The position numbers and the translations under genes are program-made. 64,000 nucleotides of DNA. Source: Candidatus Gastranaerophilales bacterium. Lineage in GTDB: Bacteria > Cyanobacteriota > Vampirovibrionia > Gastranaerophilales > Gastranaerophilaceae. Location: contig CALUVI010000004.1 in assembly GCA_944324185.1 (NCBI GenBank), positions 190 to 64,189 on the forward strand, in the 5' to 3' direction. The notes under the pieces were generated by a model that saw nothing but the letters and a program-made list of their open reading frames with translations, did not search any database and was not told where the DNA came from. Below, piece after piece: positions 1 through 64,000 of this stretch; position 1 is the first letter of the stretch; every line of letters begins with the position of its first letter.

Positions 1-354
1 CGTTATGTAGAGCTGGATAAAGAACTTCTTGAACTGAATTTTGAACAGGAAGGAAATCAGGTTGCTCTTATGCTTTCAATCCCTGTTATAAGAGCAAAGG
101 ACGAAGAAGAAATTGAAGCGGCTTTGAAAGCTGAGGCTGAAAAATTGGAGCAAAAAGCCGAAAATATGGAAGAAGCTTTGCCGGAAGGTGAAAATTCAGA
201 CATCTGCGAAGAAGACAGTTCTGATGAACAGGATATGGTTTGTGAAAGTTCAGGAAGTGATAATACGGCAATGTCGACTCCGGAGGGTATGACCTCCAAT
301 AATAATCAGGAGGAAAGCCAAAAAGAAATCCAATTTGAAGAACAAGGAAGTTAG
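1..354 (+). CDS. minE: 3' part of probable cell division topological specificity factor MinE with a long acidic C-terminal tail (5'-truncated by window)
   Basis: Frame 1 is open from base 1: RYVELDKELLELNFEQEGNQVALMLSIPVIRAK resembles the cyanobacterial MinE C-terminal half (RYVEID...ALIANLPIRR); stop TAG 352-354. Confidence 0.7.
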   Translation, partial: RYVELDKELLELNFEQEGNQVALMLSIPVIRAKDEEEIEAALKAEAEKLEQKAENMEEALPEGENSDICEEDSSDEQDMVCESSGSDNTAMSTPEGMTSNNNQEESQKEIQFEEQGS

Positions 355-360
355 GATAAT

Positions 361-394
361 AAAAAGAGGATGATTTTTGAATCATCCTCTTTTT
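361..394. terminator. Bidirectional intrinsic terminator between convergent minE and adh
   Basis: AAAAAGAGGATGATT-tttg-AATCATCCTCTTTTT hairpin with A/T tails on both sides. Confidence 0.85.
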
Positions 395-404
395 TACCAT
401 TACC

Positions 405-1463
405 TTAATCGATAATTACTATCGGCTTAATTAAGTCTCTTGGCTTATCTTTCATAAGCATTAAAGCAGGTTCTACGTTCTCTAGTCCGCGGAAAGTGTG
501 GGTAATTAATTTTTCAGGGTGAATTCTTCCTGCAAGAGCAAGCCTTGCAAGTTTTTCGGAACGCAGCCTGCCGCCCGGCATAAGCCCGCCCACGATTTGC
601 TTATGTCCCATACCGCAGCCCCATTCAACACGAGGAATTTTCAAATAATCACCTTCTCCGAGGTAGTTAACGTTACCGATTTTGCCGCCCGGTTTAAGCA
701 TTCTTACTGCCTGATCGAATGTATCATTATCTCCGCCTGCTACAACAATTCTGTCAACGCCTTTGCCTTTTGTTTTGTCCAGAATTTGCTCAACAATATC
801 ACCTTCACGGTAGTTGATAATATCTGTCGCGCCAAATTCTCTTGCAAGGTCAGCGCAATTTTTTCTTGAGCCTACTGCATAAATATTTGCAGCCCCTCTT
901 ATTGCAGCTGCAGCAACAGACATAAGTCCTACCGGTCCTATACCTATTACAACAACATTGTCACCAAATTGAATATCTGCAAGTTCAACCCCGTGGAATC
1001 CTGTCGGTACCATATCACTAATCATACAGGCTGCTTCAAGGCTCAATCCCTCCGGCAAATGAGCAAGGTTTCCGTCAGCGTCATTCACATGGAAATATTC
1101 CGCAAAAACACCGTCTTTAAAGTTTGAAAACTTCCAGCCGGAAAGCATTCCGCCGGAGTGCATTGCATATCCTTCCTGCGCCTCAAGCGAGTTCCAGTCA
1201 GGCGTGATAGCAGATACAAGAACTCTGTCTCCCGGTTTAAAGTCTTTTACAAGGTTTCCGACTTCAACAACTTCTCCGACAGCTTCGTGTCCCAGAATCA
1301 TATTGTGCCTGTCGCCTATTGCCCCTGCCCAGACAGTGTGGACATCTGATGTACACGGAGCAAGCGCAATCGGCTTACAAATAGCATCGTTGGGACCGCA
1401 TTTCGGAGTATCTTTTGTAATCCAGCCGGTTTCCCCGATTTTTAACATTGCAAAACCCTTCAT
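405..1463 (-). CDS. adh: NADP-dependent secondary (isopropanol) alcohol dehydrogenase, zinc-binding
   Basis: Start MKGFAMLKIG at 1463 with GGAGG RBS; motifs CTSDVH, GHEAVG, DMVPTGFHG, GIGPVG, VGSR (NADP specificity) as in clostridial secondary ADHs. Confidence 0.9.
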   Translation of the reverse strand: MKGFAMLKIGETGWITKDTPKCGPNDAICKPIALAPCTSDVHTVWAGAIGDRHNMILGHEAVGEVVEVGNLVKDFKPGDRVLVSAITPDWNSLEAQEGYAMHSGGMLSGWKFSNFKDGVFAEYFHVNDADGNLAHLPEGLSLEAACMISDMVPTGFHGVELADIQFGDNVVVIGIGPVGLMSVAAAAIRGAANIYAVGSRKNCADLAREFGATDIINYREGDIVEQILDKTKGKGVDRIVVAGGDNDTFDQAVRMLKPGGKIGNVNYLGEGDYLKIPRVEWGCGMGHKQIVGGLMPGGRLRSEKLARLALAGRIHPEKLITHTFRGLENVEPALMLMKDKPRDLIKPIVIID

Positions 1464-1582
1464 AATAAACCTCCTTTTAAGGTTAAATATTATAAACACC
1501 ATTAGAATACTTTAATATGATAACATATTTGAACAAGGTTTACAATTTACCATTTTATAAAAATAGTGTTAGGCAAAATTAT

Positions 1583-2458
1583 TTACCCTATTCCTTTACC
1601 GAACAGAATTTTCATTCCGCCGAAACGGGTTGAAAGTGTGTTTTTCAGTCCTTTTACAATGTCATTAATATTATTCACCACACAGTTTATATTTTTGATA
1701 AGACAGTTTACAAGAGTAACTGTTTCCTTATTTGCATTATTTGTTATATCCGAAACGTACAAGCTTGCACTTTCAAAATTTCTTGTTGCCCGCTCTATAT
1801 TCAAAGTCGTCTGTTCTATATTTGAAAACGAATTCTTTAGTCTGTCAGGCTTTGCAGACTCGTTCAACTGGGATGTGACTTCCGCAAGATTCCGGCTTGC
1901 AAGCGCAAGATTTTCTCCGCTCTCTTTTAGCGAAGGTCGCAAATCTTTCAAAATATCGTTAGCAGTCCCGACTAATTCCGTAAGAGCGTTCATAGTTCCG
2001 CCTGCTGCTTCTACTGTATCATTCAGGTTCTCCTTAATTTCATCCAGACCGCCGCTCTCTGCCTGCGCGTTTATATAACTCGAAAGACTCGGACAAATAG
2101 AACCTTCTATCACGGAACGATTTTTTAAATACGTAACAGAAGGCGCTTCCGGATACTCAATTTCTATAAAATCTTTTTTATTTTTTGTTCTGACTTTTGC
2201 AACAACATTATCCGGAAGGTTTATACCTTTTATATTCAAAATCATATCCACATACGTGGTTTTAAAGTCTTCGGAAGGATAAACCCTCACTGTACGCCCG
2301 AACTTAAATCCGCGGTAATATACATTTATATTTTTAGGAAACGGCTCAAGCTCTTCAAATACTGCAGTTACACGCATATTATACATCGTGTACATAATAT
2401 ACCCGACTAACGAAAAAATTAAAATTATCCCTAAAATCAAAATCAAAGTTTTTTTCAT
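1583..2458 (-). CDS. MCE/MlaD-family protein
   Basis: N-terminal TM, MCE-like core (VYYRGFKFGRTV), long helical C-terminal region. Confidence 0.7.
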   Translation of the reverse strand: MKKTLILILGIILIFSLVGYIMYTMYNMRVTAVFEELEPFPKNINVYYRGFKFGRTVRVYPSEDFKTTYVDMILNIKGINLPDNVVAKVRTKNKKDFIEIEYPEAPSVTYLKNRSVIEGSICPSLSSYINAQAESGGLDEIKENLNDTVEAAGGTMNALTELVGTANDILKDLRPSLKESGENLALASRNLAEVTSQLNESAKPDRLKNSFSNIEQTTLNIERATRNFESASLYVSDITNNANKETVTLVNCLIKNINCVVNNINDIVKGLKNTLSTRFGGMKILFGKGIG

Positions 2459-2518
2459 AATACTGATTATGATTAGAATATAAAATTTTAAGAATTAGAC
2501 ATAAGGATAAAAACAGGG

Positions 2519-3076
2519 CTAATTTTCAAATATCCGCTCCAGAAGCGCAGAAGCGTGCGCTATATCAAAATGAACAATTCTGAAAAGCTCTGTTATAAAC
2601 TCTTTTATCTCCATATCCTCAGGTAAACTTCCGTAAGGTATATAATACAAATCCATCGGCAAAGCTCCGTTTTCATTGGGATAAAGATAATTTACCCCGA
2701 GCTTTCGGGCGCCATGTTTTTGATAAAACTTTATTCTTCTTAAAGTGTTTGGCTCCCGCTCATCCGGCTTTTCCACTTCTAAAAAGCAGCCTTTCTTTGC
2801 TGCAAATTTTTCTTTTAATGTCTCCAGAACCATTCCCCCGAAACCATTAGAATGAAATTCCTTAAATATTGCAACATAATCAATAAAAATAAAATCCCGA
2901 CTTTCAAACAAAATAACGTATCCGACAGGAGTTCCGCCATTAACTACATCATAAGCACAATAATTTTTGCCGAAAATTTTTTGAAAATTTTCAAAACTCT
3001 TTAACTCCTCCGGCGGAAACTGGGATAACATATCGTTATAAATATTTTTAAAATCAGTAGTTTTAACTAGCTCCAT
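2519..3076 (-). CDS. GNAT-family N-acetyltransferase
   Basis: IDYVAIFKEFHSNGFGG (motif A-like), FLEVE, RRIKFYQKHG. Confidence 0.8.
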   Translation of the reverse strand: MELVKTTDFKNIYNDMLSQFPPEELKSFENFQKIFGKNYCAYDVVNGGTPVGYVILFESRDFIFIDYVAIFKEFHSNGFGGMVLETLKEKFAAKKGCFLEVEKPDEREPNTLRRIKFYQKHGARKLGVNYLYPNENGALPMDLYYIPYGSLPEDMEIKEFITELFRIVHFDIAHASALLERIFEN

Positions 3077-3204
3077 ATTTTAATTATAACAGAAATAATT
3101 TCAGGGCGGCTAAAGCGTAACTGTCGATATAAAACAGTTATTATCGGCTGGAATAGAAAAGTTATTGTCAGGCAAAACCTGACCTAATATTCTTACACAA
3201 TGCT

Positions 3205-3222
3205 TGTGGAGCAAGCTCCACA
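3205..3222. repeat. Palindromic REP-like element TGTGGAGC(AA/TT)GCTCCAC(A); copies also at 4238-4254 and 17042-17059
   Basis: Three near-identical intergenic palindromes read directly from the sequence. Confidence 0.85.
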
Positions 3223-3277
3223 CTACAAGACTAATTTTCAGAATCTTTATCAGAAACAATCCAGAGCGGTCTTTTTT

Positions 3278-3577
3278 TTAAAGTTTACTTAAAGTTTCTC
3301 TCAAAGAATCGTCATTTGTATCTATATACATAATTTCATCATCATCGTAAATATAAGGGAGTTGAACAATATTATCCGGCTTGATTTCATAACTCATTAT
3401 TTTTTCTTCGGTAAAAACAATTGCCTGCATTTCACTTATCAAATCTCTAAGCTGCAACTCATAATGACTAAGATAAAAAAAGTTTCCTTCCAGCATTCTG
3501 ACTTTAGGACTTATTTTTTCGCCGACACAAGCAACATCGCCTAGTTCCTGATTAACTAATTCCATTATTTCGTGCAA
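3278..3577 (-). CDS. Hypothetical protein (acidic, ~95 aa)
   Basis: ORF with protein-like composition, divergent from the AbrB-like gene; start uncertain. Confidence 0.5.
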   Translation of the reverse strand: MHEIMELVNQELGDVACVGEKISPKVRMLEGNFFYLSHYELQLRDLISEMQAIVFTEEKIMSYEIKPDNIVQLPYIYDDDEIMYIDTNDDSLRETLSKL

Positions 3578-3753
3578 AAGTCTATGACCCTGTATAAATC
3601 ATTTAAAAAATATTCATACTCTAAATTTAAATCTTCAATAGACAAAATTACATATCCTTAAATTAATATACCCACTTAATGCATACATTATGCAACATGT
3701 ATTATTACATAAAATAAGTAAAATGTATGCATAAATAATGCGAGGATTTTGGT

Positions 3754-4074
3754 TTGAAGAAAAATTTAGCAACAAATGGAAACTCATGGATGATTTATAT
3801 CAATAAACCCATTGCAAAAATGCTTGGTATAAAACCCGAAGAACGTATGGTAATGCTAAATATACGAAGAAATATTTTATATGTTACCAAAACTACTGAT
3901 GTTTCAACAGAAAATGCGAATATAAAGCGACTGATAAAAAGAGGCGGCGGTTATGCATTGACATTACCAATTCCTATTTTAGAGCTTTTAAATATTAATC
4001 CGGAAATAGATTCTGTTGAAATTAATGTAGAAGAAAATAAACTTATTATTGAAAAAGCAAAGACTAATTTTTAG
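3754..4074 (+). CDS. Tandem AbrB/MazE/SpoVT-like DNA-binding protein
   Basis: Two similar halves: NGNSWMIYINKPIAKMLGIKP and RGGGYALTLPIPILELLNINP...INVEENKLIIEK, the swapped-hairpin pattern. Confidence 0.65.
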   Translation: MKKNLATNGNSWMIYINKPIAKMLGIKPEERMVMLNIRRNILYVTKTTDVSTENANIKRLIKRGGGYALTLPIPILELLNINPEIDSVEINVEENKLIIEKAKTNF

Positions 4075-4143
4075 TTTTGTCGGGCTAAAGTCCGACAAAA
4101 CTTGATTTATATTGGGTTCTATTCGCCTGCTTTTCTAAATCAA

Positions 4144-4198
4144 TAGCTATAGAGATTCTTCGGGCTTACGCCCTCTGAATGACAGCACTTTGGTAAGT
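4144..4198 (-). repeat. REP-like family A (GTCATTCAGAGGGC..AGCCCGAAGAATCT); other copies 20855-20897(+), 20918-20955(-), 24663-24715(+), 27375-27405(+), 27428-27466(-)
   Basis: The reverse complement of 4144-4198 is nearly identical to 24663-24715; the other copies share the core. Confidence 0.85.
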
Positions 4199-4287
4199 CA
4201 CAACAAAAGAAAAATGTAACTTTTTTAATTTAAAATTTGTGGAGCTTGCTCCACGCTACTTTTTACTAAACCTTGTACGCTGCTTAT

Positions 4288-4316
4288 TTGATATACACAT
4301 TTTCCTATGTTAGAAT
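4288..4316 (+). promoter_or_regulatory. Putative sigma70 promoter of rarA
   Basis: TTGATA-N17-TAGAAT with TG extension, 20 bp upstream of the ATG. Confidence 0.5.
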
Positions 4317-4335
4317 TTAAGCAAAGGGAATATGT

Positions 4336-5652
4336 ATGGAACAAAAATCTTTGTTTGAAAATGAAAATAACCAGCCGCTTGCTTCACGTTTAAGACCACA
4401 AAGCCTTGATGAATTTGTTGGTCAGGAGCATCTTATCGGAGAAGGTAAAATTTTAAGAAAATTAATCGAAGAAGATAAAATTTCATCTATGATTTTCTGG
4501 GGACCTCCGGGGGTCGGAAAAACAACTCTGGCGACCATTATTGCTTACAAGACAAATTCCTCTTTCATAAATTTTTCCGCCGTCACAAGCGGGATAAAAG
4601 ATATCAAGGTTGTTATGGCTCAGGCGGAAGAAGCCAGAAAAGCAGGTGAAAAAACTATTGTATTTGTGGATGAAATACACAGGTTCAATAAGGCTCAGCA
4701 GGATGCTTTTCTTCCGTATGTTGAAAAAGGAAGTATTATACTAATTGGAGCCACAACAGAAAATCCGTCATTTGAAGTTAACGGGGCATTGCTTTCAAGA
4801 TGCAAAGTTTTTGTGCTGCAAGGGTTGAAAACAGAGGATTTAGTCAAACTTTTAAAGCGTGCAATTACTGATAAAAGAGGTTTTGGGGAGCAAAAAATAA
4901 ATATAACGGAAGAGCAGCTTGAAATTGTGGCAAAGTTTGCGAACGGTGATGCGAGAAATGCGCTTTCTACTTTAGAGATGGTTGTCTTAAACGGCAATGT
5001 TGACAAAAACGGGGATATTATAGTAACTGATGAAACTCTTGAACAGTGTATTTCTAAAAAATCACTGCTTTATGATAAAAATGGAGAAGAGCATTACAAT
5101 ATTATATCCGCACTTCATAAATCAATGAGAAACTCAGATCCGGATGCCGCGGTGTACTGGCTTGCAAGAATGCTGGAAGCTGGCGAAGATCCTTTGTATG
5201 TGGCAAGAAGAATAACAAGATTTGCAAGTGAAGATGTCGGACTTGCCGATCCGCGCGCTCTGGAAATTGCGGTTGCGGCATATCACGCCTGTCATTTTAT
5301 CGGAATGCCGGAATGCTCTGTTAATTTAACTCAAGCAGTTGTTTATATGTCACTTGCACCAAAATCAAATGCTATGGAAATTGCTTATGAATCCGCCAAA
5401 AGGGATGCAATAAAAGAGCTAGCAGAGCCGGTTCCGCTTGTAATCAGGAATGCTCCGACAAAGTTAATGAAAGAGCTTAATTATGGTAAAGGGTATCAGT
5501 ATGCGCACGATACAGCCGAAAAACTTACCAGTATGCAGTGTCTGCCTGATTCTTTGGTCGGAAAAGAATACTATCAACCGACAGAACAAGGACTTGAGGC
5601 TAAATATAAAGACAAATTGGAAAAGATAAAGATTTGGAAAAAAACTCACTGA
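4336..5652 (+). CDS. rarA: Replication-associated recombination protein A (AAA+ ATPase)
   Basis: PLASRLRPQSLDEFVGQEHL, Walker A GPPGVGKTT, DEIHRFNKAQQD, YDKNGEEHYNIISALHKS. Confidence 0.95.
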   Translation: MEQKSLFENENNQPLASRLRPQSLDEFVGQEHLIGEGKILRKLIEEDKISSMIFWGPPGVGKTTLATIIAYKTNSSFINFSAVTSGIKDIKVVMAQAEEARKAGEKTIVFVDEIHRFNKAQQDAFLPYVEKGSIILIGATTENPSFEVNGALLSRCKVFVLQGLKTEDLVKLLKRAITDKRGFGEQKINITEEQLEIVAKFANGDARNALSTLEMVVLNGNVDKNGDIIVTDETLEQCISKKSLLYDKNGEEHYNIISALHKSMRNSDPDAAVYWLARMLEAGEDPLYVARRITRFASEDVGLADPRALEIAVAAYHACHFIGMPECSVNLTQAVVYMSLAPKSNAMEIAYESAKRDAIKELAEPVPLVIRNAPTKLMKELNYGKGYQYAHDTAEKLTSMQCLPDSLVGKEYYQPTEQGLEAKYKDKLEKIKIWKKTH

Positions 5653-5718
5653 TATGTCTTGTAAAATTTTTATAATTATTGTAAACTAATGTTACAAATT
5701 ACAATTAAGATTAGAACA

Positions 5719-6480
5719 ATGATTAACCCCGTAAAAAAGAAGAGAGAAAATTATAGTCTTAGAGGTGCTGTGCAGATTAACCGCAGCAGTTTTTTCGTAT
5801 TTTCTGATAACAGCGGACGGACTTTTCTGAAAAGAGGCAGAGACGAAAAGCTCCAGAAATCTATTGTTCAAAATATGATTGACTTGAATCCAAAGATAAA
5901 AGGGCTTTTAAAGAAGTATAAAATAAAGCCTTCAATCAATACGAAAACTTTAAATGAACTTGCAGACGGGCATATGAACGAAACCTGCAAAGTCGCAATG
6001 GGTGTTTACAACTCTTTGCCTGAAAGTTTGAAGTGTGAAATCACTGAAAACATTATAAAGGAAGCTTCTATGCTTCATGATCTGGGCAAAGTCCTTATTC
6101 CCGCAAAAATCCTGAATAAGCCTGCAAGGTTGAATATTAAGGAAAGAGAGATTATGAATATACATTCAACTCTCGGGTATGAACTTTTAAAAACCCAGCG
6201 GATTAATGAAGAAACACTGGAACTTGTTAAATACCACCACCAGAATTTAAAACGTACAGGCTATCCGGAAATGGAAGAAAATATTTACCCCTCTGATATC
6301 GGGGTTCAGATAATTTCTATTTCCGATAAATACAGCGCCCTGAGAGAAGCCCGTGTATACAGGCGCAAACTCTCCAGAATAGAGGCTTTGCTAATCCTTT
6401 ACAAAGAAGTGAGAGAAGGCAAAATCCATCCTGAAATTTATAATGCGCTTATAAATTTTGTAAAAAATACTGAACTTTAG
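5719..6480 (+). CDS. HD-GYP domain protein (putative cyclic dinucleotide phosphodiesterase)
   Basis: LHDLGK, HSTLGY, YHHQ...TGYP, ISDKYSAL...R.YR; alternative start 5689. Confidence 0.8.
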   Translation: MINPVKKKRENYSLRGAVQINRSSFFVFSDNSGRTFLKRGRDEKLQKSIVQNMIDLNPKIKGLLKKYKIKPSINTKTLNELADGHMNETCKVAMGVYNSLPESLKCEITENIIKEASMLHDLGKVLIPAKILNKPARLNIKEREIMNIHSTLGYELLKTQRINEETLELVKYHHQNLKRTGYPEMEENIYPSDIGVQIISISDKYSALREARVYRRKLSRIEALLILYKEVREGKIHPEIYNALINFVKNTEL

Positions 6481-7697
6481 CAACTGTAAGCGGATTCAAG
6501 CATTCCCATTTTGTTGAAATAGAGTGATAATGTGTTATTATCTTCTCCGTTTTCGTCTATTGTGCCTTCTTTGTATGATTCAGGCTTGCCGGTTTTATTA
6601 AAATCTGCTTCTTTAAATTCATTTCCGTTTTCAATTCTTACATCTTTTGAACCGTCATCATAAAGAGTTGTTATTTTGACCTTGTTATCTTCAAGAGATT
6701 CTTCTATTCTTTGATTTTCGCCGTCAAATTTCACTGTTTTATCCGCAAGTTCAAGCTTTTCAAGATTTCCGTCCGGTACAAAATAAGCTTTTACTTTTTC
6801 TCCGTTGCGTTCAAAGGAGTTTGTCTCAATAGCTCCGTTTGAGTAATAAGTTTTTTCGCCGTCCAGACCTTTGGCGTCAAAGTCTAATTTATAGCTTTCG
6901 GAAGGAACAAGATCCGGATTATTTAATTTATCAGCGCCATAGTTATTAGGAATAGTTGTTTCTTCAGTTTTGCTGATTGAAATCATGCCGCCGTTATAAA
7001 AATTAGCGTAAAAATCAGTATGTTTAAGCCCGTTATTCTTAAATTCATTTACTCCTTTTAACTGCTTATTCTTATCAAAGGTTACATATATAGAATTGTT
7101 GTGGTTTTCTGAATATTTTGAGATGGTATAATCGTTATCATTAAAATCTTTGCTTACAATAACGACTTCTTTATTAGGCTTATAAATGGTTTTTGATGCT
7201 CTTTTAACTTCTCCGTCCAGATAGCAGGTATCTGCAATTTCTTTTCCTGTTTCCGGAGAATATTCATTTATATAGATTTCTTCATATTTACCGTCTTTTA
7301 CAAAATTTTTCTGTTCTCTTATTAAATTTCCTGTCTTTTTATCGGTAGTCATTATCATAGAAAACATTTTTTCGTTTTCTTCATCAGGAATATAAACAGT
7401 CTTTGTGTTTTCATCTTCTTTTATAACAGAATGCAGTTTGCCTTCGGATGTATAAATCTTTTCGCCTTCAATGGAGTCAAAATCTTCCGGCATAATTATC
7501 ACCGGTTCAAGCGGTTCAACATCCAGTTTTTCAGGATTCTTAAGAAGCGGGGCGTTATAAACGGCAAGCGCTTCAACTCCTGTTAAATTGACCTCCTGCT
7601 TTACGTTTTCCTCGGGCTTTGTTACCGGAGCTTCTGATTTAAACGAGGTTCTATACTGAACCGGATTTGTTGACACACTGTTGATTTTATTTATCAT
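6477..7697 (-). CDS. Hypothetical protein with beta-hairpin (MORN/YwqK-like) repeats
   Basis: Long acidic/Lys-rich ORF; internal similarity EGEKIYTSEGKL vs DGEKTYYSNGAI; start MINKINSV at 7697. Confidence 0.6.
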   Translation of the reverse strand: MINKINSVSTNPVQYRTSFKSEAPVTKPEENVKQEVNLTGVEALAVYNAPLLKNPEKLDVEPLEPVIIMPEDFDSIEGEKIYTSEGKLHSVIKEDENTKTVYIPDEENEKMFSMIMTTDKKTGNLIREQKNFVKDGKYEEIYINEYSPETGKEIADTCYLDGEVKRASKTIYKPNKEVVIVSKDFNDNDYTISKYSENHNNSIYVTFDKNKQLKGVNEFKNNGLKHTDFYANFYNGGMISISKTEETTIPNNYGADKLNNPDLVPSESYKLDFDAKGLDGEKTYYSNGAIETNSFERNGEKVKAYFVPDGNLEKLELADKTVKFDGENQRIEESLEDNKVKITTLYDDGSKDVRIENGNEFKEADFNKTGKPESYKEGTIDENGEDNNTLSLYFNKMGMLESAYSC

Positions 7698-7814
7698 AAA
7701 CACACCCCACACTATAATGTACGTTTTTATTAAACCACAAAAATAAAAAAAATTGCTATCATATTTTTTAATTGTATAATTTACATATAGGGAAATTGTA
7801 GAGAGGTAGAAAAT

Positions 7815-10289
7815 ATGCAGGTTTCATTAAACTGGTTGAATGAATTAGTAGATTTAAGCGACTTGGACGTAAAACAAATTGCTCATGAGCTTACTATGAG
7901 CGGTTTGGAAGTTGAAGAGGTTGAAGAAGTCAGACCAAAATTTACAAATATAATTACGGCAAAGATTGAAAAAATCGACAACCATCCGAATTCTGACCAC
8001 CTTCATCTTGTTACTGTTAATACAGGCTCCGGTTTGAAAACCGTGGTTTGCGGCGCTCAAAATATTGAAGTCGGGCAGGTTATTCCGTACGCTTCTGTCG
8101 GTAGTCAAGTTCTGGACAGAAAAACAGGCGAACAGTTTGAACTGACCCCTGCTGTTATAAGAGGTGTTGAATCTCAGGGCATGCTCTGCTCTGACGATGA
8201 ACTCGGGGTTGCTGACAGAAATTATCAGGAAGAAGACGGGATTCTTATCCTCAACCGTATTTTTCCTAATGTCGGTCTGGGTTTGGATGTGGAAAACGTT
8301 CTGGGGTTTGAAAAAGATTACATTCTGCATACAGCACCTACTGCAAACAGAGGTGATGAAGTTTCTGTAATCGGTATTGCAAGAGAACTTTCAGCCCTGT
8401 TTAACAGGACGATGAAATTTGAATACGCTTCAAGAGAAACTGCAAAAGCGGATTTTGAAGTTGAAATTAAAGATTCAGATGTCTGCAAATACTATTCAAT
8501 CGGGCTTTTAAAGGATATTGTAATCAAGCCTTCTCCTGATTGGATGCAAAAAAGGCTTGTATCCTCAGGCGTAAGAGCAATCAACAATGTTGTTGATATT
8601 ACAAACTATGTAATGCTTGAATACGGAACTCCGCTTCACGCGTTTGATTTTGATAAATTGGACGGATATCTTTGCGTAAGACGCGCTCTGGAAGGTGAAA
8701 CTCTTGTAACGTTAGATGAAGTCGAAAGGCAGCTTCACCACGATACTGTTGTTATTGCAACAAAAGAAAAACCTGTATGTCTCGGAGGTGTTTTTGGAGG
8801 CGCTAACTCTGAAATTGATGAAAACACAAAAAATATAGCGCTCGAAGCTGCATATTTTACACCGCAATCTAACAGAAAGAGTTCAAGAAGTGTCGGATAT
8901 AAATCAGACGCCTGTGCAAGATTCGAAAGAGGAATTGATATTGAAGCGGTTAAGCCGGGGCTTTTAAGAGCGGTAGAATTATTGGAAAAATATGCTGATG
9001 CTAAATTTGAAGGTATGGTTGAAACAGGCTCCAATAAACTTGATCCAATTGAGATAACTATCAGGTACCCGCAGGTTAAAAGACTCTTAGGATGTGATAT
9101 TGATCCGCAAAAGTGTCTTGCAATTTTGGAAAAACTCGGATTCAAGATTTTAGGCAAAAATGAAATAGCGTGCAAAGTTCTTGTTCCGTCTTTCCGTGCG
9201 GGAGATGTTACAAGAGAGTGTGACTTAATAGAAGAAATAGCAAGAATTAACGGGTATGATAAAATCACTCCGACTCTTCCCGCAAGACCGGGAACTGCTG
9301 AAATTTCCCATGCTGAAAGAGTTATTGAAAGAGTCCGTGATATTATGTCCGGAGAAGGTCTGAATGAAATCCAGACTTCCTCATTAATCGGCGAGCCTTT
9401 GTTAAAGCAGTTTAACGTTAATTTTAACAAAGAAAAGGCTGTATACGTCCAAAATCCTGCGTCTGAAGATTACACAATGCTAAGGCAAACACTTATGGCA
9501 AGTGTTCTTCAATGTCTCAAATACAACTACGACAACGGACAGAAGGATTTCTGGGCTTATGAAATAGGAAGAAGCTATGTTAAAGTAAGCGAAGCTGATG
9601 AAAAACATTCCGGAGTCAAAGAAACTCAAATCTTAGCAGGTGTTATTACAGGAAATATCCAGAATTCAATCTGGCAGGAAACCGGAGTGGTAGATTTCTA
9701 TACAGTTAAAGGCATTGTTGATAAAATTTTAGAAGATTTTGGACTTACAAGAAGAATAAAATTTGAACTGCTTGCAGATTCATCTATTGCAGAAACTCAT
9801 ACCTGCATGCACCCTTATAAATCAGCGGCTTTAACTCTTCTTGGCAAGAAACCGGAAATAGTCGGATATTATGGGGAAATCCATCCTGAACTTAAGAACA
9901 AAATGAAATTGAATCAAAACGCTTATGTATTCAAACTAGATTTAGATTTGTTCATTAATGCGGTTAACCCGGGAGTTCCTAAATTCAAAAAACTCCCACT
10001 ATATCCGGAAGTCCAGAGAGACTTGGCGGTAATAGTTCCGGCTAAAACAACATGGGACGAGATGGCTAAAATTATTAAAAAAGGTATTGATAACAAAGTG
10101 TTCACAGGCTGCAGCGTTTTTGACGTTTATCAGGGTGAACATGTTCAGGAAGGCTTTAAATCAGTTGCTTTCAGAATAAAAATGCAGGATGAGAATTCCA
10201 CAATGACTGATGAAGCAATCGAAAGCCAGATGGCAAATCTGCGCTCGACCTTAAAGAAAGCTATACCGGAGTTGAGTTTTAGAGAATAA
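7815..10289 (+). CDS. pheT: Phenylalanine--tRNA ligase beta subunit
   Basis: tRNA-binding domain (VVCGAQN, RGVESQGMLCS), TANRGD, INNVVDITNYVMLEYGTPLHAFD, DLIEEIARINGYD, FDX-ACB C-terminus. Confidence 0.97.
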   Translation: MQVSLNWLNELVDLSDLDVKQIAHELTMSGLEVEEVEEVRPKFTNIITAKIEKIDNHPNSDHLHLVTVNTGSGLKTVVCGAQNIEVGQVIPYASVGSQVLDRKTGEQFELTPAVIRGVESQGMLCSDDELGVADRNYQEEDGILILNRIFPNVGLGLDVENVLGFEKDYILHTAPTANRGDEVSVIGIARELSALFNRTMKFEYASRETAKADFEVEIKDSDVCKYYSIGLLKDIVIKPSPDWMQKRLVSSGVRAINNVVDITNYVMLEYGTPLHAFDFDKLDGYLCVRRALEGETLVTLDEVERQLHHDTVVIATKEKPVCLGGVFGGANSEIDENTKNIALEAAYFTPQSNRKSSRSVGYKSDACARFERGIDIEAVKPGLLRAVELLEKYADAKFEGMVETGSNKLDPIEITIRYPQVKRLLGCDIDPQKCLAILEKLGFKILGKNEIACKVLVPSFRAGDVTRECDLIEEIARINGYDKITPTLPARPGTAEISHAERVIERVRDIMSGEGLNEIQTSSLIGEPLLKQFNVNFNKEKAVYVQNPASEDYTMLRQTLMASVLQCLKYNYDNGQKDFWAYEIGRSYVKVSEADEKHSGVKETQILAGVITGNIQNSIWQETGVVDFYTVKGIVDKILEDFGLTRRIKFELLADSSIAETHTCMHPYKSAALTLLGKKPEIVGYYGEIHPELKNKMKLNQNAYVFKLDLDLFINAVNPGVPKFKKLPLYPEVQRDLAVIVPAKTTWDEMAKIIKKGIDNKVFTGCSVFDVYQGEHVQEGFKSVAFRIKMQDENSTMTDEAIESQMANLRSTLKKAIPELSFRE

Positions 10290-10295
10290 TATACG

Positions 10296-10324
10296 AAAAA
10301 AAGAGCTTAGAAAAAGCTCTTTTG
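10296..10324. terminator. Bidirectional intrinsic terminator after pheT
   Basis: AAAAGAGCTT-agaaa-AAGCTCTTTT. Confidence 0.75.
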
Positions 10325-10325
10325 T

Positions 10326-11051
10326 CTAGAATGTAACTCTTCCTCTGACACCTACAAAAGGAGCTGAGTAATTTTCTCCAGTTGTTGCGTAAGCTCCCAG
10401 TTCCATTTTGCATACAGGGCTTTCACGTCTGTAGCTGCATTCTCCCGAGGCACTGTTTCTGTCTATTGAAACGGAAGTGTTAAAACCTCCTTTATTTGAG
10501 TAGTGTCCGGTAATGCCAAAATTTGAACCCTGATTAAAAACCGAGATACTGTAAGAATCGAGTGAACTTTTTGAAAAATATTCCATACTCATCTTGCCGT
10601 TGCTGACTTTATATGTTGCCGTTACACCGGTATCATAGTGCGGTGTATCGTTTGTATAATTAAACCCGACTCTTTCTCCCGCAACAAAGCTGTAAGCGTT
10701 TTCGCCGTCTTTATACGTTGCGGCTGCTGAAAAACCTCTTACGCTATATGACGCCTTCTTAAATATTCTTGAAGCTCGTGTAACAAGGGGTACTTCATTT
10801 TCTCTCTGGGTAACATTATAGAGAGTTGTTTCTTTTTCAGGTTTAATAAATGCTGATTCCTGATATGTAGGTGTCGGACCGGCAGGTTTTAACGGCGGTC
10901 TTTTGAATAATTTTTCTGCTGATTCTCCGAGATCTTTGCCAAAACGCTCAAGATTTGTCAATGTTTTTTCAACAGCCGGCATATTTAATAATGCTTTATC
11001 GACATCTTTTTCCTGTGCAATATCTAAGAATTGTTTAAACGGCTCTGACAT
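10326..11051 (-). CDS. Hypothetical protein with beta-strand-rich C-terminal half ending in Phe (beta-barrel-like)
   Basis: Alternating hydrophobic strands rich in G/S/Y/F; ends FVGVRGRVTF; RBS GGAG upstream. Confidence 0.55.
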   Translation of the reverse strand: MSEPFKQFLDIAQEKDVDKALLNMPAVEKTLTNLERFGKDLGESAEKLFKRPPLKPAGPTPTYQESAFIKPEKETTLYNVTQRENEVPLVTRASRIFKKASYSVRGFSAAATYKDGENAYSFVAGERVGFNYTNDTPHYDTGVTATYKVSNGKMSMEYFSKSSLDSYSISVFNQGSNFGITGHYSNKGGFNTSVSIDRNSASGECSYRRESPVCKMELGAYATTGENYSAPFVGVRGRVTF

Positions 11052-11229
11052 ATTCTCTCCTTGTATATAAAAAGTATATATAAATAGAAAAGTTGCGTTT
11101 TTGTTACAAAATTTAATCTATTCGGTCGATGTTTTAATTATTTTTGTAAAGTTTTTTAAATTTATGACGATAAAATAATTGACTTCATAAAAGAAATTAT
11201 TAAACCCTGTGTAGAAAGGTTTAACTAAT

Positions 11230-11472
11230 ATGGCAGAAATAGTGAATTTATTGACGAGAGTGTTTACATCAAATCCGATGGTACAATCTGGAGCTATTAC
11301 TCAAACGAGGAGCAGCTCTAATCCTTTTGCGCAGCGTGGAGGCAATCCTTTTGTGACAAGCAATCCGTTTTTAAATTACGGACAAAACAAGCCGGTTCCA
11401 GGCGGATATTTTGCAGGTTATTACAATAATCAGCCGAATATTGTCGGAAGACGGCTCTTTATTGAGGTATAG
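11230..11472 (+). CDS. Small hypothetical protein with NPF repeats
   Basis: 80 aa ORF with upstream AAGG; NPM/NPF/NPF/NPF motifs. Confidence 0.55.
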   Translation: MAEIVNLLTRVFTSNPMVQSGAITQTRSSSNPFAQRGGNPFVTSNPFLNYGQNKPVPGGYFAGYYNNQPNIVGRRLFIEV

Positions 11473-11581
11473 ACTCAAAAATATACCCGATTTATAATAC
11501 CCCGAATATAGCCGGATGGAATTTTTCGTCTGGCTTTTTGATTTTTTAGATGGTAATATATTTCTGAGGAGTATTAAAGTT

Positions 11582-13612
11582 ATGTTTAAGAAGGTACTTT
11601 CAGTATTACTGGTATCATTAATGCTTGTTTCTAACTCAACAATTCTGGCAGCGGAAGTGCAGAGTGCATCTGTACAGAAGCAGGATGAGGAACTAGTTGT
11701 ACCTAAAAATATTGAAAATGAGATATATAACAGTATTATTCAAGTTTATGGCGAAAGTCGTGCTCAGCAAATATATGACAGAGTCATGGATATTGCAAAA
11801 AAATCAATAGAAAAACGCCCTGAAGCATTAAAGAAAGAAGATTTAACCAGAGCTGATTACTGGTATAAAGATGAAATTATTTATATGTTCTATGTTGACC
11901 AGTTTGGAGTCGTGACTCCGGAAAAGCCTAATACATTCAAAGATGCATCGGCTATGTTTGATTATTTGAAAGATTTGGGTGTTACAACTTTATATCTTCT
12001 GCCATTTGCGGATTCTCCGATGTCTGATGCCGGTTTTGACGTAAAAAATCCGCAGAATATCAGGGCAGATCTCGGCGGGAAAACCCAGTTCAAGGATTTT
12101 GTTCTTAAAGCAAAGGAAAACGGGTTTAAAATAAAATCTGACCTTGTTCTAAATCATATTTCAGATGAACATGAGTGGTTTCAGGCATTTTTGAGGGGCG
12201 ATGTTTCAAAAAAGGATTACTTCGTTGTAAAGGATAAAATGCCGGAATATAAAAAATACGTTGATGAAAAAGTCGGAACAATTGTTGAATATACGGAGGA
12301 GAACGGAAAAGTCTCAAAACGCCGTCTGATTTTTCCTGAAATTACGGAAAATCACTACAGAAAAGTTACTCTAAACGGAAAAGATTATTATTTCTATCAT
12401 ACATTTTATCCGTTCCAGCTTGATATGAACTGGGAAAATCCGGAAGTTTTGTACTACTGGCTTGATACAATCAATTACTGGACAAATATCGGAATAGATA
12501 TTTTCAGGCTTGATGCAATACCTTATCTTTCAAAAGAGGACGGTACTTCGGCGGAGAATCTTCCGAAAACTCATGCCATTATTAAACTTATAAGCAATTA
12601 TATCCAGATGACGGCACCGAGAACTGTGATTCAGGCAGAAGCTTGCCAGTATCCGAATGATATTTTGCCGTATTTTGGTAAAGAAAGAAAATTCAAAACG
12701 ACTATAAACGGTCATGAAAAAGAAATCAAAAGAACAGACGAGTTTCAGATTGCTTACCATTTCCCGTATATGCCGGCTATATGGGCATCGTTGATAACCG
12801 CAGATAAGCAGCATTTTATTAATGCATACAAATCAACACCGCAAATACCCTCTGCTGCTGCTTGGGGAATATTTTTGAGAGTGCATGATGAGTTAACTCT
12901 TGAGATGATTGATCCTCAGACAAGAGAAATTATCTATAATGCACTTGTGTCAAAAGGAGCTGAATTCAGAAAAGGGCTTGGTGTAAGCGGTCGTATGGCT
13001 AACTTTTTAGACAATGACCCTGACAGAATTGAACTTGCTTTTTCTATTCTTATGTCACTTCCGGGAATTCCGATTATTTACTACGGAGATGAAGTCGGAG
13101 TCAGAAATAATTTTGAAAATGCTAAAAAAAGTGAACAGGAAAGAATTGAGAAACAGAAAAAAGGTAAATTTAAGCTTTTGAGCTATTTTGACAGCCGTGA
13201 TATCCATAGAGGGGCGGTTCCTGCTAAATTATTCTATGGCGCTTCTAAAGATTACTATGAATTTAACAGCAAGGTCTATAAGAAAGTTAAAAATCTTATA
13301 GCAATAAGAAAAACACTGCCGTCTATGTCCAAAGGTGACTTTACACTTTTAAAGACTTCTTCTCCCGCTAATTTTGCATATATAAGAAGTTATAAAGATG
13401 AGAAAATTCTTGTAATAAATAACCTTTCTGGCGAAAAACTTGTTGCGGAAGTTACAATTCCGATGGAAGTTGTTTTGAAATCTGACGGTAAAAGAATTGA
13501 TGAATTTAAGAATCTTATAAATGACGATGATGTCAAGGTGAATGTATCGCTTACAAACAGAACAATGCACCTAAGAATTGCGCCTTACGGAGTGGTATGG
13601 CTTAAATTGTAA
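11582..13612 (+). CDS. GH13 alpha-amylase-family enzyme, trehalose synthase/amylosucrase-like, with signal peptide
   Basis: Catalytic motifs FRLDAIPYL, QAEACQ, FLRVHDELTLE (TreS-like), YYGDEVG; start MFKKVLSV at 11582 after GAGGAG. Confidence 0.85.
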   Translation: MFKKVLSVLLVSLMLVSNSTILAAEVQSASVQKQDEELVVPKNIENEIYNSIIQVYGESRAQQIYDRVMDIAKKSIEKRPEALKKEDLTRADYWYKDEIIYMFYVDQFGVVTPEKPNTFKDASAMFDYLKDLGVTTLYLLPFADSPMSDAGFDVKNPQNIRADLGGKTQFKDFVLKAKENGFKIKSDLVLNHISDEHEWFQAFLRGDVSKKDYFVVKDKMPEYKKYVDEKVGTIVEYTEENGKVSKRRLIFPEITENHYRKVTLNGKDYYFYHTFYPFQLDMNWENPEVLYYWLDTINYWTNIGIDIFRLDAIPYLSKEDGTSAENLPKTHAIIKLISNYIQMTAPRTVIQAEACQYPNDILPYFGKERKFKTTINGHEKEIKRTDEFQIAYHFPYMPAIWASLITADKQHFINAYKSTPQIPSAAAWGIFLRVHDELTLEMIDPQTREIIYNALVSKGAEFRKGLGVSGRMANFLDNDPDRIELAFSILMSLPGIPIIYYGDEVGVRNNFENAKKSEQERIEKQKKGKFKLLSYFDSRDIHRGAVPAKLFYGASKDYYEFNSKVYKKVKNLIAIRKTLPSMSKGDFTLLKTSSPANFAYIRSYKDEKILVINNLSGEKLVAEVTIPMEVVLKSDGKRIDEFKNLINDDDVKVNVSLTNRTMHLRIAPYGVVWLKL

Positions 13613-13701
13613 GCCGGCAGGAGATATAGCCGGGGAATGTTTATAACTTACTGCGAAAATCACGGATTATTTTGTGAAAAGCTTAAACATTTTGTCGGTT
13701 G

Positions 13702-16287
13702 TTATCCTTGAAACAGATTTAATTGCGGAGCTTCTGCTTCAAGTTCGGAAGTTTTTTTACGTCCTGCAAGATTTTTTGAAAAGTCTCTCTGCATTCTGCT
13801 CATAAGCTCTTCTGAGCGTTTGACAACAGAGTTCGGAAGCCCTGCCATTTTAGCGACCTGAATACCATAACTCTTGCTGGCGCCTCCCGGAACAATTTTT
13901 CTTAAAAATTCAATCTCGCCGTTTTCTTCGCTTACAGTAATTCTGTAGTTTTTAATTTGCGGGTAAGTCCGGGTCATAACGTTCAGTTCGTGGTAATGGG
14001 TCGCAAAAATACATTTTGCCTTAATATTGTTGGCTATATATTCCGCGACTGCCCAGGCTATTGCAACACCGTCGTACGTGCTTGTTCCGCGCCCGATTTC
14101 ATCAATCAAAATAAGACTTTTATCTGTTGCATTGTTCAAAATACAGGCAGTTTCAGTCATTTCAACCATAAATGTAGATTTGCCGAGCGTTAAATCATCG
14201 CTTGCACCCACGCGGGTAAAGATTTTATCAATAATCCCTATTTGAGCATAATCAGCCGGTATAAAAGAGCCTGTTTGTGCAAGGATTGCTATGAGAGCGT
14301 TTTGACGCATATAGGTCGATTTACCCGCCATATTAGGTCCTGTTAGAATCATAAACTGGGTTTTGCTTTTGTTACTGCTTGAAAGTTCAATATCGTTTGC
14401 AACATACGTCCCGAGCGGAAGTATTTGTTCCAGAACAGGGTGACGTCCGTTTCTTACAATAAAATCTCCCGTTTCATTAATCTCAGGGCAGGTATAATTA
14501 TGCTCTGCCGCCGTAAGCGCAAAAGAAGTAAATACGTCCAGTCTTGCAATGCATTCTGCTGTTTCACGTATCAGAGTAACATACTCTTTTGAATAATCTC
14601 TAAAGTTACTGAATAATTTGTATTCAAGCTCGTACGCTTTAACCTGTGCGTTTAAAACCTCGTCTTCATGTTTTTTAAGCTCATCGGTTATAAATCTTTC
14701 AGCGCCGGTGAGTGTCTGTTTTCTGATATAATCGGCAGGTACCTTGTCCAGATTAGAGTTGGTAATTTCTATATAATATCCAAAGACTTTATTATAGCTT
14801 ACTTTTAAACTCTGGATACCGGTTCTGTCTCTTTCTTTCTGCCCAAACTCTGTGAGCCAGCTTTCTCCGTTGTTCATAAGATCTTTCAGGTAATCCAGAT
14901 CTGCATTGACCCCCTTTTTGATAATTCCGCCCTCTTTTATTACAACCGGTGCGTCATCTCGAATAGTCTGTTCAATAATATCAGCATAATCTTTAAGTTT
15001 TTCCAGATCTTTTTCGATGGTTTTGAAAACATCAAGACCTGTTTGTTTAGATGTTTCAACTAATTCAGGCAAAATTTTGAGTGAGGATTTCAAGCTCAAA
15101 AAGTCTCTCGGGGCGGCAGATGTATTACTGAGCCTTGTAGAAAGTCTCTGTATGTCGTAGATTTGCTCAAGCATTCCATGAATTTCAATTCGTGCTGCAG
15201 AATTTTCTACGAGCGTTTTTACAACATTCTGTCTTTCTACAATTTTGTCTTTTTCTTTAAGCGGCTGACAAATCCAGGATCTGAGAAGCCTTGCACCCAT
15301 GTTGGTAGAAGTTCTGTCAATAGCCCACAAAAGCGAGCCGTATTTATTCTTTTCCCTGAGGGTTTCGGTAAGCTCAAGATTTTTTCTTGAGCCGGCATCA
15401 ATTGTCATGTATTCAGAAAGTTCATAAGTCTTGATTTTTTCAAATTTCGGGAAACCGTCTTTAAGATTTTCCCATATATATGCCAGAAGCCCTGCTGCAG
15501 CTCTAAACCCCAAAGGGCAAGTATTGTATCCGATAGCATCAAGGTTGTTTATTTTAAATACCTGTTTTAAGTTTTCTTTTGCAAAATTTTCTTCAAAAAC
15601 TTTTTCCGGGACTTTTGAACAATTATAATAATTTGTAATCTCTTCCGGCAAGTCGACTGTTTCTTCAGGAACGATTTGAAACGGCTCAAGCTTTAATTTT
15701 TTAGCCGGAGCAATGATTTCGGAAGGCTTAAGCCGTACAAGTTCCGTAACAAGAGTCTCATAATTAAGGCTGGTTGCTTTAAATTCGCCGGTTGAGATAT
15801 CAGTGTAAGCAAATCCCCACTTTTCTTCACCGTTTTTAGATTTATTCTTAAAAACCGCACACATATAATTGTTGCTGTTTTGGTTCAGAAAATTGCCTTC
15901 AATAATTGTTCCGGGAGTAATAATTCTTACCACTCCTCTTTTTACAATACCCTTTGCAAGTTTCGGATCTTCCAGCTGTTCACAAATTGCAATTTTCATA
16001 TCTTTTGCAACAAGTTTTTCCAAATATCCGTCAATTGCCTTAACAGGAATTCCTGCAAGCGGAATTTTTCCCAGAGCACCGCTCTCTCTGCCGGTCAGGG
16101 TAATTTCAAGTTCGCGGGACAAAGTAACCGCATCTTCAAAAAAAGTTTCGTAAAAATCTCCCATACGGTATAAAAGAAGACAGTCCGGATGTTCGCGTTT
16201 TATTTCTATGTATCGCTGCATTGCAGGCGTTGCATCTTCAATGTTTATATCCACTGTATTTATAAGATTGATTTCAGGCTTTGTCAT
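13702..16287 (-). CDS. mutS: DNA mismatch repair protein MutS
   Basis: TPAMQRY, RMGDFYETF, TGPNMAGKSTYMRQ, STFMVEM, DEIGRGTST, FATHYHEL; start MTKPEIN at 16287. Confidence 0.97.
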   Translation of the reverse strand: MTKPEINLINTVDINIEDATPAMQRYIEIKREHPDCLLLYRMGDFYETFFEDAVTLSRELEITLTGRESGALGKIPLAGIPVKAIDGYLEKLVAKDMKIAICEQLEDPKLAKGIVKRGVVRIITPGTIIEGNFLNQNSNNYMCAVFKNKSKNGEEKWGFAYTDISTGEFKATSLNYETLVTELVRLKPSEIIAPAKKLKLEPFQIVPEETVDLPEEITNYYNCSKVPEKVFEENFAKENLKQVFKINNLDAIGYNTCPLGFRAAAGLLAYIWENLKDGFPKFEKIKTYELSEYMTIDAGSRKNLELTETLREKNKYGSLLWAIDRTSTNMGARLLRSWICQPLKEKDKIVERQNVVKTLVENSAARIEIHGMLEQIYDIQRLSTRLSNTSAAPRDFLSLKSSLKILPELVETSKQTGLDVFKTIEKDLEKLKDYADIIEQTIRDDAPVVIKEGGIIKKGVNADLDYLKDLMNNGESWLTEFGQKERDRTGIQSLKVSYNKVFGYYIEITNSNLDKVPADYIRKQTLTGAERFITDELKKHEDEVLNAQVKAYELEYKLFSNFRDYSKEYVTLIRETAECIARLDVFTSFALTAAEHNYTCPEINETGDFIVRNGRHPVLEQILPLGTYVANDIELSSSNKSKTQFMILTGPNMAGKSTYMRQNALIAILAQTGSFIPADYAQIGIIDKIFTRVGASDDLTLGKSTFMVEMTETACILNNATDKSLILIDEIGRGTSTYDGVAIAWAVAEYIANNIKAKCIFATHYHELNVMTRTYPQIKNYRITVSEENGEIEFLRKIVPGGASKSYGIQVAKMAGLPNSVVKRSEELMSRMQRDFSKNLAGRKKTSELEAEAPQLNLFQG

Positions 16288-16326
16288 AGTTATAATTGTA
16301 CATAATATACACCAGAGGTGCAAGTA

Positions 16327-16941
16327 ATGTTTAGATTAATAAAGATTATTTTTAACGCTTTTTTACTGGTTTTGGCTATTATCGGTTTTAACGCAATCGG
16401 CGGACAAAAATATGTTGAAGCGGTAAAAGTCAGTATCGGGAATTTCATACAGGAGCACGCAATAGAAAGTGCGAAAAAAATAGGAAACTTTTCCGGTTTA
16501 AATGAAGAGTTTCAAATTGATAATGCGGTTAATCTCGGCGGCTATAAAGCTATTCTTGCCGAGCATAAAGCTTCCGGGCAAAAGATGATTATAGTGGATT
16601 CCGGCAAAAAACCGCTTCTTACGCAGAATGATATCAAAAGCAATAATGTTGATAAAAAAATGAAAGACCTTGCCGAAAAATTCAAATATCAGGCAATTAC
16701 TGTTAAAAACATCAAAATAACTTCACGAGGAACAATGAATATCTACGGGAAAAATGTTCCTTATGCCAAATTTGAAGCAGAGGTTACAAAGCTTCCGTTT
16801 TCAGATATATCTGGAATTGTAGCAAGCGTAACAACTTCTGACGGTTCGGAAAAACTTGCAATTTCTCTGAGTCAGAAGGATAAATACTCCCAGCTTATTG
16901 CAAATGAGTTTTATAAAGGTGTGAAAGAAGGAGGGGCGTAA
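16327..16941 (+). CDS. Hypothetical membrane-anchored protein
   Basis: N-terminal hydrophobic helix, ~205 aa, divergent from mutS. Confidence 0.6.
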   Translation: MFRLIKIIFNAFLLVLAIIGFNAIGGQKYVEAVKVSIGNFIQEHAIESAKKIGNFSGLNEEFQIDNAVNLGGYKAILAEHKASGQKMIIVDSGKKPLLTQNDIKSNNVDKKMKDLAEKFKYQAITVKNIKITSRGTMNIYGKNVPYAKFEAEVTKLPFSDISGIVASVTTSDGSEKLAISLSQKDKYSQLIANEFYKGVKEGGA

Positions 16942-16953
16942 ATTTATTTATCG

Positions 16954-17024
16954 GTGATCAAGTGACCAAGTGATCAGGTGATCAAGAGAGGTTTTTATTG
17001 GTGACTGAGTGATTAAGTGACTAA
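16954..17024. repeat. Two short tandem arrays of octamer GTGAYYRA (4 + 3 units)
   Basis: gtgatcaa gtgaccaa gtgatcag gtgatcaa (16954-16985); gtgactga gtgattaa gtgactaa (17001-17024). Confidence 0.85.
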
Positions 17025-17185
17025 GAATATAAAAATAGTAGTGTGGAGCTTGCTCCACAAAATTTGTATAAGAAATGTAGGTGTAGAAATGTAGGTCAGG
17101 TATTGTCTGACAATAACATAAACTAAAACAGTTTTTGTTGGGTGAAATCCGACAATCACCCAATTTCTAAAAAGGATATGGAATT

Positions 17186-18004
17186 ATGAAAAAGATTATT
17201 TTATGTTTTATTTTAATGATTTTTACGGTTAATACCGGATTTGCAGTTGACAGATATTCAAAAGATTATCTGCAGAATCACAAACACTTTTCAATTATGA
17301 ATCCGATTTCAGAAGGTATTGCGGGGCATATTATCAAATCTTCTTTGAAAAAAGAAACCGGCGGAGATTACAAAGTTATATTTGAAGGATACACAACTTC
17401 AAGTATCAAAAAAGGTATATTTAAAAACCTTGAAATTACCGGTGAAAATATCGTAACAGAAGGTATTCCGGTACCTTATGTACATCTTAAATCCATTACA
17501 GACTATAATTTTGTGGATTATACAAAAGATCCTGTTGAATTCAAATCCGATATGAAATTTTCTTATGACTTGCTTCTCTCTGAAGAAAGTATGAATACTG
17601 CATTGCAGGACAAAGCATACAAAAAAGTCCTTGATACAGTGAATAATATAGCTTATCCATTGTTCCAGATAACAGGAGTAAGCACCAAGATACAAAATAA
17701 TCAGCTTTATATATTAACAGAATATACTTTTCCGATAGCAAGCGGAACTAAAAAACGCGTGTTTGTTGCATCTTCGGATTTTGTTATAAAAGACGGGAAA
17801 ATCCGTGCTGGGAATATAAAACTCAACAGTGCTTACGGAAATCTTTCTCTGGAAAAAGTTGCCAACCTGCTTAATCTTGTAAATCCTCTGGAATTTACTC
17901 TTTCTATGCTTGATAATGAAAAATGTGATGCGAAAATTGAAAATATAAATATTGTTAACAACAAAATAAAAATTGATGGTAAAATATTTGTAAAAGGAGA
18001 TTAA
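17186..18004 (+). CDS. Exported DUF2993/LmeA-like (TULIP/AsmA-like) protein
   Basis: Signal peptide MKKIILCFILMIFTVNTGFA; C-terminal KIENINIVNNKIKIDGKIFV strand pattern typical of DUF2993. Confidence 0.5.
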   Translation: MKKIILCFILMIFTVNTGFAVDRYSKDYLQNHKHFSIMNPISEGIAGHIIKSSLKKETGGDYKVIFEGYTTSSIKKGIFKNLEITGENIVTEGIPVPYVHLKSITDYNFVDYTKDPVEFKSDMKFSYDLLLSEESMNTALQDKAYKKVLDTVNNIAYPLFQITGVSTKIQNNQLYILTEYTFPIASGTKKRVFVASSDFVIKDGKIRAGNIKLNSAYGNLSLEKVANLLNLVNPLEFTLSMLDNEKCDAKIENINIVNNKIKIDGKIFVKGD

Positions 18005-18007
18005 GCC

Positions 18008-18613
18008 ATGAATTTTTCTCAAAAACTGGGTTTGTTTATACTAATTGTAATATCAGTTGCTTATGTATATTTTTCATTTTTCAGCAATGGTGATTTTCAT
18101 CTAAGCCTGCCCGGAAATGAAACAACACCGCCTGCAGAAGAATTAACTCCGATTGACGGCAATGAAACTCAGCAGGAAAAACCTGTTCAGAAACATGAGT
18201 ATAAAACAGTAAAAATTTTTGTGGTTGATTCAAGCGGAAATTTGCACTCTCTTAACCGTGAATGTGATGTTAATACGGAAAAATCCTGTTTTGCTTTTGC
18301 AATAAAAGAACTTATAAAAGCTCCGACCAACTGGGAAAAGTCCAAGGGCTTTATATCTGAAATTCCTGCGGGAACAAAAATTTTATCAGTAAGAGAAGGT
18401 GACGATAACATAATGATAGATCTCTCTTCCGCTTTTGAAGGCGGCGGCGGAACTGAGAGTACGTATACAAGAATCCGTCAGCTTATAAAAACCGCAAAAG
18501 CAAATACAAACCTGCCGGTGTACTTATATATAAACGGACATCAGGCAGATGTAATCGGCGGTGAAGGAATTATGATTAAGCAGCCTTTAACGGAGAGGTC
18601 GCTGGATGACTGA
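18008..18613 (+). CDS. GerMN domain protein
   Basis: N-terminal TM; AIKELIKAP...SEIPAGTKILSV...IDLSSAFEGGGGTES...IRQLIKTA. Confidence 0.85.
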   Translation: MNFSQKLGLFILIVISVAYVYFSFFSNGDFHLSLPGNETTPPAEELTPIDGNETQQEKPVQKHEYKTVKIFVVDSSGNLHSLNRECDVNTEKSCFAFAIKELIKAPTNWEKSKGFISEIPAGTKILSVREGDDNIMIDLSSAFEGGGGTESTYTRIRQLIKTAKANTNLPVYLYINGHQADVIGGEGIMIKQPLTERSLDD

Positions 18614-18887
18614 TGAAGTAAAAAAAGATTTGGATTATTATATGAACCTTCCATGGACGCTTATAGAAGGTACTGATTTGGATTTTAACGGCAATCCTTA
18701 TCACTATATTGAAATTAAAGAGATTCCGAGTTTTGCTTTTTGTGCAAAAACGCGTGAGAAAGCATTAGAAAACTATAAAAAACAGTTAAAACTCTCCTTA
18801 ATGCTCATGCTTGAGGATGGTGACAGAATTGTTGAGCCGGGTGAAGAAACCGAAGATGATATTGATTGGGAAAGTATATGTCCTTAA
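18606..18887 (+). CDS. HicB-like antitoxin-fold protein
   Basis: DYYMNLPW...IEIKEIPSFAFCAKTREKALEN...MLEDGDRIVEP matches the HicB partial RNase H-fold pattern. Confidence 0.6.
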   Translation: MTDEVKKDLDYYMNLPWTLIEGTDLDFNGNPYHYIEIKEIPSFAFCAKTREKALENYKKQLKLSLMLMLEDGDRIVEPGEETEDDIDWESICP

Positions 18888-19423
18888 TAGAATTATTTGA
18901 AATAAAAATTTCAAGAATGACAAAAGATGATGTGGAAGCTGTTGCTGCTATTGAAGCGGAAGCTTACGGCAAACACCACTGGGCAAAATCGTCTTTTTAT
19001 GACGAGATGTCAAATGCGCTTGCAAAATACTATACTGCAAAAACCTCATCCGGTGAACTTGTCGGATATGCAGGCACCTGGCATATTTTAGAAGAAGGGC
19101 ATATTACAACAATTGCAGTGAAAAAAGATTTCTTAAGACATCATATTGGCGAAGCTCTCATTCATCAAATCATAGAGGACTGCTATAAGGACGGAGTAAA
19201 ATACCTGACTCTTGAAGTCAGAGTCTCAAATATTCCGGCAATCAAGCTTTATGAAAAATACGGGTTTCAGTCTCTTGGTACAAGAAAAGGGTATTATCAG
19301 GACAACAATGAAGATGCGCTTATTATGTGGACTGAAAATATTTTTTATGACAAATTTAAAATGAAATATCAGGAAAATATAGAAAAGTTAAAAAATCTCG
19401 GGATGAATATTATTGCAGAGTAA
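18878..19423 (+). CDS. rimI: Ribosomal protein N-acetyltransferase RimI
   Basis: EGHITTIAV...HHIGEAL, TLEVRVSNIPAIKLYEKYGF...RKGYYQDNNEDALIMW. Confidence 0.9.
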   Translation: MSLIELFEIKISRMTKDDVEAVAAIEAEAYGKHHWAKSSFYDEMSNALAKYYTAKTSSGELVGYAGTWHILEEGHITTIAVKKDFLRHHIGEALIHQIIEDCYKDGVKYLTLEVRVSNIPAIKLYEKYGFQSLGTRKGYYQDNNEDALIMWTENIFYDKFKMKYQENIEKLKNLGMNIIAE

Positions 19424-19441
19424 GGGTCTGCAGGTTATATA

Positions 19442-20119
19442 ATGAGCAAAAGAATAGAAAAAGAAATAAACAGTTTTAAATATAAAGGCGAACCGATAAA
19501 AATAACGCTCGGGACGCTTATTTTGACCGGTCTTTGCGTATTGCTCATTATTGTTGCAACCTTTACGCAGGTTACAATAAAACATCCGTATTTTCCGCTG
19601 GATACTTTTACTTTTTTGTCCGGAGATGTCAATGATTATGAAATTTTGCATCATTTTATAAAGAGTTACAAATATATACCGCAAATTCCGGTTGTATTTT
19701 TTATCGTGGCGCTTCTGGGCAGAAAATTCGGGATTCTGTCTATAGTGATGTATATAATTCTCGGTCTGTTTTTCCCGATATTTGCGCTCGGAGGCGGCAT
19801 CAGTTATATGTTTGAATACGGCTTCGGCTACATTCTGGCATTTGTACCGGCAATATTTTTTGCGGGAACATTACTTAAAGGCAGGACAGATGTTTTGAGA
19901 GTATTTTTAATCTCTATTATCGGGGTTTTGACAATACATGTACTCGGAATTTTATATATGCTTTTTATTGCAACGCTGAGACACGCCCCGATGGATCTGG
20001 TAACAAGCTGGATAACTTCCCAGAGCGGAGTTCAGGTACTGTATGATATCTTTTTCTCAATGGTTGGAATATTCTTGGGACGTCAAACCAGAAAACTTTT
20101 GTGGATTGTTATGTGTTGA
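19442..20119 (+). CDS. bioY: Biotin transporter BioY
   Basis: Multi-TM; QIPVV..VALLG, YIILGLFFPIFALGGG, FGYILAFVPA. Confidence 0.8.
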   Translation: MSKRIEKEINSFKYKGEPIKITLGTLILTGLCVLLIIVATFTQVTIKHPYFPLDTFTFLSGDVNDYEILHHFIKSYKYIPQIPVVFFIVALLGRKFGILSIVMYIILGLFFPIFALGGGISYMFEYGFGYILAFVPAIFFAGTLLKGRTDVLRVFLISIIGVLTIHVLGILYMLFIATLRHAPMDLVTSWITSQSGVQVLYDIFFSMVGIFLGRQTRKLLWIVMC

Positions 20120-20123
20120 ATTT

Positions 20124-20729
20124 TTATCCGATTTTTTCAAAATCAGCGGCACTGTGTTTGCATATCGGACAAATAAAGTCCGGGGGTAAATACTCTCCTT
20201 CATAAATATATCCGCAAATTTTGCATCTCCAGCCTTTTTTTTCAGTTTTTTGCGGTTTCGGCTTAATGTTATTCTGGTAATATGTATAAGTTACAGTTGG
20301 TTCTTCTGATAGAATTTCAGCCGCAACAAGCCGGGCTATAAATAATGTATGTGTCCCTAAATCTATTACCTGCTTAACGTAAGCTGACATATAGGAGTTT
20401 GTGTTTTGAGTAATATATAAAACTCCGTTCGGGCTTCTTTTTGTGTCATAAAAAGAAGCAAACTTATCAACATCACGCCCTGATTGGAACCCAAAATGTT
20501 TAAAAATTTCAAATTTTGAACTTTCACTAAGGATAGAAACATTGAACTTTTTTGTTCTCTGTATCATCTCGTTTGTGTAATTCTTTTTATTGACTGCAAT
20601 AGCGATTTGCAGCGGGTCGGATGTTACCTGCATAACGGTATTTATAATACATCCGTTGTCTTTTTCTCCCTCGTTTGCAGTCAGAACATAAAGACCATAG
20701 CCGATATTAAACAAAACTTTGTTATCCAT
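20124..20729 (-). CDS. Flavin reductase-rubredoxin fusion (high-molecular-weight rubredoxin-like)
   Basis: GYGLYVLT, NGCIINTVMQVT, DLGTHTLFI; C-terminal WRCKICGYIY...CPICKH. Confidence 0.9.
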   Translation of the reverse strand: MDNKVLFNIGYGLYVLTANEGEKDNGCIINTVMQVTSDPLQIAIAVNKKNYTNEMIQRTKKFNVSILSESSKFEIFKHFGFQSGRDVDKFASFYDTKRSPNGVLYITQNTNSYMSAYVKQVIDLGTHTLFIARLVAAEILSEEPTVTYTYYQNNIKPKPQKTEKKGWRCKICGYIYEGEYLPPDFICPICKHSAADFEKIG

Positions 20730-20745
20730 AAATACAAGATTAACA

Positions 20746-21053
20746 TTAAAACCGGATTATGTAAACAAATATTTTAGCGAATATTGTTATAGTTCTAAAA
20801 GTTCTGTCATTCAGGATGTAAATGTATCGGGCTTGGCGTAAGAACTCTAGGCTTGCCGTCATTCAGAAGCCGACAGCAATTCAGGGCTGAAGAATTCCTA
20901 TAATATTTAATGTTTAAGAGATTCATCGGACTTACGTCCTCTGAAAGACGGCACTATGGAAGTAAACTTACAAGTTTAGCGTCATTGCGAGGGAACAGCC
21001 ATTCATCCCGAAGCAATCTATAATGTTTTTTAAAACCGGATTATGTAAACAAA
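20746..21053. repeat. 24-bp perfect direct repeat TTAAAACCGGATTATGTAAACAAA (20746-20769, 21030-21053) enclosing a REP cluster
   Basis: Exact match read from the sequence. Confidence 0.9.
20981..21018 (+). repeat. REP-like family B (GTCATTGCGAGG..CCCGAAGCAATC); other copies 27968-28005(+), 28065-28097(-), 40289-40327(+), and an IS-interrupted copy 52379-52386/53441-53471
   Basis: Conserved 5' GTCATTGCGAGG and 3' CCCGAAGCAATC ends with a variable centre. Confidence 0.85.
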
Positions 21054-21056
21054 ATT

Positions 21057-22334
21057 TTATTTAAACTGTTCGTACAGCCAGCCTTTTTCTTCCAGAAACC
21101 TCAAAAGCGCCTGTCTGTTTTCCGGAATATCAGCTCTTGTTTTACCATTGAGCCTTTCTTCATCTCCGTCAGTACCGTTAACTTTTTCGCAAATATTCAT
21201 CCATTCATCAATACCGATTTCCCAACCGTCACTGTCCCAGCTTTTACCGGTAACTTCTTCAACAATATCTATGTACCGTACAATTTGCGGCACACTCATA
21301 TATGAATGCGACTCGAATTCTTCTAGCTTTGCTTTGTTTTCCGGTTTTAAAAGCTCTCTAAAATCAAAAGCTTTCATGTTGCGCATTTTATTCCAATCTG
21401 CCTGATGGGAGGCGTACTCTTCCGGAGTCATATCAGCCTGCTCCTCCTGGGTTTTAGTCGGAAACATAGCCCAGCATAACCGATTTTTCATCTCATCAGA
21501 TGTATTTATATCTCCTTCTCTCGCTATTTCACTAAATAAAGAAGCACATCCGGTTACTTCAATTTCACCCTGTTCATTTCTTACAGGCTGGGTTGCAAGG
21601 GGCGGGCGGTCAATACTGCCGCCGCAGCAGGATATCTGCTCATTATCAGTTATAAGCCGTGTGTATGCAGTATTGTTGCACTGGTTGTACAGATTTGAAT
21701 CATCTTCGTCACCGGTTTTAAAGAGCCAGGTATTTAACTGTTGAATCATATATTTTTTGATTGTTATTATATCTTTTTGTGAAAGCTGAATACCATACCT
21801 GTCTTCAACTTCTTCTTTTATACTTTCTGTCCACCCCTCAATCCATCTATCCATAGTTACAAGATCACTTACTTTTTCATCAGTATTATATACTTTAGCT
21901 AATTCAGCGCTTGATAATCTGCCTTCAAGTCCAACATAACTGTTATCACACATTCTTAATTCATAAAAAGCAGCTTCCGCATTGTTTATTATGCCGTCTC
22001 TGTTTACATCATTTGTAAACCATTTATCTATGTTGCGCTTTGCCGAAAACTCCGCATCCCGCATTGCGGAGGAGTGTATTTCATCTTTTGTAACAATTCC
22101 ATTCCCGTCTTTATCAATGTTAATAAGTGTGTAAAACTCATTTTCACTAATATATCCGTCTTTATTAATATCAAGTTTTTGAAATACGCTTGTGTCTTTG
22201 CAGATTTCTTTTGCAAAAGTTTTTTGATCAATTCTTATTTCAGAAGTCTCATCAGAGGGTTGTGTATTTTTTGCGTTCTGAATATACGCATTAAATCTGT
22301 CTGCAAAGTCGTTGAAATTAATATTATCTGCCAT
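21057..22334 (-). CDS. Hypothetical protein with N-terminal EF-hand-like Ca-binding loops
   Basis: DINKDGYISENE, DKDGNGIVTKDE, DVNRDGIINNAE. Confidence 0.65.
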   Translation of the reverse strand: MADNINFNDFADRFNAYIQNAKNTQPSDETSEIRIDQKTFAKEICKDTSVFQKLDINKDGYISENEFYTLINIDKDGNGIVTKDEIHSSAMRDAEFSAKRNIDKWFTNDVNRDGIINNAEAAFYELRMCDNSYVGLEGRLSSAELAKVYNTDEKVSDLVTMDRWIEGWTESIKEEVEDRYGIQLSQKDIITIKKYMIQQLNTWLFKTGDEDDSNLYNQCNNTAYTRLITDNEQISCCGGSIDRPPLATQPVRNEQGEIEVTGCASLFSEIAREGDINTSDEMKNRLCWAMFPTKTQEEQADMTPEEYASHQADWNKMRNMKAFDFRELLKPENKAKLEEFESHSYMSVPQIVRYIDIVEEVTGKSWDSDGWEIGIDEWMNICEKVNGTDGDEERLNGKTRADIPENRQALLRFLEEKGWLYEQFK

Positions 22335-22387
22335 AAGTTGTATCCTTGAATGTTATTGTCGGGTCTCACCCGACTCTCTTTTAACTC

Positions 22388-22657
22388 TTAAAATATACTT
22401 GTATTTTTTCTAATATCAGCTTCTATTCTGGCAAGGTCAGCCTCTAAATTTCTGACCGTTTCAACAGCACCCTGACTTCTAGCAAGTGCAATCTGCTGCT
22501 TCTTAATATTTCTGGCATTTTTTAAGTCCTCAAGGTTTTCTGCCTGAGGTTTTATCTTGCCGGATAAATTTTCCATCCTTTTTTCGTATTCCACATCCGA
22601 AAGTTTGCCGGAATTTGAATTCTGCTTAGGTTCTTCATTTCCAGAAATTCTTGTCAT
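22388..22657 (-). CDS. Small coiled-coil hypothetical protein
   Basis: 89 aa helical ORF with AGGAG RBS. Confidence 0.55.
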   Translation of the reverse strand: MTRISGNEEPKQNSNSGKLSDVEYEKRMENLSGKIKPQAENLEDLKNARNIKKQQIALARSQGAVETVRNLEADLARIEADIRKNTSIF

Positions 22658-22830
22658 ATAATGCTCCTTTCTTTTAGGTAAATGTTATCTTGGGCATAAT
22701 TTTGGGGTGAAAAAGATTATAATAAGAATATTTATACTATATTATAGTCATATTAAGCTCTATTTGTCAAGACTAATAATCTTACTAAAATCTTTATATG
22801 CAATAGAAAAGATAGTATTCTGTTGTTGAG

Positions 22831-23145
22831 ATGGGTGAAATTTCTAAAAATTTAGGTCTTAGAATAAAAGAATTGCGGGAAAAAAGAGGGCTTACGCAAT
22901 TAAAGCTTGCTGAAATTTTAAATATGGAAGCTTCTAATCTCTCTAAAATTGAAAGAGGAGTGCAAATACCTAAAGAAGAAAGCCTTGAGAATATTTCAAG
23001 AGCTCTGGAGGTTGAAGTTAAAGAATTGTTTGATTATAGTCATTTTGCGGATAAGGATAGTTTAATAACAAAAATAAATAAAATTTTAGAATTATCTGAT
23101 GAAAAAACTGTCCAAAAGTATTACCGTATCTTAATAAATCTGTAA
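22831..23145 (+). CDS. XRE/Cro-C1 helix-turn-helix regulator
   Basis: RIKELREKRGLTQLKLAEILNMEASNLSKIERG. Confidence 0.9.
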   Translation: MGEISKNLGLRIKELREKRGLTQLKLAEILNMEASNLSKIERGVQIPKEESLENISRALEVEVKELFDYSHFADKDSLITKINKILELSDEKTVQKYYRILINL

Positions 23146-23152
23146 CTATAGC

Positions 23153-23181
23153 TTGACAGGGCAAAGTCTTTATACTAAACT
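23153..23181 (+). promoter_or_regulatory. Putative sigma70 promoter of rpmI-rplT
   Basis: TTGACA-N17-TAAACT. Confidence 0.55.
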
Positions 23182-23291
23182 TCAAATATGCCGGAGTATA
23201 GTGCTATGGTATGCCTTGCCCGGATTATACACAAAAGCCTTAATCAACCGGTCGCAAGATTAGTTGATTATTGTAAAAAAGGAGAAAAGAA

Positions 23292-23501
23292 ATGCCAAAA
23301 TTAAAAACACACCGTGCTGCAGCTAAGAGATACAAAGTTACAGGCACAGGTAAAATTACAAGAAGACATGCAGGTATCGGTCACTTGCTTCAACACAAGT
23401 CAGAATCCAGAAAACGTAAGATTTTCGGAGATGCCGTAATTTCTGAAACTCACGAAAAACTGGTTTCTAAAGAGTTACCTTACAAGAAGTATGCTAGATA
23501 G
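23292..23501 (+). CDS. rpmI: 50S ribosomal protein L35
   Basis: [21 protein letters not shown]. Confidence 0.97.
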
Positions 23502-23513
23502 GAGTGTTGAACA

Positions 23514-23864
23514 ATGAGAATTAAACGTGGAAATGTATGTCGCAACAGACACAAAAAAATATTAAAGCTTGCTAAAGGTTTTAAAGGCGCAAGAAGCAGA
23601 ATCTTCAAAGTTGCAAATATTGCAGTAATGAAGGCTCTTAAATACGCTTACAGAGACAGACGCGCTACAAAACGCAATATGAGACGTCTTTGGATTGTAA
23701 GAATCAATGCCGCTGTTAGAGAACAGGGTATGAGCTATTCAAGATTCGTTAATGCCTGCAAAAAAGCAAACATTCAGGTTAACAGAAAAATGCTTGCTGA
23801 TCTTGCAGTAAACGACAAAGAAGCTTTCTCTGTTGTTGTAGAAGCAGCAAAAGCAGCTTTATAA
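23514..23864 (+). CDS. rplT: 50S ribosomal protein L20
   Basis: RIKRG...[40 protein letters not shown]. Confidence 0.97.
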
Positions 23865-23881
23865 TTTAATAAATGTCTTTA

Positions 23882-23919
23882 AAAAAGCGCGGGTGACAAT
23901 TTTGTCACCCGCGCTTTTT
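23882..23919. terminator. Bidirectional intrinsic terminator after rplT
   Basis: AAAAAGCGCGGGTGACA-attt-TGTCACCCGCGCTTTTT. Confidence 0.9.
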
Positions 23920-23945
23920 AATATATTACATGGAAGAAAAGGAGG

Positions 23946-24359
23946 TTACATATCATATACAAAGTTTTGCCCTGTTGTATTTTCAGCAGCTTCCTGCCTC
24001 ATAGCTTGAGATGCGAAGAACATTTGCTTTGCATAACTTTGAATTTCAGTATTATAAACTCTCTGGTCAAAGATATTTTCGTATTTTTCCAGATAATCTC
24101 CGATAGGGTTAACAACATCTGTTAATAATCCCAGGGCAGTGTCGGCAAACTGCTTTAAAGCCCTTTCACCTATACCGAGTTCTGCCATCTTTTCAGAAAG
24201 AGTCAGGGTTAAAAATCCGCTTTGCTTAACAGCTTCTTCCGCCTGCTGCAGGAGCTTTTCTTCCATTTTCTCTTCAGCAGCCGCGTGTTGTTTAGTCGGA
24301 TCATACGTTTGGGTTTTGTATGTTTGTAAGAATGTATTCAGGTTAAATGTTTCTGCCAT
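23946..24359 (-). CDS. Hypothetical protein
   Basis: 137 aa helical ORF with AAAGG RBS; ends GQNFVYDM. Confidence 0.6.
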   Translation of the reverse strand: MAETFNLNTFLQTYKTQTYDPTKQHAAAEEKMEEKLLQQAEEAVKQSGFLTLTLSEKMAELGIGERALKQFADTALGLLTDVVNPIGDYLEKYENIFDQRVYNTEIQSYAKQMFFASQAMRQEAAENTTGQNFVYDM

Positions 24360-24753
24360 ATCCTTTGCCCTGTCCTTTGTATTAATGTTATCGGCATTTT
24401 TTTCTAAAACTTTAGGGTTTTTAGGAAAAATTTTACAATTTGTTACAAAGAATGGAAAACTCTTATTATAACCTGAGCTTATCAGGCTGTTGTTTTATAA
24501 AATTCGGGCAAATTTTTAGTTTATATGTCAGGTTTTTCCTGAGAAGAACTTTAATGGATTGCAACGAAAATCGGAGGTTTTCTTGCAATGACAACGAGCT
24601 CGTCGTACTGACTACCAACCCAAATACATTTACCCCCGCAATGGCAGAAGACTTATAGTCTCACTTACCAAAGTGCCGTCATTCAGAGGGCAAGCCCGAA
24701 GAATCTCTATAGCTAGTGACAGGCGTTAATGTTGGGTAAAACCCAACATTAAC

Positions 24754-25521
24754 TTAACTCTTTGCATAAAGTTCACTGCGGAAAGCTTTAATTTTTTCTG
24801 CTTCTTCCCTGTAATTACCGGCAAAAAGTTTATTTACGTTTTCATTAAGGAGCTTAATAACGTCTTTTATGTTTTCTCCGTTCATAACAACCATATCATT
24901 CGCCATTTCTGTATTTGAAAGAGCAAGCCTTGTTGTATCTCTAAAACCTGATGCGGCAAGTTTCTGAGCAAGCCCGTTATCTTCAATATTTTTACAAAGT
25001 GCCTGCGCTACAAGCATAGGAGCGTGAGAAATCAAAGCTACAGCTCTGTCGTGCTCAAGAGGAGTTGTCATTATAACATTTGCTCCCGTTGATTCAATTA
25101 CTGTTTTTAATACTCCAAAATCTTTTAAATCCGTATCTTCTTTTGGAGTAACCGCCCAGACTGCCCCATTAAAAAGTTCCGCAAAGGAGTGTTCCCAGCC
25201 GCTATGCTCCGTTCCTGCCATCGGATGAGACGGAATGAACTTGTATTTGTAAGATTTATGGGATACAAACTCTTTTAAACTGCAAACATCGGTAACTATA
25301 GTATTTTCATCCAGATAATTTTCCAATTTATCTAAAATATCCAGCGTTTTATTCATAGGAGTGCAGACAAAAACAACATCGCAGCCTTTGAGTGTCGAAT
25401 AATCACTGCTTACATTTTCTTCTTCTAAAGAGCGTGAAACACCAACCACGTCATATTTTTCACGGCACTTTTTAAATATAGAGCCGCCAATCAACCCCAG
25501 CCCGATAACTCCTATTTTCAT
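24754..25521 (-). CDS. tyrA: Prephenate/arogenate dehydrogenase
   Basis: KIGVIGLGLIGGS, TDVCSLK, SHPMAGTE, HDRAVALISH, SGFRDTTRLA. Confidence 0.9.
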   Translation of the reverse strand: MKIGVIGLGLIGGSIFKKCREKYDVVGVSRSLEEENVSSDYSTLKGCDVVFVCTPMNKTLDILDKLENYLDENTIVTDVCSLKEFVSHKSYKYKFIPSHPMAGTEHSGWEHSFAELFNGAVWAVTPKEDTDLKDFGVLKTVIESTGANVIMTTPLEHDRAVALISHAPMLVAQALCKNIEDNGLAQKLAASGFRDTTRLALSNTEMANDMVVMNGENIKDVIKLLNENVNKLFAGNYREEAEKIKAFRSELYAKS

Positions 25522-25549
25522 AAATCTCCCTTTTTTACCTATTTACCTC

Positions 25550-26809
25550 TTACCCTAAATCTTTATGGTGAAAGTGTTTTATGCCTTCTACATAATCTTT
25601 TACAATATCGCCGTTTCCTTCAAGATTGTATTTGTATATAGTAAGCCCTTCTAATCCAACAGGTCCCCTTGCGTGAGTCTTGTTGGTAGAAATTCCGACT
25701 TCTGCCCCAAAACCGTACCTGAATCCGTCAGCAAACCTTGTTGAAACATTATGGTAAACTCCTGCAGAATCAACCGCATTCATAAAAATTTTCGCATTCT
25801 TTTCATCCTCGGTAATAATAGATTCCGTATGACCGGAGGAGTATGTGTTTATATGCTCGATTGCTTCTTCAAGCGAAGCTGTGAATTTGTATGCAAGAAT
25901 CTTGTCAGAATACTCCTTATGCCAACTTTCAGGCTTATCTATAAGTTCTATTCCGGCATCTTCAAGAGCCTTTAATAATTCATTAGCATATTCAAATCCT
26001 TTATGTATTAAAAGCGTTTCTACAGAATTGCAGGCAGAAGGATACTGGGTTTTGGCATCAATAATAACTCTTTTTGCTTTTTCTAAATCCGCACTTTCAT
26101 CAACAAAGATATGGCAAATTCCGTCAGCGTGTCCGAGAACAGGAATTTTAGTATTTTCTTTAATGAATTTCACAAGGCTGTTGCCGCCTCTCGGGATAAT
26201 TAAATCAATATACTTGTCCTGAGAAAGCATATTAGCGACATCATCTCTTGTAAAAACCTGAGTCAAAACATTTTTCGGGAAATTATAAGTGTTATCAAGA
26301 GCTTCCTGAATAACCCGCATAATTTCTTTATTAGTGTTAATCGACTCTTTTCCGCCTTTCAGAACCACTACATTAGAAGATTTTATAGCAAGTGCTGAAA
26401 TTTGTGATATAACATCCGGTCTTGCTTCAAAAATTATCCCTAAAACTCCAATCGGACAGGAAACTTTAGTCAGAACCAGCCCTTCATCCAACTCTCTTTT
26501 TAAAAGAACTTTGCCTACCGGATCTTCAAGGTTGGAAATATCAATAATTCCCTGAACCATATCCCGCATTTTGTTTTCGTCCAATTTTAAACGGTTGTAT
26601 GTGGATTGGCTTAATTTTCCGGCTTCAACAAGAGGTTTTGCTTCATCTAAATCCCTTTGATTTGCTTCAAAAATCTTTTCTTTGTTGTCTTTCAGATTTT
26701 TAGCAATATTTAATAAAGCAGTGTTTTTGACTCCTACAGGAAGCACCGCAATTTTTTTTGAAGCTGTCTTTGCTTTTTTTGCAAGTTCTATAAATTTATC
26801 TTCTTCCAT
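25550..26809 (-). CDS. proA: Gamma-glutamyl phosphate reductase
   Basis: PIGVLGIIFEARP, LKGGKES, DLIIPRGG, PSACNSVETLL, RFADGFRYGFGAEVGIST, ARGPVGL. Confidence 0.95.
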   Translation of the reverse strand: MEEDKFIELAKKAKTASKKIAVLPVGVKNTALLNIAKNLKDNKEKIFEANQRDLDEAKPLVEAGKLSQSTYNRLKLDENKMRDMVQGIIDISNLEDPVGKVLLKRELDEGLVLTKVSCPIGVLGIIFEARPDVISQISALAIKSSNVVVLKGGKESINTNKEIMRVIQEALDNTYNFPKNVLTQVFTRDDVANMLSQDKYIDLIIPRGGNSLVKFIKENTKIPVLGHADGICHIFVDESADLEKAKRVIIDAKTQYPSACNSVETLLIHKGFEYANELLKALEDAGIELIDKPESWHKEYSDKILAYKFTASLEEAIEHINTYSSGHTESIITEDEKNAKIFMNAVDSAGVYHNVSTRFADGFRYGFGAEVGISTNKTHARGPVGLEGLTIYKYNLEGNGDIVKDYVEGIKHFHHKDLG

Positions 26810-27017
26810 TTCTGTAATCCTCGCATAGCTTGCAATACATCATTCTTCTAAGATTTACCATACGGGAGAATTTCTTTCTCATAAGGTGTTCCTGAAGAGA
26901 CATTGCCGGTTTTTCATCCAGAACCGTCGGACGCTTAACAATATATCCGGACAAATTCATAAAAGGGACAGCATCTCTGTAATCCATAAAAGGATTTCTT
27001 CTGTATTGCTCGCTCAT
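26796..27017 (-). CDS. Small hypothetical protein overlapping the proA start
   Basis: AAGGAGAAGG RBS; stop overlaps the proA 5' end. Confidence 0.5.
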   Translation of the reverse strand: MSEQYRRNPFMDYRDAVPFMNLSGYIVKRPTVLDEKPAMSLQEHLMRKKFSRMVNLRRMMYCKLCEDYRNGRR

Positions 27018-27190
27018 ACCTTCTCCTTATTTGTGATAGTCTTTGACTAAATCTTATTCAAAATATTTTGTTGTATCAAGGCTTTGTAAACGAAAATTTA
27101 CTAAATTTTAAACTTGAAAAATTTTTATCTTGTTGATATAGTAGACAGGTGGGGAAAGTAAAGTATTATATTTACCCCCAGAAAAAGTAA

Positions 27191-27264
<74 letters not shown>

Positions 27265-27270
27265 TTTTTA

Positions 27271-27296
27271 AAAAAGAGTCGAAAGACTCTTTTTTT
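27271..27296 (+). terminator. Intrinsic terminator after tRNA-Arg
   Basis: AAAAAGAGTC-gaaa-GACTCTTTTTTT. Confidence 0.85.
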
Positions 27297-27304
27297 ATTA
27301 AAGT

Positions 27305-36792: not shown

Positions 36793-37986
36793 GTGCAAGT
36801 TCTCTGGAAAAAAGAAATAGAAGAAATTAAAGACAGCGGATATTTGAATAACGATATCTCAATTACTGACGCTTTGATTGAGAATTTCTTTAATGAAATT
36901 TTGTATCCTACAGACAAAGGTCTGCTTCAGCTTGCATTCAGCAAAAATCCTACCCAGCAGGATTTAGACAACCTTTTGAAAGATTTTGATATAGAAGTCA
37001 AAGGCGGAAATAAATCCCTGATGCTTTCTTATTTTATGAAACGCCATCCGGAATTAAATTTCACTGCCTATGAAGGTCCGCGCCTGAAAGGTTTGTTAAA
37101 ATTTTTCAGATTTAAAAACCTTAGCACTATCTCTCATTTTACAAAAATCGGAAGAGAATTGAATAAAGCCGGCATTATTCCGATGCTTTTAAAAGGCGGA
37201 GCAATGAAGTTTTTAAGGCAGGATTTACCGAGAGTAATGAGCGATATTGATATCCTTGTTCCTGAAAAAGACTTGATGAAATGCGCAAAATTAGCAGAAC
37301 CTCTCGGTTACTGGTGGGAAAAAGTTGATATTCATGCAATTGACCTTCATCCGGAAGGAAGCGAAGAAGGTGCTTTAGATGTCCACAAATTCATTTATAT
37401 GGAAACCGGACACGAAAAATCTTTACTCAAAGGACTTTATAAAAGAGCAAGAAAAATTGTTGCATTCGGTGTAAATGCACTTATCCCTTCAAATGAAGAT
37501 TTATTATTTATATCTCTTGTTAACCTTGCAAGAAACCTCAGAAACAAAACCAGTCAGGCAGGACTTTTGTATACTTTGTTTGACTGCAAATATCTGATGG
37601 AGAGCAAGCCGGATTTTGACTGGGATATTGTAAGAGAAAATGCAAGAAAAACACATACGGAAATTCAGATGAATTTTGCAATGAAATTCATTGAAAAAAT
37701 TTCTCCGGATGTTTTGCCGGAGGAAATTAAGCATGACAAGCTTTTTGAAAAAGAAACAAATGAATATTCAAATATGGTAATGTACAACAGATTCTATCTT
37801 GAGGATTTGAGGACAAAATGCAGAGCAATGAAAGTCGGGAATTTATTAAAAAATCCGGAACAAATTCCTGAATACCTTGCACTTAAACCAAAATACTTCT
37901 TATTGAAAAGAATCCGGAAACATCCAAAATTGATTGAATTATTCATCAAAGATTTAAAAACCAGACAGTACGAGTTTACAAAATAA
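36793..37986 (+). CDS. Nucleotidyltransferase family protein (NTP_transf_5-like)
   Basis: PMLLKGGAM...RVMSDIDILVP, LDVHKF; GTG start adjacent to the GT2 stop. Confidence 0.75.
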   Translation: MQVLWKKEIEEIKDSGYLNNDISITDALIENFFNEILYPTDKGLLQLAFSKNPTQQDLDNLLKDFDIEVKGGNKSLMLSYFMKRHPELNFTAYEGPRLKGLLKFFRFKNLSTISHFTKIGRELNKAGIIPMLLKGGAMKFLRQDLPRVMSDIDILVPEKDLMKCAKLAEPLGYWWEKVDIHAIDLHPEGSEEGALDVHKFIYMETGHEKSLLKGLYKRARKIVAFGVNALIPSNEDLLFISLVNLARNLRNKTSQAGLLYTLFDCKYLMESKPDFDWDIVRENARKTHTEIQMNFAMKFIEKISPDVLPEEIKHDKLFEKETNEYSNMVMYNRFYLEDLRTKCRAMKVGNLLKNPEQIPEYLALKPKYFLLKRIRKHPKLIELFIKDLKTRQYEFTK

Positions 37987-37996
37987 GGAAGAATTA

Positions 37997-39523
37997 ATGC
38001 AGTTTAGAGATTTTACAAAAGAAGAAATCAGAAATTGTTTTTCAAATATTGATAAGTATTTGAAAAACAAAGAGAAAAAGTTTATAAAATATGTTGATCT
38101 TGGCTGTACTGTTGTAAGATTAATCGGTTACAGCGAAGAGTTTTTGCCGCATATTGAAAAGCAGTTGACTTTTGTTTTGCGTGACAATGCGCCAAAGTAT
38201 GACGCAACACTTATTTTGTGGAAAGGAACTGATTTTAATACTCTAATTCCGCAGCTTTCGCCCAAATTCAATCCTAAAACCAATCTAAAACTTAGAATTG
38301 ACTGGATTTATGCTAAAAGAAAATCTTTTGACTGGCTTCATGTAATTGATAAAGATTTTTCTAAGACGAAACCTGCAATTGATATTCAGGCGGAAAGAGG
38401 CTTCTTTATCGGAAACGATTTTGAAAAGAATACTTACTATTATGGCGTAAGAAATCTGGAGCCGGAAGAATTTATTAAAGAAGGGCATTTGTTTGTTCAG
38501 TTCTTCAATAATATTTTAAAAACTCCGACCTCGAATCTTGCCCACGGAGCGGTTATCGGACTTAACGGAAACGGAATTTTGATGTGCGCAAGAGGTCAGA
38601 GGGGCAAATCTACTTTGTCTGTACTTTCTATGATTAAAGGTTTTGAATACGTCTCTGATGATTATTTGATTCTGCATAAGAAAGGCAACGAGCTTTTATC
38701 AAGCCCTATCTATTCTATAATCACACTTTCACCTAAGATGTATAACGAATTGTATGATTATCTGGGCGGTTCAAGATTCGTTTCAAATAACGCAAGAAAA
38801 GACAAATACGTGTTTAATATTGCAAATTTCCACGACAGATTCAGAATGAATTACCCGATTAAAATTTGTCTTTTCCCTGAAATTGTATCGGACAAAGAGC
38901 CTTCAATCCATCCGTGCGAAAAAGGAAGGGCAATTTGCCAGTTGATTCACTCAACATTGATGCAGACTCAAGACTTAAACGACAATAAAACCGTCAAAAA
39001 GATGATGGATATGGTTAAAGACTTTGAGTTCTATAAATTCAATCTCTGCTCTGATATTGAAAAGAATACAGAATTCCTGCGTGATTTTATGAATAATCTT
39101 GAAAAACGTGAAAGAAAAACTATCACGGAGGACAAAATTTATCTGGATATAACGTTTGATTTTGCAAATATTCTGAACAGTGAAACCGGAATAATTTATT
39201 CGATGAACAAATTTGCGACAAATGTGTTTGAGAATTTGAAACGCGGCGTTTCGTATGAAGCAGTTAAGGAAGCTTTAAAACAATTTGAAAGCGAAAACGA
39301 AAATATAATAAGAGATTTTGATTTATTTACAGAAGCTCTTGAGGCTAAAGGAATTACGCTTCCGGCTCCTGTTAACGGAGTACAGGCGGAAATTAATGCA
39401 GAATTTGCAAAAGAAGATAATTACCGGCTGTCTTTTGTGGAACATGCAGAAGAAGAATACAGAGAATTAGTGAAAGTAAAAGAAATAAATAAGGAGAATA
39501 AAAATGAATTATGTGTTAAATGA
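37997..39523 (+). CDS. HPr kinase-like P-loop kinase fused to a C-terminal PqqD/RRE-like domain
   Basis: AHGAVIG, ARGQRGKST, YVSDDY; C-terminus aligns with the downstream PqqD-like protein (NSETGI.Y.(M/L)N...T.V(F/Y)ENL..G.S). Confidence 0.75.
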   Translation: MQFRDFTKEEIRNCFSNIDKYLKNKEKKFIKYVDLGCTVVRLIGYSEEFLPHIEKQLTFVLRDNAPKYDATLILWKGTDFNTLIPQLSPKFNPKTNLKLRIDWIYAKRKSFDWLHVIDKDFSKTKPAIDIQAERGFFIGNDFEKNTYYYGVRNLEPEEFIKEGHLFVQFFNNILKTPTSNLAHGAVIGLNGNGILMCARGQRGKSTLSVLSMIKGFEYVSDDYLILHKKGNELLSSPIYSIITLSPKMYNELYDYLGGSRFVSNNARKDKYVFNIANFHDRFRMNYPIKICLFPEIVSDKEPSIHPCEKGRAICQLIHSTLMQTQDLNDNKTVKKMMDMVKDFEFYKFNLCSDIEKNTEFLRDFMNNLEKRERKTITEDKIYLDITFDFANILNSETGIIYSMNKFATNVFENLKRGVSYEAVKEALKQFESENENIIRDFDLFTEALEAKGITLPAPVNGVQAEINAEFAKEDNYRLSFVEHAEEEYRELVKVKEINKENKNELCVK

Positions 39524-39974
39524 AGAAAAAATGTTTGCTGATGTAACAGACGGCATTGCAATTATTATTAACTCTGAAACAGGGATATACTACGGCTTAA
39601 ACGGTCTTGGGACAGCGGTTTACGAAAATCTTATGAACGGCGCAAGCGTTGAGAGCATTCTTTCTGCACTCAAAGGCTTATCAGGCGCTCCTGCTGACAT
39701 TGAGGCAAGATTAAACAAATTCATTAAAGATATGGTTGATGCGGAATTGATTATCGAAGGTTCTGCTTCTGATTCAGCGGCAAGCATTGATTCTTCTATT
39801 GCTTCAGAAGATAACTTTGAAATGGAATCTAAAGCTTATGATGACGCTCAGGAACTGTTGTTAGCCGATCCTATCCACGAAGTTAAAGAAGAAACCGGCT
39901 GGACTCCTGAAAAGGATTCAATCGGCTACACAAAAGAAGAAACCCGTGAAAGAGAACAAAAAGTCGAAGCCTAG
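39504..39974 (+). CDS. PqqD/RRE-family protein with acidic C-terminal extension (LLLADPIHEV..ETGW)
   Basis: Three strands + three helices pattern: AIIINSETGIYYGLNGLGTAVYENL...FIKDMVDAELI. Confidence 0.75.
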   Translation: MNYVLNEEKMFADVTDGIAIIINSETGIYYGLNGLGTAVYENLMNGASVESILSALKGLSGAPADIEARLNKFIKDMVDAELIIEGSASDSAASIDSSIASEDNFEMESKAYDDAQELLLADPIHEVKEETGWTPEKDSIGYTKEETREREQKVEA

Positions 39975-40445
39975 GGGGTAAATGTATCGGGGTTGATAGT
40001 AATACTACAAGCTTGATATCATTACAAAGAATAATTCCCTAAACCAAGTCAGCCTTTGCCCCCCTTGCGGAGCACCAAAGGGGGGTAAATGTATTAGGCT
40101 GGTAAGTCTCTCTACCAGTTTGGCGTAAATGCATTTAGCGAGGAAGAAATCCTGCCGGCTTAATATTAATACCTTAGAAAGCAGACTTCCGGCTTGGCGC
40201 AACCCTCCCTGATGAGGGAGGGCAGGGTGGGTGCCAGCAAGAGTAATGACAATTGAATAAAACTCACGCACAAAAACAGTAGTAATACGTCATTGCGAGG
40301 GAATAACCAATACAGCCCGAAGCAATCAAAAATGAATAATAAACTTTTCCCCCGCCCCTTGTGGGAGGGGGCAGGGGGAGGGGTAAAACAATCACCCATC
40401 CTAACCTTCCCTCAAAAGGGAAGGAAGGCGCAAAACCAGACACAG
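39975..40445. repeat. Second mosaic of REP-like palindromes
   Basis: GGGGTAAATGTAT units, CCCTCCCT-GATG-AGGGAGGG, family B copy, CCATCCTAACCTTCCC (also at 27839). Confidence 0.75.
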
Positions 40446-40478
40446 GCAAGCGTAAGAAAACAATAACAGGAGAACAAA

Positions 40479-42944
40479 GTGCCAAAAGTATCAGTAATCA
40501 TACCGGTTTATAACACAGAGAATTATCTCAGAAAATGCCTTGATAGCGTTTGTAACCAAACATTGAAGGACATTGAGATAATCTGTATTAATGATTGTTC
40601 TCCGGACGGCTGCCTTGAAATCTTGAAAGAGTACGCATCAAAGGATGAAAGAATTAAAATAATCGACTTCAAAGAAAACAAAGGCGCCGCCTGCGCCCGC
40701 AACGCCGGCATCGATACTGCCCAAGGCGAATACATTGCTTTTTTAGACAGCGACGATTATCCAGAAGAAAACAATTTTTATGAGACGCTTTACATAAAAG
40801 CTAAAGAAACTGGTGCAGATATCGTAAAGGGAGCTTATAAAGATTCTGAAACCGGATATATTGATGAAACAATAAATAATAAAATAAAAGAAGATAAAAA
40901 CAATTTTTGTTCAACATATTGTAGTGCAATTTTTGACTCAAAATTAATTAAAATTAATAATATCAAATTCCCTTTGTTACGAGATATGGAAGACCCTGTA
41001 TTTGCGTTTAAAACCGCATTAAAAGCAAATACAGTAGAAATTATAGACAATTGCTATGTTATTATAGTAAAAAGGTCCGATTCAATTACCTCAAAAACAC
41101 CATCACTCGATGTCCTCAATGATAAAATTTACGGACTAAAAGAGATATGCAATATGGCTACAAGTATTAATAATGGTTTTGTAATCGCAAATTGGTTTTC
41201 TACAACTATACAAGATATGCAAAAAAATAATTGTCAAAAGATTGTTACTCCTATTTTACAAGAATTAGTACACCTTTTTCATAAAATCAAAGATATTCAA
41301 AATTTCAAAACTCGCCTTGAAGAAATATACCCGCATTTATATGATCATTTTTCTCAAATTTATATAAATGAATTCTTTAATATAAAGTCATTAATAGAAA
41401 AAATTGATAACGCTGAGATAATTTCTTTTGACATATTTGATACATTATTGTTAAGACCTTTCATAAAACCTACAGATTTATTTAATTATATAGAGAAATA
41501 TTATAATGCTACAGGGTATTGCTATGAGAGAATTATGGCAGAAAAAAAAGTTCGTCTCGTTAAGTCTTTGAAAAAAAATAATGACGAAGTTTCTCTTGAT
41601 GAAATCTACTCTAAAATGCCCCAAGAATATCATAATTATAAAAAAATAGAAATTGAAATAGAAACTAAGCTATTACAACCTAATAATGAAATGTTAGAAA
41701 TATTTAATTATGCTAGAAAACATAATAAAACAGTAATTATTACATCTGATATGTACCTACCAACCTCAATACTTATAGAAATTTTACACCAGAAAGGATT
41801 TAAGTATTTTGACAGTATATATGTTTCTTCTGAAATAAGAAAAACGAAAGCCTCAGGTGAAATCTTTCAACATATTATTAAAGACTTTGATATTGCGCCA
41901 AATAAAATTTTACATATTGGTGATAATTATAATTCTGATGTAATCATGCCTAAAGCATTTGGAATAGAATCTTTTTATTACCCAAAAGTAATAAAAAGAT
42001 TTATGCAAGTACCAGCAAATACGCGCTTATTAAAATTTTATAATTTAACTAACAAATCTCTCACTGCAAGTATCATTTTAGGGTTGAGAATTCTTAATTG
42101 GCAAAATAATGAATTTAAAAATTATTGGGAATCCATTGGATATAATTTGGGTGGAATCTTATGTACAGAATTTGTTAAATCTTCTATTGAAATCGCAAAA
42201 AATCAAAACATTACAGACTTACTATTCATTGCTAGAGATGGTTTTGTATTAAATAAAATATATAATTATTTTGCAACAAATAATATACAAAACCATTACG
42301 TTTATGCTTCTCGAAAGTTAAGAAGCTTATGCTTGGAAGAATCCGAAAATTATAACACTCGTAGCGACTTTGAATACAAAAAATACATCAATCATTTACA
42401 AGTTGATGATAAAATTATAGGTATTGTCGATTCTTGTGCAATTGTTTCGTTTTCTGCTCAAACATTATTAAGCAAATATTTAAATCGTAACAATTTATAT
42501 GGCATATATTTAGTGTCTGGTATAAATTATAAATATAAATATTTTAATTTGACTAATACTCCTATAGAAGTTCATCTAAAAACTCTTAATTGGGACTTGA
42601 TAGAATTGTTATTAACAAGTCCAGAAAATCCTATTATAGATATTTTAAATTGTAACCCTGTTTATTCAAAAGAAAATATAAATGAAAATAAACGTCATGA
42701 ATTCTTTGAAGACATTTTTAATGGAGAACTCGCATTTGTAAAAGATTTTTGTAAAATTTTTGGCAAAAATAGCCCTTGCTTGTCTATTCAAGAAATATTT
42801 ACATATTTGTCTAATTTTTGGCAAAACATAGATAATACTGACAAATGCTATTTATATCAAGTTCCGCACGCACAAGACATTAAACAAGAAAAGTATAAAC
42901 CATTGCTTACTCAAACAAGATTAAAGGAAAAACTAAATGCATAA
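40479..42944 (+). CDS. GT2 glycosyltransferase fused to a HAD-superfamily hydrolase
   Basis: N-terminal KVSVIIPVYN/FLDSDD; HAD motifs ISFDIFDTLL, ITSDMY, HIGDNYNSDV. Confidence 0.85.
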   Translation: MPKVSVIIPVYNTENYLRKCLDSVCNQTLKDIEIICINDCSPDGCLEILKEYASKDERIKIIDFKENKGAACARNAGIDTAQGEYIAFLDSDDYPEENNFYETLYIKAKETGADIVKGAYKDSETGYIDETINNKIKEDKNNFCSTYCSAIFDSKLIKINNIKFPLLRDMEDPVFAFKTALKANTVEIIDNCYVIIVKRSDSITSKTPSLDVLNDKIYGLKEICNMATSINNGFVIANWFSTTIQDMQKNNCQKIVTPILQELVHLFHKIKDIQNFKTRLEEIYPHLYDHFSQIYINEFFNIKSLIEKIDNAEIISFDIFDTLLLRPFIKPTDLFNYIEKYYNATGYCYERIMAEKKVRLVKSLKKNNDEVSLDEIYSKMPQEYHNYKKIEIEIETKLLQPNNEMLEIFNYARKHNKTVIITSDMYLPTSILIEILHQKGFKYFDSIYVSSEIRKTKASGEIFQHIIKDFDIAPNKILHIGDNYNSDVIMPKAFGIESFYYPKVIKRFMQVPANTRLLKFYNLTNKSLTASIILGLRILNWQNNEFKNYWESIGYNLGGILCTEFVKSSIEIAKNQNITDLLFIARDGFVLNKIYNYFATNNIQNHYVYASRKLRSLCLEESENYNTRSDFEYKKYINHLQVDDKIIGIVDSCAIVSFSAQTLLSKYLNRNNLYGIYLVSGINYKYKYFNLTNTPIEVHLKTLNWDLIELLLTSPENPIIDILNCNPVYSKENINENKRHEFFEDIFNGELAFVKDFCKIFGKNSPCLSIQEIFTYLSNFWQNIDNTDKCYLYQVPHAQDIKQEKYKPLLTQTRLKEKLNA

Positions 42945-43947
42945 AAAAGTTTCTATAATCATTCCAATATATAATGTTGAACAATATTTAGAAAAATGTT
43001 TAAATAGTGTAATTCATCAAACTTACAAAAATTTAGAAATAATTTGTGTTAATGATTGTTCTCCTGATAATTCTCAAAAAATAATAGAAAGATATAAAAA
43101 GCTTGATAGTAGAATAATCATCTGCAATAGAACTAATAACGGTGGTTTGTCAACAGCAAGAAATACAGGACTTAAAATTGCGACAGGAGAGTTTATATAT
43201 TTTCTTGATTCTGATGACTGGATTGATTTAGATTACATTGAGAAAATGTTACATGCTGCAATAGAAAGTCAAGCAGAAGTAGTATTAAATACAAATATAC
43301 AAGTCCATAATAAAAATTTACCACCTGAACAACATTTCCCTGACAGAACATACAACAACATTACTCATAAATTTATTGATGCAAAACCTGCAATATTAAA
43401 TATTATTTGGAATACTTGGGCTCACTTATGGAAAAAAACTTTTTTAGATAGAATAAATGCTCATTTCCCTGATGGATATATAATTGAGGATCAATATTTT
43501 CAAGCAATAACATATGCTTACCTAGATAAAATATACGTTATAAGAGATAGCACCTATCATTATTTAATAAGAAAAACTAGTATTACTGGCACCCTAAAAA
43601 CAGATTCATTTTCTGCAAATTTAAATATATTGAATAAAATCTATGATTTCTATATAAAAAATAATTTATTCGACAAAATAGATGTCAGGATGATAACTGA
43701 ATGGATATTACCTCAATATGATGAAAATAGAGCGTATCAAATAAAAAAAGTGCGGCTATATTTTCTTAAAATTGCGCCAATGGTAAACAGGACACGCAAC
43801 ATGTATAACAAATTTGAGTTAAAATTATTTGATGATATTGTAAATAATAATCCTTGCGCATTAACACTTAACTACTTTAATTTGTACGTTATTGACAAAT
43901 TAAGAGAAAAAATGAAGCAAAATAAAGGAGTTGCTATACATGGCTAA
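42937..43947 (+). CDS. Glycosyltransferase family 2
   Basis: KVSIIIPIYN, VNDCSPD, STARNTG, FLDSDDW, IEDQYF. Confidence 0.92.
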   Translation: MHKKVSIIIPIYNVEQYLEKCLNSVIHQTYKNLEIICVNDCSPDNSQKIIERYKKLDSRIIICNRTNNGGLSTARNTGLKIATGEFIYFLDSDDWIDLDYIEKMLHAAIESQAEVVLNTNIQVHNKNLPPEQHFPDRTYNNITHKFIDAKPAILNIIWNTWAHLWKKTFLDRINAHFPDGYIIEDQYFQAITYAYLDKIYVIRDSTYHYLIRKTSITGTLKTDSFSANLNILNKIYDFYIKNNLFDKIDVRMITEWILPQYDENRAYQIKKVRLYFLKIAPMVNRTRNMYNKFELKLFDDIVNNNPCALTLNYFNLYVIDKLREKMKQNKGVAIHG

Positions 43948-44824
43948 TATACCCATTTTCTTATCATCAGATAACAACTATGCGCCATTTGTCGCAACAA
44001 CAATTGCAAGTATTTGCGACAATACGGAATCTTTTTGCAGATTTTATATTCTTGATAGCGGCATCAGTATAGAAAATCAGCGCAAAATTATAAGTCTTAA
44101 TGAAACATTTAATAATTTTTCTATAGAGTTCATTAAATTTGATATATATTCTTATTTAAGTGATTTTGAGTATATAAATCAAGCTTCACACGTTTCAATT
44201 TCTACTTATAACAGATTTTTTATAAGCAATCTAAAACCTAAATTTGAAAATGTTCTTTATTTGGACGTAGATTTAATTGCAACAGGTGACATACAAGAAC
44301 TTTTCAGTCAGCACATAGAAAAAACTGTTGGCTGGGTAACTGATGAGAGCAGCAATGATATAATAGAAAATTTCAAAAAAGATTTCGGACTTAATTTCTA
44401 TTTTAATGCCGGTGTAATGTTAATTAATCTAAAAAAATGGCAAGAAAATAATTATACTTCTAAAGCTTTACAATTTGAAAAATTAAACCGAAGTAAAATT
44501 AATTTTGCGGATCAGGACATTTTGAATGTTATTCTAAAAGAGGACTCTGTAAAACTTAATAGTAAATTTAATGTGCAAATATCTGGAAATGGAATTATAA
44601 GACATTTTGTTAATGTATATAAACCCTGGAAAGTTAATTATTTTAAAATAGGAAATCAAATAAAACCGCTTGCAGACTTTGATACATTTTGGAAATATGC
44701 CCAAATGACACCTTTTTATGAAGAATTAAAAGAAAATTATGAAAAAAGCATAAACAGTAGCGTTTTAAATAAAAGAATGAGCATTTTTGTCAATAAAATG
44801 AAAGGCAAGGAATTAATATTATGA
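43940..44824 (+). CDS. Glycosyltransferase family 8
   Basis: IPIFLSSDNNYAP, TYNRFFI, LYLDVDL, YFNAGVMLINL, DQDILN, HF...KPW. Confidence 0.9.
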   Translation: MANIPIFLSSDNNYAPFVATTIASICDNTESFCRFYILDSGISIENQRKIISLNETFNNFSIEFIKFDIYSYLSDFEYINQASHVSISTYNRFFISNLKPKFENVLYLDVDLIATGDIQELFSQHIEKTVGWVTDESSNDIIENFKKDFGLNFYFNAGVMLINLKKWQENNYTSKALQFEKLNRSKINFADQDILNVILKEDSVKLNSKFNVQISGNGIIRHFVNVYKPWKVNYFKIGNQIKPLADFDTFWKYAQMTPFYEELKENYEKSINSSVLNKRMSIFVNKMKGKELIL

Positions 44825-45795
44825 GAAAAAAATATTTAAAAATGATCTTTAATACAGAGGTTAAACTATCTAAAAAAAAATACTGGTACGAAAATTTAGG
44901 ATTTAACTTCTTTTACTATTATCTCAAAATTAGAAGTTTCTTTTCAAAAAAAGATTCCATTATTCACTTCGTATATGAAACAAATACTCAATGTACATTA
45001 CGTTGCAAAGAATGTCATTCGTATATGCCTTATTTTACTAAAGAAGCACATTATATGACTAATTTTGAAACATTCAAGGCGGAAATAGATAAATTATTAA
45101 AAAGTGTTGATTTAATTGTTAGTTTTAGGCTTCAAGGCGGAGAAACACTATTAGTAAAAGATTTAGCCAAAATGGTCGAATATGTTTGTAGCAAAAAACA
45201 GATTCTACATATACAGATAATTTCAAATGGTACAATTATACCATCAGAAGAATTAATCAAAGCTATGCAAAACCCTAAAGTCTTACTCAGTCTTTCTGAT
45301 TATAGTATAAATAAAAAACTTACAAGCAGACTGAAATATGATGAAATATTACAAATTTGCAAAGACAATAATATTGATGCAAAACACTGGCTTACCAAAG
45401 CCGGTGATAGCTGGGTTAACAGAAATTATATTAGTAATGAAAATCTAAAAGACAGAGAGCTTGCTATTAAAAACTTGGCAGCATGCCATTGTTTTGGCTA
45501 TCCCAAATGCTTGATTTTATTCAAAGGAAAACTTTATATTTGTGCTCCGGCTGTATATTTTGCATCAACAAATCCTGATTTTTATATTCCGGAAGGAGAT
45601 GTCATCGATGTAATGAATACTCCACAAAAACTTCTAACCAAGTGGGTTAAGGAATTTAATCAAAAAAAATATTTTGACTTATGCAGCCGCTGCAATGCCG
45701 CAGAAAATGTAAATGTAAGAACCCAACCCGGCGTGCAGTTGGAAGAGACTCAAACCCTTGTCGCCGTAGAGAGTAATCCTGCTAAAAGCATATAG
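44821..45795 (+). CDS. Radical SAM protein with Cys-containing C-terminal region
   Basis: CTLRCKEC (CxxxCxxC), QGGETLL, ISNGT, later C-H-C..C..C and CSRC. Confidence 0.85.
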   Translation: MRKKYLKMIFNTEVKLSKKKYWYENLGFNFFYYYLKIRSFFSKKDSIIHFVYETNTQCTLRCKECHSYMPYFTKEAHYMTNFETFKAEIDKLLKSVDLIVSFRLQGGETLLVKDLAKMVEYVCSKKQILHIQIISNGTIIPSEELIKAMQNPKVLLSLSDYSINKKLTSRLKYDEILQICKDNNIDAKHWLTKAGDSWVNRNYISNENLKDRELAIKNLAACHCFGYPKCLILFKGKLYICAPAVYFASTNPDFYIPEGDVIDVMNTPQKLLTKWVKEFNQKKYFDLCSRCNAAENVNVRTQPGVQLEETQTLVAVESNPAKSI

Positions 45796-46551
45796 TTACA
45801 GAAAGGTTGCATAGTCAATGTATAATAATTTAATATCAATAATCATTCCCGTGAGAAATGGAGCTAATTATCTTAAAGAAGCCATTGATGGGATAAAAAA
45901 ACAAAATATGGACGTAGAGATTATCGTAGTGGATGACGGGTCTACTGACAATACCTTTGAGCTTGCGAAAAGTTTGGGCTGCAATGTTATTAGAAATTCT
46001 GAATCCGAAGGACCGGTCAAGGCGAAAAATAAAGCTATCATTGCTTCTAATGGAGACTTTATTATGTTTCACGACCATGATGATGTTATGAATCCGGATT
46101 CACTTAGGATGATGTTTGAAGAATTACAAGCCGATGAGACATTGTCTGCTGTTATGTGCAAGGTTAAAGACTTTGTGTCACCGGAGATTCCGGAAGAAGA
46201 AAAACAAAAAACTGCTGTTAAGCCGGAGCCCTATTACGGTTTATTTACAGGAGCCGTTCTTATGCGACGGGAAATTTTTGACAAAATCGGGCTTTTTGAT
46301 GAATCAGTAACTGCCGGAGAGATTATTGACTGGCAGACAAAAATGGATAAAAACGGGCTAAAAATTAAGAAATTGGATTTAGTTTCAACAAACCGCCGGT
46401 TGCATACAAGCAACTTCGGTAAAACCCAGCAGAAAAAAGAGTTTAAGGATTATGCAAGTTTACTTAGAGCTAAATTAAGGAAGTAAAAAATGAATGATTA
46501 CATGCAAAATAAGACATTTAAAACGGCTCAAACCCTTGTCGCCGTAGAGAG
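45749..46551. repeat. 25-bp perfect direct repeat CTCAAACCCTTGTCGCCGTAGAGAG (45749-45773, 46527-46551) flanking a GT2 gene
   Basis: Exact match read from the sequence. Confidence 0.9.
45818..46486 (+). CDS. Glycosyltransferase family 2 (short GT-A)
   Basis: ISIIIPVRNG, VDDGSTD, FHDHDD, GAVLMRREIFDKIGLFDE. Confidence 0.9.
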   Translation: MYNNLISIIIPVRNGANYLKEAIDGIKKQNMDVEIIVVDDGSTDNTFELAKSLGCNVIRNSESEGPVKAKNKAIIASNGDFIMFHDHDDVMNPDSLRMMFEELQADETLSAVMCKVKDFVSPEIPEEEKQKTAVKPEPYYGLFTGAVLMRREIFDKIGLFDESVTAGEIIDWQTKMDKNGLKIKKLDLVSTNRRLHTSNFGKTQQKKEFKDYASLLRAKLRK

Positions 46552-46601
46552 AGAGTAACCTCCCTAGTTGAATTTGAAATCAGATATAAGGAGGCTGCAT
46601 A

Positions 46602-47552
46602 ATGGCTCCTTTAATATCTGAAACCAAACAAGCAAATTTACAGAGATTTACTAATCTGTTCAGGCTTACATCTTTTTATGAGAATAAAAATAAACTTACA
46701 CAAGAAGAGCATGAAAAAAATCTTAGTAATCTTATTCAAAATTTAAATGATCCACATGATATTGTATTAAAAGTCGAACAAACTTATCTCACCAAAATGG
46801 TACCTATAAAAAATATCTACACTAAAGAAGAACTACAACAACTAGATAAAATTAAAAAATTTGAACAAGAACCTGAAAAAGTTGATAATTACTTTCAGTG
46901 GAAAAATTATAAGTTACCTGTAAATCTTTTTGAGGCTTCTGTATTCTATTATCAACACGGACTTGATACCCTCAAAAATCCTGAAAAAATTAAAGATAAA
47001 GCAATAATAGATGTCGGTTGTCATATTGCAGACAGTGTTCTTATTTTTCGTGATTATTTCAAAAATAATCCGATTTATTCTTTTGAACCCTCTAAATTAA
47101 ATTATGAAACGGCTCTTAAAACACTTGAATTAAATTCTATTTCAGGGGTTAAAATTGAAAATATAGGACTTGGCGATTCTGATAAGGAACTAAAAATCAA
47201 TTCTACAGATAATCTGCTTAAAAGCTGCGAAAATAATATTTCTGAAGAAGGTAATGAGACTATCAAAATTACAACTCTAGACAAGTATGTTGAAGAAAAT
47301 AATATTGATGTCGGGCTTATAAAAGTTGATATTGAAGGGTTTGAACAAAATTTTCTAAAAGGTGCTTATAAAACAATAAAAGAACAAAAACCTATTTTGC
47401 TTATAAGTATCTATCACAATTATAACGATTTCTACAAAATTAAACCAATGATAGAAAATTGGAATTTAGGCTATACTTTCAGCTTGTTTCAAGGAATTCA
47501 AAATAGCGGTAAGATAGAAGTTGAAACATTATTAATATGTGAACAGTCGTAA
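46602..47552 (+). CDS. FkbM-family SAM-dependent methyltransferase
   Basis: IDVGCHIADS, YSFEPS, ITTLDKY, IKVDIEGFE, LISIYH. Confidence 0.9.
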   Translation: MAPLISETKQANLQRFTNLFRLTSFYENKNKLTQEEHEKNLSNLIQNLNDPHDIVLKVEQTYLTKMVPIKNIYTKEELQQLDKIKKFEQEPEKVDNYFQWKNYKLPVNLFEASVFYYQHGLDTLKNPEKIKDKAIIDVGCHIADSVLIFRDYFKNNPIYSFEPSKLNYETALKTLELNSISGVKIENIGLGDSDKELKINSTDNLLKSCENNISEEGNETIKITTLDKYVEENNIDVGLIKVDIEGFEQNFLKGAYKTIKEQKPILLISIYHNYNDFYKIKPMIENWNLGYTFSLFQGIQNSGKIEVETLLICEQS

Positions 47553-47808
47553 ATTATAAAAACTGACGGCTTTGCAGTTAAAACATAATATCACAGCCTG
47601 AACAAATTTATTTGAGATTTCTTTATATCCAAGACTTCTGCAAATTGTACGAATTTGTATAAAGTTATTCATCTAATAGATATTCTTTGTTATTTTAATT
47701 TCACTGCATTATTTTTCCTTTAGAACAATAATGCGGAGATTTCTGCAATTATAATTTGCAAGTTTTTGAGTTAAAATATTTTATATAAACATAAAATGAG
47801 GGTTTAAG

Positions 47809-48882
47809 ATGAATATAGCAGACAAAGCTTCAAATCCACAGGTAAACTCAAACGGGCAGCCCGTTTATGCAATTATTTTACCGCAGATAAAAGAAACCTC
47901 GGGACTTGCCTGGATATACGTTATGATAATAAACAGGCTTGCTAAAGCTCTGGAACAGGGCTATATTCCGATAATAGACTTACAGCACAATAACAATCAA
48001 TATTTTAAAGACGGGAGAAAATTTAAAGATAACACCTGGGAATATTATTTTAAGCAACCATGCGGAATATCATTAAAGGATTTAGATAATATTGGAGACA
48101 ATTCACAGGTTAAAATACTTATTGATGATTCTGATTTCACAAATATACCGGGAAGTGTTATTAAACTGCAAAGAGTGCTTAACAGTGCGTGCATTGAAAA
48201 ATTTCCGTACAAAAAAGAAGCCCTAAAATATATAAAACTCAGTGATGATGCACAGCAGTACATTGACGATAAGATAAACAGACTTATCGGTAATGAATCG
48301 GAAATACTCGGTATACTATGCAGGGGAACTGACTATATCAGAATTAAACCTAAAGAACATTCTATTCCTGCAACACCTGAAATGCTTATCAAAGAAGCAA
48401 AAGAACTTAAAAGCAAATATCATTACAAAAAAATATATGTTGCAACAGAAGATTTAGAAATTTACAACAAGTTTAAGGATGCATTCGGAGAACTGCTTAT
48501 ACCAAACAATCAGTATATGTACGGGAATTATGAACATTCAAACACTACATATTTATCAAGTATAGAAGTAAACAGACCTAACCATAAATACCAACTAGGA
48601 ATGGAATATTTGTGCTCCATGTATATACTTTCAAATTGCAAATACTTTATAAGCAGCAACAGCTGCGCAGGAGTAGATCTGGTATCAAGATTTTCAAACT
48701 TTTTTTCAAATATGGAATACGTTCACATCTGGGAACGAGGTTCTTATGGATATCACAAAGCTGAGTACAAAAATTTTCCAGAAAAATTATTTTCAATCAA
48801 AAATGAATATAATGACAACATCGTAAGAAAAGTTATCACTATTTTAGGTATAAAAATTAAATTTGTTAAAGAAATTAAATAA
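47809..48882 (+). CDS. Putative O-fucosyltransferase-like (GT-B) glycan-modifying enzyme
   Basis: NTWEYYFKQP, LGILCRGTDY, IYVATED, LSNCKYFI. Confidence 0.55.
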   Translation: MNIADKASNPQVNSNGQPVYAIILPQIKETSGLAWIYVMIINRLAKALEQGYIPIIDLQHNNNQYFKDGRKFKDNTWEYYFKQPCGISLKDLDNIGDNSQVKILIDDSDFTNIPGSVIKLQRVLNSACIEKFPYKKEALKYIKLSDDAQQYIDDKINRLIGNESEILGILCRGTDYIRIKPKEHSIPATPEMLIKEAKELKSKYHYKKIYVATEDLEIYNKFKDAFGELLIPNNQYMYGNYEHSNTTYLSSIEVNRPNHKYQLGMEYLCSMYILSNCKYFISSNSCAGVDLVSRFSNFFSNMEYVHIWERGSYGYHKAEYKNFPEKLFSIKNEYNDNIVRKVITILGIKIKFVKEIK

Positions 48883-48890
48883 AAATTTTA

Positions 48891-49712
48891 TTGTATAATA
48901 GTAATGTGTTTATGTTCTTTTCAATAACCGAAGTTTTCAGACTATGGACTTCGCATATAATTTTAAAAATCCCTGGCTTTAGGATTAAAGCTCAGGAAGG
49001 AAGTCTGCTTTATAATCTGCTGTATCCTTACAGGCAGAATTCAAATATCGGAAAGAATAACAGGTTAATTATTATCGACAATGGCCAGGAAAAAACTGCT
49101 AAAATAAATAAAAATTATAAGGGATTTAAAGTTAATTTCTATGGGAATAACAACACTCTAATTATCGATAAGTCACACAAGCTTGTTAAAACCAATTTTA
49201 TATTTGACTGTTCTGATTCTGTTATTAAAATCGGAGCCGGAGTAAACGGTAAATACCGGATTGCTTTATATGGCAAAAACTGTTCTGTCGCAATCGGAGA
49301 AAATACCTTTTCTGCCGACACCTCTATATTTTTAGTTGACAATTCCATTGAAATCGGCAGAGACTGTATGTTCTCAAACAATGTGAGAATTATAACTGAC
49401 GCACACAGCGTACTGGATTGTAACACTAAAAAAGTCCTGAATCTTCCCGCTAAACCTATAAAAATAGGCAATCACGTATGGCTTGGAGAAAGAACGACTT
49501 TAACAAAGAATGCACAAATCCCTGACGATTGCATTGTAGGAATAGCGTCAGTTGTAACAAAAGCTTTCACGGAAGAACATTCCATAATTGCCGGCAGCCC
49601 TGCGAAAGTCGTAAAACGAAATACAAGCTGGGATTGGGCGCATCCTGCAGACTACAAAGAAAAATTTGAAAAGGATAATAATGAAGAGAATCTTCACATT
49701 CTGGGAACCTAA
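48891..49712 (+). CDS. Hexapeptide-repeat O-acyltransferase
   Basis: IGRDCMFS, TDAHS, IKIGNHVWLG, IPDDCIVGIASVV, AGSPAKVVK. Confidence 0.85.
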   Translation: MYNSNVFMFFSITEVFRLWTSHIILKIPGFRIKAQEGSLLYNLLYPYRQNSNIGKNNRLIIIDNGQEKTAKINKNYKGFKVNFYGNNNTLIIDKSHKLVKTNFIFDCSDSVIKIGAGVNGKYRIALYGKNCSVAIGENTFSADTSIFLVDNSIEIGRDCMFSNNVRIITDAHSVLDCNTKKVLNLPAKPIKIGNHVWLGERTTLTKNAQIPDDCIVGIASVVTKAFTEEHSIIAGSPAKVVKRNTSWDWAHPADYKEKFEKDNNEENLHILGT

Positions 49713-50460
49713 AGAAAACATTCCGGGGTATTTGGAATTGTGCCTGGCAAGTTGGAAAAAATATCTTCCGGATTATGAAATTGTAATTCTTGATTATTCT
49801 AACCTCAAAAATTGGCTTGGAGAAAATTACTTTGACCCTAAATTTTATATCAATTTCTCGCTTGCAGTTCAGTCAGATGCCATAAGATGTGCTGTTCTTA
49901 AAAAATACGGCGGAATTTGGATGGATGTTGATACAATTATTACAGGTAAAAAAGCAAGAGAGATTCTTGAAAACAATGCTGAATTTGCACTTATTTACCC
50001 GCATATTTGTTTAATTAAAGCAAAAACTGAATGTAAAATTTTAACTAAATGGGAGAGAAGAATAAAAAAGCGTATTGAATATGTGAATAAAGCTTTTAGA
50101 AATAAACTGTTGCTTAAATACATTTACCCTAAAATGTATAAAAAGATAACAAATTGGAGTTATCTCGGCAACGATATTTTAAATAAAATAATTGATACAG
50201 AAGATAAATGTTTAAAACTCGACAGAGACAAATTACATACTATGCCGGAGTTTGAACACGCAAAGAGTTTTAACAAACCAGTTAAGATATACAAAAGTTT
50301 CTATTTCAAACATGATTATTCAGATTTTGCGCTCGAAAATAATGGCGGAATTATTCTTTTACACAACTCCTGGACACCTGAAAAGTACAAGAAAATGAAC
50401 CGGGAAGAGTTTTTGAAAACAAACAACACGCTTTCTAAAATTTTGCAGAAGATTTTATGA
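49681..50460 (+). CDS. Capsular polysaccharide synthesis protein (GT32-like, DxD)
   Basis: IFTFWEP, CLASWKK, SDAIRCAVLKKYGGIWMDVD. Confidence 0.85.
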   Translation: MKRIFTFWEPKENIPGYLELCLASWKKYLPDYEIVILDYSNLKNWLGENYFDPKFYINFSLAVQSDAIRCAVLKKYGGIWMDVDTIITGKKAREILENNAEFALIYPHICLIKAKTECKILTKWERRIKKRIEYVNKAFRNKLLLKYIYPKMYKKITNWSYLGNDILNKIIDTEDKCLKLDRDKLHTMPEFEHAKSFNKPVKIYKSFYFKHDYSDFALENNGGIILLHNSWTPEKYKKMNREEFLKTNNTLSKILQKIL

Positions 50461-50498
50461 TACAATAAAATTAGTAAAAAGCAAAATGAGGATAGTAA

Positions 50499-52322
50499 AT
50501 GAAATTAAGTAATACAACAGCGCAAAATTCGTTCAAATACGGATGGCTGCTTTCAAGGATTTTTCCATACATAAAACCTTATATGTTCAGAATAATCTGC
50601 GGGTTTATAGTCGCAATACCATTAGGGCTTCTCGACGGCGTTACAGCGTTTGCGCTAAAACCTTATATGGATTATGTTGTAGGAAAGCAGGATTGGGTTT
50701 TTCACCTTCTCGGGCATGAATTTACGCTCTCTTGGCAATTGTTTGCATTTATTATCCCGTTTGGTGTAATTGCATTTGCAGGATTTCAGGGTGTTTTGAG
50801 ATACCTTAATGACTATATTTCAGCATGGACTTCCCAGAGAATTACAAACGACGTAAAAATGGATTTGTTCCATAAATTAATCTATATGGATCCTCAATTC
50901 TTTGACGAAAATACGTCAGGTATTATTATCTCCAGATACATGAGCGATCCGCAGACAGCTTCCGCTGGAATTGTAGACCAGATTAAGACAATTACAACAA
51001 GCGTTTTCGGAGCATTAGGTCTGATAGCTGTTATGCTTTACAGTTCCTGGAAACTCGCTTTAATAGGCGTTATGGTACTCGGAATTGCTTTTATTCCTGT
51101 TGCGTTAATAAGAAAAAGAATTAAAGCCGCTTCAAATAAAAACATGGTAATCGGCGGTAATATTACAACAAATATTAACGAAACCTACAGCGGTAACAAG
51201 GTTATGGCAGCTTACGAGCTGCAGCAGAGACAGGAAAACTATTTCAGAGACCAGATCTGGGAGTCTTTCAGAGTAAATATGTCACTCACCAAGCGTGCAG
51301 CCTGGATGAGCCCTTTGATGTATGTAATAGCATCTTGCGGAATTGCAATCGTTCTGGGTTACGGAACTCACTTAATTACAAGCGGGCAGATGACAGCCGG
51401 AGCGTTTGCATCTTTTGTAACTTCATTACTTCTTTTATATAAACCGGTTAAAACACTCGGAAACACTCTTACAAGTATTCAAAATATTTTCGTTGCAATG
51501 GGCAGGGTGTTTGAATTATTTGACCTTAACCCTGAAATTCAAGACAGAAAAGATGCTATTCAAATGAAAGATTTTAACGACAAAATCGAATTCAAAAATG
51601 TATGTTTTGAATACCTTCCGGATCAGCCGGTACTTAAGAATTTGAATTTATCTGTCCGCAAAAATGAAACGCTTGCTATAGTCGGCAATTCCGGCGGTGG
51701 TAAATCAACATTGGTTAATTTGATTCCGAGATTTTACGATATCAAATCAGGTTCAATAACTTTTGACGGAATTGATATCAGAGATTTTTCAATTAATTCT
51801 CTGAGACACAACATCGCAATGGTATTTCAGGATAATTTCCTGTTTTCAGGTACAATAAGAGAAAATATTATGATGGGAAATCCGGAGGCAACAGAAGCAG
51901 AACTTGAGCAGGCAATTGAATCTGCGCATCTGCAGGAAATGATTGCCGAGCTTCCGGACGGCTTGGAAACACTTTTAGGAGAAAGAGGTTTGACTCTCTC
52001 CGGCGGTCAGAGACAAAGGGTTGCTATTGCAAGAGCTATGATTAAAAACACTCCGATTGTAATCTTAGATGAAGCAACATCGGCTCTTGATAATAAGTCG
52101 GAAGCTATTGTACAAAAAGCTTTAGATAATTTAATACAGAATAAAACCGTATTTGTAATCGCTCACAGGCTTTCTACAATCAAAAATGCCGACAGGATTG
52201 CGGTAATAACAGAAGGAGAGCTTGTAGAACTCGGAAATCATGAAGAGTTAATGTCCATAGAAAACGGGCAGTACAGAGCTTTGTATGAAATGCAATTCAA
52301 AAAGCAGGAAGCTTTAGTATAA
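50499..52322 (+). CDS. MsbA-like ABC transporter (fused TM + ATPase)
   Basis: Six-TM domain, GNSGGGKST, LSGGQRQRVAIARA, ILDEATSALD, IAHRLST. Confidence 0.9.
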   Translation: MKLSNTTAQNSFKYGWLLSRIFPYIKPYMFRIICGFIVAIPLGLLDGVTAFALKPYMDYVVGKQDWVFHLLGHEFTLSWQLFAFIIPFGVIAFAGFQGVLRYLNDYISAWTSQRITNDVKMDLFHKLIYMDPQFFDENTSGIIISRYMSDPQTASAGIVDQIKTITTSVFGALGLIAVMLYSSWKLALIGVMVLGIAFIPVALIRKRIKAASNKNMVIGGNITTNINETYSGNKVMAAYELQQRQENYFRDQIWESFRVNMSLTKRAAWMSPLMYVIASCGIAIVLGYGTHLITSGQMTAGAFASFVTSLLLLYKPVKTLGNTLTSIQNIFVAMGRVFELFDLNPEIQDRKDAIQMKDFNDKIEFKNVCFEYLPDQPVLKNLNLSVRKNETLAIVGNSGGGKSTLVNLIPRFYDIKSGSITFDGIDIRDFSINSLRHNIAMVFQDNFLFSGTIRENIMMGNPEATEAELEQAIESAHLQEMIAELPDGLETLLGERGLTLSGGQRQRVAIARAMIKNTPIVILDEATSALDNKSEAIVQKALDNLIQNKTVFVIAHRLSTIKNADRIAVITEGELVELGNHEELMSIENGQYRALYEMQFKKQEALV

Positions 52323-52386
52323 TGCTGCGGTAAATCAAAGATTTACCATATCCTACCGGCGGACCTACGATTTTCCGCGTCATTGC

Positions 52387-53435
52387 TGTACATGTCAATC
52401 AATTAGTTACATTTATTCAAAAATTCTAATGGTGTTAACCCATTAATGGCGGAATGTGGTCTGTGTTCATTGTAATAAACAATAAATCCCAGTATTTCAT
52501 TTTTTAAATCATCAATATCATTAAATAGAGAATCCTCTAAAAATTCTTCTTTCAAAGTTTTCCAAAATCTTTCTATTTTCCCATTTGTCTGAGGCTTATA
52601 TGGTTTTGTATAAAGATGTTTCATTTCCATCTCAGAGAGTAAACGTTCAAATGGATGCTCATCTTTATTCTTGGCGAAGCGACCGGAACCAAATTCTGCT
52701 CCATTGTCACTCATTACTGCATCTATTTCAATGTTATATCTATGCTTTAACATATTAAAAGCCTTTAACGTTGCAAACATTACTGTCAATGCTTTTTTGT
52801 TATCTAAAACTTCCAGCCAGCACAAACGGGTATAATCATCTATTACTCCCAATAGATAATATGTTTGATCCGGTTCTGCTATTGTTATACCTTTTGATAC
52901 CTGATGTAAGTCTATATGTACTAATTCTCCGACATGTGCCATTATTATTTTACGTTTCTCTTTCTTTTCTAATTTAGTAAGCCTATTTAAATTATTTCTT
53001 CTGCAAATATTGTATATGGTAGTTTCAGATGGTGCAAGTTCAAAAATTGTTTCTTTAACATTGCCTTGATAGAATAACGATTATTTCCTTGTTTTCTAAG
53101 TTCAATAATCATTTTTTCTATTTCTAAATCGGTTCTTCTTTTTTGATATTTTGGACCGCGTTTTTGGGGAAGTAATGATTCGGGGCACGGATTGGATTTA
53201 TATCTATGATAAATTTTCATAAAGTTTTGATGTGAAAATTTATGAAATTTACAAAATTCCATAACCGTTTTAAACTGTTTACTTTCTTTGCGCTTGATTG
53301 CCTCATATTCCTCTACACAAGCCATCATTCTTATTGCCAGAGTGCGAGAAATTAAATTCTTATTGCTTGTTGATGTCATAGTAATTACTCCTTTTTTATT
53401 CTAAGTAAAATGTAACTAATTACTTGACATGTACA
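52387..53435 (-). mobile_element. IS481-family-like insertion sequence (1049 bp), 25-bp TIRs, 5-bp target duplication ATTGC
   Basis: TIRs TGTACATGTCAATCAATTAGTTACA / TGTAACTAATTACTTGACATGTACA (23/25 match), TGT..ACA ends; ATTGC at 52382-52386 and 53436-53440. Confidence 0.9.
52403..53379 (-). pseudogene. IS481-like transposase split by a -1 frameshift (HTH ORF 52987-53379; integrase core ORF to 52403)
   Basis: DDE core GELVHID, VIDDYTR, SDNGAEF, PQTNGKIERF, YNEHRPH; the -1 frame continues ETIFELAPSETTIYNICRRNNLNRL into the core. Confidence 0.85.
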
Positions 53436-53563
53436 ATTGCGAGGGAGCAGTCAAGACAGCCCGAAGCAATCTTAAGCATATTTGACAATAGAATTGAATA
53501 TTGTTGGGGTTCACCTCCAAACAGAGAGGATGCTGAAACGCGCCTCAATGCTTTGCAATATAA

Positions 53564-54946
53564 TTATTCTACAACTTCATCTGTAATATACAAAGCATCA
53601 AACTTGTAGGCTTCTAGAGTTCTTGAAAAGTATTCAGGCGGAAGTCCGGCTTTTTCTTTTAAGGAGTTCAGGAAAATTTCTCTGTCGGGAAGCTGCTCCC
53701 AGACAACAGGGAGATAAACAGCGCGCTTATCCCGCTCTATTAAAATAATTCCGTGAGGGTAAATTTTTGATAACAGGTCTCTTTCATCTTTAAACTTAAT
53801 TCTCTCAATTGAAGAAAGTATAGAAACCGAGAAATTGAGTTCTCCAAGCTCTTCAGCTGTAAGCGGATTAAATCTCGGGTCTTGAAAAGCGGCGTTTTTT
53901 GCATTATCTATAATATCTAAAATTAACGGTTTTGTCGGATAAATCGAGCCTATGCAGCCGCGTAGTTTTCCCTTTGATTTAAGTGTAACGAAAGAAGCGC
54001 CAAACTCCGTTAAAACGCTCGGAATATGCCGCGGTATATATTCTTCACCGTTTACTGCCGCTGTAACACTTGCACGGGCGGTCTTTAGGACATAATCAGA
54101 ACAGTATTTTTCTATAAAATCGTTTCTTGAATCCGTATACAAAAACCAGGAACCGTAACCGACAACCCGATCTTTATCATTGCTTATGTCTCCGGAATTA
54201 TACATTTCAGCACGAATCATTGTACATTCATTGTTATTAGCAAAATCTACAAGCCCTTTTATACCGACAAGCCCGCAAGCCTGAGCATTTTCAAGAAACT
54301 CTATTTTACCCGTCTCAATTATAGTTGCAGTATACGTATCAATCTGCCTGCACTGCTGCTGAGGGTAAAAATGGCTTAAATCCGATGAAATTACAAAAGA
54401 AGAATTCTCCCAGTATGTGGAAATTAAATCACTGATAAGCCTATGGTCGCAGTTTCCCGTTAGAACAGGTATTATTCTTATTTTGCGCCCGATTTTTTTA
54501 AGATTCTTGACAAAATCAGCAGCACTCTGTCTCTGCGGATAAAACAGGTTTTGCAAAAAAGGAAGCTGAACTTCTATTGAGTGCTCTTTTTCAAAAATAT
54601 CGTTATCAACAGTACACGGAAATTTCCCTGCTATTTCTTTGATAAGCCGGTTATTGACTTCTAAGTTTCCGAGCGGCGTTTCAAAAAAGCTGTATTCCGG
54701 TAATGCTATATTATTGAAATTTACATGATGTGAAGGTGCTATTATAAAAATATTTTCATTAGGCTCAAGATACTGAAACCCTGCCATTGCAGCGTGTCCG
54801 GAGTATACATAGCCTGCATGCGGCACAATTACAGCCTTGCTTTTATAATCAGCATCCGGCTGCTCCTTGTAGGAGTCCAGCAGTTTCGTAAGCTCTTCCG
54901 GTTTGTCCGGATAAAATATTCCCGCAAAATCACTTTTTTTATTCAT
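53564..54946 (-). CDS. AmmeMemoRadiSam protein B (MEMO1)-protein A (AMMECR1) fusion
   Basis: FAGIFYP, IVPHAGYVYSG, EHSIEVQLPFL, SSDLSH; C-terminal ASFVTL...LRGCIG. Confidence 0.9.
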   Translation of the reverse strand: MNKKSDFAGIFYPDKPEELTKLLDSYKEQPDADYKSKAVIVPHAGYVYSGHAAMAGFQYLEPNENIFIIAPSHHVNFNNIALPEYSFFETPLGNLEVNNRLIKEIAGKFPCTVDNDIFEKEHSIEVQLPFLQNLFYPQRQSAADFVKNLKKIGRKIRIIPVLTGNCDHRLISDLISTYWENSSFVISSDLSHFYPQQQCRQIDTYTATIIETGKIEFLENAQACGLVGIKGLVDFANNNECTMIRAEMYNSGDISNDKDRVVGYGSWFLYTDSRNDFIEKYCSDYVLKTARASVTAAVNGEEYIPRHIPSVLTEFGASFVTLKSKGKLRGCIGSIYPTKPLILDIIDNAKNAAFQDPRFNPLTAEELGELNFSVSILSSIERIKFKDERDLLSKIYPHGIILIERDKRAVYLPVVWEQLPDREIFLNSLKEKAGLPPEYFSRTLEAYKFDALYITDEVVE

Positions 54947-55010
54947 AACGCTATTATAAAATAATTTTAGGTCAATAGCAAAAAAAATTTTTATAAGACT
55001 TAAATAGATT

Positions 55011-55592
55011 ATGAGAATAAATAATATAAATAAAACAAATTTTAACGGTTATAAAAATGTTATACATAATGACTTTTCTTTTCCGGAAGGACGTTTTATG
55101 TTTATGTCCGTGCAGCTGAATAATGAAGACGGAATTGAAGATTTAAAAGCATTAAACACAATTCAGCGTATACAAGGAATGGAGCAGCCATCTGATGTTA
55201 TGAACATATTTTATTCAAAGAAACCTGCACAAAAAGACTTTTTCTTCTTTAACGGCAGACCTTTGTTTCTCGGATATGAATTAAGAAGTCTATGGGAGCA
55301 CAGGGATCAGGTTGAAAATTACAAAACAGAAGAGAATGCTGCATTAAAAGCATATACATTGATTGCAAGCTTAACTAGAAGGATGATGTATAACGGTTTA
55401 TCACAAAAAGACCGCTCTTATCCTAAAGTTGTGCAATCTGCAATGGAAACTTATATGAAAATTTTTACTACAAATCCTGCAAGCATTTTTAATCTAATCC
55501 AGCATAGTATTATAGAAAACAAAAGTGTAGAAAGAACAGCAGAAGCATTTAACAGGCTTGTAGATCGTAATATGAAAATATTTTTCAAATAA
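55011..55592 (+). CDS. Hypothetical protein
   Basis: 193 aa ORF starting MRINNINKTNFNG. Confidence 0.6.
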   Translation: MRINNINKTNFNGYKNVIHNDFSFPEGRFMFMSVQLNNEDGIEDLKALNTIQRIQGMEQPSDVMNIFYSKKPAQKDFFFFNGRPLFLGYELRSLWEHRDQVENYKTEENAALKAYTLIASLTRRMMYNGLSQKDRSYPKVVQSAMETYMKIFTTNPASIFNLIQHSIIENKSVERTAEAFNRLVDRNMKIFFK

Positions 55593-56144
55593 CTACATTT
55601 TATCAGTAACTTCTTTTAAGTATTGCCTTATAGCAGAGGTTATGACTAAATCAGGCTCGGAGGCGCAAAGCTCATCCAGTAAAATAACACCTTTTCTGAC
55701 CTCTCCCGATTGGATATACAAAAGTCCTACTGTTATTTTGTCATACGGGTTTTCACTGGAGGATAACTCTTTGATTTTTGTTTTTGTAATCCCCAGTTTA
55801 TTATAGCAATCTGTAAGGTTTAGATAGTATTTAAAATTCAGCCCGTAAAGTTTTATTGCGTCCTCAAAACACACTCTTGCCATATCAGGGTAGCCGATAA
55901 AATCGTATGTTTCCCCGAGATTATTCTTAAAAATAGCCGTTGCCTGCGTGTTCGGGCTAAGCTGAATTGCTATTTTGAATTCCTGTATTGCAGCATAATA
56001 TATTCTGTCTTTCAGATAATTCAAGCCTACATTGTTATGGTAAAATGCGTCTTTTTCTGCATCAATAGTATATCTGTACGGCTTTTTATAGCCGGAGCAG
56101 AATATCATTATAAGCAATAAAACTAAAGAAATTATTCTTTTCAT
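55593..56144 (-). CDS. Exported TPR protein
   Basis: Signal-like N-terminus; HNNVGLNY..AAIQEFKIAIQLSP, NNLGETY. Confidence 0.8.
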   Translation of the reverse strand: MKRIISLVLLLIMIFCSGYKKPYRYTIDAEKDAFYHNNVGLNYLKDRIYYAAIQEFKIAIQLSPNTQATAIFKNNLGETYDFIGYPDMARVCFEDAIKLYGLNFKYYLNLTDCYNKLGITKTKIKELSSSENPYDKITVGLLYIQSGEVRKGVILLDELCASEPDLVITSAIRQYLKEVTDKM

Positions 56145-57070
56145 AATAAATTAATTTCTAAGCCTTCGTAAGCCATAATTGCATCTTTAGAAGCGTATTC
56201 TTCAGCAAGCATATCGAGTTTTTCATCATTATATCCCGGATCATAATGGAAATAGACAAGCTGCTTTGCGCCGACCTGCTGCTTGCAATCCAGCGCCATT
56301 TCAAAAGTAGAATGTCCAAACCCTTGTTTCGGAACATAAATACTCAAATAATCTTCTGTTGAATACTGAGAATCGTGGATTAAAAGGTCACACCCTTTTG
56401 CAAATTTGATTAACTTTTTATCTCCGCCCGGATAGCTTTCTTTATCAGTCGCGTAAACAAGAGATTTACCTTTGTACGCTATTTTATATATAAAAACTCC
56501 GTTTTGAGGATGAGCGTACGATTTATAACAGGTTATTACAACATCATCGTCAGTGTAGTCGCCGTCTTTTAATTCGTTAACCCTTACAACCCGCGGCATT
56601 TCACCCTGCTTAAAGATAACATAATTAGTCTCATTCAAATCCATAATCTTTAAATCAGCGGCAATGTCTCCCAAATCCAGCGGAAAAGATTTTGTGAACA
56701 AAATTTTAGACAGTTCATCCTCCAGCGTTTCATTGTAATTTACACCTCCAAGCATACACATCCTTGTAGAAGCCAGATGACAAGGTCTGAAGAACGGGAA
56801 TCCCTGAATATGATCTAAATGAATATGGCTCAGAAGGATTGTACATTTTACAGGAGTTCTGTCAGTTATTGTTATTCCTGATTCAATGTATTTGTGCATA
56901 AGTTCATTTCCCAGACTTATAAGACCTGTGCCGGCATCAAGAATAATCAAATGTTCGCCGGCATGTACTTCTATACAGGCTGTATTTCCGCCGTATTTTA
57001 AGAAATTTTTATCGGATACCGGATAACTTCCTCTTACACCTCTGAATTTTATTCTAAATTCGTCCATCAA
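56141..57070 (-). CDS. MBL-fold metallo-hydrolase
   Basis: YGGNTAC, DAGTG, SHIHLDHIQG, HDSQY, GHST, FHYDP. Confidence 0.9.
   Translation of the reverse strand: MMDEFRIKFRGVRGSYPVSDKNFLKYGGNTACIEVHAGEHLIILDAGTGLISLGNELMHKYIESGITITDRTPVKCTILLSHIHLDHIQGFPFFRPCHLASTRMCMLGGVNYNETLEDELSKILFTKSFPLDLGDIAADLKIMDLNETNYVIFKQGEMPRVVRVNELKDGDYTDDDVVITCYKSYAHPQNGVFIYKIAYKGKSLVYATDKESYPGGDKKLIKFAKGCDLLIHDSQYSTEDYLSIYVPKQGFGHSTFEMALDCKQQVGAKQLVYFHYDPGYNDEKLDMLAEEYASKDAIMAYEGLEINLL

Positions 57071-64000: not shown

Follow-up and report, generated by a model that had tools for sequence, protein, structure and literature searches.

A putatively self-leadered RRE protein, a kinase-RRE fusion and a nucleotidyltransferase head a variable glycan island in a gut Melainabacterium

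RRE domains are regarded as the hallmark of pathways whose substrate is a separate precursor peptide. The window analysed here, a 64 000-nt stretch of DNA from a gut Melainabacterium (Candidatus Gastranaerophilales, GCA_944324185.1), encodes an RRE protein, a kinase and a nucleotidyltransferase side by side in a locus rich in glycosyltransferases (GTs) and with no precursor gene. What would such an RRE protein bind, and what would the three proteins make?

The consecutive NTP_transf_5-like, HPr-kinase-like and PqqD/RRE genes reported by the first-pass annotation were confirmed by ORF calls and profile matches, and their placement among GT2 genes, upstream of an MsbA-like exporter, by a profile search of the neighbours (Table 1). 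The three ORFs all lie on the + strand (36793–37986, 37997–39523 and 39504–39974) and are tightly packed: the free PqqD gene starts 20 nt before the end of the kinase stop codon, and no + strand terminator was found between 35400 and 40700. The proteins are predicted to be soluble, and their catalytic motifs are intact. ORF 1 matches PF14907 (NTP_transf_5) with an E-value of 1.4e-20 (74 bits, cut-off 31); its catalytic motif KGG...SDIDIL, with D151/D153 at about 37243–37251, is kept across 74 homologues.

Table 1. Features of the three-gene cassette and its surroundings, with positions counted from the first letter of the window
Feature	Position	Strand	Basis or remark
Inverted repeat, perfect 23-nt, enclosing 153 bp	35594..35792		Arms 35594-35616 and 35770-35792; context, outside the core cassette
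GT2 (GT2a), 286 aa, soluble, no TM	35932..36792	+	PF00535, 5e-41
Nucleotidyltransferase, 397 aa	36793..37986	+	PF14907 (NTP_transf_5), Pol-beta type, PsmN/LppN kind
Kinase-RRE fusion, 508 aa	37997..39523	+	N-terminal domain, P-loop kinase domain (HPrK/PEPCK fold), C-terminal second RRE
Free PqqD RRE, residues 1-85	39504..39758	+	Lasso-B1-like RRE, winged helix-turn-helix
Linker, helix, strand; residues 86-112	39759..39839	+	Model and pN/pS
Tail motif DDAQELLLADPIHEVKEETGWTPEK, residues 113-137	39840..39914	+	Alignment, model, pN/pS
C-terminal extension DSIGYTKEETREREQKVEA, residues 138-156, plus stop codon	39915..39974	+	Clade-specific
REP-like repeat mosaic	39975..40478		Separates the trio from the variable GT block
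Variable glycan block	40479..50460	+	Profile matches
GT2c, short GT2, 222 aa	45818..46486	+	Orthologue in 51/83 loci, all phyla sampled
MsbA-type ABC exporter, 607 aa, half-transporter	50499..52322	+	TIGR02203 MsbA_lipidA, 514 bits (cut-off 602)

ORF 2 has weak matches to Hpr_kinase_C (residues 180–234), to PqqD (residues 392–453) and to TIGR04352 and TIGR04355. The Walker A sequence GQRGKST occupies residues 200–206 (38594–38614) and the SDD residues 220–222 (38654–38662); H164, H183, G203-K204-S205-T206 and D221-D222-Y223 are invariant in the alignment of homologues. The AF2 model (pLDDT 90.7, pTM 0.87) finds PEPCK and HPrK/P structures in Foldseek, and the alignment to the HPr(Ser) kinase 3tqf is confined to the P-loop/SDD core. 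The protein is neither an HPr kinase/phosphorylase proper (TIGR00679, 16 bits vs a cut-off of 240) nor a member of the HprK-related kinase A/B families (TIGR04352 and TIGR04355, 26.5 and 25.3 bits vs 200). Ten distant homologues score 20–47 bits on the latter models, and close homologues bear the precomputed tag PF27840 ‘ScmC’. At residues ~381–490 (39137–39466) lies a second RRE, 47% identical to the free one over 53 aa, which keeps an ‘EDNYxLS’ strand and lacks the ADPIHEV motif. Since the kinase is a kinase-RRE fusion, the cassette has two RRE domains; the first-pass annotation named the three families rightly and overlooked both this domain and the tail motif of the free RRE protein.

That protein (ORF 3, 156 aa) matches PqqD (PF05402) with an E-value of 6.2e-9 (36.5 bits, cut-off 23.4). 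Its RRE is modelled at a pLDDT of about 90, with TbiB1 (5v1v/5v1u, TMt 0.82–0.84) and TfuB1 (6jx3) as best Foldseek hits. In profile comparisons it matches TbiB1 (1.4e-6) and PbaB1 (0.039) and does not match LppB (9x8z) at E ≤ 1. The PF05402 score, the Foldseek hits and the TbiB1 match together identify a discrete B1-type RRE of the sort expected in lasso clusters, and its groove residues, F73 and the GIYYG strand, are conserved.

The RRE is followed by a 70-residue extension that carries a near-invariant motif (AQELLLADPIHEVKEETGW). A fast-evolving, Ser/Ala/Asp-rich linker (Ser/Thr-rich in most homologues) leads to a short helix (97–102) and then to an amphipathic strand, DNFEMESKAY (about residues 104–112), modelled confidently against the RRE (pLDDT 89–91, with strand structure assigned to 109–112). 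From its secondary structure and pLDDT, we infer that this strand is a putative cis ‘pseudo-leader’ docked in the leader groove. The tail motif behind it is predicted to be disordered (pLDDT 50–69); in 53 sequences from several phyla Q116, D122, P123, H125, G132 and W133 are invariant and the remainder is highly conserved. Nowhere in the gene is pN/pS lower than in the motif (0.10, compared with 0.37 for the RRE, 0.70 for the linker and 0.48 for both the strand and the C-terminal extension), with synonymous change saturated (pS 0.82). The C-terminal extension is missing in most of the wider family: the tail after GW is variable (1–35 residues long), with a median of only five residues in 116 species. 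Y112 is replaced by F in several homologues, and no Ser/Thr position of the linker or tail is conserved across the family alignment.

The first-pass annotation had found no lasso cyclase, B2 peptidase or separate precursor at the locus, and the same holds for the whole genome (a 96.5%-complete assembly). For the macrolactam synthetase (Asn_synthase, PF00733) there is no match in the window and only one partial 25-bit fragment in the genome, on contig C19; the B2 leader peptidase (Transglut_core3, PF13471) and the archaeal-type signal peptidase I (TIGR02228, SipW-like, LppS type) have 0 matches in the genome. A regular expression for the LPP-type leader YxxPxVLxHQxIxFETxxS gave 0 matches over the six-frame genome, and a loose one for the lasso leader, [Y/W]xxPx[L/V], gave scattered, unconvincing matches. 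A second copy of the tail motif was not found in the assembly, 83 related loci have no conserved small ORF in common, and the cassette contains no peptidase for peptide release. Because the cyclase, the B2 peptidase and the precursor are missing from locus and genome alike, a genome-wide check gave no sign of true lasso partners elsewhere.

The closest characterized systems use the same protein families. One is the tailoring sets of paeninodin and pseudomycoidin lasso peptides (PMC6993621), of which the annotation had named the paeninodin type; the other is the clusters for Linear Polyphosphorylated Peptides (LPP) in Bacillota, lppA-K-B-S-D-N (Popov et al., Nat Commun 2026, PMC13381572). In the former set (PadeK/PsmK, PsmN and a B1 RRE), PsmK phosphorylates Ser and PsmN is then needed for a +162 Da hexose on phospho-Ser; the D134A/D136A mutant of PsmN is inactive, and its product could depend on a host enzyme (PMC6993621). 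All three families are those of the cassette, whose RRE fold is closest to lasso B1 proteins. Unlike that set, the cassette has no macrolactam synthetase, B2 protein or precursor in locus or genome, and it is bound to multiple conventional GTs. We thus rejected membership of a paeninodin-type lasso cluster, which fails on the C protein, the B2 peptidase and the separate precursor.

In LPP clusters, a core of K, B, N and an MsbA-like protein is located in capsule loci; LppA consists of a leader, an enzyme-recognition segment and a core, in that order, and LppK polyphosphorylates its Ser3 and is strictly Ser-specific, while LppN was inactive in the only LPP reconstitution (PMC13381572). Like the cassette, these clusters combine an HprK-like kinase, an NTP transferase and a discrete RRE, alike by family; both lack a cyclase, and both occur in GT-rich polysaccharide loci and are patchy and horizontally mobile. 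The differences are considerable. LPP clusters have a LppA precursor (with the leader given above and an acceptor Ser) and the SipW-like peptidase LppS, of which the cassette lacks the former and its genome the latter. Unlike its LPP counterpart, the cassette RRE, with profile matches to TbiB1 and PbaB1 and not to LppB, has a C-terminal strand followed by the ADPIHEV...GW motif; also unlike LPP, a second RRE forms part of the kinase. LppD is a dedicated MsbA-like exporter, whereas the adjacent MsbA-type gene is also present in relatives without the trio; and LPP is restricted to Bacillota, whereas the cassette occurs in many phyla. Membership of the LPP clusters fails on the LppA-type precursor and on LppS.

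A PqqD-family protein paired with an HPrK-like P-loop protein also recurs in Haft's computational families, namely HprK-related kinase A/B with PqqD_rel_X and the SynChlorMet cassette ScmC/ScmD (TIGR04249, TIGR04248; PF27840 ‘ScmC’), although the cassette scores only 22 bits on ScmD against a cut-off of 100. The HPr-rel-A system is located in exopolysaccharide loci. To our knowledge, none of the Haft HprK-related and SynChlorMet systems has a tested function.

The island around the trio lies between a pilus operon and the housekeeping msbA. At its upstream side the arms of an inverted repeat (100% complementary) enclose a promoter-like TTGACT-16-TATTAT (35702–35729) facing the island; such sites are not above shuffle expectation. 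The stop codon of the first GT2 abuts the start of the nucleotidyltransferase gene, and an orthologue 60–99% identical is found directly upstream of NTP5 in Gastranaerophilales relatives (L005–L012 and L014). Behind the trio, the REP-like mosaic has short ORFs of repeat origin only and no precursor gene; it is not conserved in relatives, and in L011, L012 and L003 the next GT2 begins 6–12 nt after PqqD. The variable block encodes, in order, a GT2-HAD protein (821 aa), a GT2, a GT8, a radical SAM protein, GT2c, an FkbM methyltransferase, an unassigned 357-aa protein, a hexapeptide acetyltransferase and a Caps_synth glycosyltransferase. Of the cassette's glycosyltransferases, GT2c is retained most widely; it often comes last before the exporter and adjoins it in L003, L012, L073 and L076. 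In the window it is flanked by exact 25-nt direct repeats (45749–45773 and 46527–46551) and has 92% nt identity to L006, with differing flanks. Island proteins are predicted to be soluble, with a marginal hydrophobic segment in GT2-HAD as the single exception, and no Pfam family of an initiating phosphoglycosyltransferase, Wzx/Wzy, Wzm/Wzt or ligase occurs among the island genes. An Und-P-dependent polysaccharide locus was rejected, as the island has no initiation enzyme, flippase, polymerase or Wzm/Wzt and no clear membrane-spanning protein.

The exporter gene follows the island after 38 nt on the same strand. It is the genome's only full-length ABC_membrane gene and is present in 30 of 31 relatives; in G009 and G010, which lack the trio, an 87–88% identical msbA orthologue stands directly after a pilus usher-like gene. 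The adjacent msbA is the housekeeping orthologue and not island cargo, and its adjacency could be positional rather than functional. An ABC exporter closes the same-strand GT block in the window and in L003, L012, L015, L073, L076 and L080; some relatives (L089, L083) show no exporter in the operon, and the exporters of the Desulfovibrio loci are not MsbA-like.

As a whole the island is accessory, being present in 5 of 31 relatives, and has been gained and lost as a unit; beside msbA it is missing in G005, G008, G009, G010, G025 and G026. Within it the trio stays constant at the head of a strain-variable GT2/GT8 block that can be swapped: in one relative whose trio has 97% nt identity, the segment corresponding to 40828–48916 of the window is swapped for other genes. 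The trio is physically and evolutionarily bound to glycosyltransferases. By its tail motif the cassette can be recognized in at least 120 species from many phyla; of 78 loci, 71 have the kinase and 50 have NTP5 within 8 kb of the motif. Carriers include monoderms (Clostridia, Lachnospiraceae, Solobacterium and Mycobacterium), and the cassette is therefore not LPS-specific; cultured carriers include Yoonia tamlensis DSM 26879, Loktanella sp. 5RATIMAR09, Hyphomicrobium sp. CS1BSMeth3, Nitratireductor aestuarii and Aquibium carbonis. Of the earlier phrase ‘RiPP-like machinery repurposed’, the RiPP-type families remain; ‘repurposed’ is too local for a cassette of this distribution, of which the window has just one copy.

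Our preferred reading, to which we give a probability of about 0.45, is that a self-leadered RRE scaffold recruits the kinase and the PsmN-like enzyme, priming a phosphate-linked, strain-variable glycan; as part of it, this widespread and unnamed cassette would share stock with the tailoring enzymes of phosphorylated lasso and LPP peptides. The 156-aa protein would not be a receptor for a separate leader: its own strand would fill the B1-type RRE groove in cis (about residues 104–112), and the disordered motif (113–137, ADPIHEV...GW) would be a handle for partner enzymes, in the first place for the kinase, which is encoded next to it and translationally coupled. The kinase, with P-loop and SDD intact, would phosphorylate an acceptor hydroxyl held on or by the scaffold, which may lie in the linker or tail of the scaffold itself or in a protein that it holds. 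The PF14907 enzyme, with its DxD intact, would then act as PsmN does on phospho-Ser and make of the phosphate a hexose linked by a phosphodiester. From this primer the soluble enzymes of the swappable block (GT2, GT8 and the methyl- and acetyltransferases) would build and decorate a strain-specific oligosaccharide, and an MsbA-type half-transporter, in this genus the housekeeping msbA immediately downstream, would export the conjugate. We infer the phosphorylation and phospho-glycosylation chemistry, the cis docking and the export by homology. The product is probably an undescribed phosphate-linked glycoconjugate, because the cassette is widespread yet unstudied. The PEPCK/HPrK fold includes small-molecule kinases, so the kinase might act on a sugar, which counts against this reading. 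The lack of a conserved Ser/Thr in the PqqD tail, together with the Ser specificity of LppK, was also counted against it, as were the inactivity of LppN, the possible part of a host enzyme in the PsmN product and the housekeeping nature of the exporter.

Two other readings give the RRE protein a more direct part. It may itself be the substrate of kinase and NTP5 and the glycan primer, an RRE-precursor fusion: it is the sole non-enzyme in a cassette of monoderms and diderms that has no conserved precursor, its RRE-binding strand, conserved motif and short C-terminus mirror the leader, enzyme-recognition segment and core of LppA, its linker is mostly Ser/Thr-rich, and all the GTs are predicted to be soluble. 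We consider this possible and rather unlikely, given an LppK that takes Ser only and a linker and tail with no conserved Ser/Thr, the variable length after GW, the lack of a peptidase to free a peptide and the improbability of a 17-kDa glycoprotein as cargo of an MsbA-type pump. A little more doubtful is a ribosomal, self-leadered primer or phosphocarrier for a lipid-independent glycan, extended by soluble GTs and exported by the MsbA-type pump. Here the groove-bound strand would set D122-P-I-H125 near +17 to +20, where LppA presents its acceptor Ser, and the kinase would phosphorylate the motif, perhaps at Asp or His instead of Ser; together with the short GT2, the PF14907 enzyme would then make a phosphodiester-linked sugar, from which the soluble GTs would build the strain-specific chain.

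The position directly upstream of housekeeping msbA on the same strand suggests an LOS-type outer-core island, in which GTs lengthen lipid A-core at the cytoplasmic face, the core receives a phosphate-linked sugar from the trio and the product is flipped by MsbA. The GT8 resembles LPS alpha-galactosyltransferases, WaaA is present in the genome, variable GT content is typical of LOS loci, and no Und-P initiation enzyme, flippase, polymerase or ligase is found. The motif-marked cassette with kinase and NTP5 is, however, also present in monoderms, Desulfovibrio exporters are not MsbA-like, and a lasso-B1-type RRE has no known role with lipid acceptors; we judge this improbable, and membership of an LPS core/LOS locus as such fails on the monoderm carriers and on the island's occurrence in 5 of 31 relatives, with six lacking it beside msbA. 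Slightly more improbable is ordinary RiPP tailoring with a precursor, possibly also a peptidase, encoded elsewhere or too divergent to recognise. RiPP precursors are easily missed, and the groove residues (F73 and the GIYYG strand) are conserved; yet the genome has no cyclase, B2, SpI, LPP-leader motif or second tail motif, the 83 loci share no small ORF, and an island gained and lost as a unit would leave an unlinked partner behind. Least probable of all, in our view, is a regulatory switch like HPrK/HPr or GlnD/PII, in which glycan synthesis would be switched on or off as the RRE protein, or a GT, is reversibly modified by the kinase and the nucleotidyltransferase. Pol-beta NTases do include protein-modifying regulators, the kinase is related to HPrK, and the trio stays constant while the GTs vary; the characterized relatives PsmK/PsmN and LppK are nevertheless biosynthetic, no phosphatase or sensor domain is present, and no Ser, Thr or Tyr acceptor is conserved (Y112 gives way to F in several homologues).

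For the biology of RRE proteins, the locus would provide an RRE that apparently binds part of its own chain; the same protein carries the system's most constrained motif. The cassette is also a natural context for the function of PF14907 enzymes. LppN was silent in the only LPP reconstitution (PMC13381572). The existence of several cultured carriers makes the question testable at the bench. If the PsmK/PsmN precedent holds, soluble enzymes alone would make a phosphodiester-linked glycoconjugate without a lipid-carrier initiation enzyme. We know of no textbook glycan pathway with such a layout. The cassette moves between phyla of gut bacteria, and strains that are almost identical have exchanged its GT block. 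Together these form the signature of diversifying selection, by phage, the immune system or competitors, on a structure that is secreted or exposed at the surface. If the RRE protein is indeed a primer, surface or secreted glycans would have a protein-primed route alongside the undecaprenyl-phosphate pathways, and a single polypeptide serving as both receptor and substrate would define a new class of RiPP-like product.

The nucleotidyltransferase, kinase and PqqD genes (the trio) form a variant of the kinase–nucleotidyltransferase–RRE machinery of LPP (Linear Polyphosphorylated Peptide) and paeninodin-type clusters, and this variant is widespread. The source is a melainabacterial MAG (Candidatus Gastranaerophilales) of 1.97 Mb with completeness of 96.5%. 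Re-derived ORFs and family matches agreed with the coordinates and family assignments made in the first-pass annotation for 36793-39974. The trio is part of one unbroken series of genes on the + strand, from the GT2 gene at 35932 to the end of the MsbA-type exporter at 52322; the first four genes (GT2, nucleotidyltransferase, kinase and PqqD) each abut or overlap the next, and no + strand terminator-like sites were detected between 35400 and 40700. Proteins of the island (the trio with the upstream GT2 and the downstream variable glycosyltransferase block) are predicted to be soluble, with the sole exception of a marginal hydrophobic segment in GT2-HAD. A family search among the island genes revealed no initiating phosphoglycosyltransferase, flippase, polymerase or ligase, and anti-phage defence models gave no match. 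Within the variable block, GT2-HAD, whose C-terminal ∼300 residues have no family match, and the 357-aa protein are uncharacterised.

Genes and features of the island and the adjoining exporter, in genomic order
Feature	Coordinates	Strand	Remarks
GT2	35932-36792	+	family match
PF14907 nucleotidyltransferase	36793-37986	+	
Kinase	37997-39523	+	508 aa
PqqD protein	39504-39974	+	156 aa
REP-like repeat mosaic	39975-40478		504 bp; after the PqqD gene
GT2-HAD	40479-42944	+	821 aa; first gene past the repeat mosaic
GT2, GT8, radical SAM (in that order)		+	after GT2-HAD, before the short GT2
Short GT2	45818-46486	+	222 aa; after radical SAM, before FkbM methyltransferase
FkbM methyltransferase		+	between the short GT2 and the 357-aa protein
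Unknown protein	47809-48882	+	357 aa; faint FUT8-like match only
Hexapeptide acetyltransferase, then Caps_synth glycosyltransferase		+	after the 357-aa protein
MsbA-type ABC exporter	50499-52322	+	

The Pol-beta motif KGG...SDIDIL (D151/D153) of the nucleotidyltransferase is kept across 74 homologues; mutation of the matching residues inactivated PsmN, the nucleotidyltransferase tailoring the lasso peptide pseudomycoidin (PMC6993621). The structure model of the kinase is confident (pLDDT 90.7, pTM 0.87) and matched PEP carboxykinases and HPr kinase/phosphorylase in a structure search, while the kinase-family profile reaches the HPr(Ser) kinase 3tqf in PDB. Walker A GQRGKST is invariant in 52 kinase sequences, as are the SDD triad and several His. 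The kinase also carries a second RRE (residues ∼381-490) with 47% identity to the free RRE over 53 residues. Kinases occur both fused to an RRE (∼500 aa) and unfused (∼370 aa); the fused ones group together on the kinase tree and may have a single origin. Since sequences from Melainabacteria, gut Alphaproteobacteria and Mailhella are intermingled in the clade of fused kinases, transfer between phyla is implied.

The kinase ends with NELCIK, and the NELC(I/V)K end is conserved even among unfused kinases. We rejected it as a kinase motif because it arises when the conserved PqqD start (MNYVLNE) at 39504-39523 is read out of frame. What is conserved is thus the 20-nt overlap of the kinase and PqqD genes itself and probably the translational coupling of the two genes along with it.

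Four parts make up the free PqqD protein: a B1-type RRE (B1 being the RRE protein of lasso clusters), a linker, a helix with a strand, and a stretch predicted to be disordered with the tail motif ADPIHEV...GW (residues 113-137). The best Foldseek matches of the RRE are the TbiB1 and TfuB1 leader complexes, and its sequence profile scored 1.4e-6 against TbiB1 and 0.039 against PbaB1. The linker is Ser/Ala-rich and fast evolving; the short helix and the amphipathic strand are modelled at pLDDT ∼90. The stretch AQELLLADPIHEVKEETGW(T)PEK, modelled as disordered, is nearly identical in homologues from Desulfovibrionaceae, Bacteroidales, Spirochaetes, Alphaproteobacteria and Elusimicrobia. The pN/pS ratio is 0.10 for the tail motif versus 0.37 for the RRE; with synonymous sites saturated (pS 0.82), the constraint acts on the peptide and not on the DNA. 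The strand may sit in the leader groove of the RRE, and the tail may touch the kinase. The idea that the kinase phosphorylates a Ser in the tail was not supported, since the tail has no conserved Ser or Thr and most family members stop ∼5 residues past GW. No kinase naturally fused to the tail motif was found; apparent long ORFs joining the two are stop-to-stop artefacts in high-GC genomes.

At E ≤ 0.001 the kinase has at least 640 homologues in a 90%-clustered collection and 1073 representatives in a 50%-identity library, and the PqqD protein has 1217 homologues. A kinase-only relative (28% identity) resides in a locus with two PF14907 genes, a motif-bearing PqqD gene, GT2s, a pyruvyl transferase and an ABC exporter, i.e. 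in the same architecture as the window cassette. A DNA pattern search for ADP[IV]H[DE]V-x4-GW matched at least 120 species genomes; among the matches listed are Clostridia, Lachnospiraceae, Solobacterium, Mycobacterium, Chlamydiae, Acidobacteria, Gemmatimonadaceae and Synechococcaceae, as well as cultured Rhodobacteraceae and Hyphomicrobiales. Yoonia tamlensis DSM 26879 and Hyphomicrobium sp. CS1BSMeth3 are examples of carriers available in culture. Motif loci were taken as 8-kb contexts, shorter than most operons, and within these limits an RRE was present in 77 of 78 matched loci, the kinase in 71 and the nucleotidyltransferase in 50. In this wider set, too, the PqqD protein usually stops ∼5 residues past GW, and its tail contains no conserved Ser or Thr.

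For pseudomycoidin, PsmK phosphorylates a C-terminal Ser, and PsmN then transfers one or two hexoses onto the phosphate (PMC6993621). LPP clusters are cyclase-less and embedded in capsule loci, with a core of the LppA precursor, LppK, LppB (RRE), LppS (SipW-like peptidase), LppD (MsbA-like pump) and LppN (PMC13381572). LppK polyphosphorylates Ser3 and accepts Ser only, LppN showed no activity on heterologous expression, and the C-terminal half of the leader, which makes no RRE contact, was proposed to address enzymes (PMC13381572). The window cassette resembles LPP clusters in having counterparts of LppK, LppB and LppN, but it has neither LppA nor LppS, and the MsbA-type pump that adjoins it is the housekeeping gene; in comparison with lasso clusters, the cyclase (C), leader peptidase (B2) and precursor (A) are all missing. 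Against Haft's HprK-related and SynChlorMet families, the scores of the cassette fall far short of the cut-offs. In the literature searched, there was no description of the cassette, and PF14907 appeared in one phosphonate survey only.

The 96.5%-complete genome has no Transglut_core3 peptidase, no credible Asn-synthase-like cyclase and no archaeal-type signal peptidase; genome-wide, no ORF matches the LPP leader consensus and there is no second copy of the tail motif, nor is there a conserved small intergenic ORF across 83 related loci. Unlinked lasso or LPP partners were therefore rejected, and the refuting case named in the first-pass annotation, true partners at another site, does not apply. 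We also rejected the 504 bp that follow PqqD as the site of a precursor: this REP-like mosaic is not present in relatives, where the next GT2 begins 6-12 nt past PqqD. The initial observation of RiPP-like machinery with no RiPP cyclase or precursor is thus confirmed and holds for the whole genome. Its interpretation is supported in part; the term 'repurposed' is too narrow for a cassette carried by at least 120 species.

In relatives, the trio makes a constant head, behind which the GT2, GT8, radical-SAM and methyltransferase content varies by genome. The nearest relative (locus L005) has 97% nt identity in the trio region, other genes in place of window 40828-48916, and identity resuming at the acetyltransferase. 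L005 is also without window 27308-35816 (8.5 kb), a GC-richer repeat mosaic and an entire chaperone-usher-like pilus operon; identity is 96-97% on both sides, with ∼470 bp between the flanks, so the pilus cluster is itself an indel beside the glycan island. The island is accessory, with the PqqD protein found in 5 of 31 relatives versus 30 of 31 for the MsbA-type gene. Two genomes of the same genus lack the trio, and in these the msbA orthologue (87-88% identical) directly follows the pilus usher-like orthologue with no glycosyltransferases between them, which places the island here between the pilus operon and a housekeeping msbA.

The short GT2 is the most widely kept glycosyltransferase (51 of 83 loci, all phyla sampled), and the exporter often adjoins it. 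It is flanked by exact 25-nt direct repeats (45749-45773 and 46527-46551) and is 92% nt-identical in locus L006, though the neighbouring glycosyltransferases there differ; this pattern suggests that it moves as a cassette. Upstream of the island, a perfect 23-nt inverted repeat (35594-35792; a third copy, of 16 nt, at 35826-35841) encloses 153 bp containing the region's best promoter-like site, TTGACT-16-TATTAT with TG (35702-35729), directed at the island; the repeat-flanked segment is a candidate invertible switch. A second MsbA-type gene, truncated at a contig edge outside the window (C19:1-881), has 88% protein and 78% DNA identity to the C-terminal half of the window exporter and could be a paralogue or a strain variant; contig C29 carries a third, more distant ABC exporter of 582 aa. 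In some alphaproteobacterial copies an ATP-grasp protein takes the exporter's place, as in a gut alphaproteobacterium (L092:13139-14818), where a 560-aa YheC/D-like protein follows the glycosyltransferase block. YheC/D-like ATP-grasp enzymes ligate amino acids or peptides.

To the following mechanism, taken as a whole, we assign a probability of ∼0.45. The RRE protein would be a self-leadered scaffold, its leader groove filled by its own strand. The invariant tail motif would correspond to that half of a leader which addresses the enzymes, and would bind both the PF14907 enzyme and the kinase, whose translation is probably coupled to that of the RRE protein. The kinase would phosphorylate an acceptor hydroxyl, the PF14907 enzyme would convert the phosphate to a phosphodiester-linked hexose, soluble and swappable glycosyltransferases with decorating enzymes would elaborate a strain-specific glycan, and an MsbA-type pump would export it.

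That the acceptor is the scaffold's own linker or tail is attractive in making the cassette self-contained, but a conserved acceptor residue is missing, and we consider this version doubtful. Adjacency to msbA had led us to consider an LPS-specific role, which is ruled out by the presence of the cassette in monoderms; the glycosyltransferase island was likewise rejected as the LPS core locus of the lineage, being accessory, with msbA kept without it and the cassette found in monoderms. Modification of LOS by the island is accordingly improbable. Still lower we place an unlinked precursor encoded elsewhere, and lowest of all a regulatory switch. As for the self-leadered scaffold with an exported phosphate-linked glycan, the cassette occurs in cultured carriers and is, thus, directly testable.

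Follow-up and report, generated by a model that had tools for sequence, protein, structure and literature searches.

A lasso-B1-type RRE protein carries a near-invariant C-terminal peptide in a widespread kinase, nucleotidyltransferase and glycosyltransferase cassette

Main

A free RRE protein with its own near-invariant C-terminal peptide is the universal, defining member of a four-part cassette, in which it is accompanied by a PF14907 nucleotidyltransferase, an HprK-like kinase and a tightly linked GT2 glycosyltransferase. Known RREs are receptors of separate precursor peptides. Here the partners of the tail-bearing RRE are a kinase, a nucleotidyltransferase and glycosyltransferases, with neither cyclase nor protease among them, and the literature that we searched yielded no description of such proteins. 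In the window (the whole 64,000-nucleotide stretch that was analysed, from a gut-dwelling relative of the cyanobacteria), a duplication provides a natural experiment: one operon holds the same domain with and without the motif, the tail-less copy being fused to the kinase. By analogy with the linear polyphosphorylated peptide (LPP) and pseudomycoidin systems, the tail is most likely a built-in leader-like handle or acceptor, its modification being putative.

Two paralogous RRE domains in one operon

The kinase gene (37997-39523, 508 aa) and the gene for the free protein (39504-39974, 156 aa) lie on the forward strand, as do all genes of the operon whose coordinates are given below with their products, and the second overlaps the kinase stop by 20 nt. 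A first-pass annotation had proposed that the two proteins share a duplicated RRE domain, and they do: kinase residues 372-508 (39110-39523) and the N terminus of the free protein are paralogous lasso-B1-type RRE (PqqD) domains. BLASTP aligned kinase residues 375-430 with residues 4-59 of the free protein (45% identity over 56 aa, E = 3e-13), and Pfam PqqD matched both the free copy (E = 6e-9) and the fused copy (E = 8e-5 with hmmscan; 27.1 bits, above the cut-off, in a six-frame genome search). In that six-frame search these were the only two PqqD domains of the 96.5%-complete genome. The peptides quoted by the annotation were all found where it had placed them, and the second block of similarity that it had aligned (AKEDNYRLSF in the kinase, ASEDNFEMES in the free protein) is real and conserved in 119 fused kinases. 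It was also right that the kinase copy lacks the tail. LLLADPIHEV..GW occurs only in the free protein, which alone carries the motif DAQELLLADPIHEV..GWxPxK; the fused copy has EYRELVKVKEINKENKNELCVK at that position, keeps the strand segment EDNYRLSFVEH and ends in NELCVK.

Residues 1-89 of the free protein (39504-39770) were modelled by AF2 with a pLDDT of 91-98, and the model has the winged-helix RRE fold of a three-stranded antiparallel sheet and three helices. Foldseek matched it to the TbiB1-leader complexes 5v1v and 5v1u (target TM 0.81-0.83) and to 6jx3, and phmmer matched TbiB1 across residues 12-89 (E = 3e-4). The fused copy is predicted to share this fold from its homology to the free copy and its PqqD match. 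Strand G27-N33, with N33 itself, is conserved in the free-protein family, and binding of a leader in the groove by this edge strand is putative.

Beyond the domain, residues 90-112 (39771-39839) comprise a variable linker (90-102) and a conserved xDxFxLxVxEY segment (103-112), with a pLDDT of 92-96 in both AF2 models. The segment is predicted to pack confidently on the domain, with a helix at 97-102 and a strand at 109-111. Conservation is at least 90% at F105, E111 and Y112, and the fused copy retains the same segment.

A near-invariant peptide with a variable end

The free protein thus has four parts: the RRE (1-89), the linker with the self-packing strand (90-112), a near-invariant 26-residue peptide that is predicted to be flexible (113-138; 39840-39917; D-D-A-Q-E-L-L-L-A-D-P-I-H-E-V-K-E-E-T-G-W-T-P-E-K-D) and a charged, clade-specific end. 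Homologues that are 27-66% identical share D122, P123 and W133 without exception, and conservation of H125 and G132 among them is at least 90%. The first-pass annotation had depended on conservation of the tail, and this is clearly upheld, as no other segment of the protein is as conserved as the tail (mean entropy of 0.82 bits in residues 113-138 versus 2.09 in the RRE, in a motif-selected sample). A motif-blind phmmer search found the peptide in 99 of 115 full-length representatives. All synonymous codons are in use and vary freely, which argues for selection at the protein level and rules out a nucleotide-level constraint such as an RNA element or overlapping signal.

The end of the protein (residues 139-156 and the stop; 39918-39974) reads SIGYTKEETREREQKVEA, contains S139, Y142, T143 and T147 and is invariant in the close clade. 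Other clades have unrelated ends of 6-25 aa in its place, often free of Ser and Thr. The hydroxyl residues to which the annotation had drawn attention near the tail (T134, S139, T143 and T147) are therefore present and invariant among close relatives, but they are clade-specific: across 252 distinct tails, no Ser, Thr or Tyr is conserved, no alignment column exceeds 66% Ser, and 87 tails (35%) have no Ser or Thr after the Trp. The catalytic residues of the kinase stay invariant even in clades whose tail ends lack Ser and Thr. The canonical RRE-binding motif, [Y/W]xxP, is missing from the tail, which has LADP instead.

Docking of the tail gained no support from structure prediction. AF2 gave no confident placement of the motif, as peptide 113-138 had a pLDDT, used here as a proxy for docking, of 54-65 both in the free protein alone and in a homologue tethered to its kinase through stop read-through, a model that covers the unfused kinase of a system about 50% identical. 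These low values mean that neither kinase-tail docking nor cis docking of the motif on the RRE is predicted. The tethered model was the kinase-then-free read-through of locus L053, with an alignment anchored by six other read-through pairs.

The same features bear on a rather different role, in which the RRE-tail protein is never modified and serves as an adaptor. Its invariant peptide would dock to assemble or activate the kinase, nucleotidyltransferase and GT2; the substrate of these enzymes would be a sugar, a lipid-linked glycan or a different protein, and the RRE fold would now serve as a scaffold, with the protein's own strand 103-112 occupying the groove. We consider this possible, if somewhat unlikely. 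It accords with a motif in which D, P, H, G and W are invariant, yet no hydroxyl residue is conserved, and with the confident self-packing of residues 97-112 in both AF2 models, but AF2 does not dock the motif on the kinase either.

The cassette heads variable glycosyltransferase loci

The cassette was found in at least 548 species from over ten phyla (599 candidate stretches in a pattern search, at least 548 of them confirmed). The locus search used the narrower alignments A3 and A5, as conserved stretches in the broad alignment A2 were all too short. In 80 genome loci, which represent over ten phyla, the gene order is nucleotidyltransferase, kinase, RRE-tail and GT2; distant soil and sediment loci have the order RRE-tail, kinase, GT2s and nucleotidyltransferase. 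In most relatives the GT2 gene begins 0-20 nt past the RRE-tail stop, and the kinase gene abuts or overlaps the RRE-tail gene upstream. The conserved cassette has no separate precursor gene, nor does its core leave room for a precursor ORF. Natural fusions link the tail-bearing RRE physically to the enzymes (nucleotidyltransferase-RRE-tail in P0249) and to a tail-less paralogue (an RRE with a degenerate tail in tandem with one with a full tail in P0144 and P0242). None of 163 loci contained a natural fusion of a kinase with an RRE and a full tail.

In the window, the operon opens with a GT2 gene (35932-36792; Pfam Glycos_transf_2, E = 5e-41) that is conserved in this upstream position in closer relatives only, with copies 57-82% identical by tblastn. 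It is followed by the core nucleotidyltransferase (36793-37986; PF14907, NTP_transf_5, E = 1.4e-20), which is of the PsmN/LppN type; its gene adjoins the kinase gene in nearly all related loci and occurs in the distant soil loci too.

Kinase residues 1-370 (37997-39106) form an HprK/PEPCK-fold P-loop domain, with weak Pfam and NCBIfam HprK matches on the P-loop region. Its motifs are conserved (H183-G-A; the P-loop C197-ARGQRGKST-206, 38585-38614; D221-D222, 38657-38662), and H183, G203, K204, T206, D221, D222 and K270 are at or near 100% in 50 kinase homologues. A 51%-identical homologue was modelled by AF2 with a pLDDT above 90, and its top Foldseek matches were PEP carboxykinases (E = 1e-10). 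The kinase thus has the features of the HPr kinase/phosphorylase superfamily, namely GxxGxGK[ST], the preceding HG, the following DD and a PEPCK-like fold. It is a distant member, as Pfam Hpr_kinase_C matched with an E value of only 1e-3 (18.9 bits versus a cut-off of 33.3); a PDB sequence search with the kinase returned only noise-level HprK matches (E about 0.3). Some kinase homologues are assigned to PF27840.

Downstream of the RRE-tail gene, a GC-richer, REP-like repeat mosaic (39975-40478), in which GGGGTAAATGTAT occurs twice, separates it from its usual GT2 partner. This 500-bp spacer is absent in relatives, and on account of this absence and its repeat make-up a hidden precursor ORF within it was ruled out. 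The next gene (40479-42944) encodes an N-terminal GT2 (Pfam E = 6e-39), a HAD-like domain (E = 2e-13) and a C-terminal region. Its GT2 part is the conserved partner, with GT2s 45-67% identical to it directly downstream of the RRE-tail gene in most gut-clade loci. The last gene (50499-52322) encodes an MsbA/PglK-type ABC exporter (Pfam ABC_membrane and ABC_tran), the only membrane protein of the operon in a hydropathy scan, with homologues in some related loci only.

The cassette stands at the head of highly variable glycosyltransferase (sugar-coat) loci. That the tail is unchanged while the downstream glycosyltransferase sets differ completely is in keeping with an unmodified adaptor. However, Pfam and hydropathy searches of the operon found no membrane-bound initiating transferase, Wzx-type flippase, polymerase or ligase, so an alternative acceptor is not in view, and the characterised relatives of the enzyme trio all act on an RRE-bound peptide (PMC13381572, PMC8498205).

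The invariance of the tail also invites a comparison with cofactor biosynthesis. Cofactor precursors are RiPP-type peptides with invariant modified residues, and the PqqD fold is that of the chaperone of such a pathway. Like PqqA or MftA, the peptide could be processed to a cofactor or other small molecule, with modified residues among D122, H125 and W133; the tail is indeed near-invariant. We nevertheless find this very improbable: the conserved core has no radical SAM enzyme, oxidase or peptidase, the radical SAM gene of the window (44821-45795) is missing from the related loci L001, L003 and L111, and the enzymes conserved alongside the peptide are of the kinase, nucleotidyltransferase and glycosyltransferase types.

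The fused RRE is a lineage-specific duplicate

In a tree of RRE sequences, all fused copies form a single clade with 100/100 support and a long stem; it falls among free RREs of gut origin, a placement with weak support (81/89). The fused RRE has a single origin, a duplication of the free gene in a clade of gut Gastranaerophilales and Alphaproteobacteria. Since then it has evolved faster, with the loss of DPIH..GW and the gain of a C-terminal NELCVK of its own.

According to the first-pass annotation, the DPIHEV tail is caught in trans by the kinase-fused RRE, which would present T134, S139, T143 and T147 for phosphorylation. Several observations are compatible with such capture. Within the clade of the window, none of the four hydroxyl residues varies, nor does Y142, the 16-residue spacing from P123 to S139 is near the 15 residues between the Pro and Ser3 of the LppA consensus, and the fused copy retains the Asn equivalent to N33. 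Moreover, a tail-less second RRE arose repeatedly (fused to the kinase, stand-alone in L035, in tandem in P0144 and P0242), which argues that it has some function. However, of 72 complete cassettes, only 29 have a fused kinase; the kinases of the other 43 are unfused and stand beside the same tail with no second RRE, so the fused domain is no general receptor for the tail. Clade-A tails also occur beside unfused kinases (L022, L026, L042 and L076), and L035, which is 59% identical, has no Ser or Thr after the Trp. The self-packing segment of the free copy is also kept in the fused copy, whose groove may therefore already be occupied. Together these points make capture in trans improbable as an account of the tail.

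Proposed role of the tail

What endures of the earlier interpretation is a conserved tail and its reading as a fused leader- or core-like peptide, which is reasonable because the conserved cassette has no separate precursor gene; the fused RRE as general receptor, the Ser and Thr acceptors and the docking gained no support. Our best explanation, to which we give somewhat less than an even chance, is that the free protein combines an RRE and a leader in one self-contained unit. The invariant peptide would be a handle that is read by the conserved kinase, nucleotidyltransferase and first GT2 of the cassette. A phosphate-linked sugar would be attached, as the example of LppK/LppN in LPPs and of PsmK/PsmN in pseudomycoidin suggests, and its likely acceptor would be the short variable stretch that follows GW..K (here DSIGYTKEET). 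The fused RRE would be an accessory that probably keeps the kinase on the free protein. A conserved 'leader' that precedes a variable end fits RiPP logic. On the other side, invariance this strict is more characteristic of docking or catalytic motifs than of RiPP leaders, and the glycan could be built on a lipid carrier, with the priming enzyme encoded elsewhere. If the tail is an acceptor or handle, the cassette would, in many uncultured gut bacteria, connect RiPP-type recognition with glycan assembly, and the apparently missing precursor of these loci would be explained.

The RRE-tail protein might go further and act as the carrier on which the glycan is assembled, which we think unlikely. 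Priming of the invariant tail or its short end with a phosphate-linked sugar would fall to the conserved kinase, nucleotidyltransferase and first GT2; the variable, soluble glycosyltransferases would lengthen the chain in the cytoplasm, and an MsbA/PglK-like ABC pump would carry the conjugate out of the cell. Were this true, it would amount to a peptide-primed, lipid-carrier-independent route to surface glycoconjugates in hundreds of species from more than ten phyla, phase-variable in this genome.

Comparison with known systems

The best NCBIfam relatives of the free RRE are lasso PqqD-family chaperones, with all scores far under the cut-offs (26 versus 70 bits). HPr-rel-A, which comprises the HprK-related kinase A (TIGR04352) and a PqqD family chaperone (TIGR04353), is a likewise uncharacterised pairing of a kinase with a PqqD protein. 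The system of the window is not a member, as its kinase scores 26.5 bits versus a cut-off of 200 and its free protein has no TIGR04353 match; that model matched 1 of 34 family members, weakly.

The lasso B1 proteins TbiB1 (5v1v/5v1u) and TfuB1/FusB1 (6jx3) have the same winged-helix RRE fold as the free copy. They are about 85-90 aa long and bind a separate leader, whereas the free protein has a 67-residue extension that is partly self-packed and includes the invariant peptide. Unlike lasso systems, this genome has no precursor gene, cyclase or B2 protease: neither a lasso cyclase (Asn-synthetase-like, C) nor a transglutaminase-like B2 protease was found in the operon, and the 96.5%-complete genome has no Transglut_core3 match. 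Tailoring of the paeninodin type employs the kinases PadeK and ThcoK, and PsmK with PsmN acts on pseudomycoidin (reviewed in PMC8498205). The phospho-acceptor in lasso systems is a C-terminal Ser; here Ser is the last residue of only 17 of 252 tails. Phosphoglycosylation of pseudomycoidin by PsmK and PsmN places a phosphate on Ser and a hexose on that phosphate (PMC8498205), and its cluster resembles this cassette in combining an HPr-kinase homologue and a nucleotidyltransferase with a B1-type RRE.

The LPP clusters of Bacillota have the composition lppA-K-B-S-D-N and are located in capsule loci (Popov et al., Nat Commun 2026, PMC13381572). Ser3 of LppA is polyphosphorylated by LppK, the peptide kinases of the HprK type that have been characterised are specific for Ser, and in LppB the Asn equivalent to N33 contacts the leader backbone (PMC13381572). 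LPP precursors are separate, 35-200 aa long, and their leader reads YxxPxVLxHQxIxFET; the clusters also encode a SipW-like leader peptidase. This cassette has neither a separate precursor nor a peptidase. No small conserved ORF, and hence no separate precursor gene with such a leader, is present at the window locus or in relatives. No SipW-like (archaeal-type) signal peptidase I, or other peptidase, was found in the operon from 35932 to 52322 (Pfam, ORFs of at least 120 aa), nor was one found in L001, L003 or L111. Instead, the RRE itself bears the invariant C-terminal peptide LADPIHEV..GW, with no [Y/W]xxP; the cassette has a tightly linked GT2, and its range extends over more than ten phyla, that of the LPP clusters being confined to Bacillota. 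[quoted passage not shown]

Operon and cassette organization

The genes for the 508-amino-acid kinase (37997–39523) and the 156-amino-acid RRE-tail protein (39504–39974) overlap by 20 nt at the kinase stop and belong to a single, tightly packed operon on the + strand (35932–52322). It opens with a GT2 gene (35932–36792) and a PF14907/NTP_transf_5 nucleotidyltransferase gene (36793–37986), which directly precede the kinase. Downstream of the RRE-tail gene, a repeat-rich 500-bp spacer (39975–40478) is followed by genes for a GT2–HAD fusion (40479–42944), a GT2, a GT8, a radical SAM protein, another GT2, an FkbM methyltransferase, two proteins without a Pfam match, a Caps_synth-type glycosyltransferase and an ABC_membrane+ABC_tran exporter. 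All thirteen enzymes are predicted to be soluble; no transmembrane segments were found in any operon protein other than the terminal MsbA/PglK-like ABC exporter, and neither a WecA/WbaP-type lipid-carrier initiating transferase nor Wzx/Wzy nor a ligase is encoded within 35932–52322. The radical SAM gene (44821–45795; CxxxCxxC at residues 58–65), which sits amid glycosyltransferases, is missing from the related loci L001, L003 and L111 and is therefore outside the conserved core. Judged by eye from its sequence, the C-terminal half of one 273-amino-acid product without a Pfam match (48891–49712) resembles a hexapeptide-repeat acyltransferase (GNHVWLGERTTLTKNAQIPDDCIVG).

Scanning one genome per species, we found at least 599 candidate stretches that matched the search pattern, including at least 548 confirmed relatives. 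The confirmed relatives listed belong to Gastranaerophilales, gut Alphaproteobacteria, Desulfovibrio, Bacteroidales, Elusimicrobia, Verrucomicrobia, Spirochaetia, Deferribacterales, Clostridia and Chlamydiae. Nearly all of 80 loci had the order nucleotidyltransferase, kinase, RRE-tail, GT2; a distant soil and sediment branch (27–35% identity) encodes RRE-tail, kinase, two or three GT2s and nucleotidyltransferase. No precursor-sized ORF fits inside this core, and the set of glycosyltransferases behind it differs from locus to locus. The linked GT2, 45–67% identical to the N-domain of the GT2–HAD fusion, begins 0–20 nt past the RRE-tail stop in most relatives, so the spacer insertion in the window may uncouple translation of the two genes. 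The spacer itself is a GC-richer, REP-like repeat mosaic in which GGGGTAAATGTAT is present twice.

Of 151 genomes sampled from the window's order, only 7 carried the RRE-tail protein; of three further species in the window's genus, none did. Copies with 65–75% identity in MAGs of gut Alphaproteobacteria suggest horizontal transfer among gut bacteria, and we regard the cassette as an accessory module that moves horizontally.

An invariant peptide on the RRE-tail protein

AlphaFold2 modelling of the RRE-tail protein with a 70-sequence alignment gave pLDDT values of at least 91 for residues 1–110, falling to 76 (111–120), 65 (121–130), 57 (131–140) and 64 (141–156). In structural comparison, residues 1–89 fit onto TbiB1 (target TM 0.81–0.83) and 6jx3, both lasso B1 proteins, a relationship also found by sequence. 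Outside this canonical domain, a helix (97–102) and a strand (109–111) are confidently predicted to pack against it, and the packed segment (xDxFxLxVxEY) is conserved in free and fused paralogues alike.

Across 16 sequences with 65–95% identity, Y112 to E151 is nearly invariant and the second half of the RRE is variable. Among 34 cluster representatives (27–66% identity) drawn from a motif-blind phmmer search, D122, P123 and W133 are the sole invariant residues of the entire protein, and H125 and G132 exceed 90% conservation; DPxH..W is carried by 99 of 115 full-length-like representatives. Every synonymous codon is in use at each invariant residue (A, P and V, for instance, each occur with four codons and L with six), so the constraint acts on the peptide. 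Within the family, conservation is thus highest in the tail, where the first-pass annotation had called for checking it. The consensus [YF]xDxQ[DE]LLLxDP[IV]H[DE]V..xGW(x)Px(x)K is followed by a charged end of 6–25 residues that varies by clade.

By analogy with known systems, we tentatively favour a self-contained RRE-plus-leader, a reading that falls somewhat short of even odds. The invariant peptide would be a handle for the conserved enzymes of the cassette, and the short variable end would accept a phosphate-linked sugar.

An intact kinase with a duplicated RRE

HPr kinase profiles match the kinase weakly and only around the P-loop. H183-G, G203-K-S-T206, D221-D222, K270 and S319-T320 are at or near 100% among 50 homologues, and AlphaFold2 confidently modelled a homologue with 51% identity (pLDDT above 90); this model matches PEP carboxykinases, the fold class of HprK/P (E 1e-10). 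Sequence and model together therefore identify a distant HprK/PEPCK P-loop kinase with its catalytic residues intact.

The RRE duplication proposed in the first-pass annotation is real: kinase residues 375–430 align with residues 4–59 of the free protein (45% identity, BLASTP E 3e-13), and Pfam PqqD matches both. The second aligned block (AKEDNYRLSF versus ASEDNFEMES) is also genuine, being conserved among 119 fused kinases, and LLLADPIHEV..GW is found, as claimed, in the free protein only. The 96.5%-complete genome contains no PqqD domain beyond this RRE pair, and no lasso B2-type protease was found in it.

The extra RRE is present in 29 of 72 complete kinases (490–515 amino acids) and absent from the other 43 (331–403 amino acids). 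Only the Gastranaerophilales/gut-alphaproteobacterial branch has the fused type. Maximum-likelihood analysis groups all fused RREs in a single clade (100/100) with a long stem and with terminal branches longer than those of free copies; the clade falls among gut free-RRE sequences, a placement with weak support (81/89). The fused RRE is thus a local invention of one branch. It has lost DPIH..GW and kept E-L-[IV]-K, and many copies end in a Cys-containing ENELC[VI]K (39497–39520 at the window kinase C-terminus). This conserved end indicates that the tail-less paralogue gained its own C-terminus rather than merely decaying.

Second RREs also occur elsewhere. A Spirochaetia MAG (L035:424–4829) has the order nucleotidyltransferase, RRE-tail, unfused 403-amino-acid kinase, separate 143-amino-acid RRE, GT2; the separate RRE is tail-less, with a degenerate tail, and the arrangement is a possible intermediate or fission product of the kinase–RRE fusion. 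Natural fusions include P0144, P0242 and P0225 (about 275 amino acids), P0249 (541 amino acids; nucleotidyltransferase–RRE–full tail) and P0159 (530 amino acids), and a kinase–RRE fusion with the half-decayed motif KPMHDI is among them. P0144 and P0242, from the environmental branch, join an RRE with a degenerate tail to one with a full tail, an independent origin of a tail-less RRE. We regard the fused RRE as an accessory duplicate that probably tethers the kinase to the free protein.

Trans capture and phosphorylation of the tail

The first-pass annotation inferred that the tail is a fused core or leader peptide, bound in trans by the kinase-fused RRE and modified, and proposed a kinase assay with Ser/Thr mutants. 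As a general mechanism, capture in trans is ruled out, since the majority of cassettes that keep this tail lack a second RRE; even tails of the window type (clade A) are paired with unfused kinases at L022, L026, L042 and L076. It may still apply as a clade-specific refinement, which we consider improbable. The nearby Ser/Thr residues T134, S139, T143 and T147 are invariant in the close clade but not conserved family-wide: of 252 distinct tails, 87 lack Ser and Thr after the Trp and only 17 end in Ser, and no column exceeds 66% Ser in a 157-sequence alignment. Kinases of the Ser/Thr-free clades retain all catalytic residues.

Docking was modelled in L053, a Bacteroidales locus (about 50% identical) whose unfused kinase and RRE-tail protein were joined by single-stop read-through into a 509-residue chain that folded with clean block alignment. 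Kinase and RRE were confident; the motif (pLDDT 54–56) did not rise above the isolated window protein. This monomer of a homologous rather than identical system, judged by pLDDT, lent no support to docking of the tail on the kinase, nor to the motif occupying the RRE groove in cis, and argues weakly against docking.

The main rival holds that the free protein is an adaptor only. The strictness of the motif and a family without any conserved hydroxyl residue speak for this, and we judge it rather unlikely, ranking it below the RRE-plus-leader reading, in which the variable end would be the acceptor.

Comparison with known systems

The window proteins fall outside the NCBIfam HPr-rel-A models. 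Their enzyme trio matches both lasso tailoring and LPP systems. In pseudomycoidin biosynthesis, PsmK phosphorylates the C-terminal Ser and the nucleotidyltransferase PsmN places hexose on the phosphate (PMC8498205). Linear polyphosphorylated peptide (LPP) clusters of Bacillota, embedded in capsule loci, have a core of the RRE LppB, the HprK-like kinase LppK, the NTP transferase LppN, a SipW-like peptidase and an MsbA-like pump; LppK, a characterised relative, polyphosphorylates Ser3 of a separate precursor with the leader YxxPxVLxHQxIxFET and accepts Ser only (PMC13381572). In common with LPP, the window family has the RRE, the kinase, the NTP transferase and, in some cases, the pump. By contrast, it has neither a separate precursor nor a peptidase, includes a GT2 in tight linkage and carries its invariant peptide on the RRE itself, and therefore belongs to neither the LPP nor the lasso clusters. 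By analogy, it plausibly works like both.
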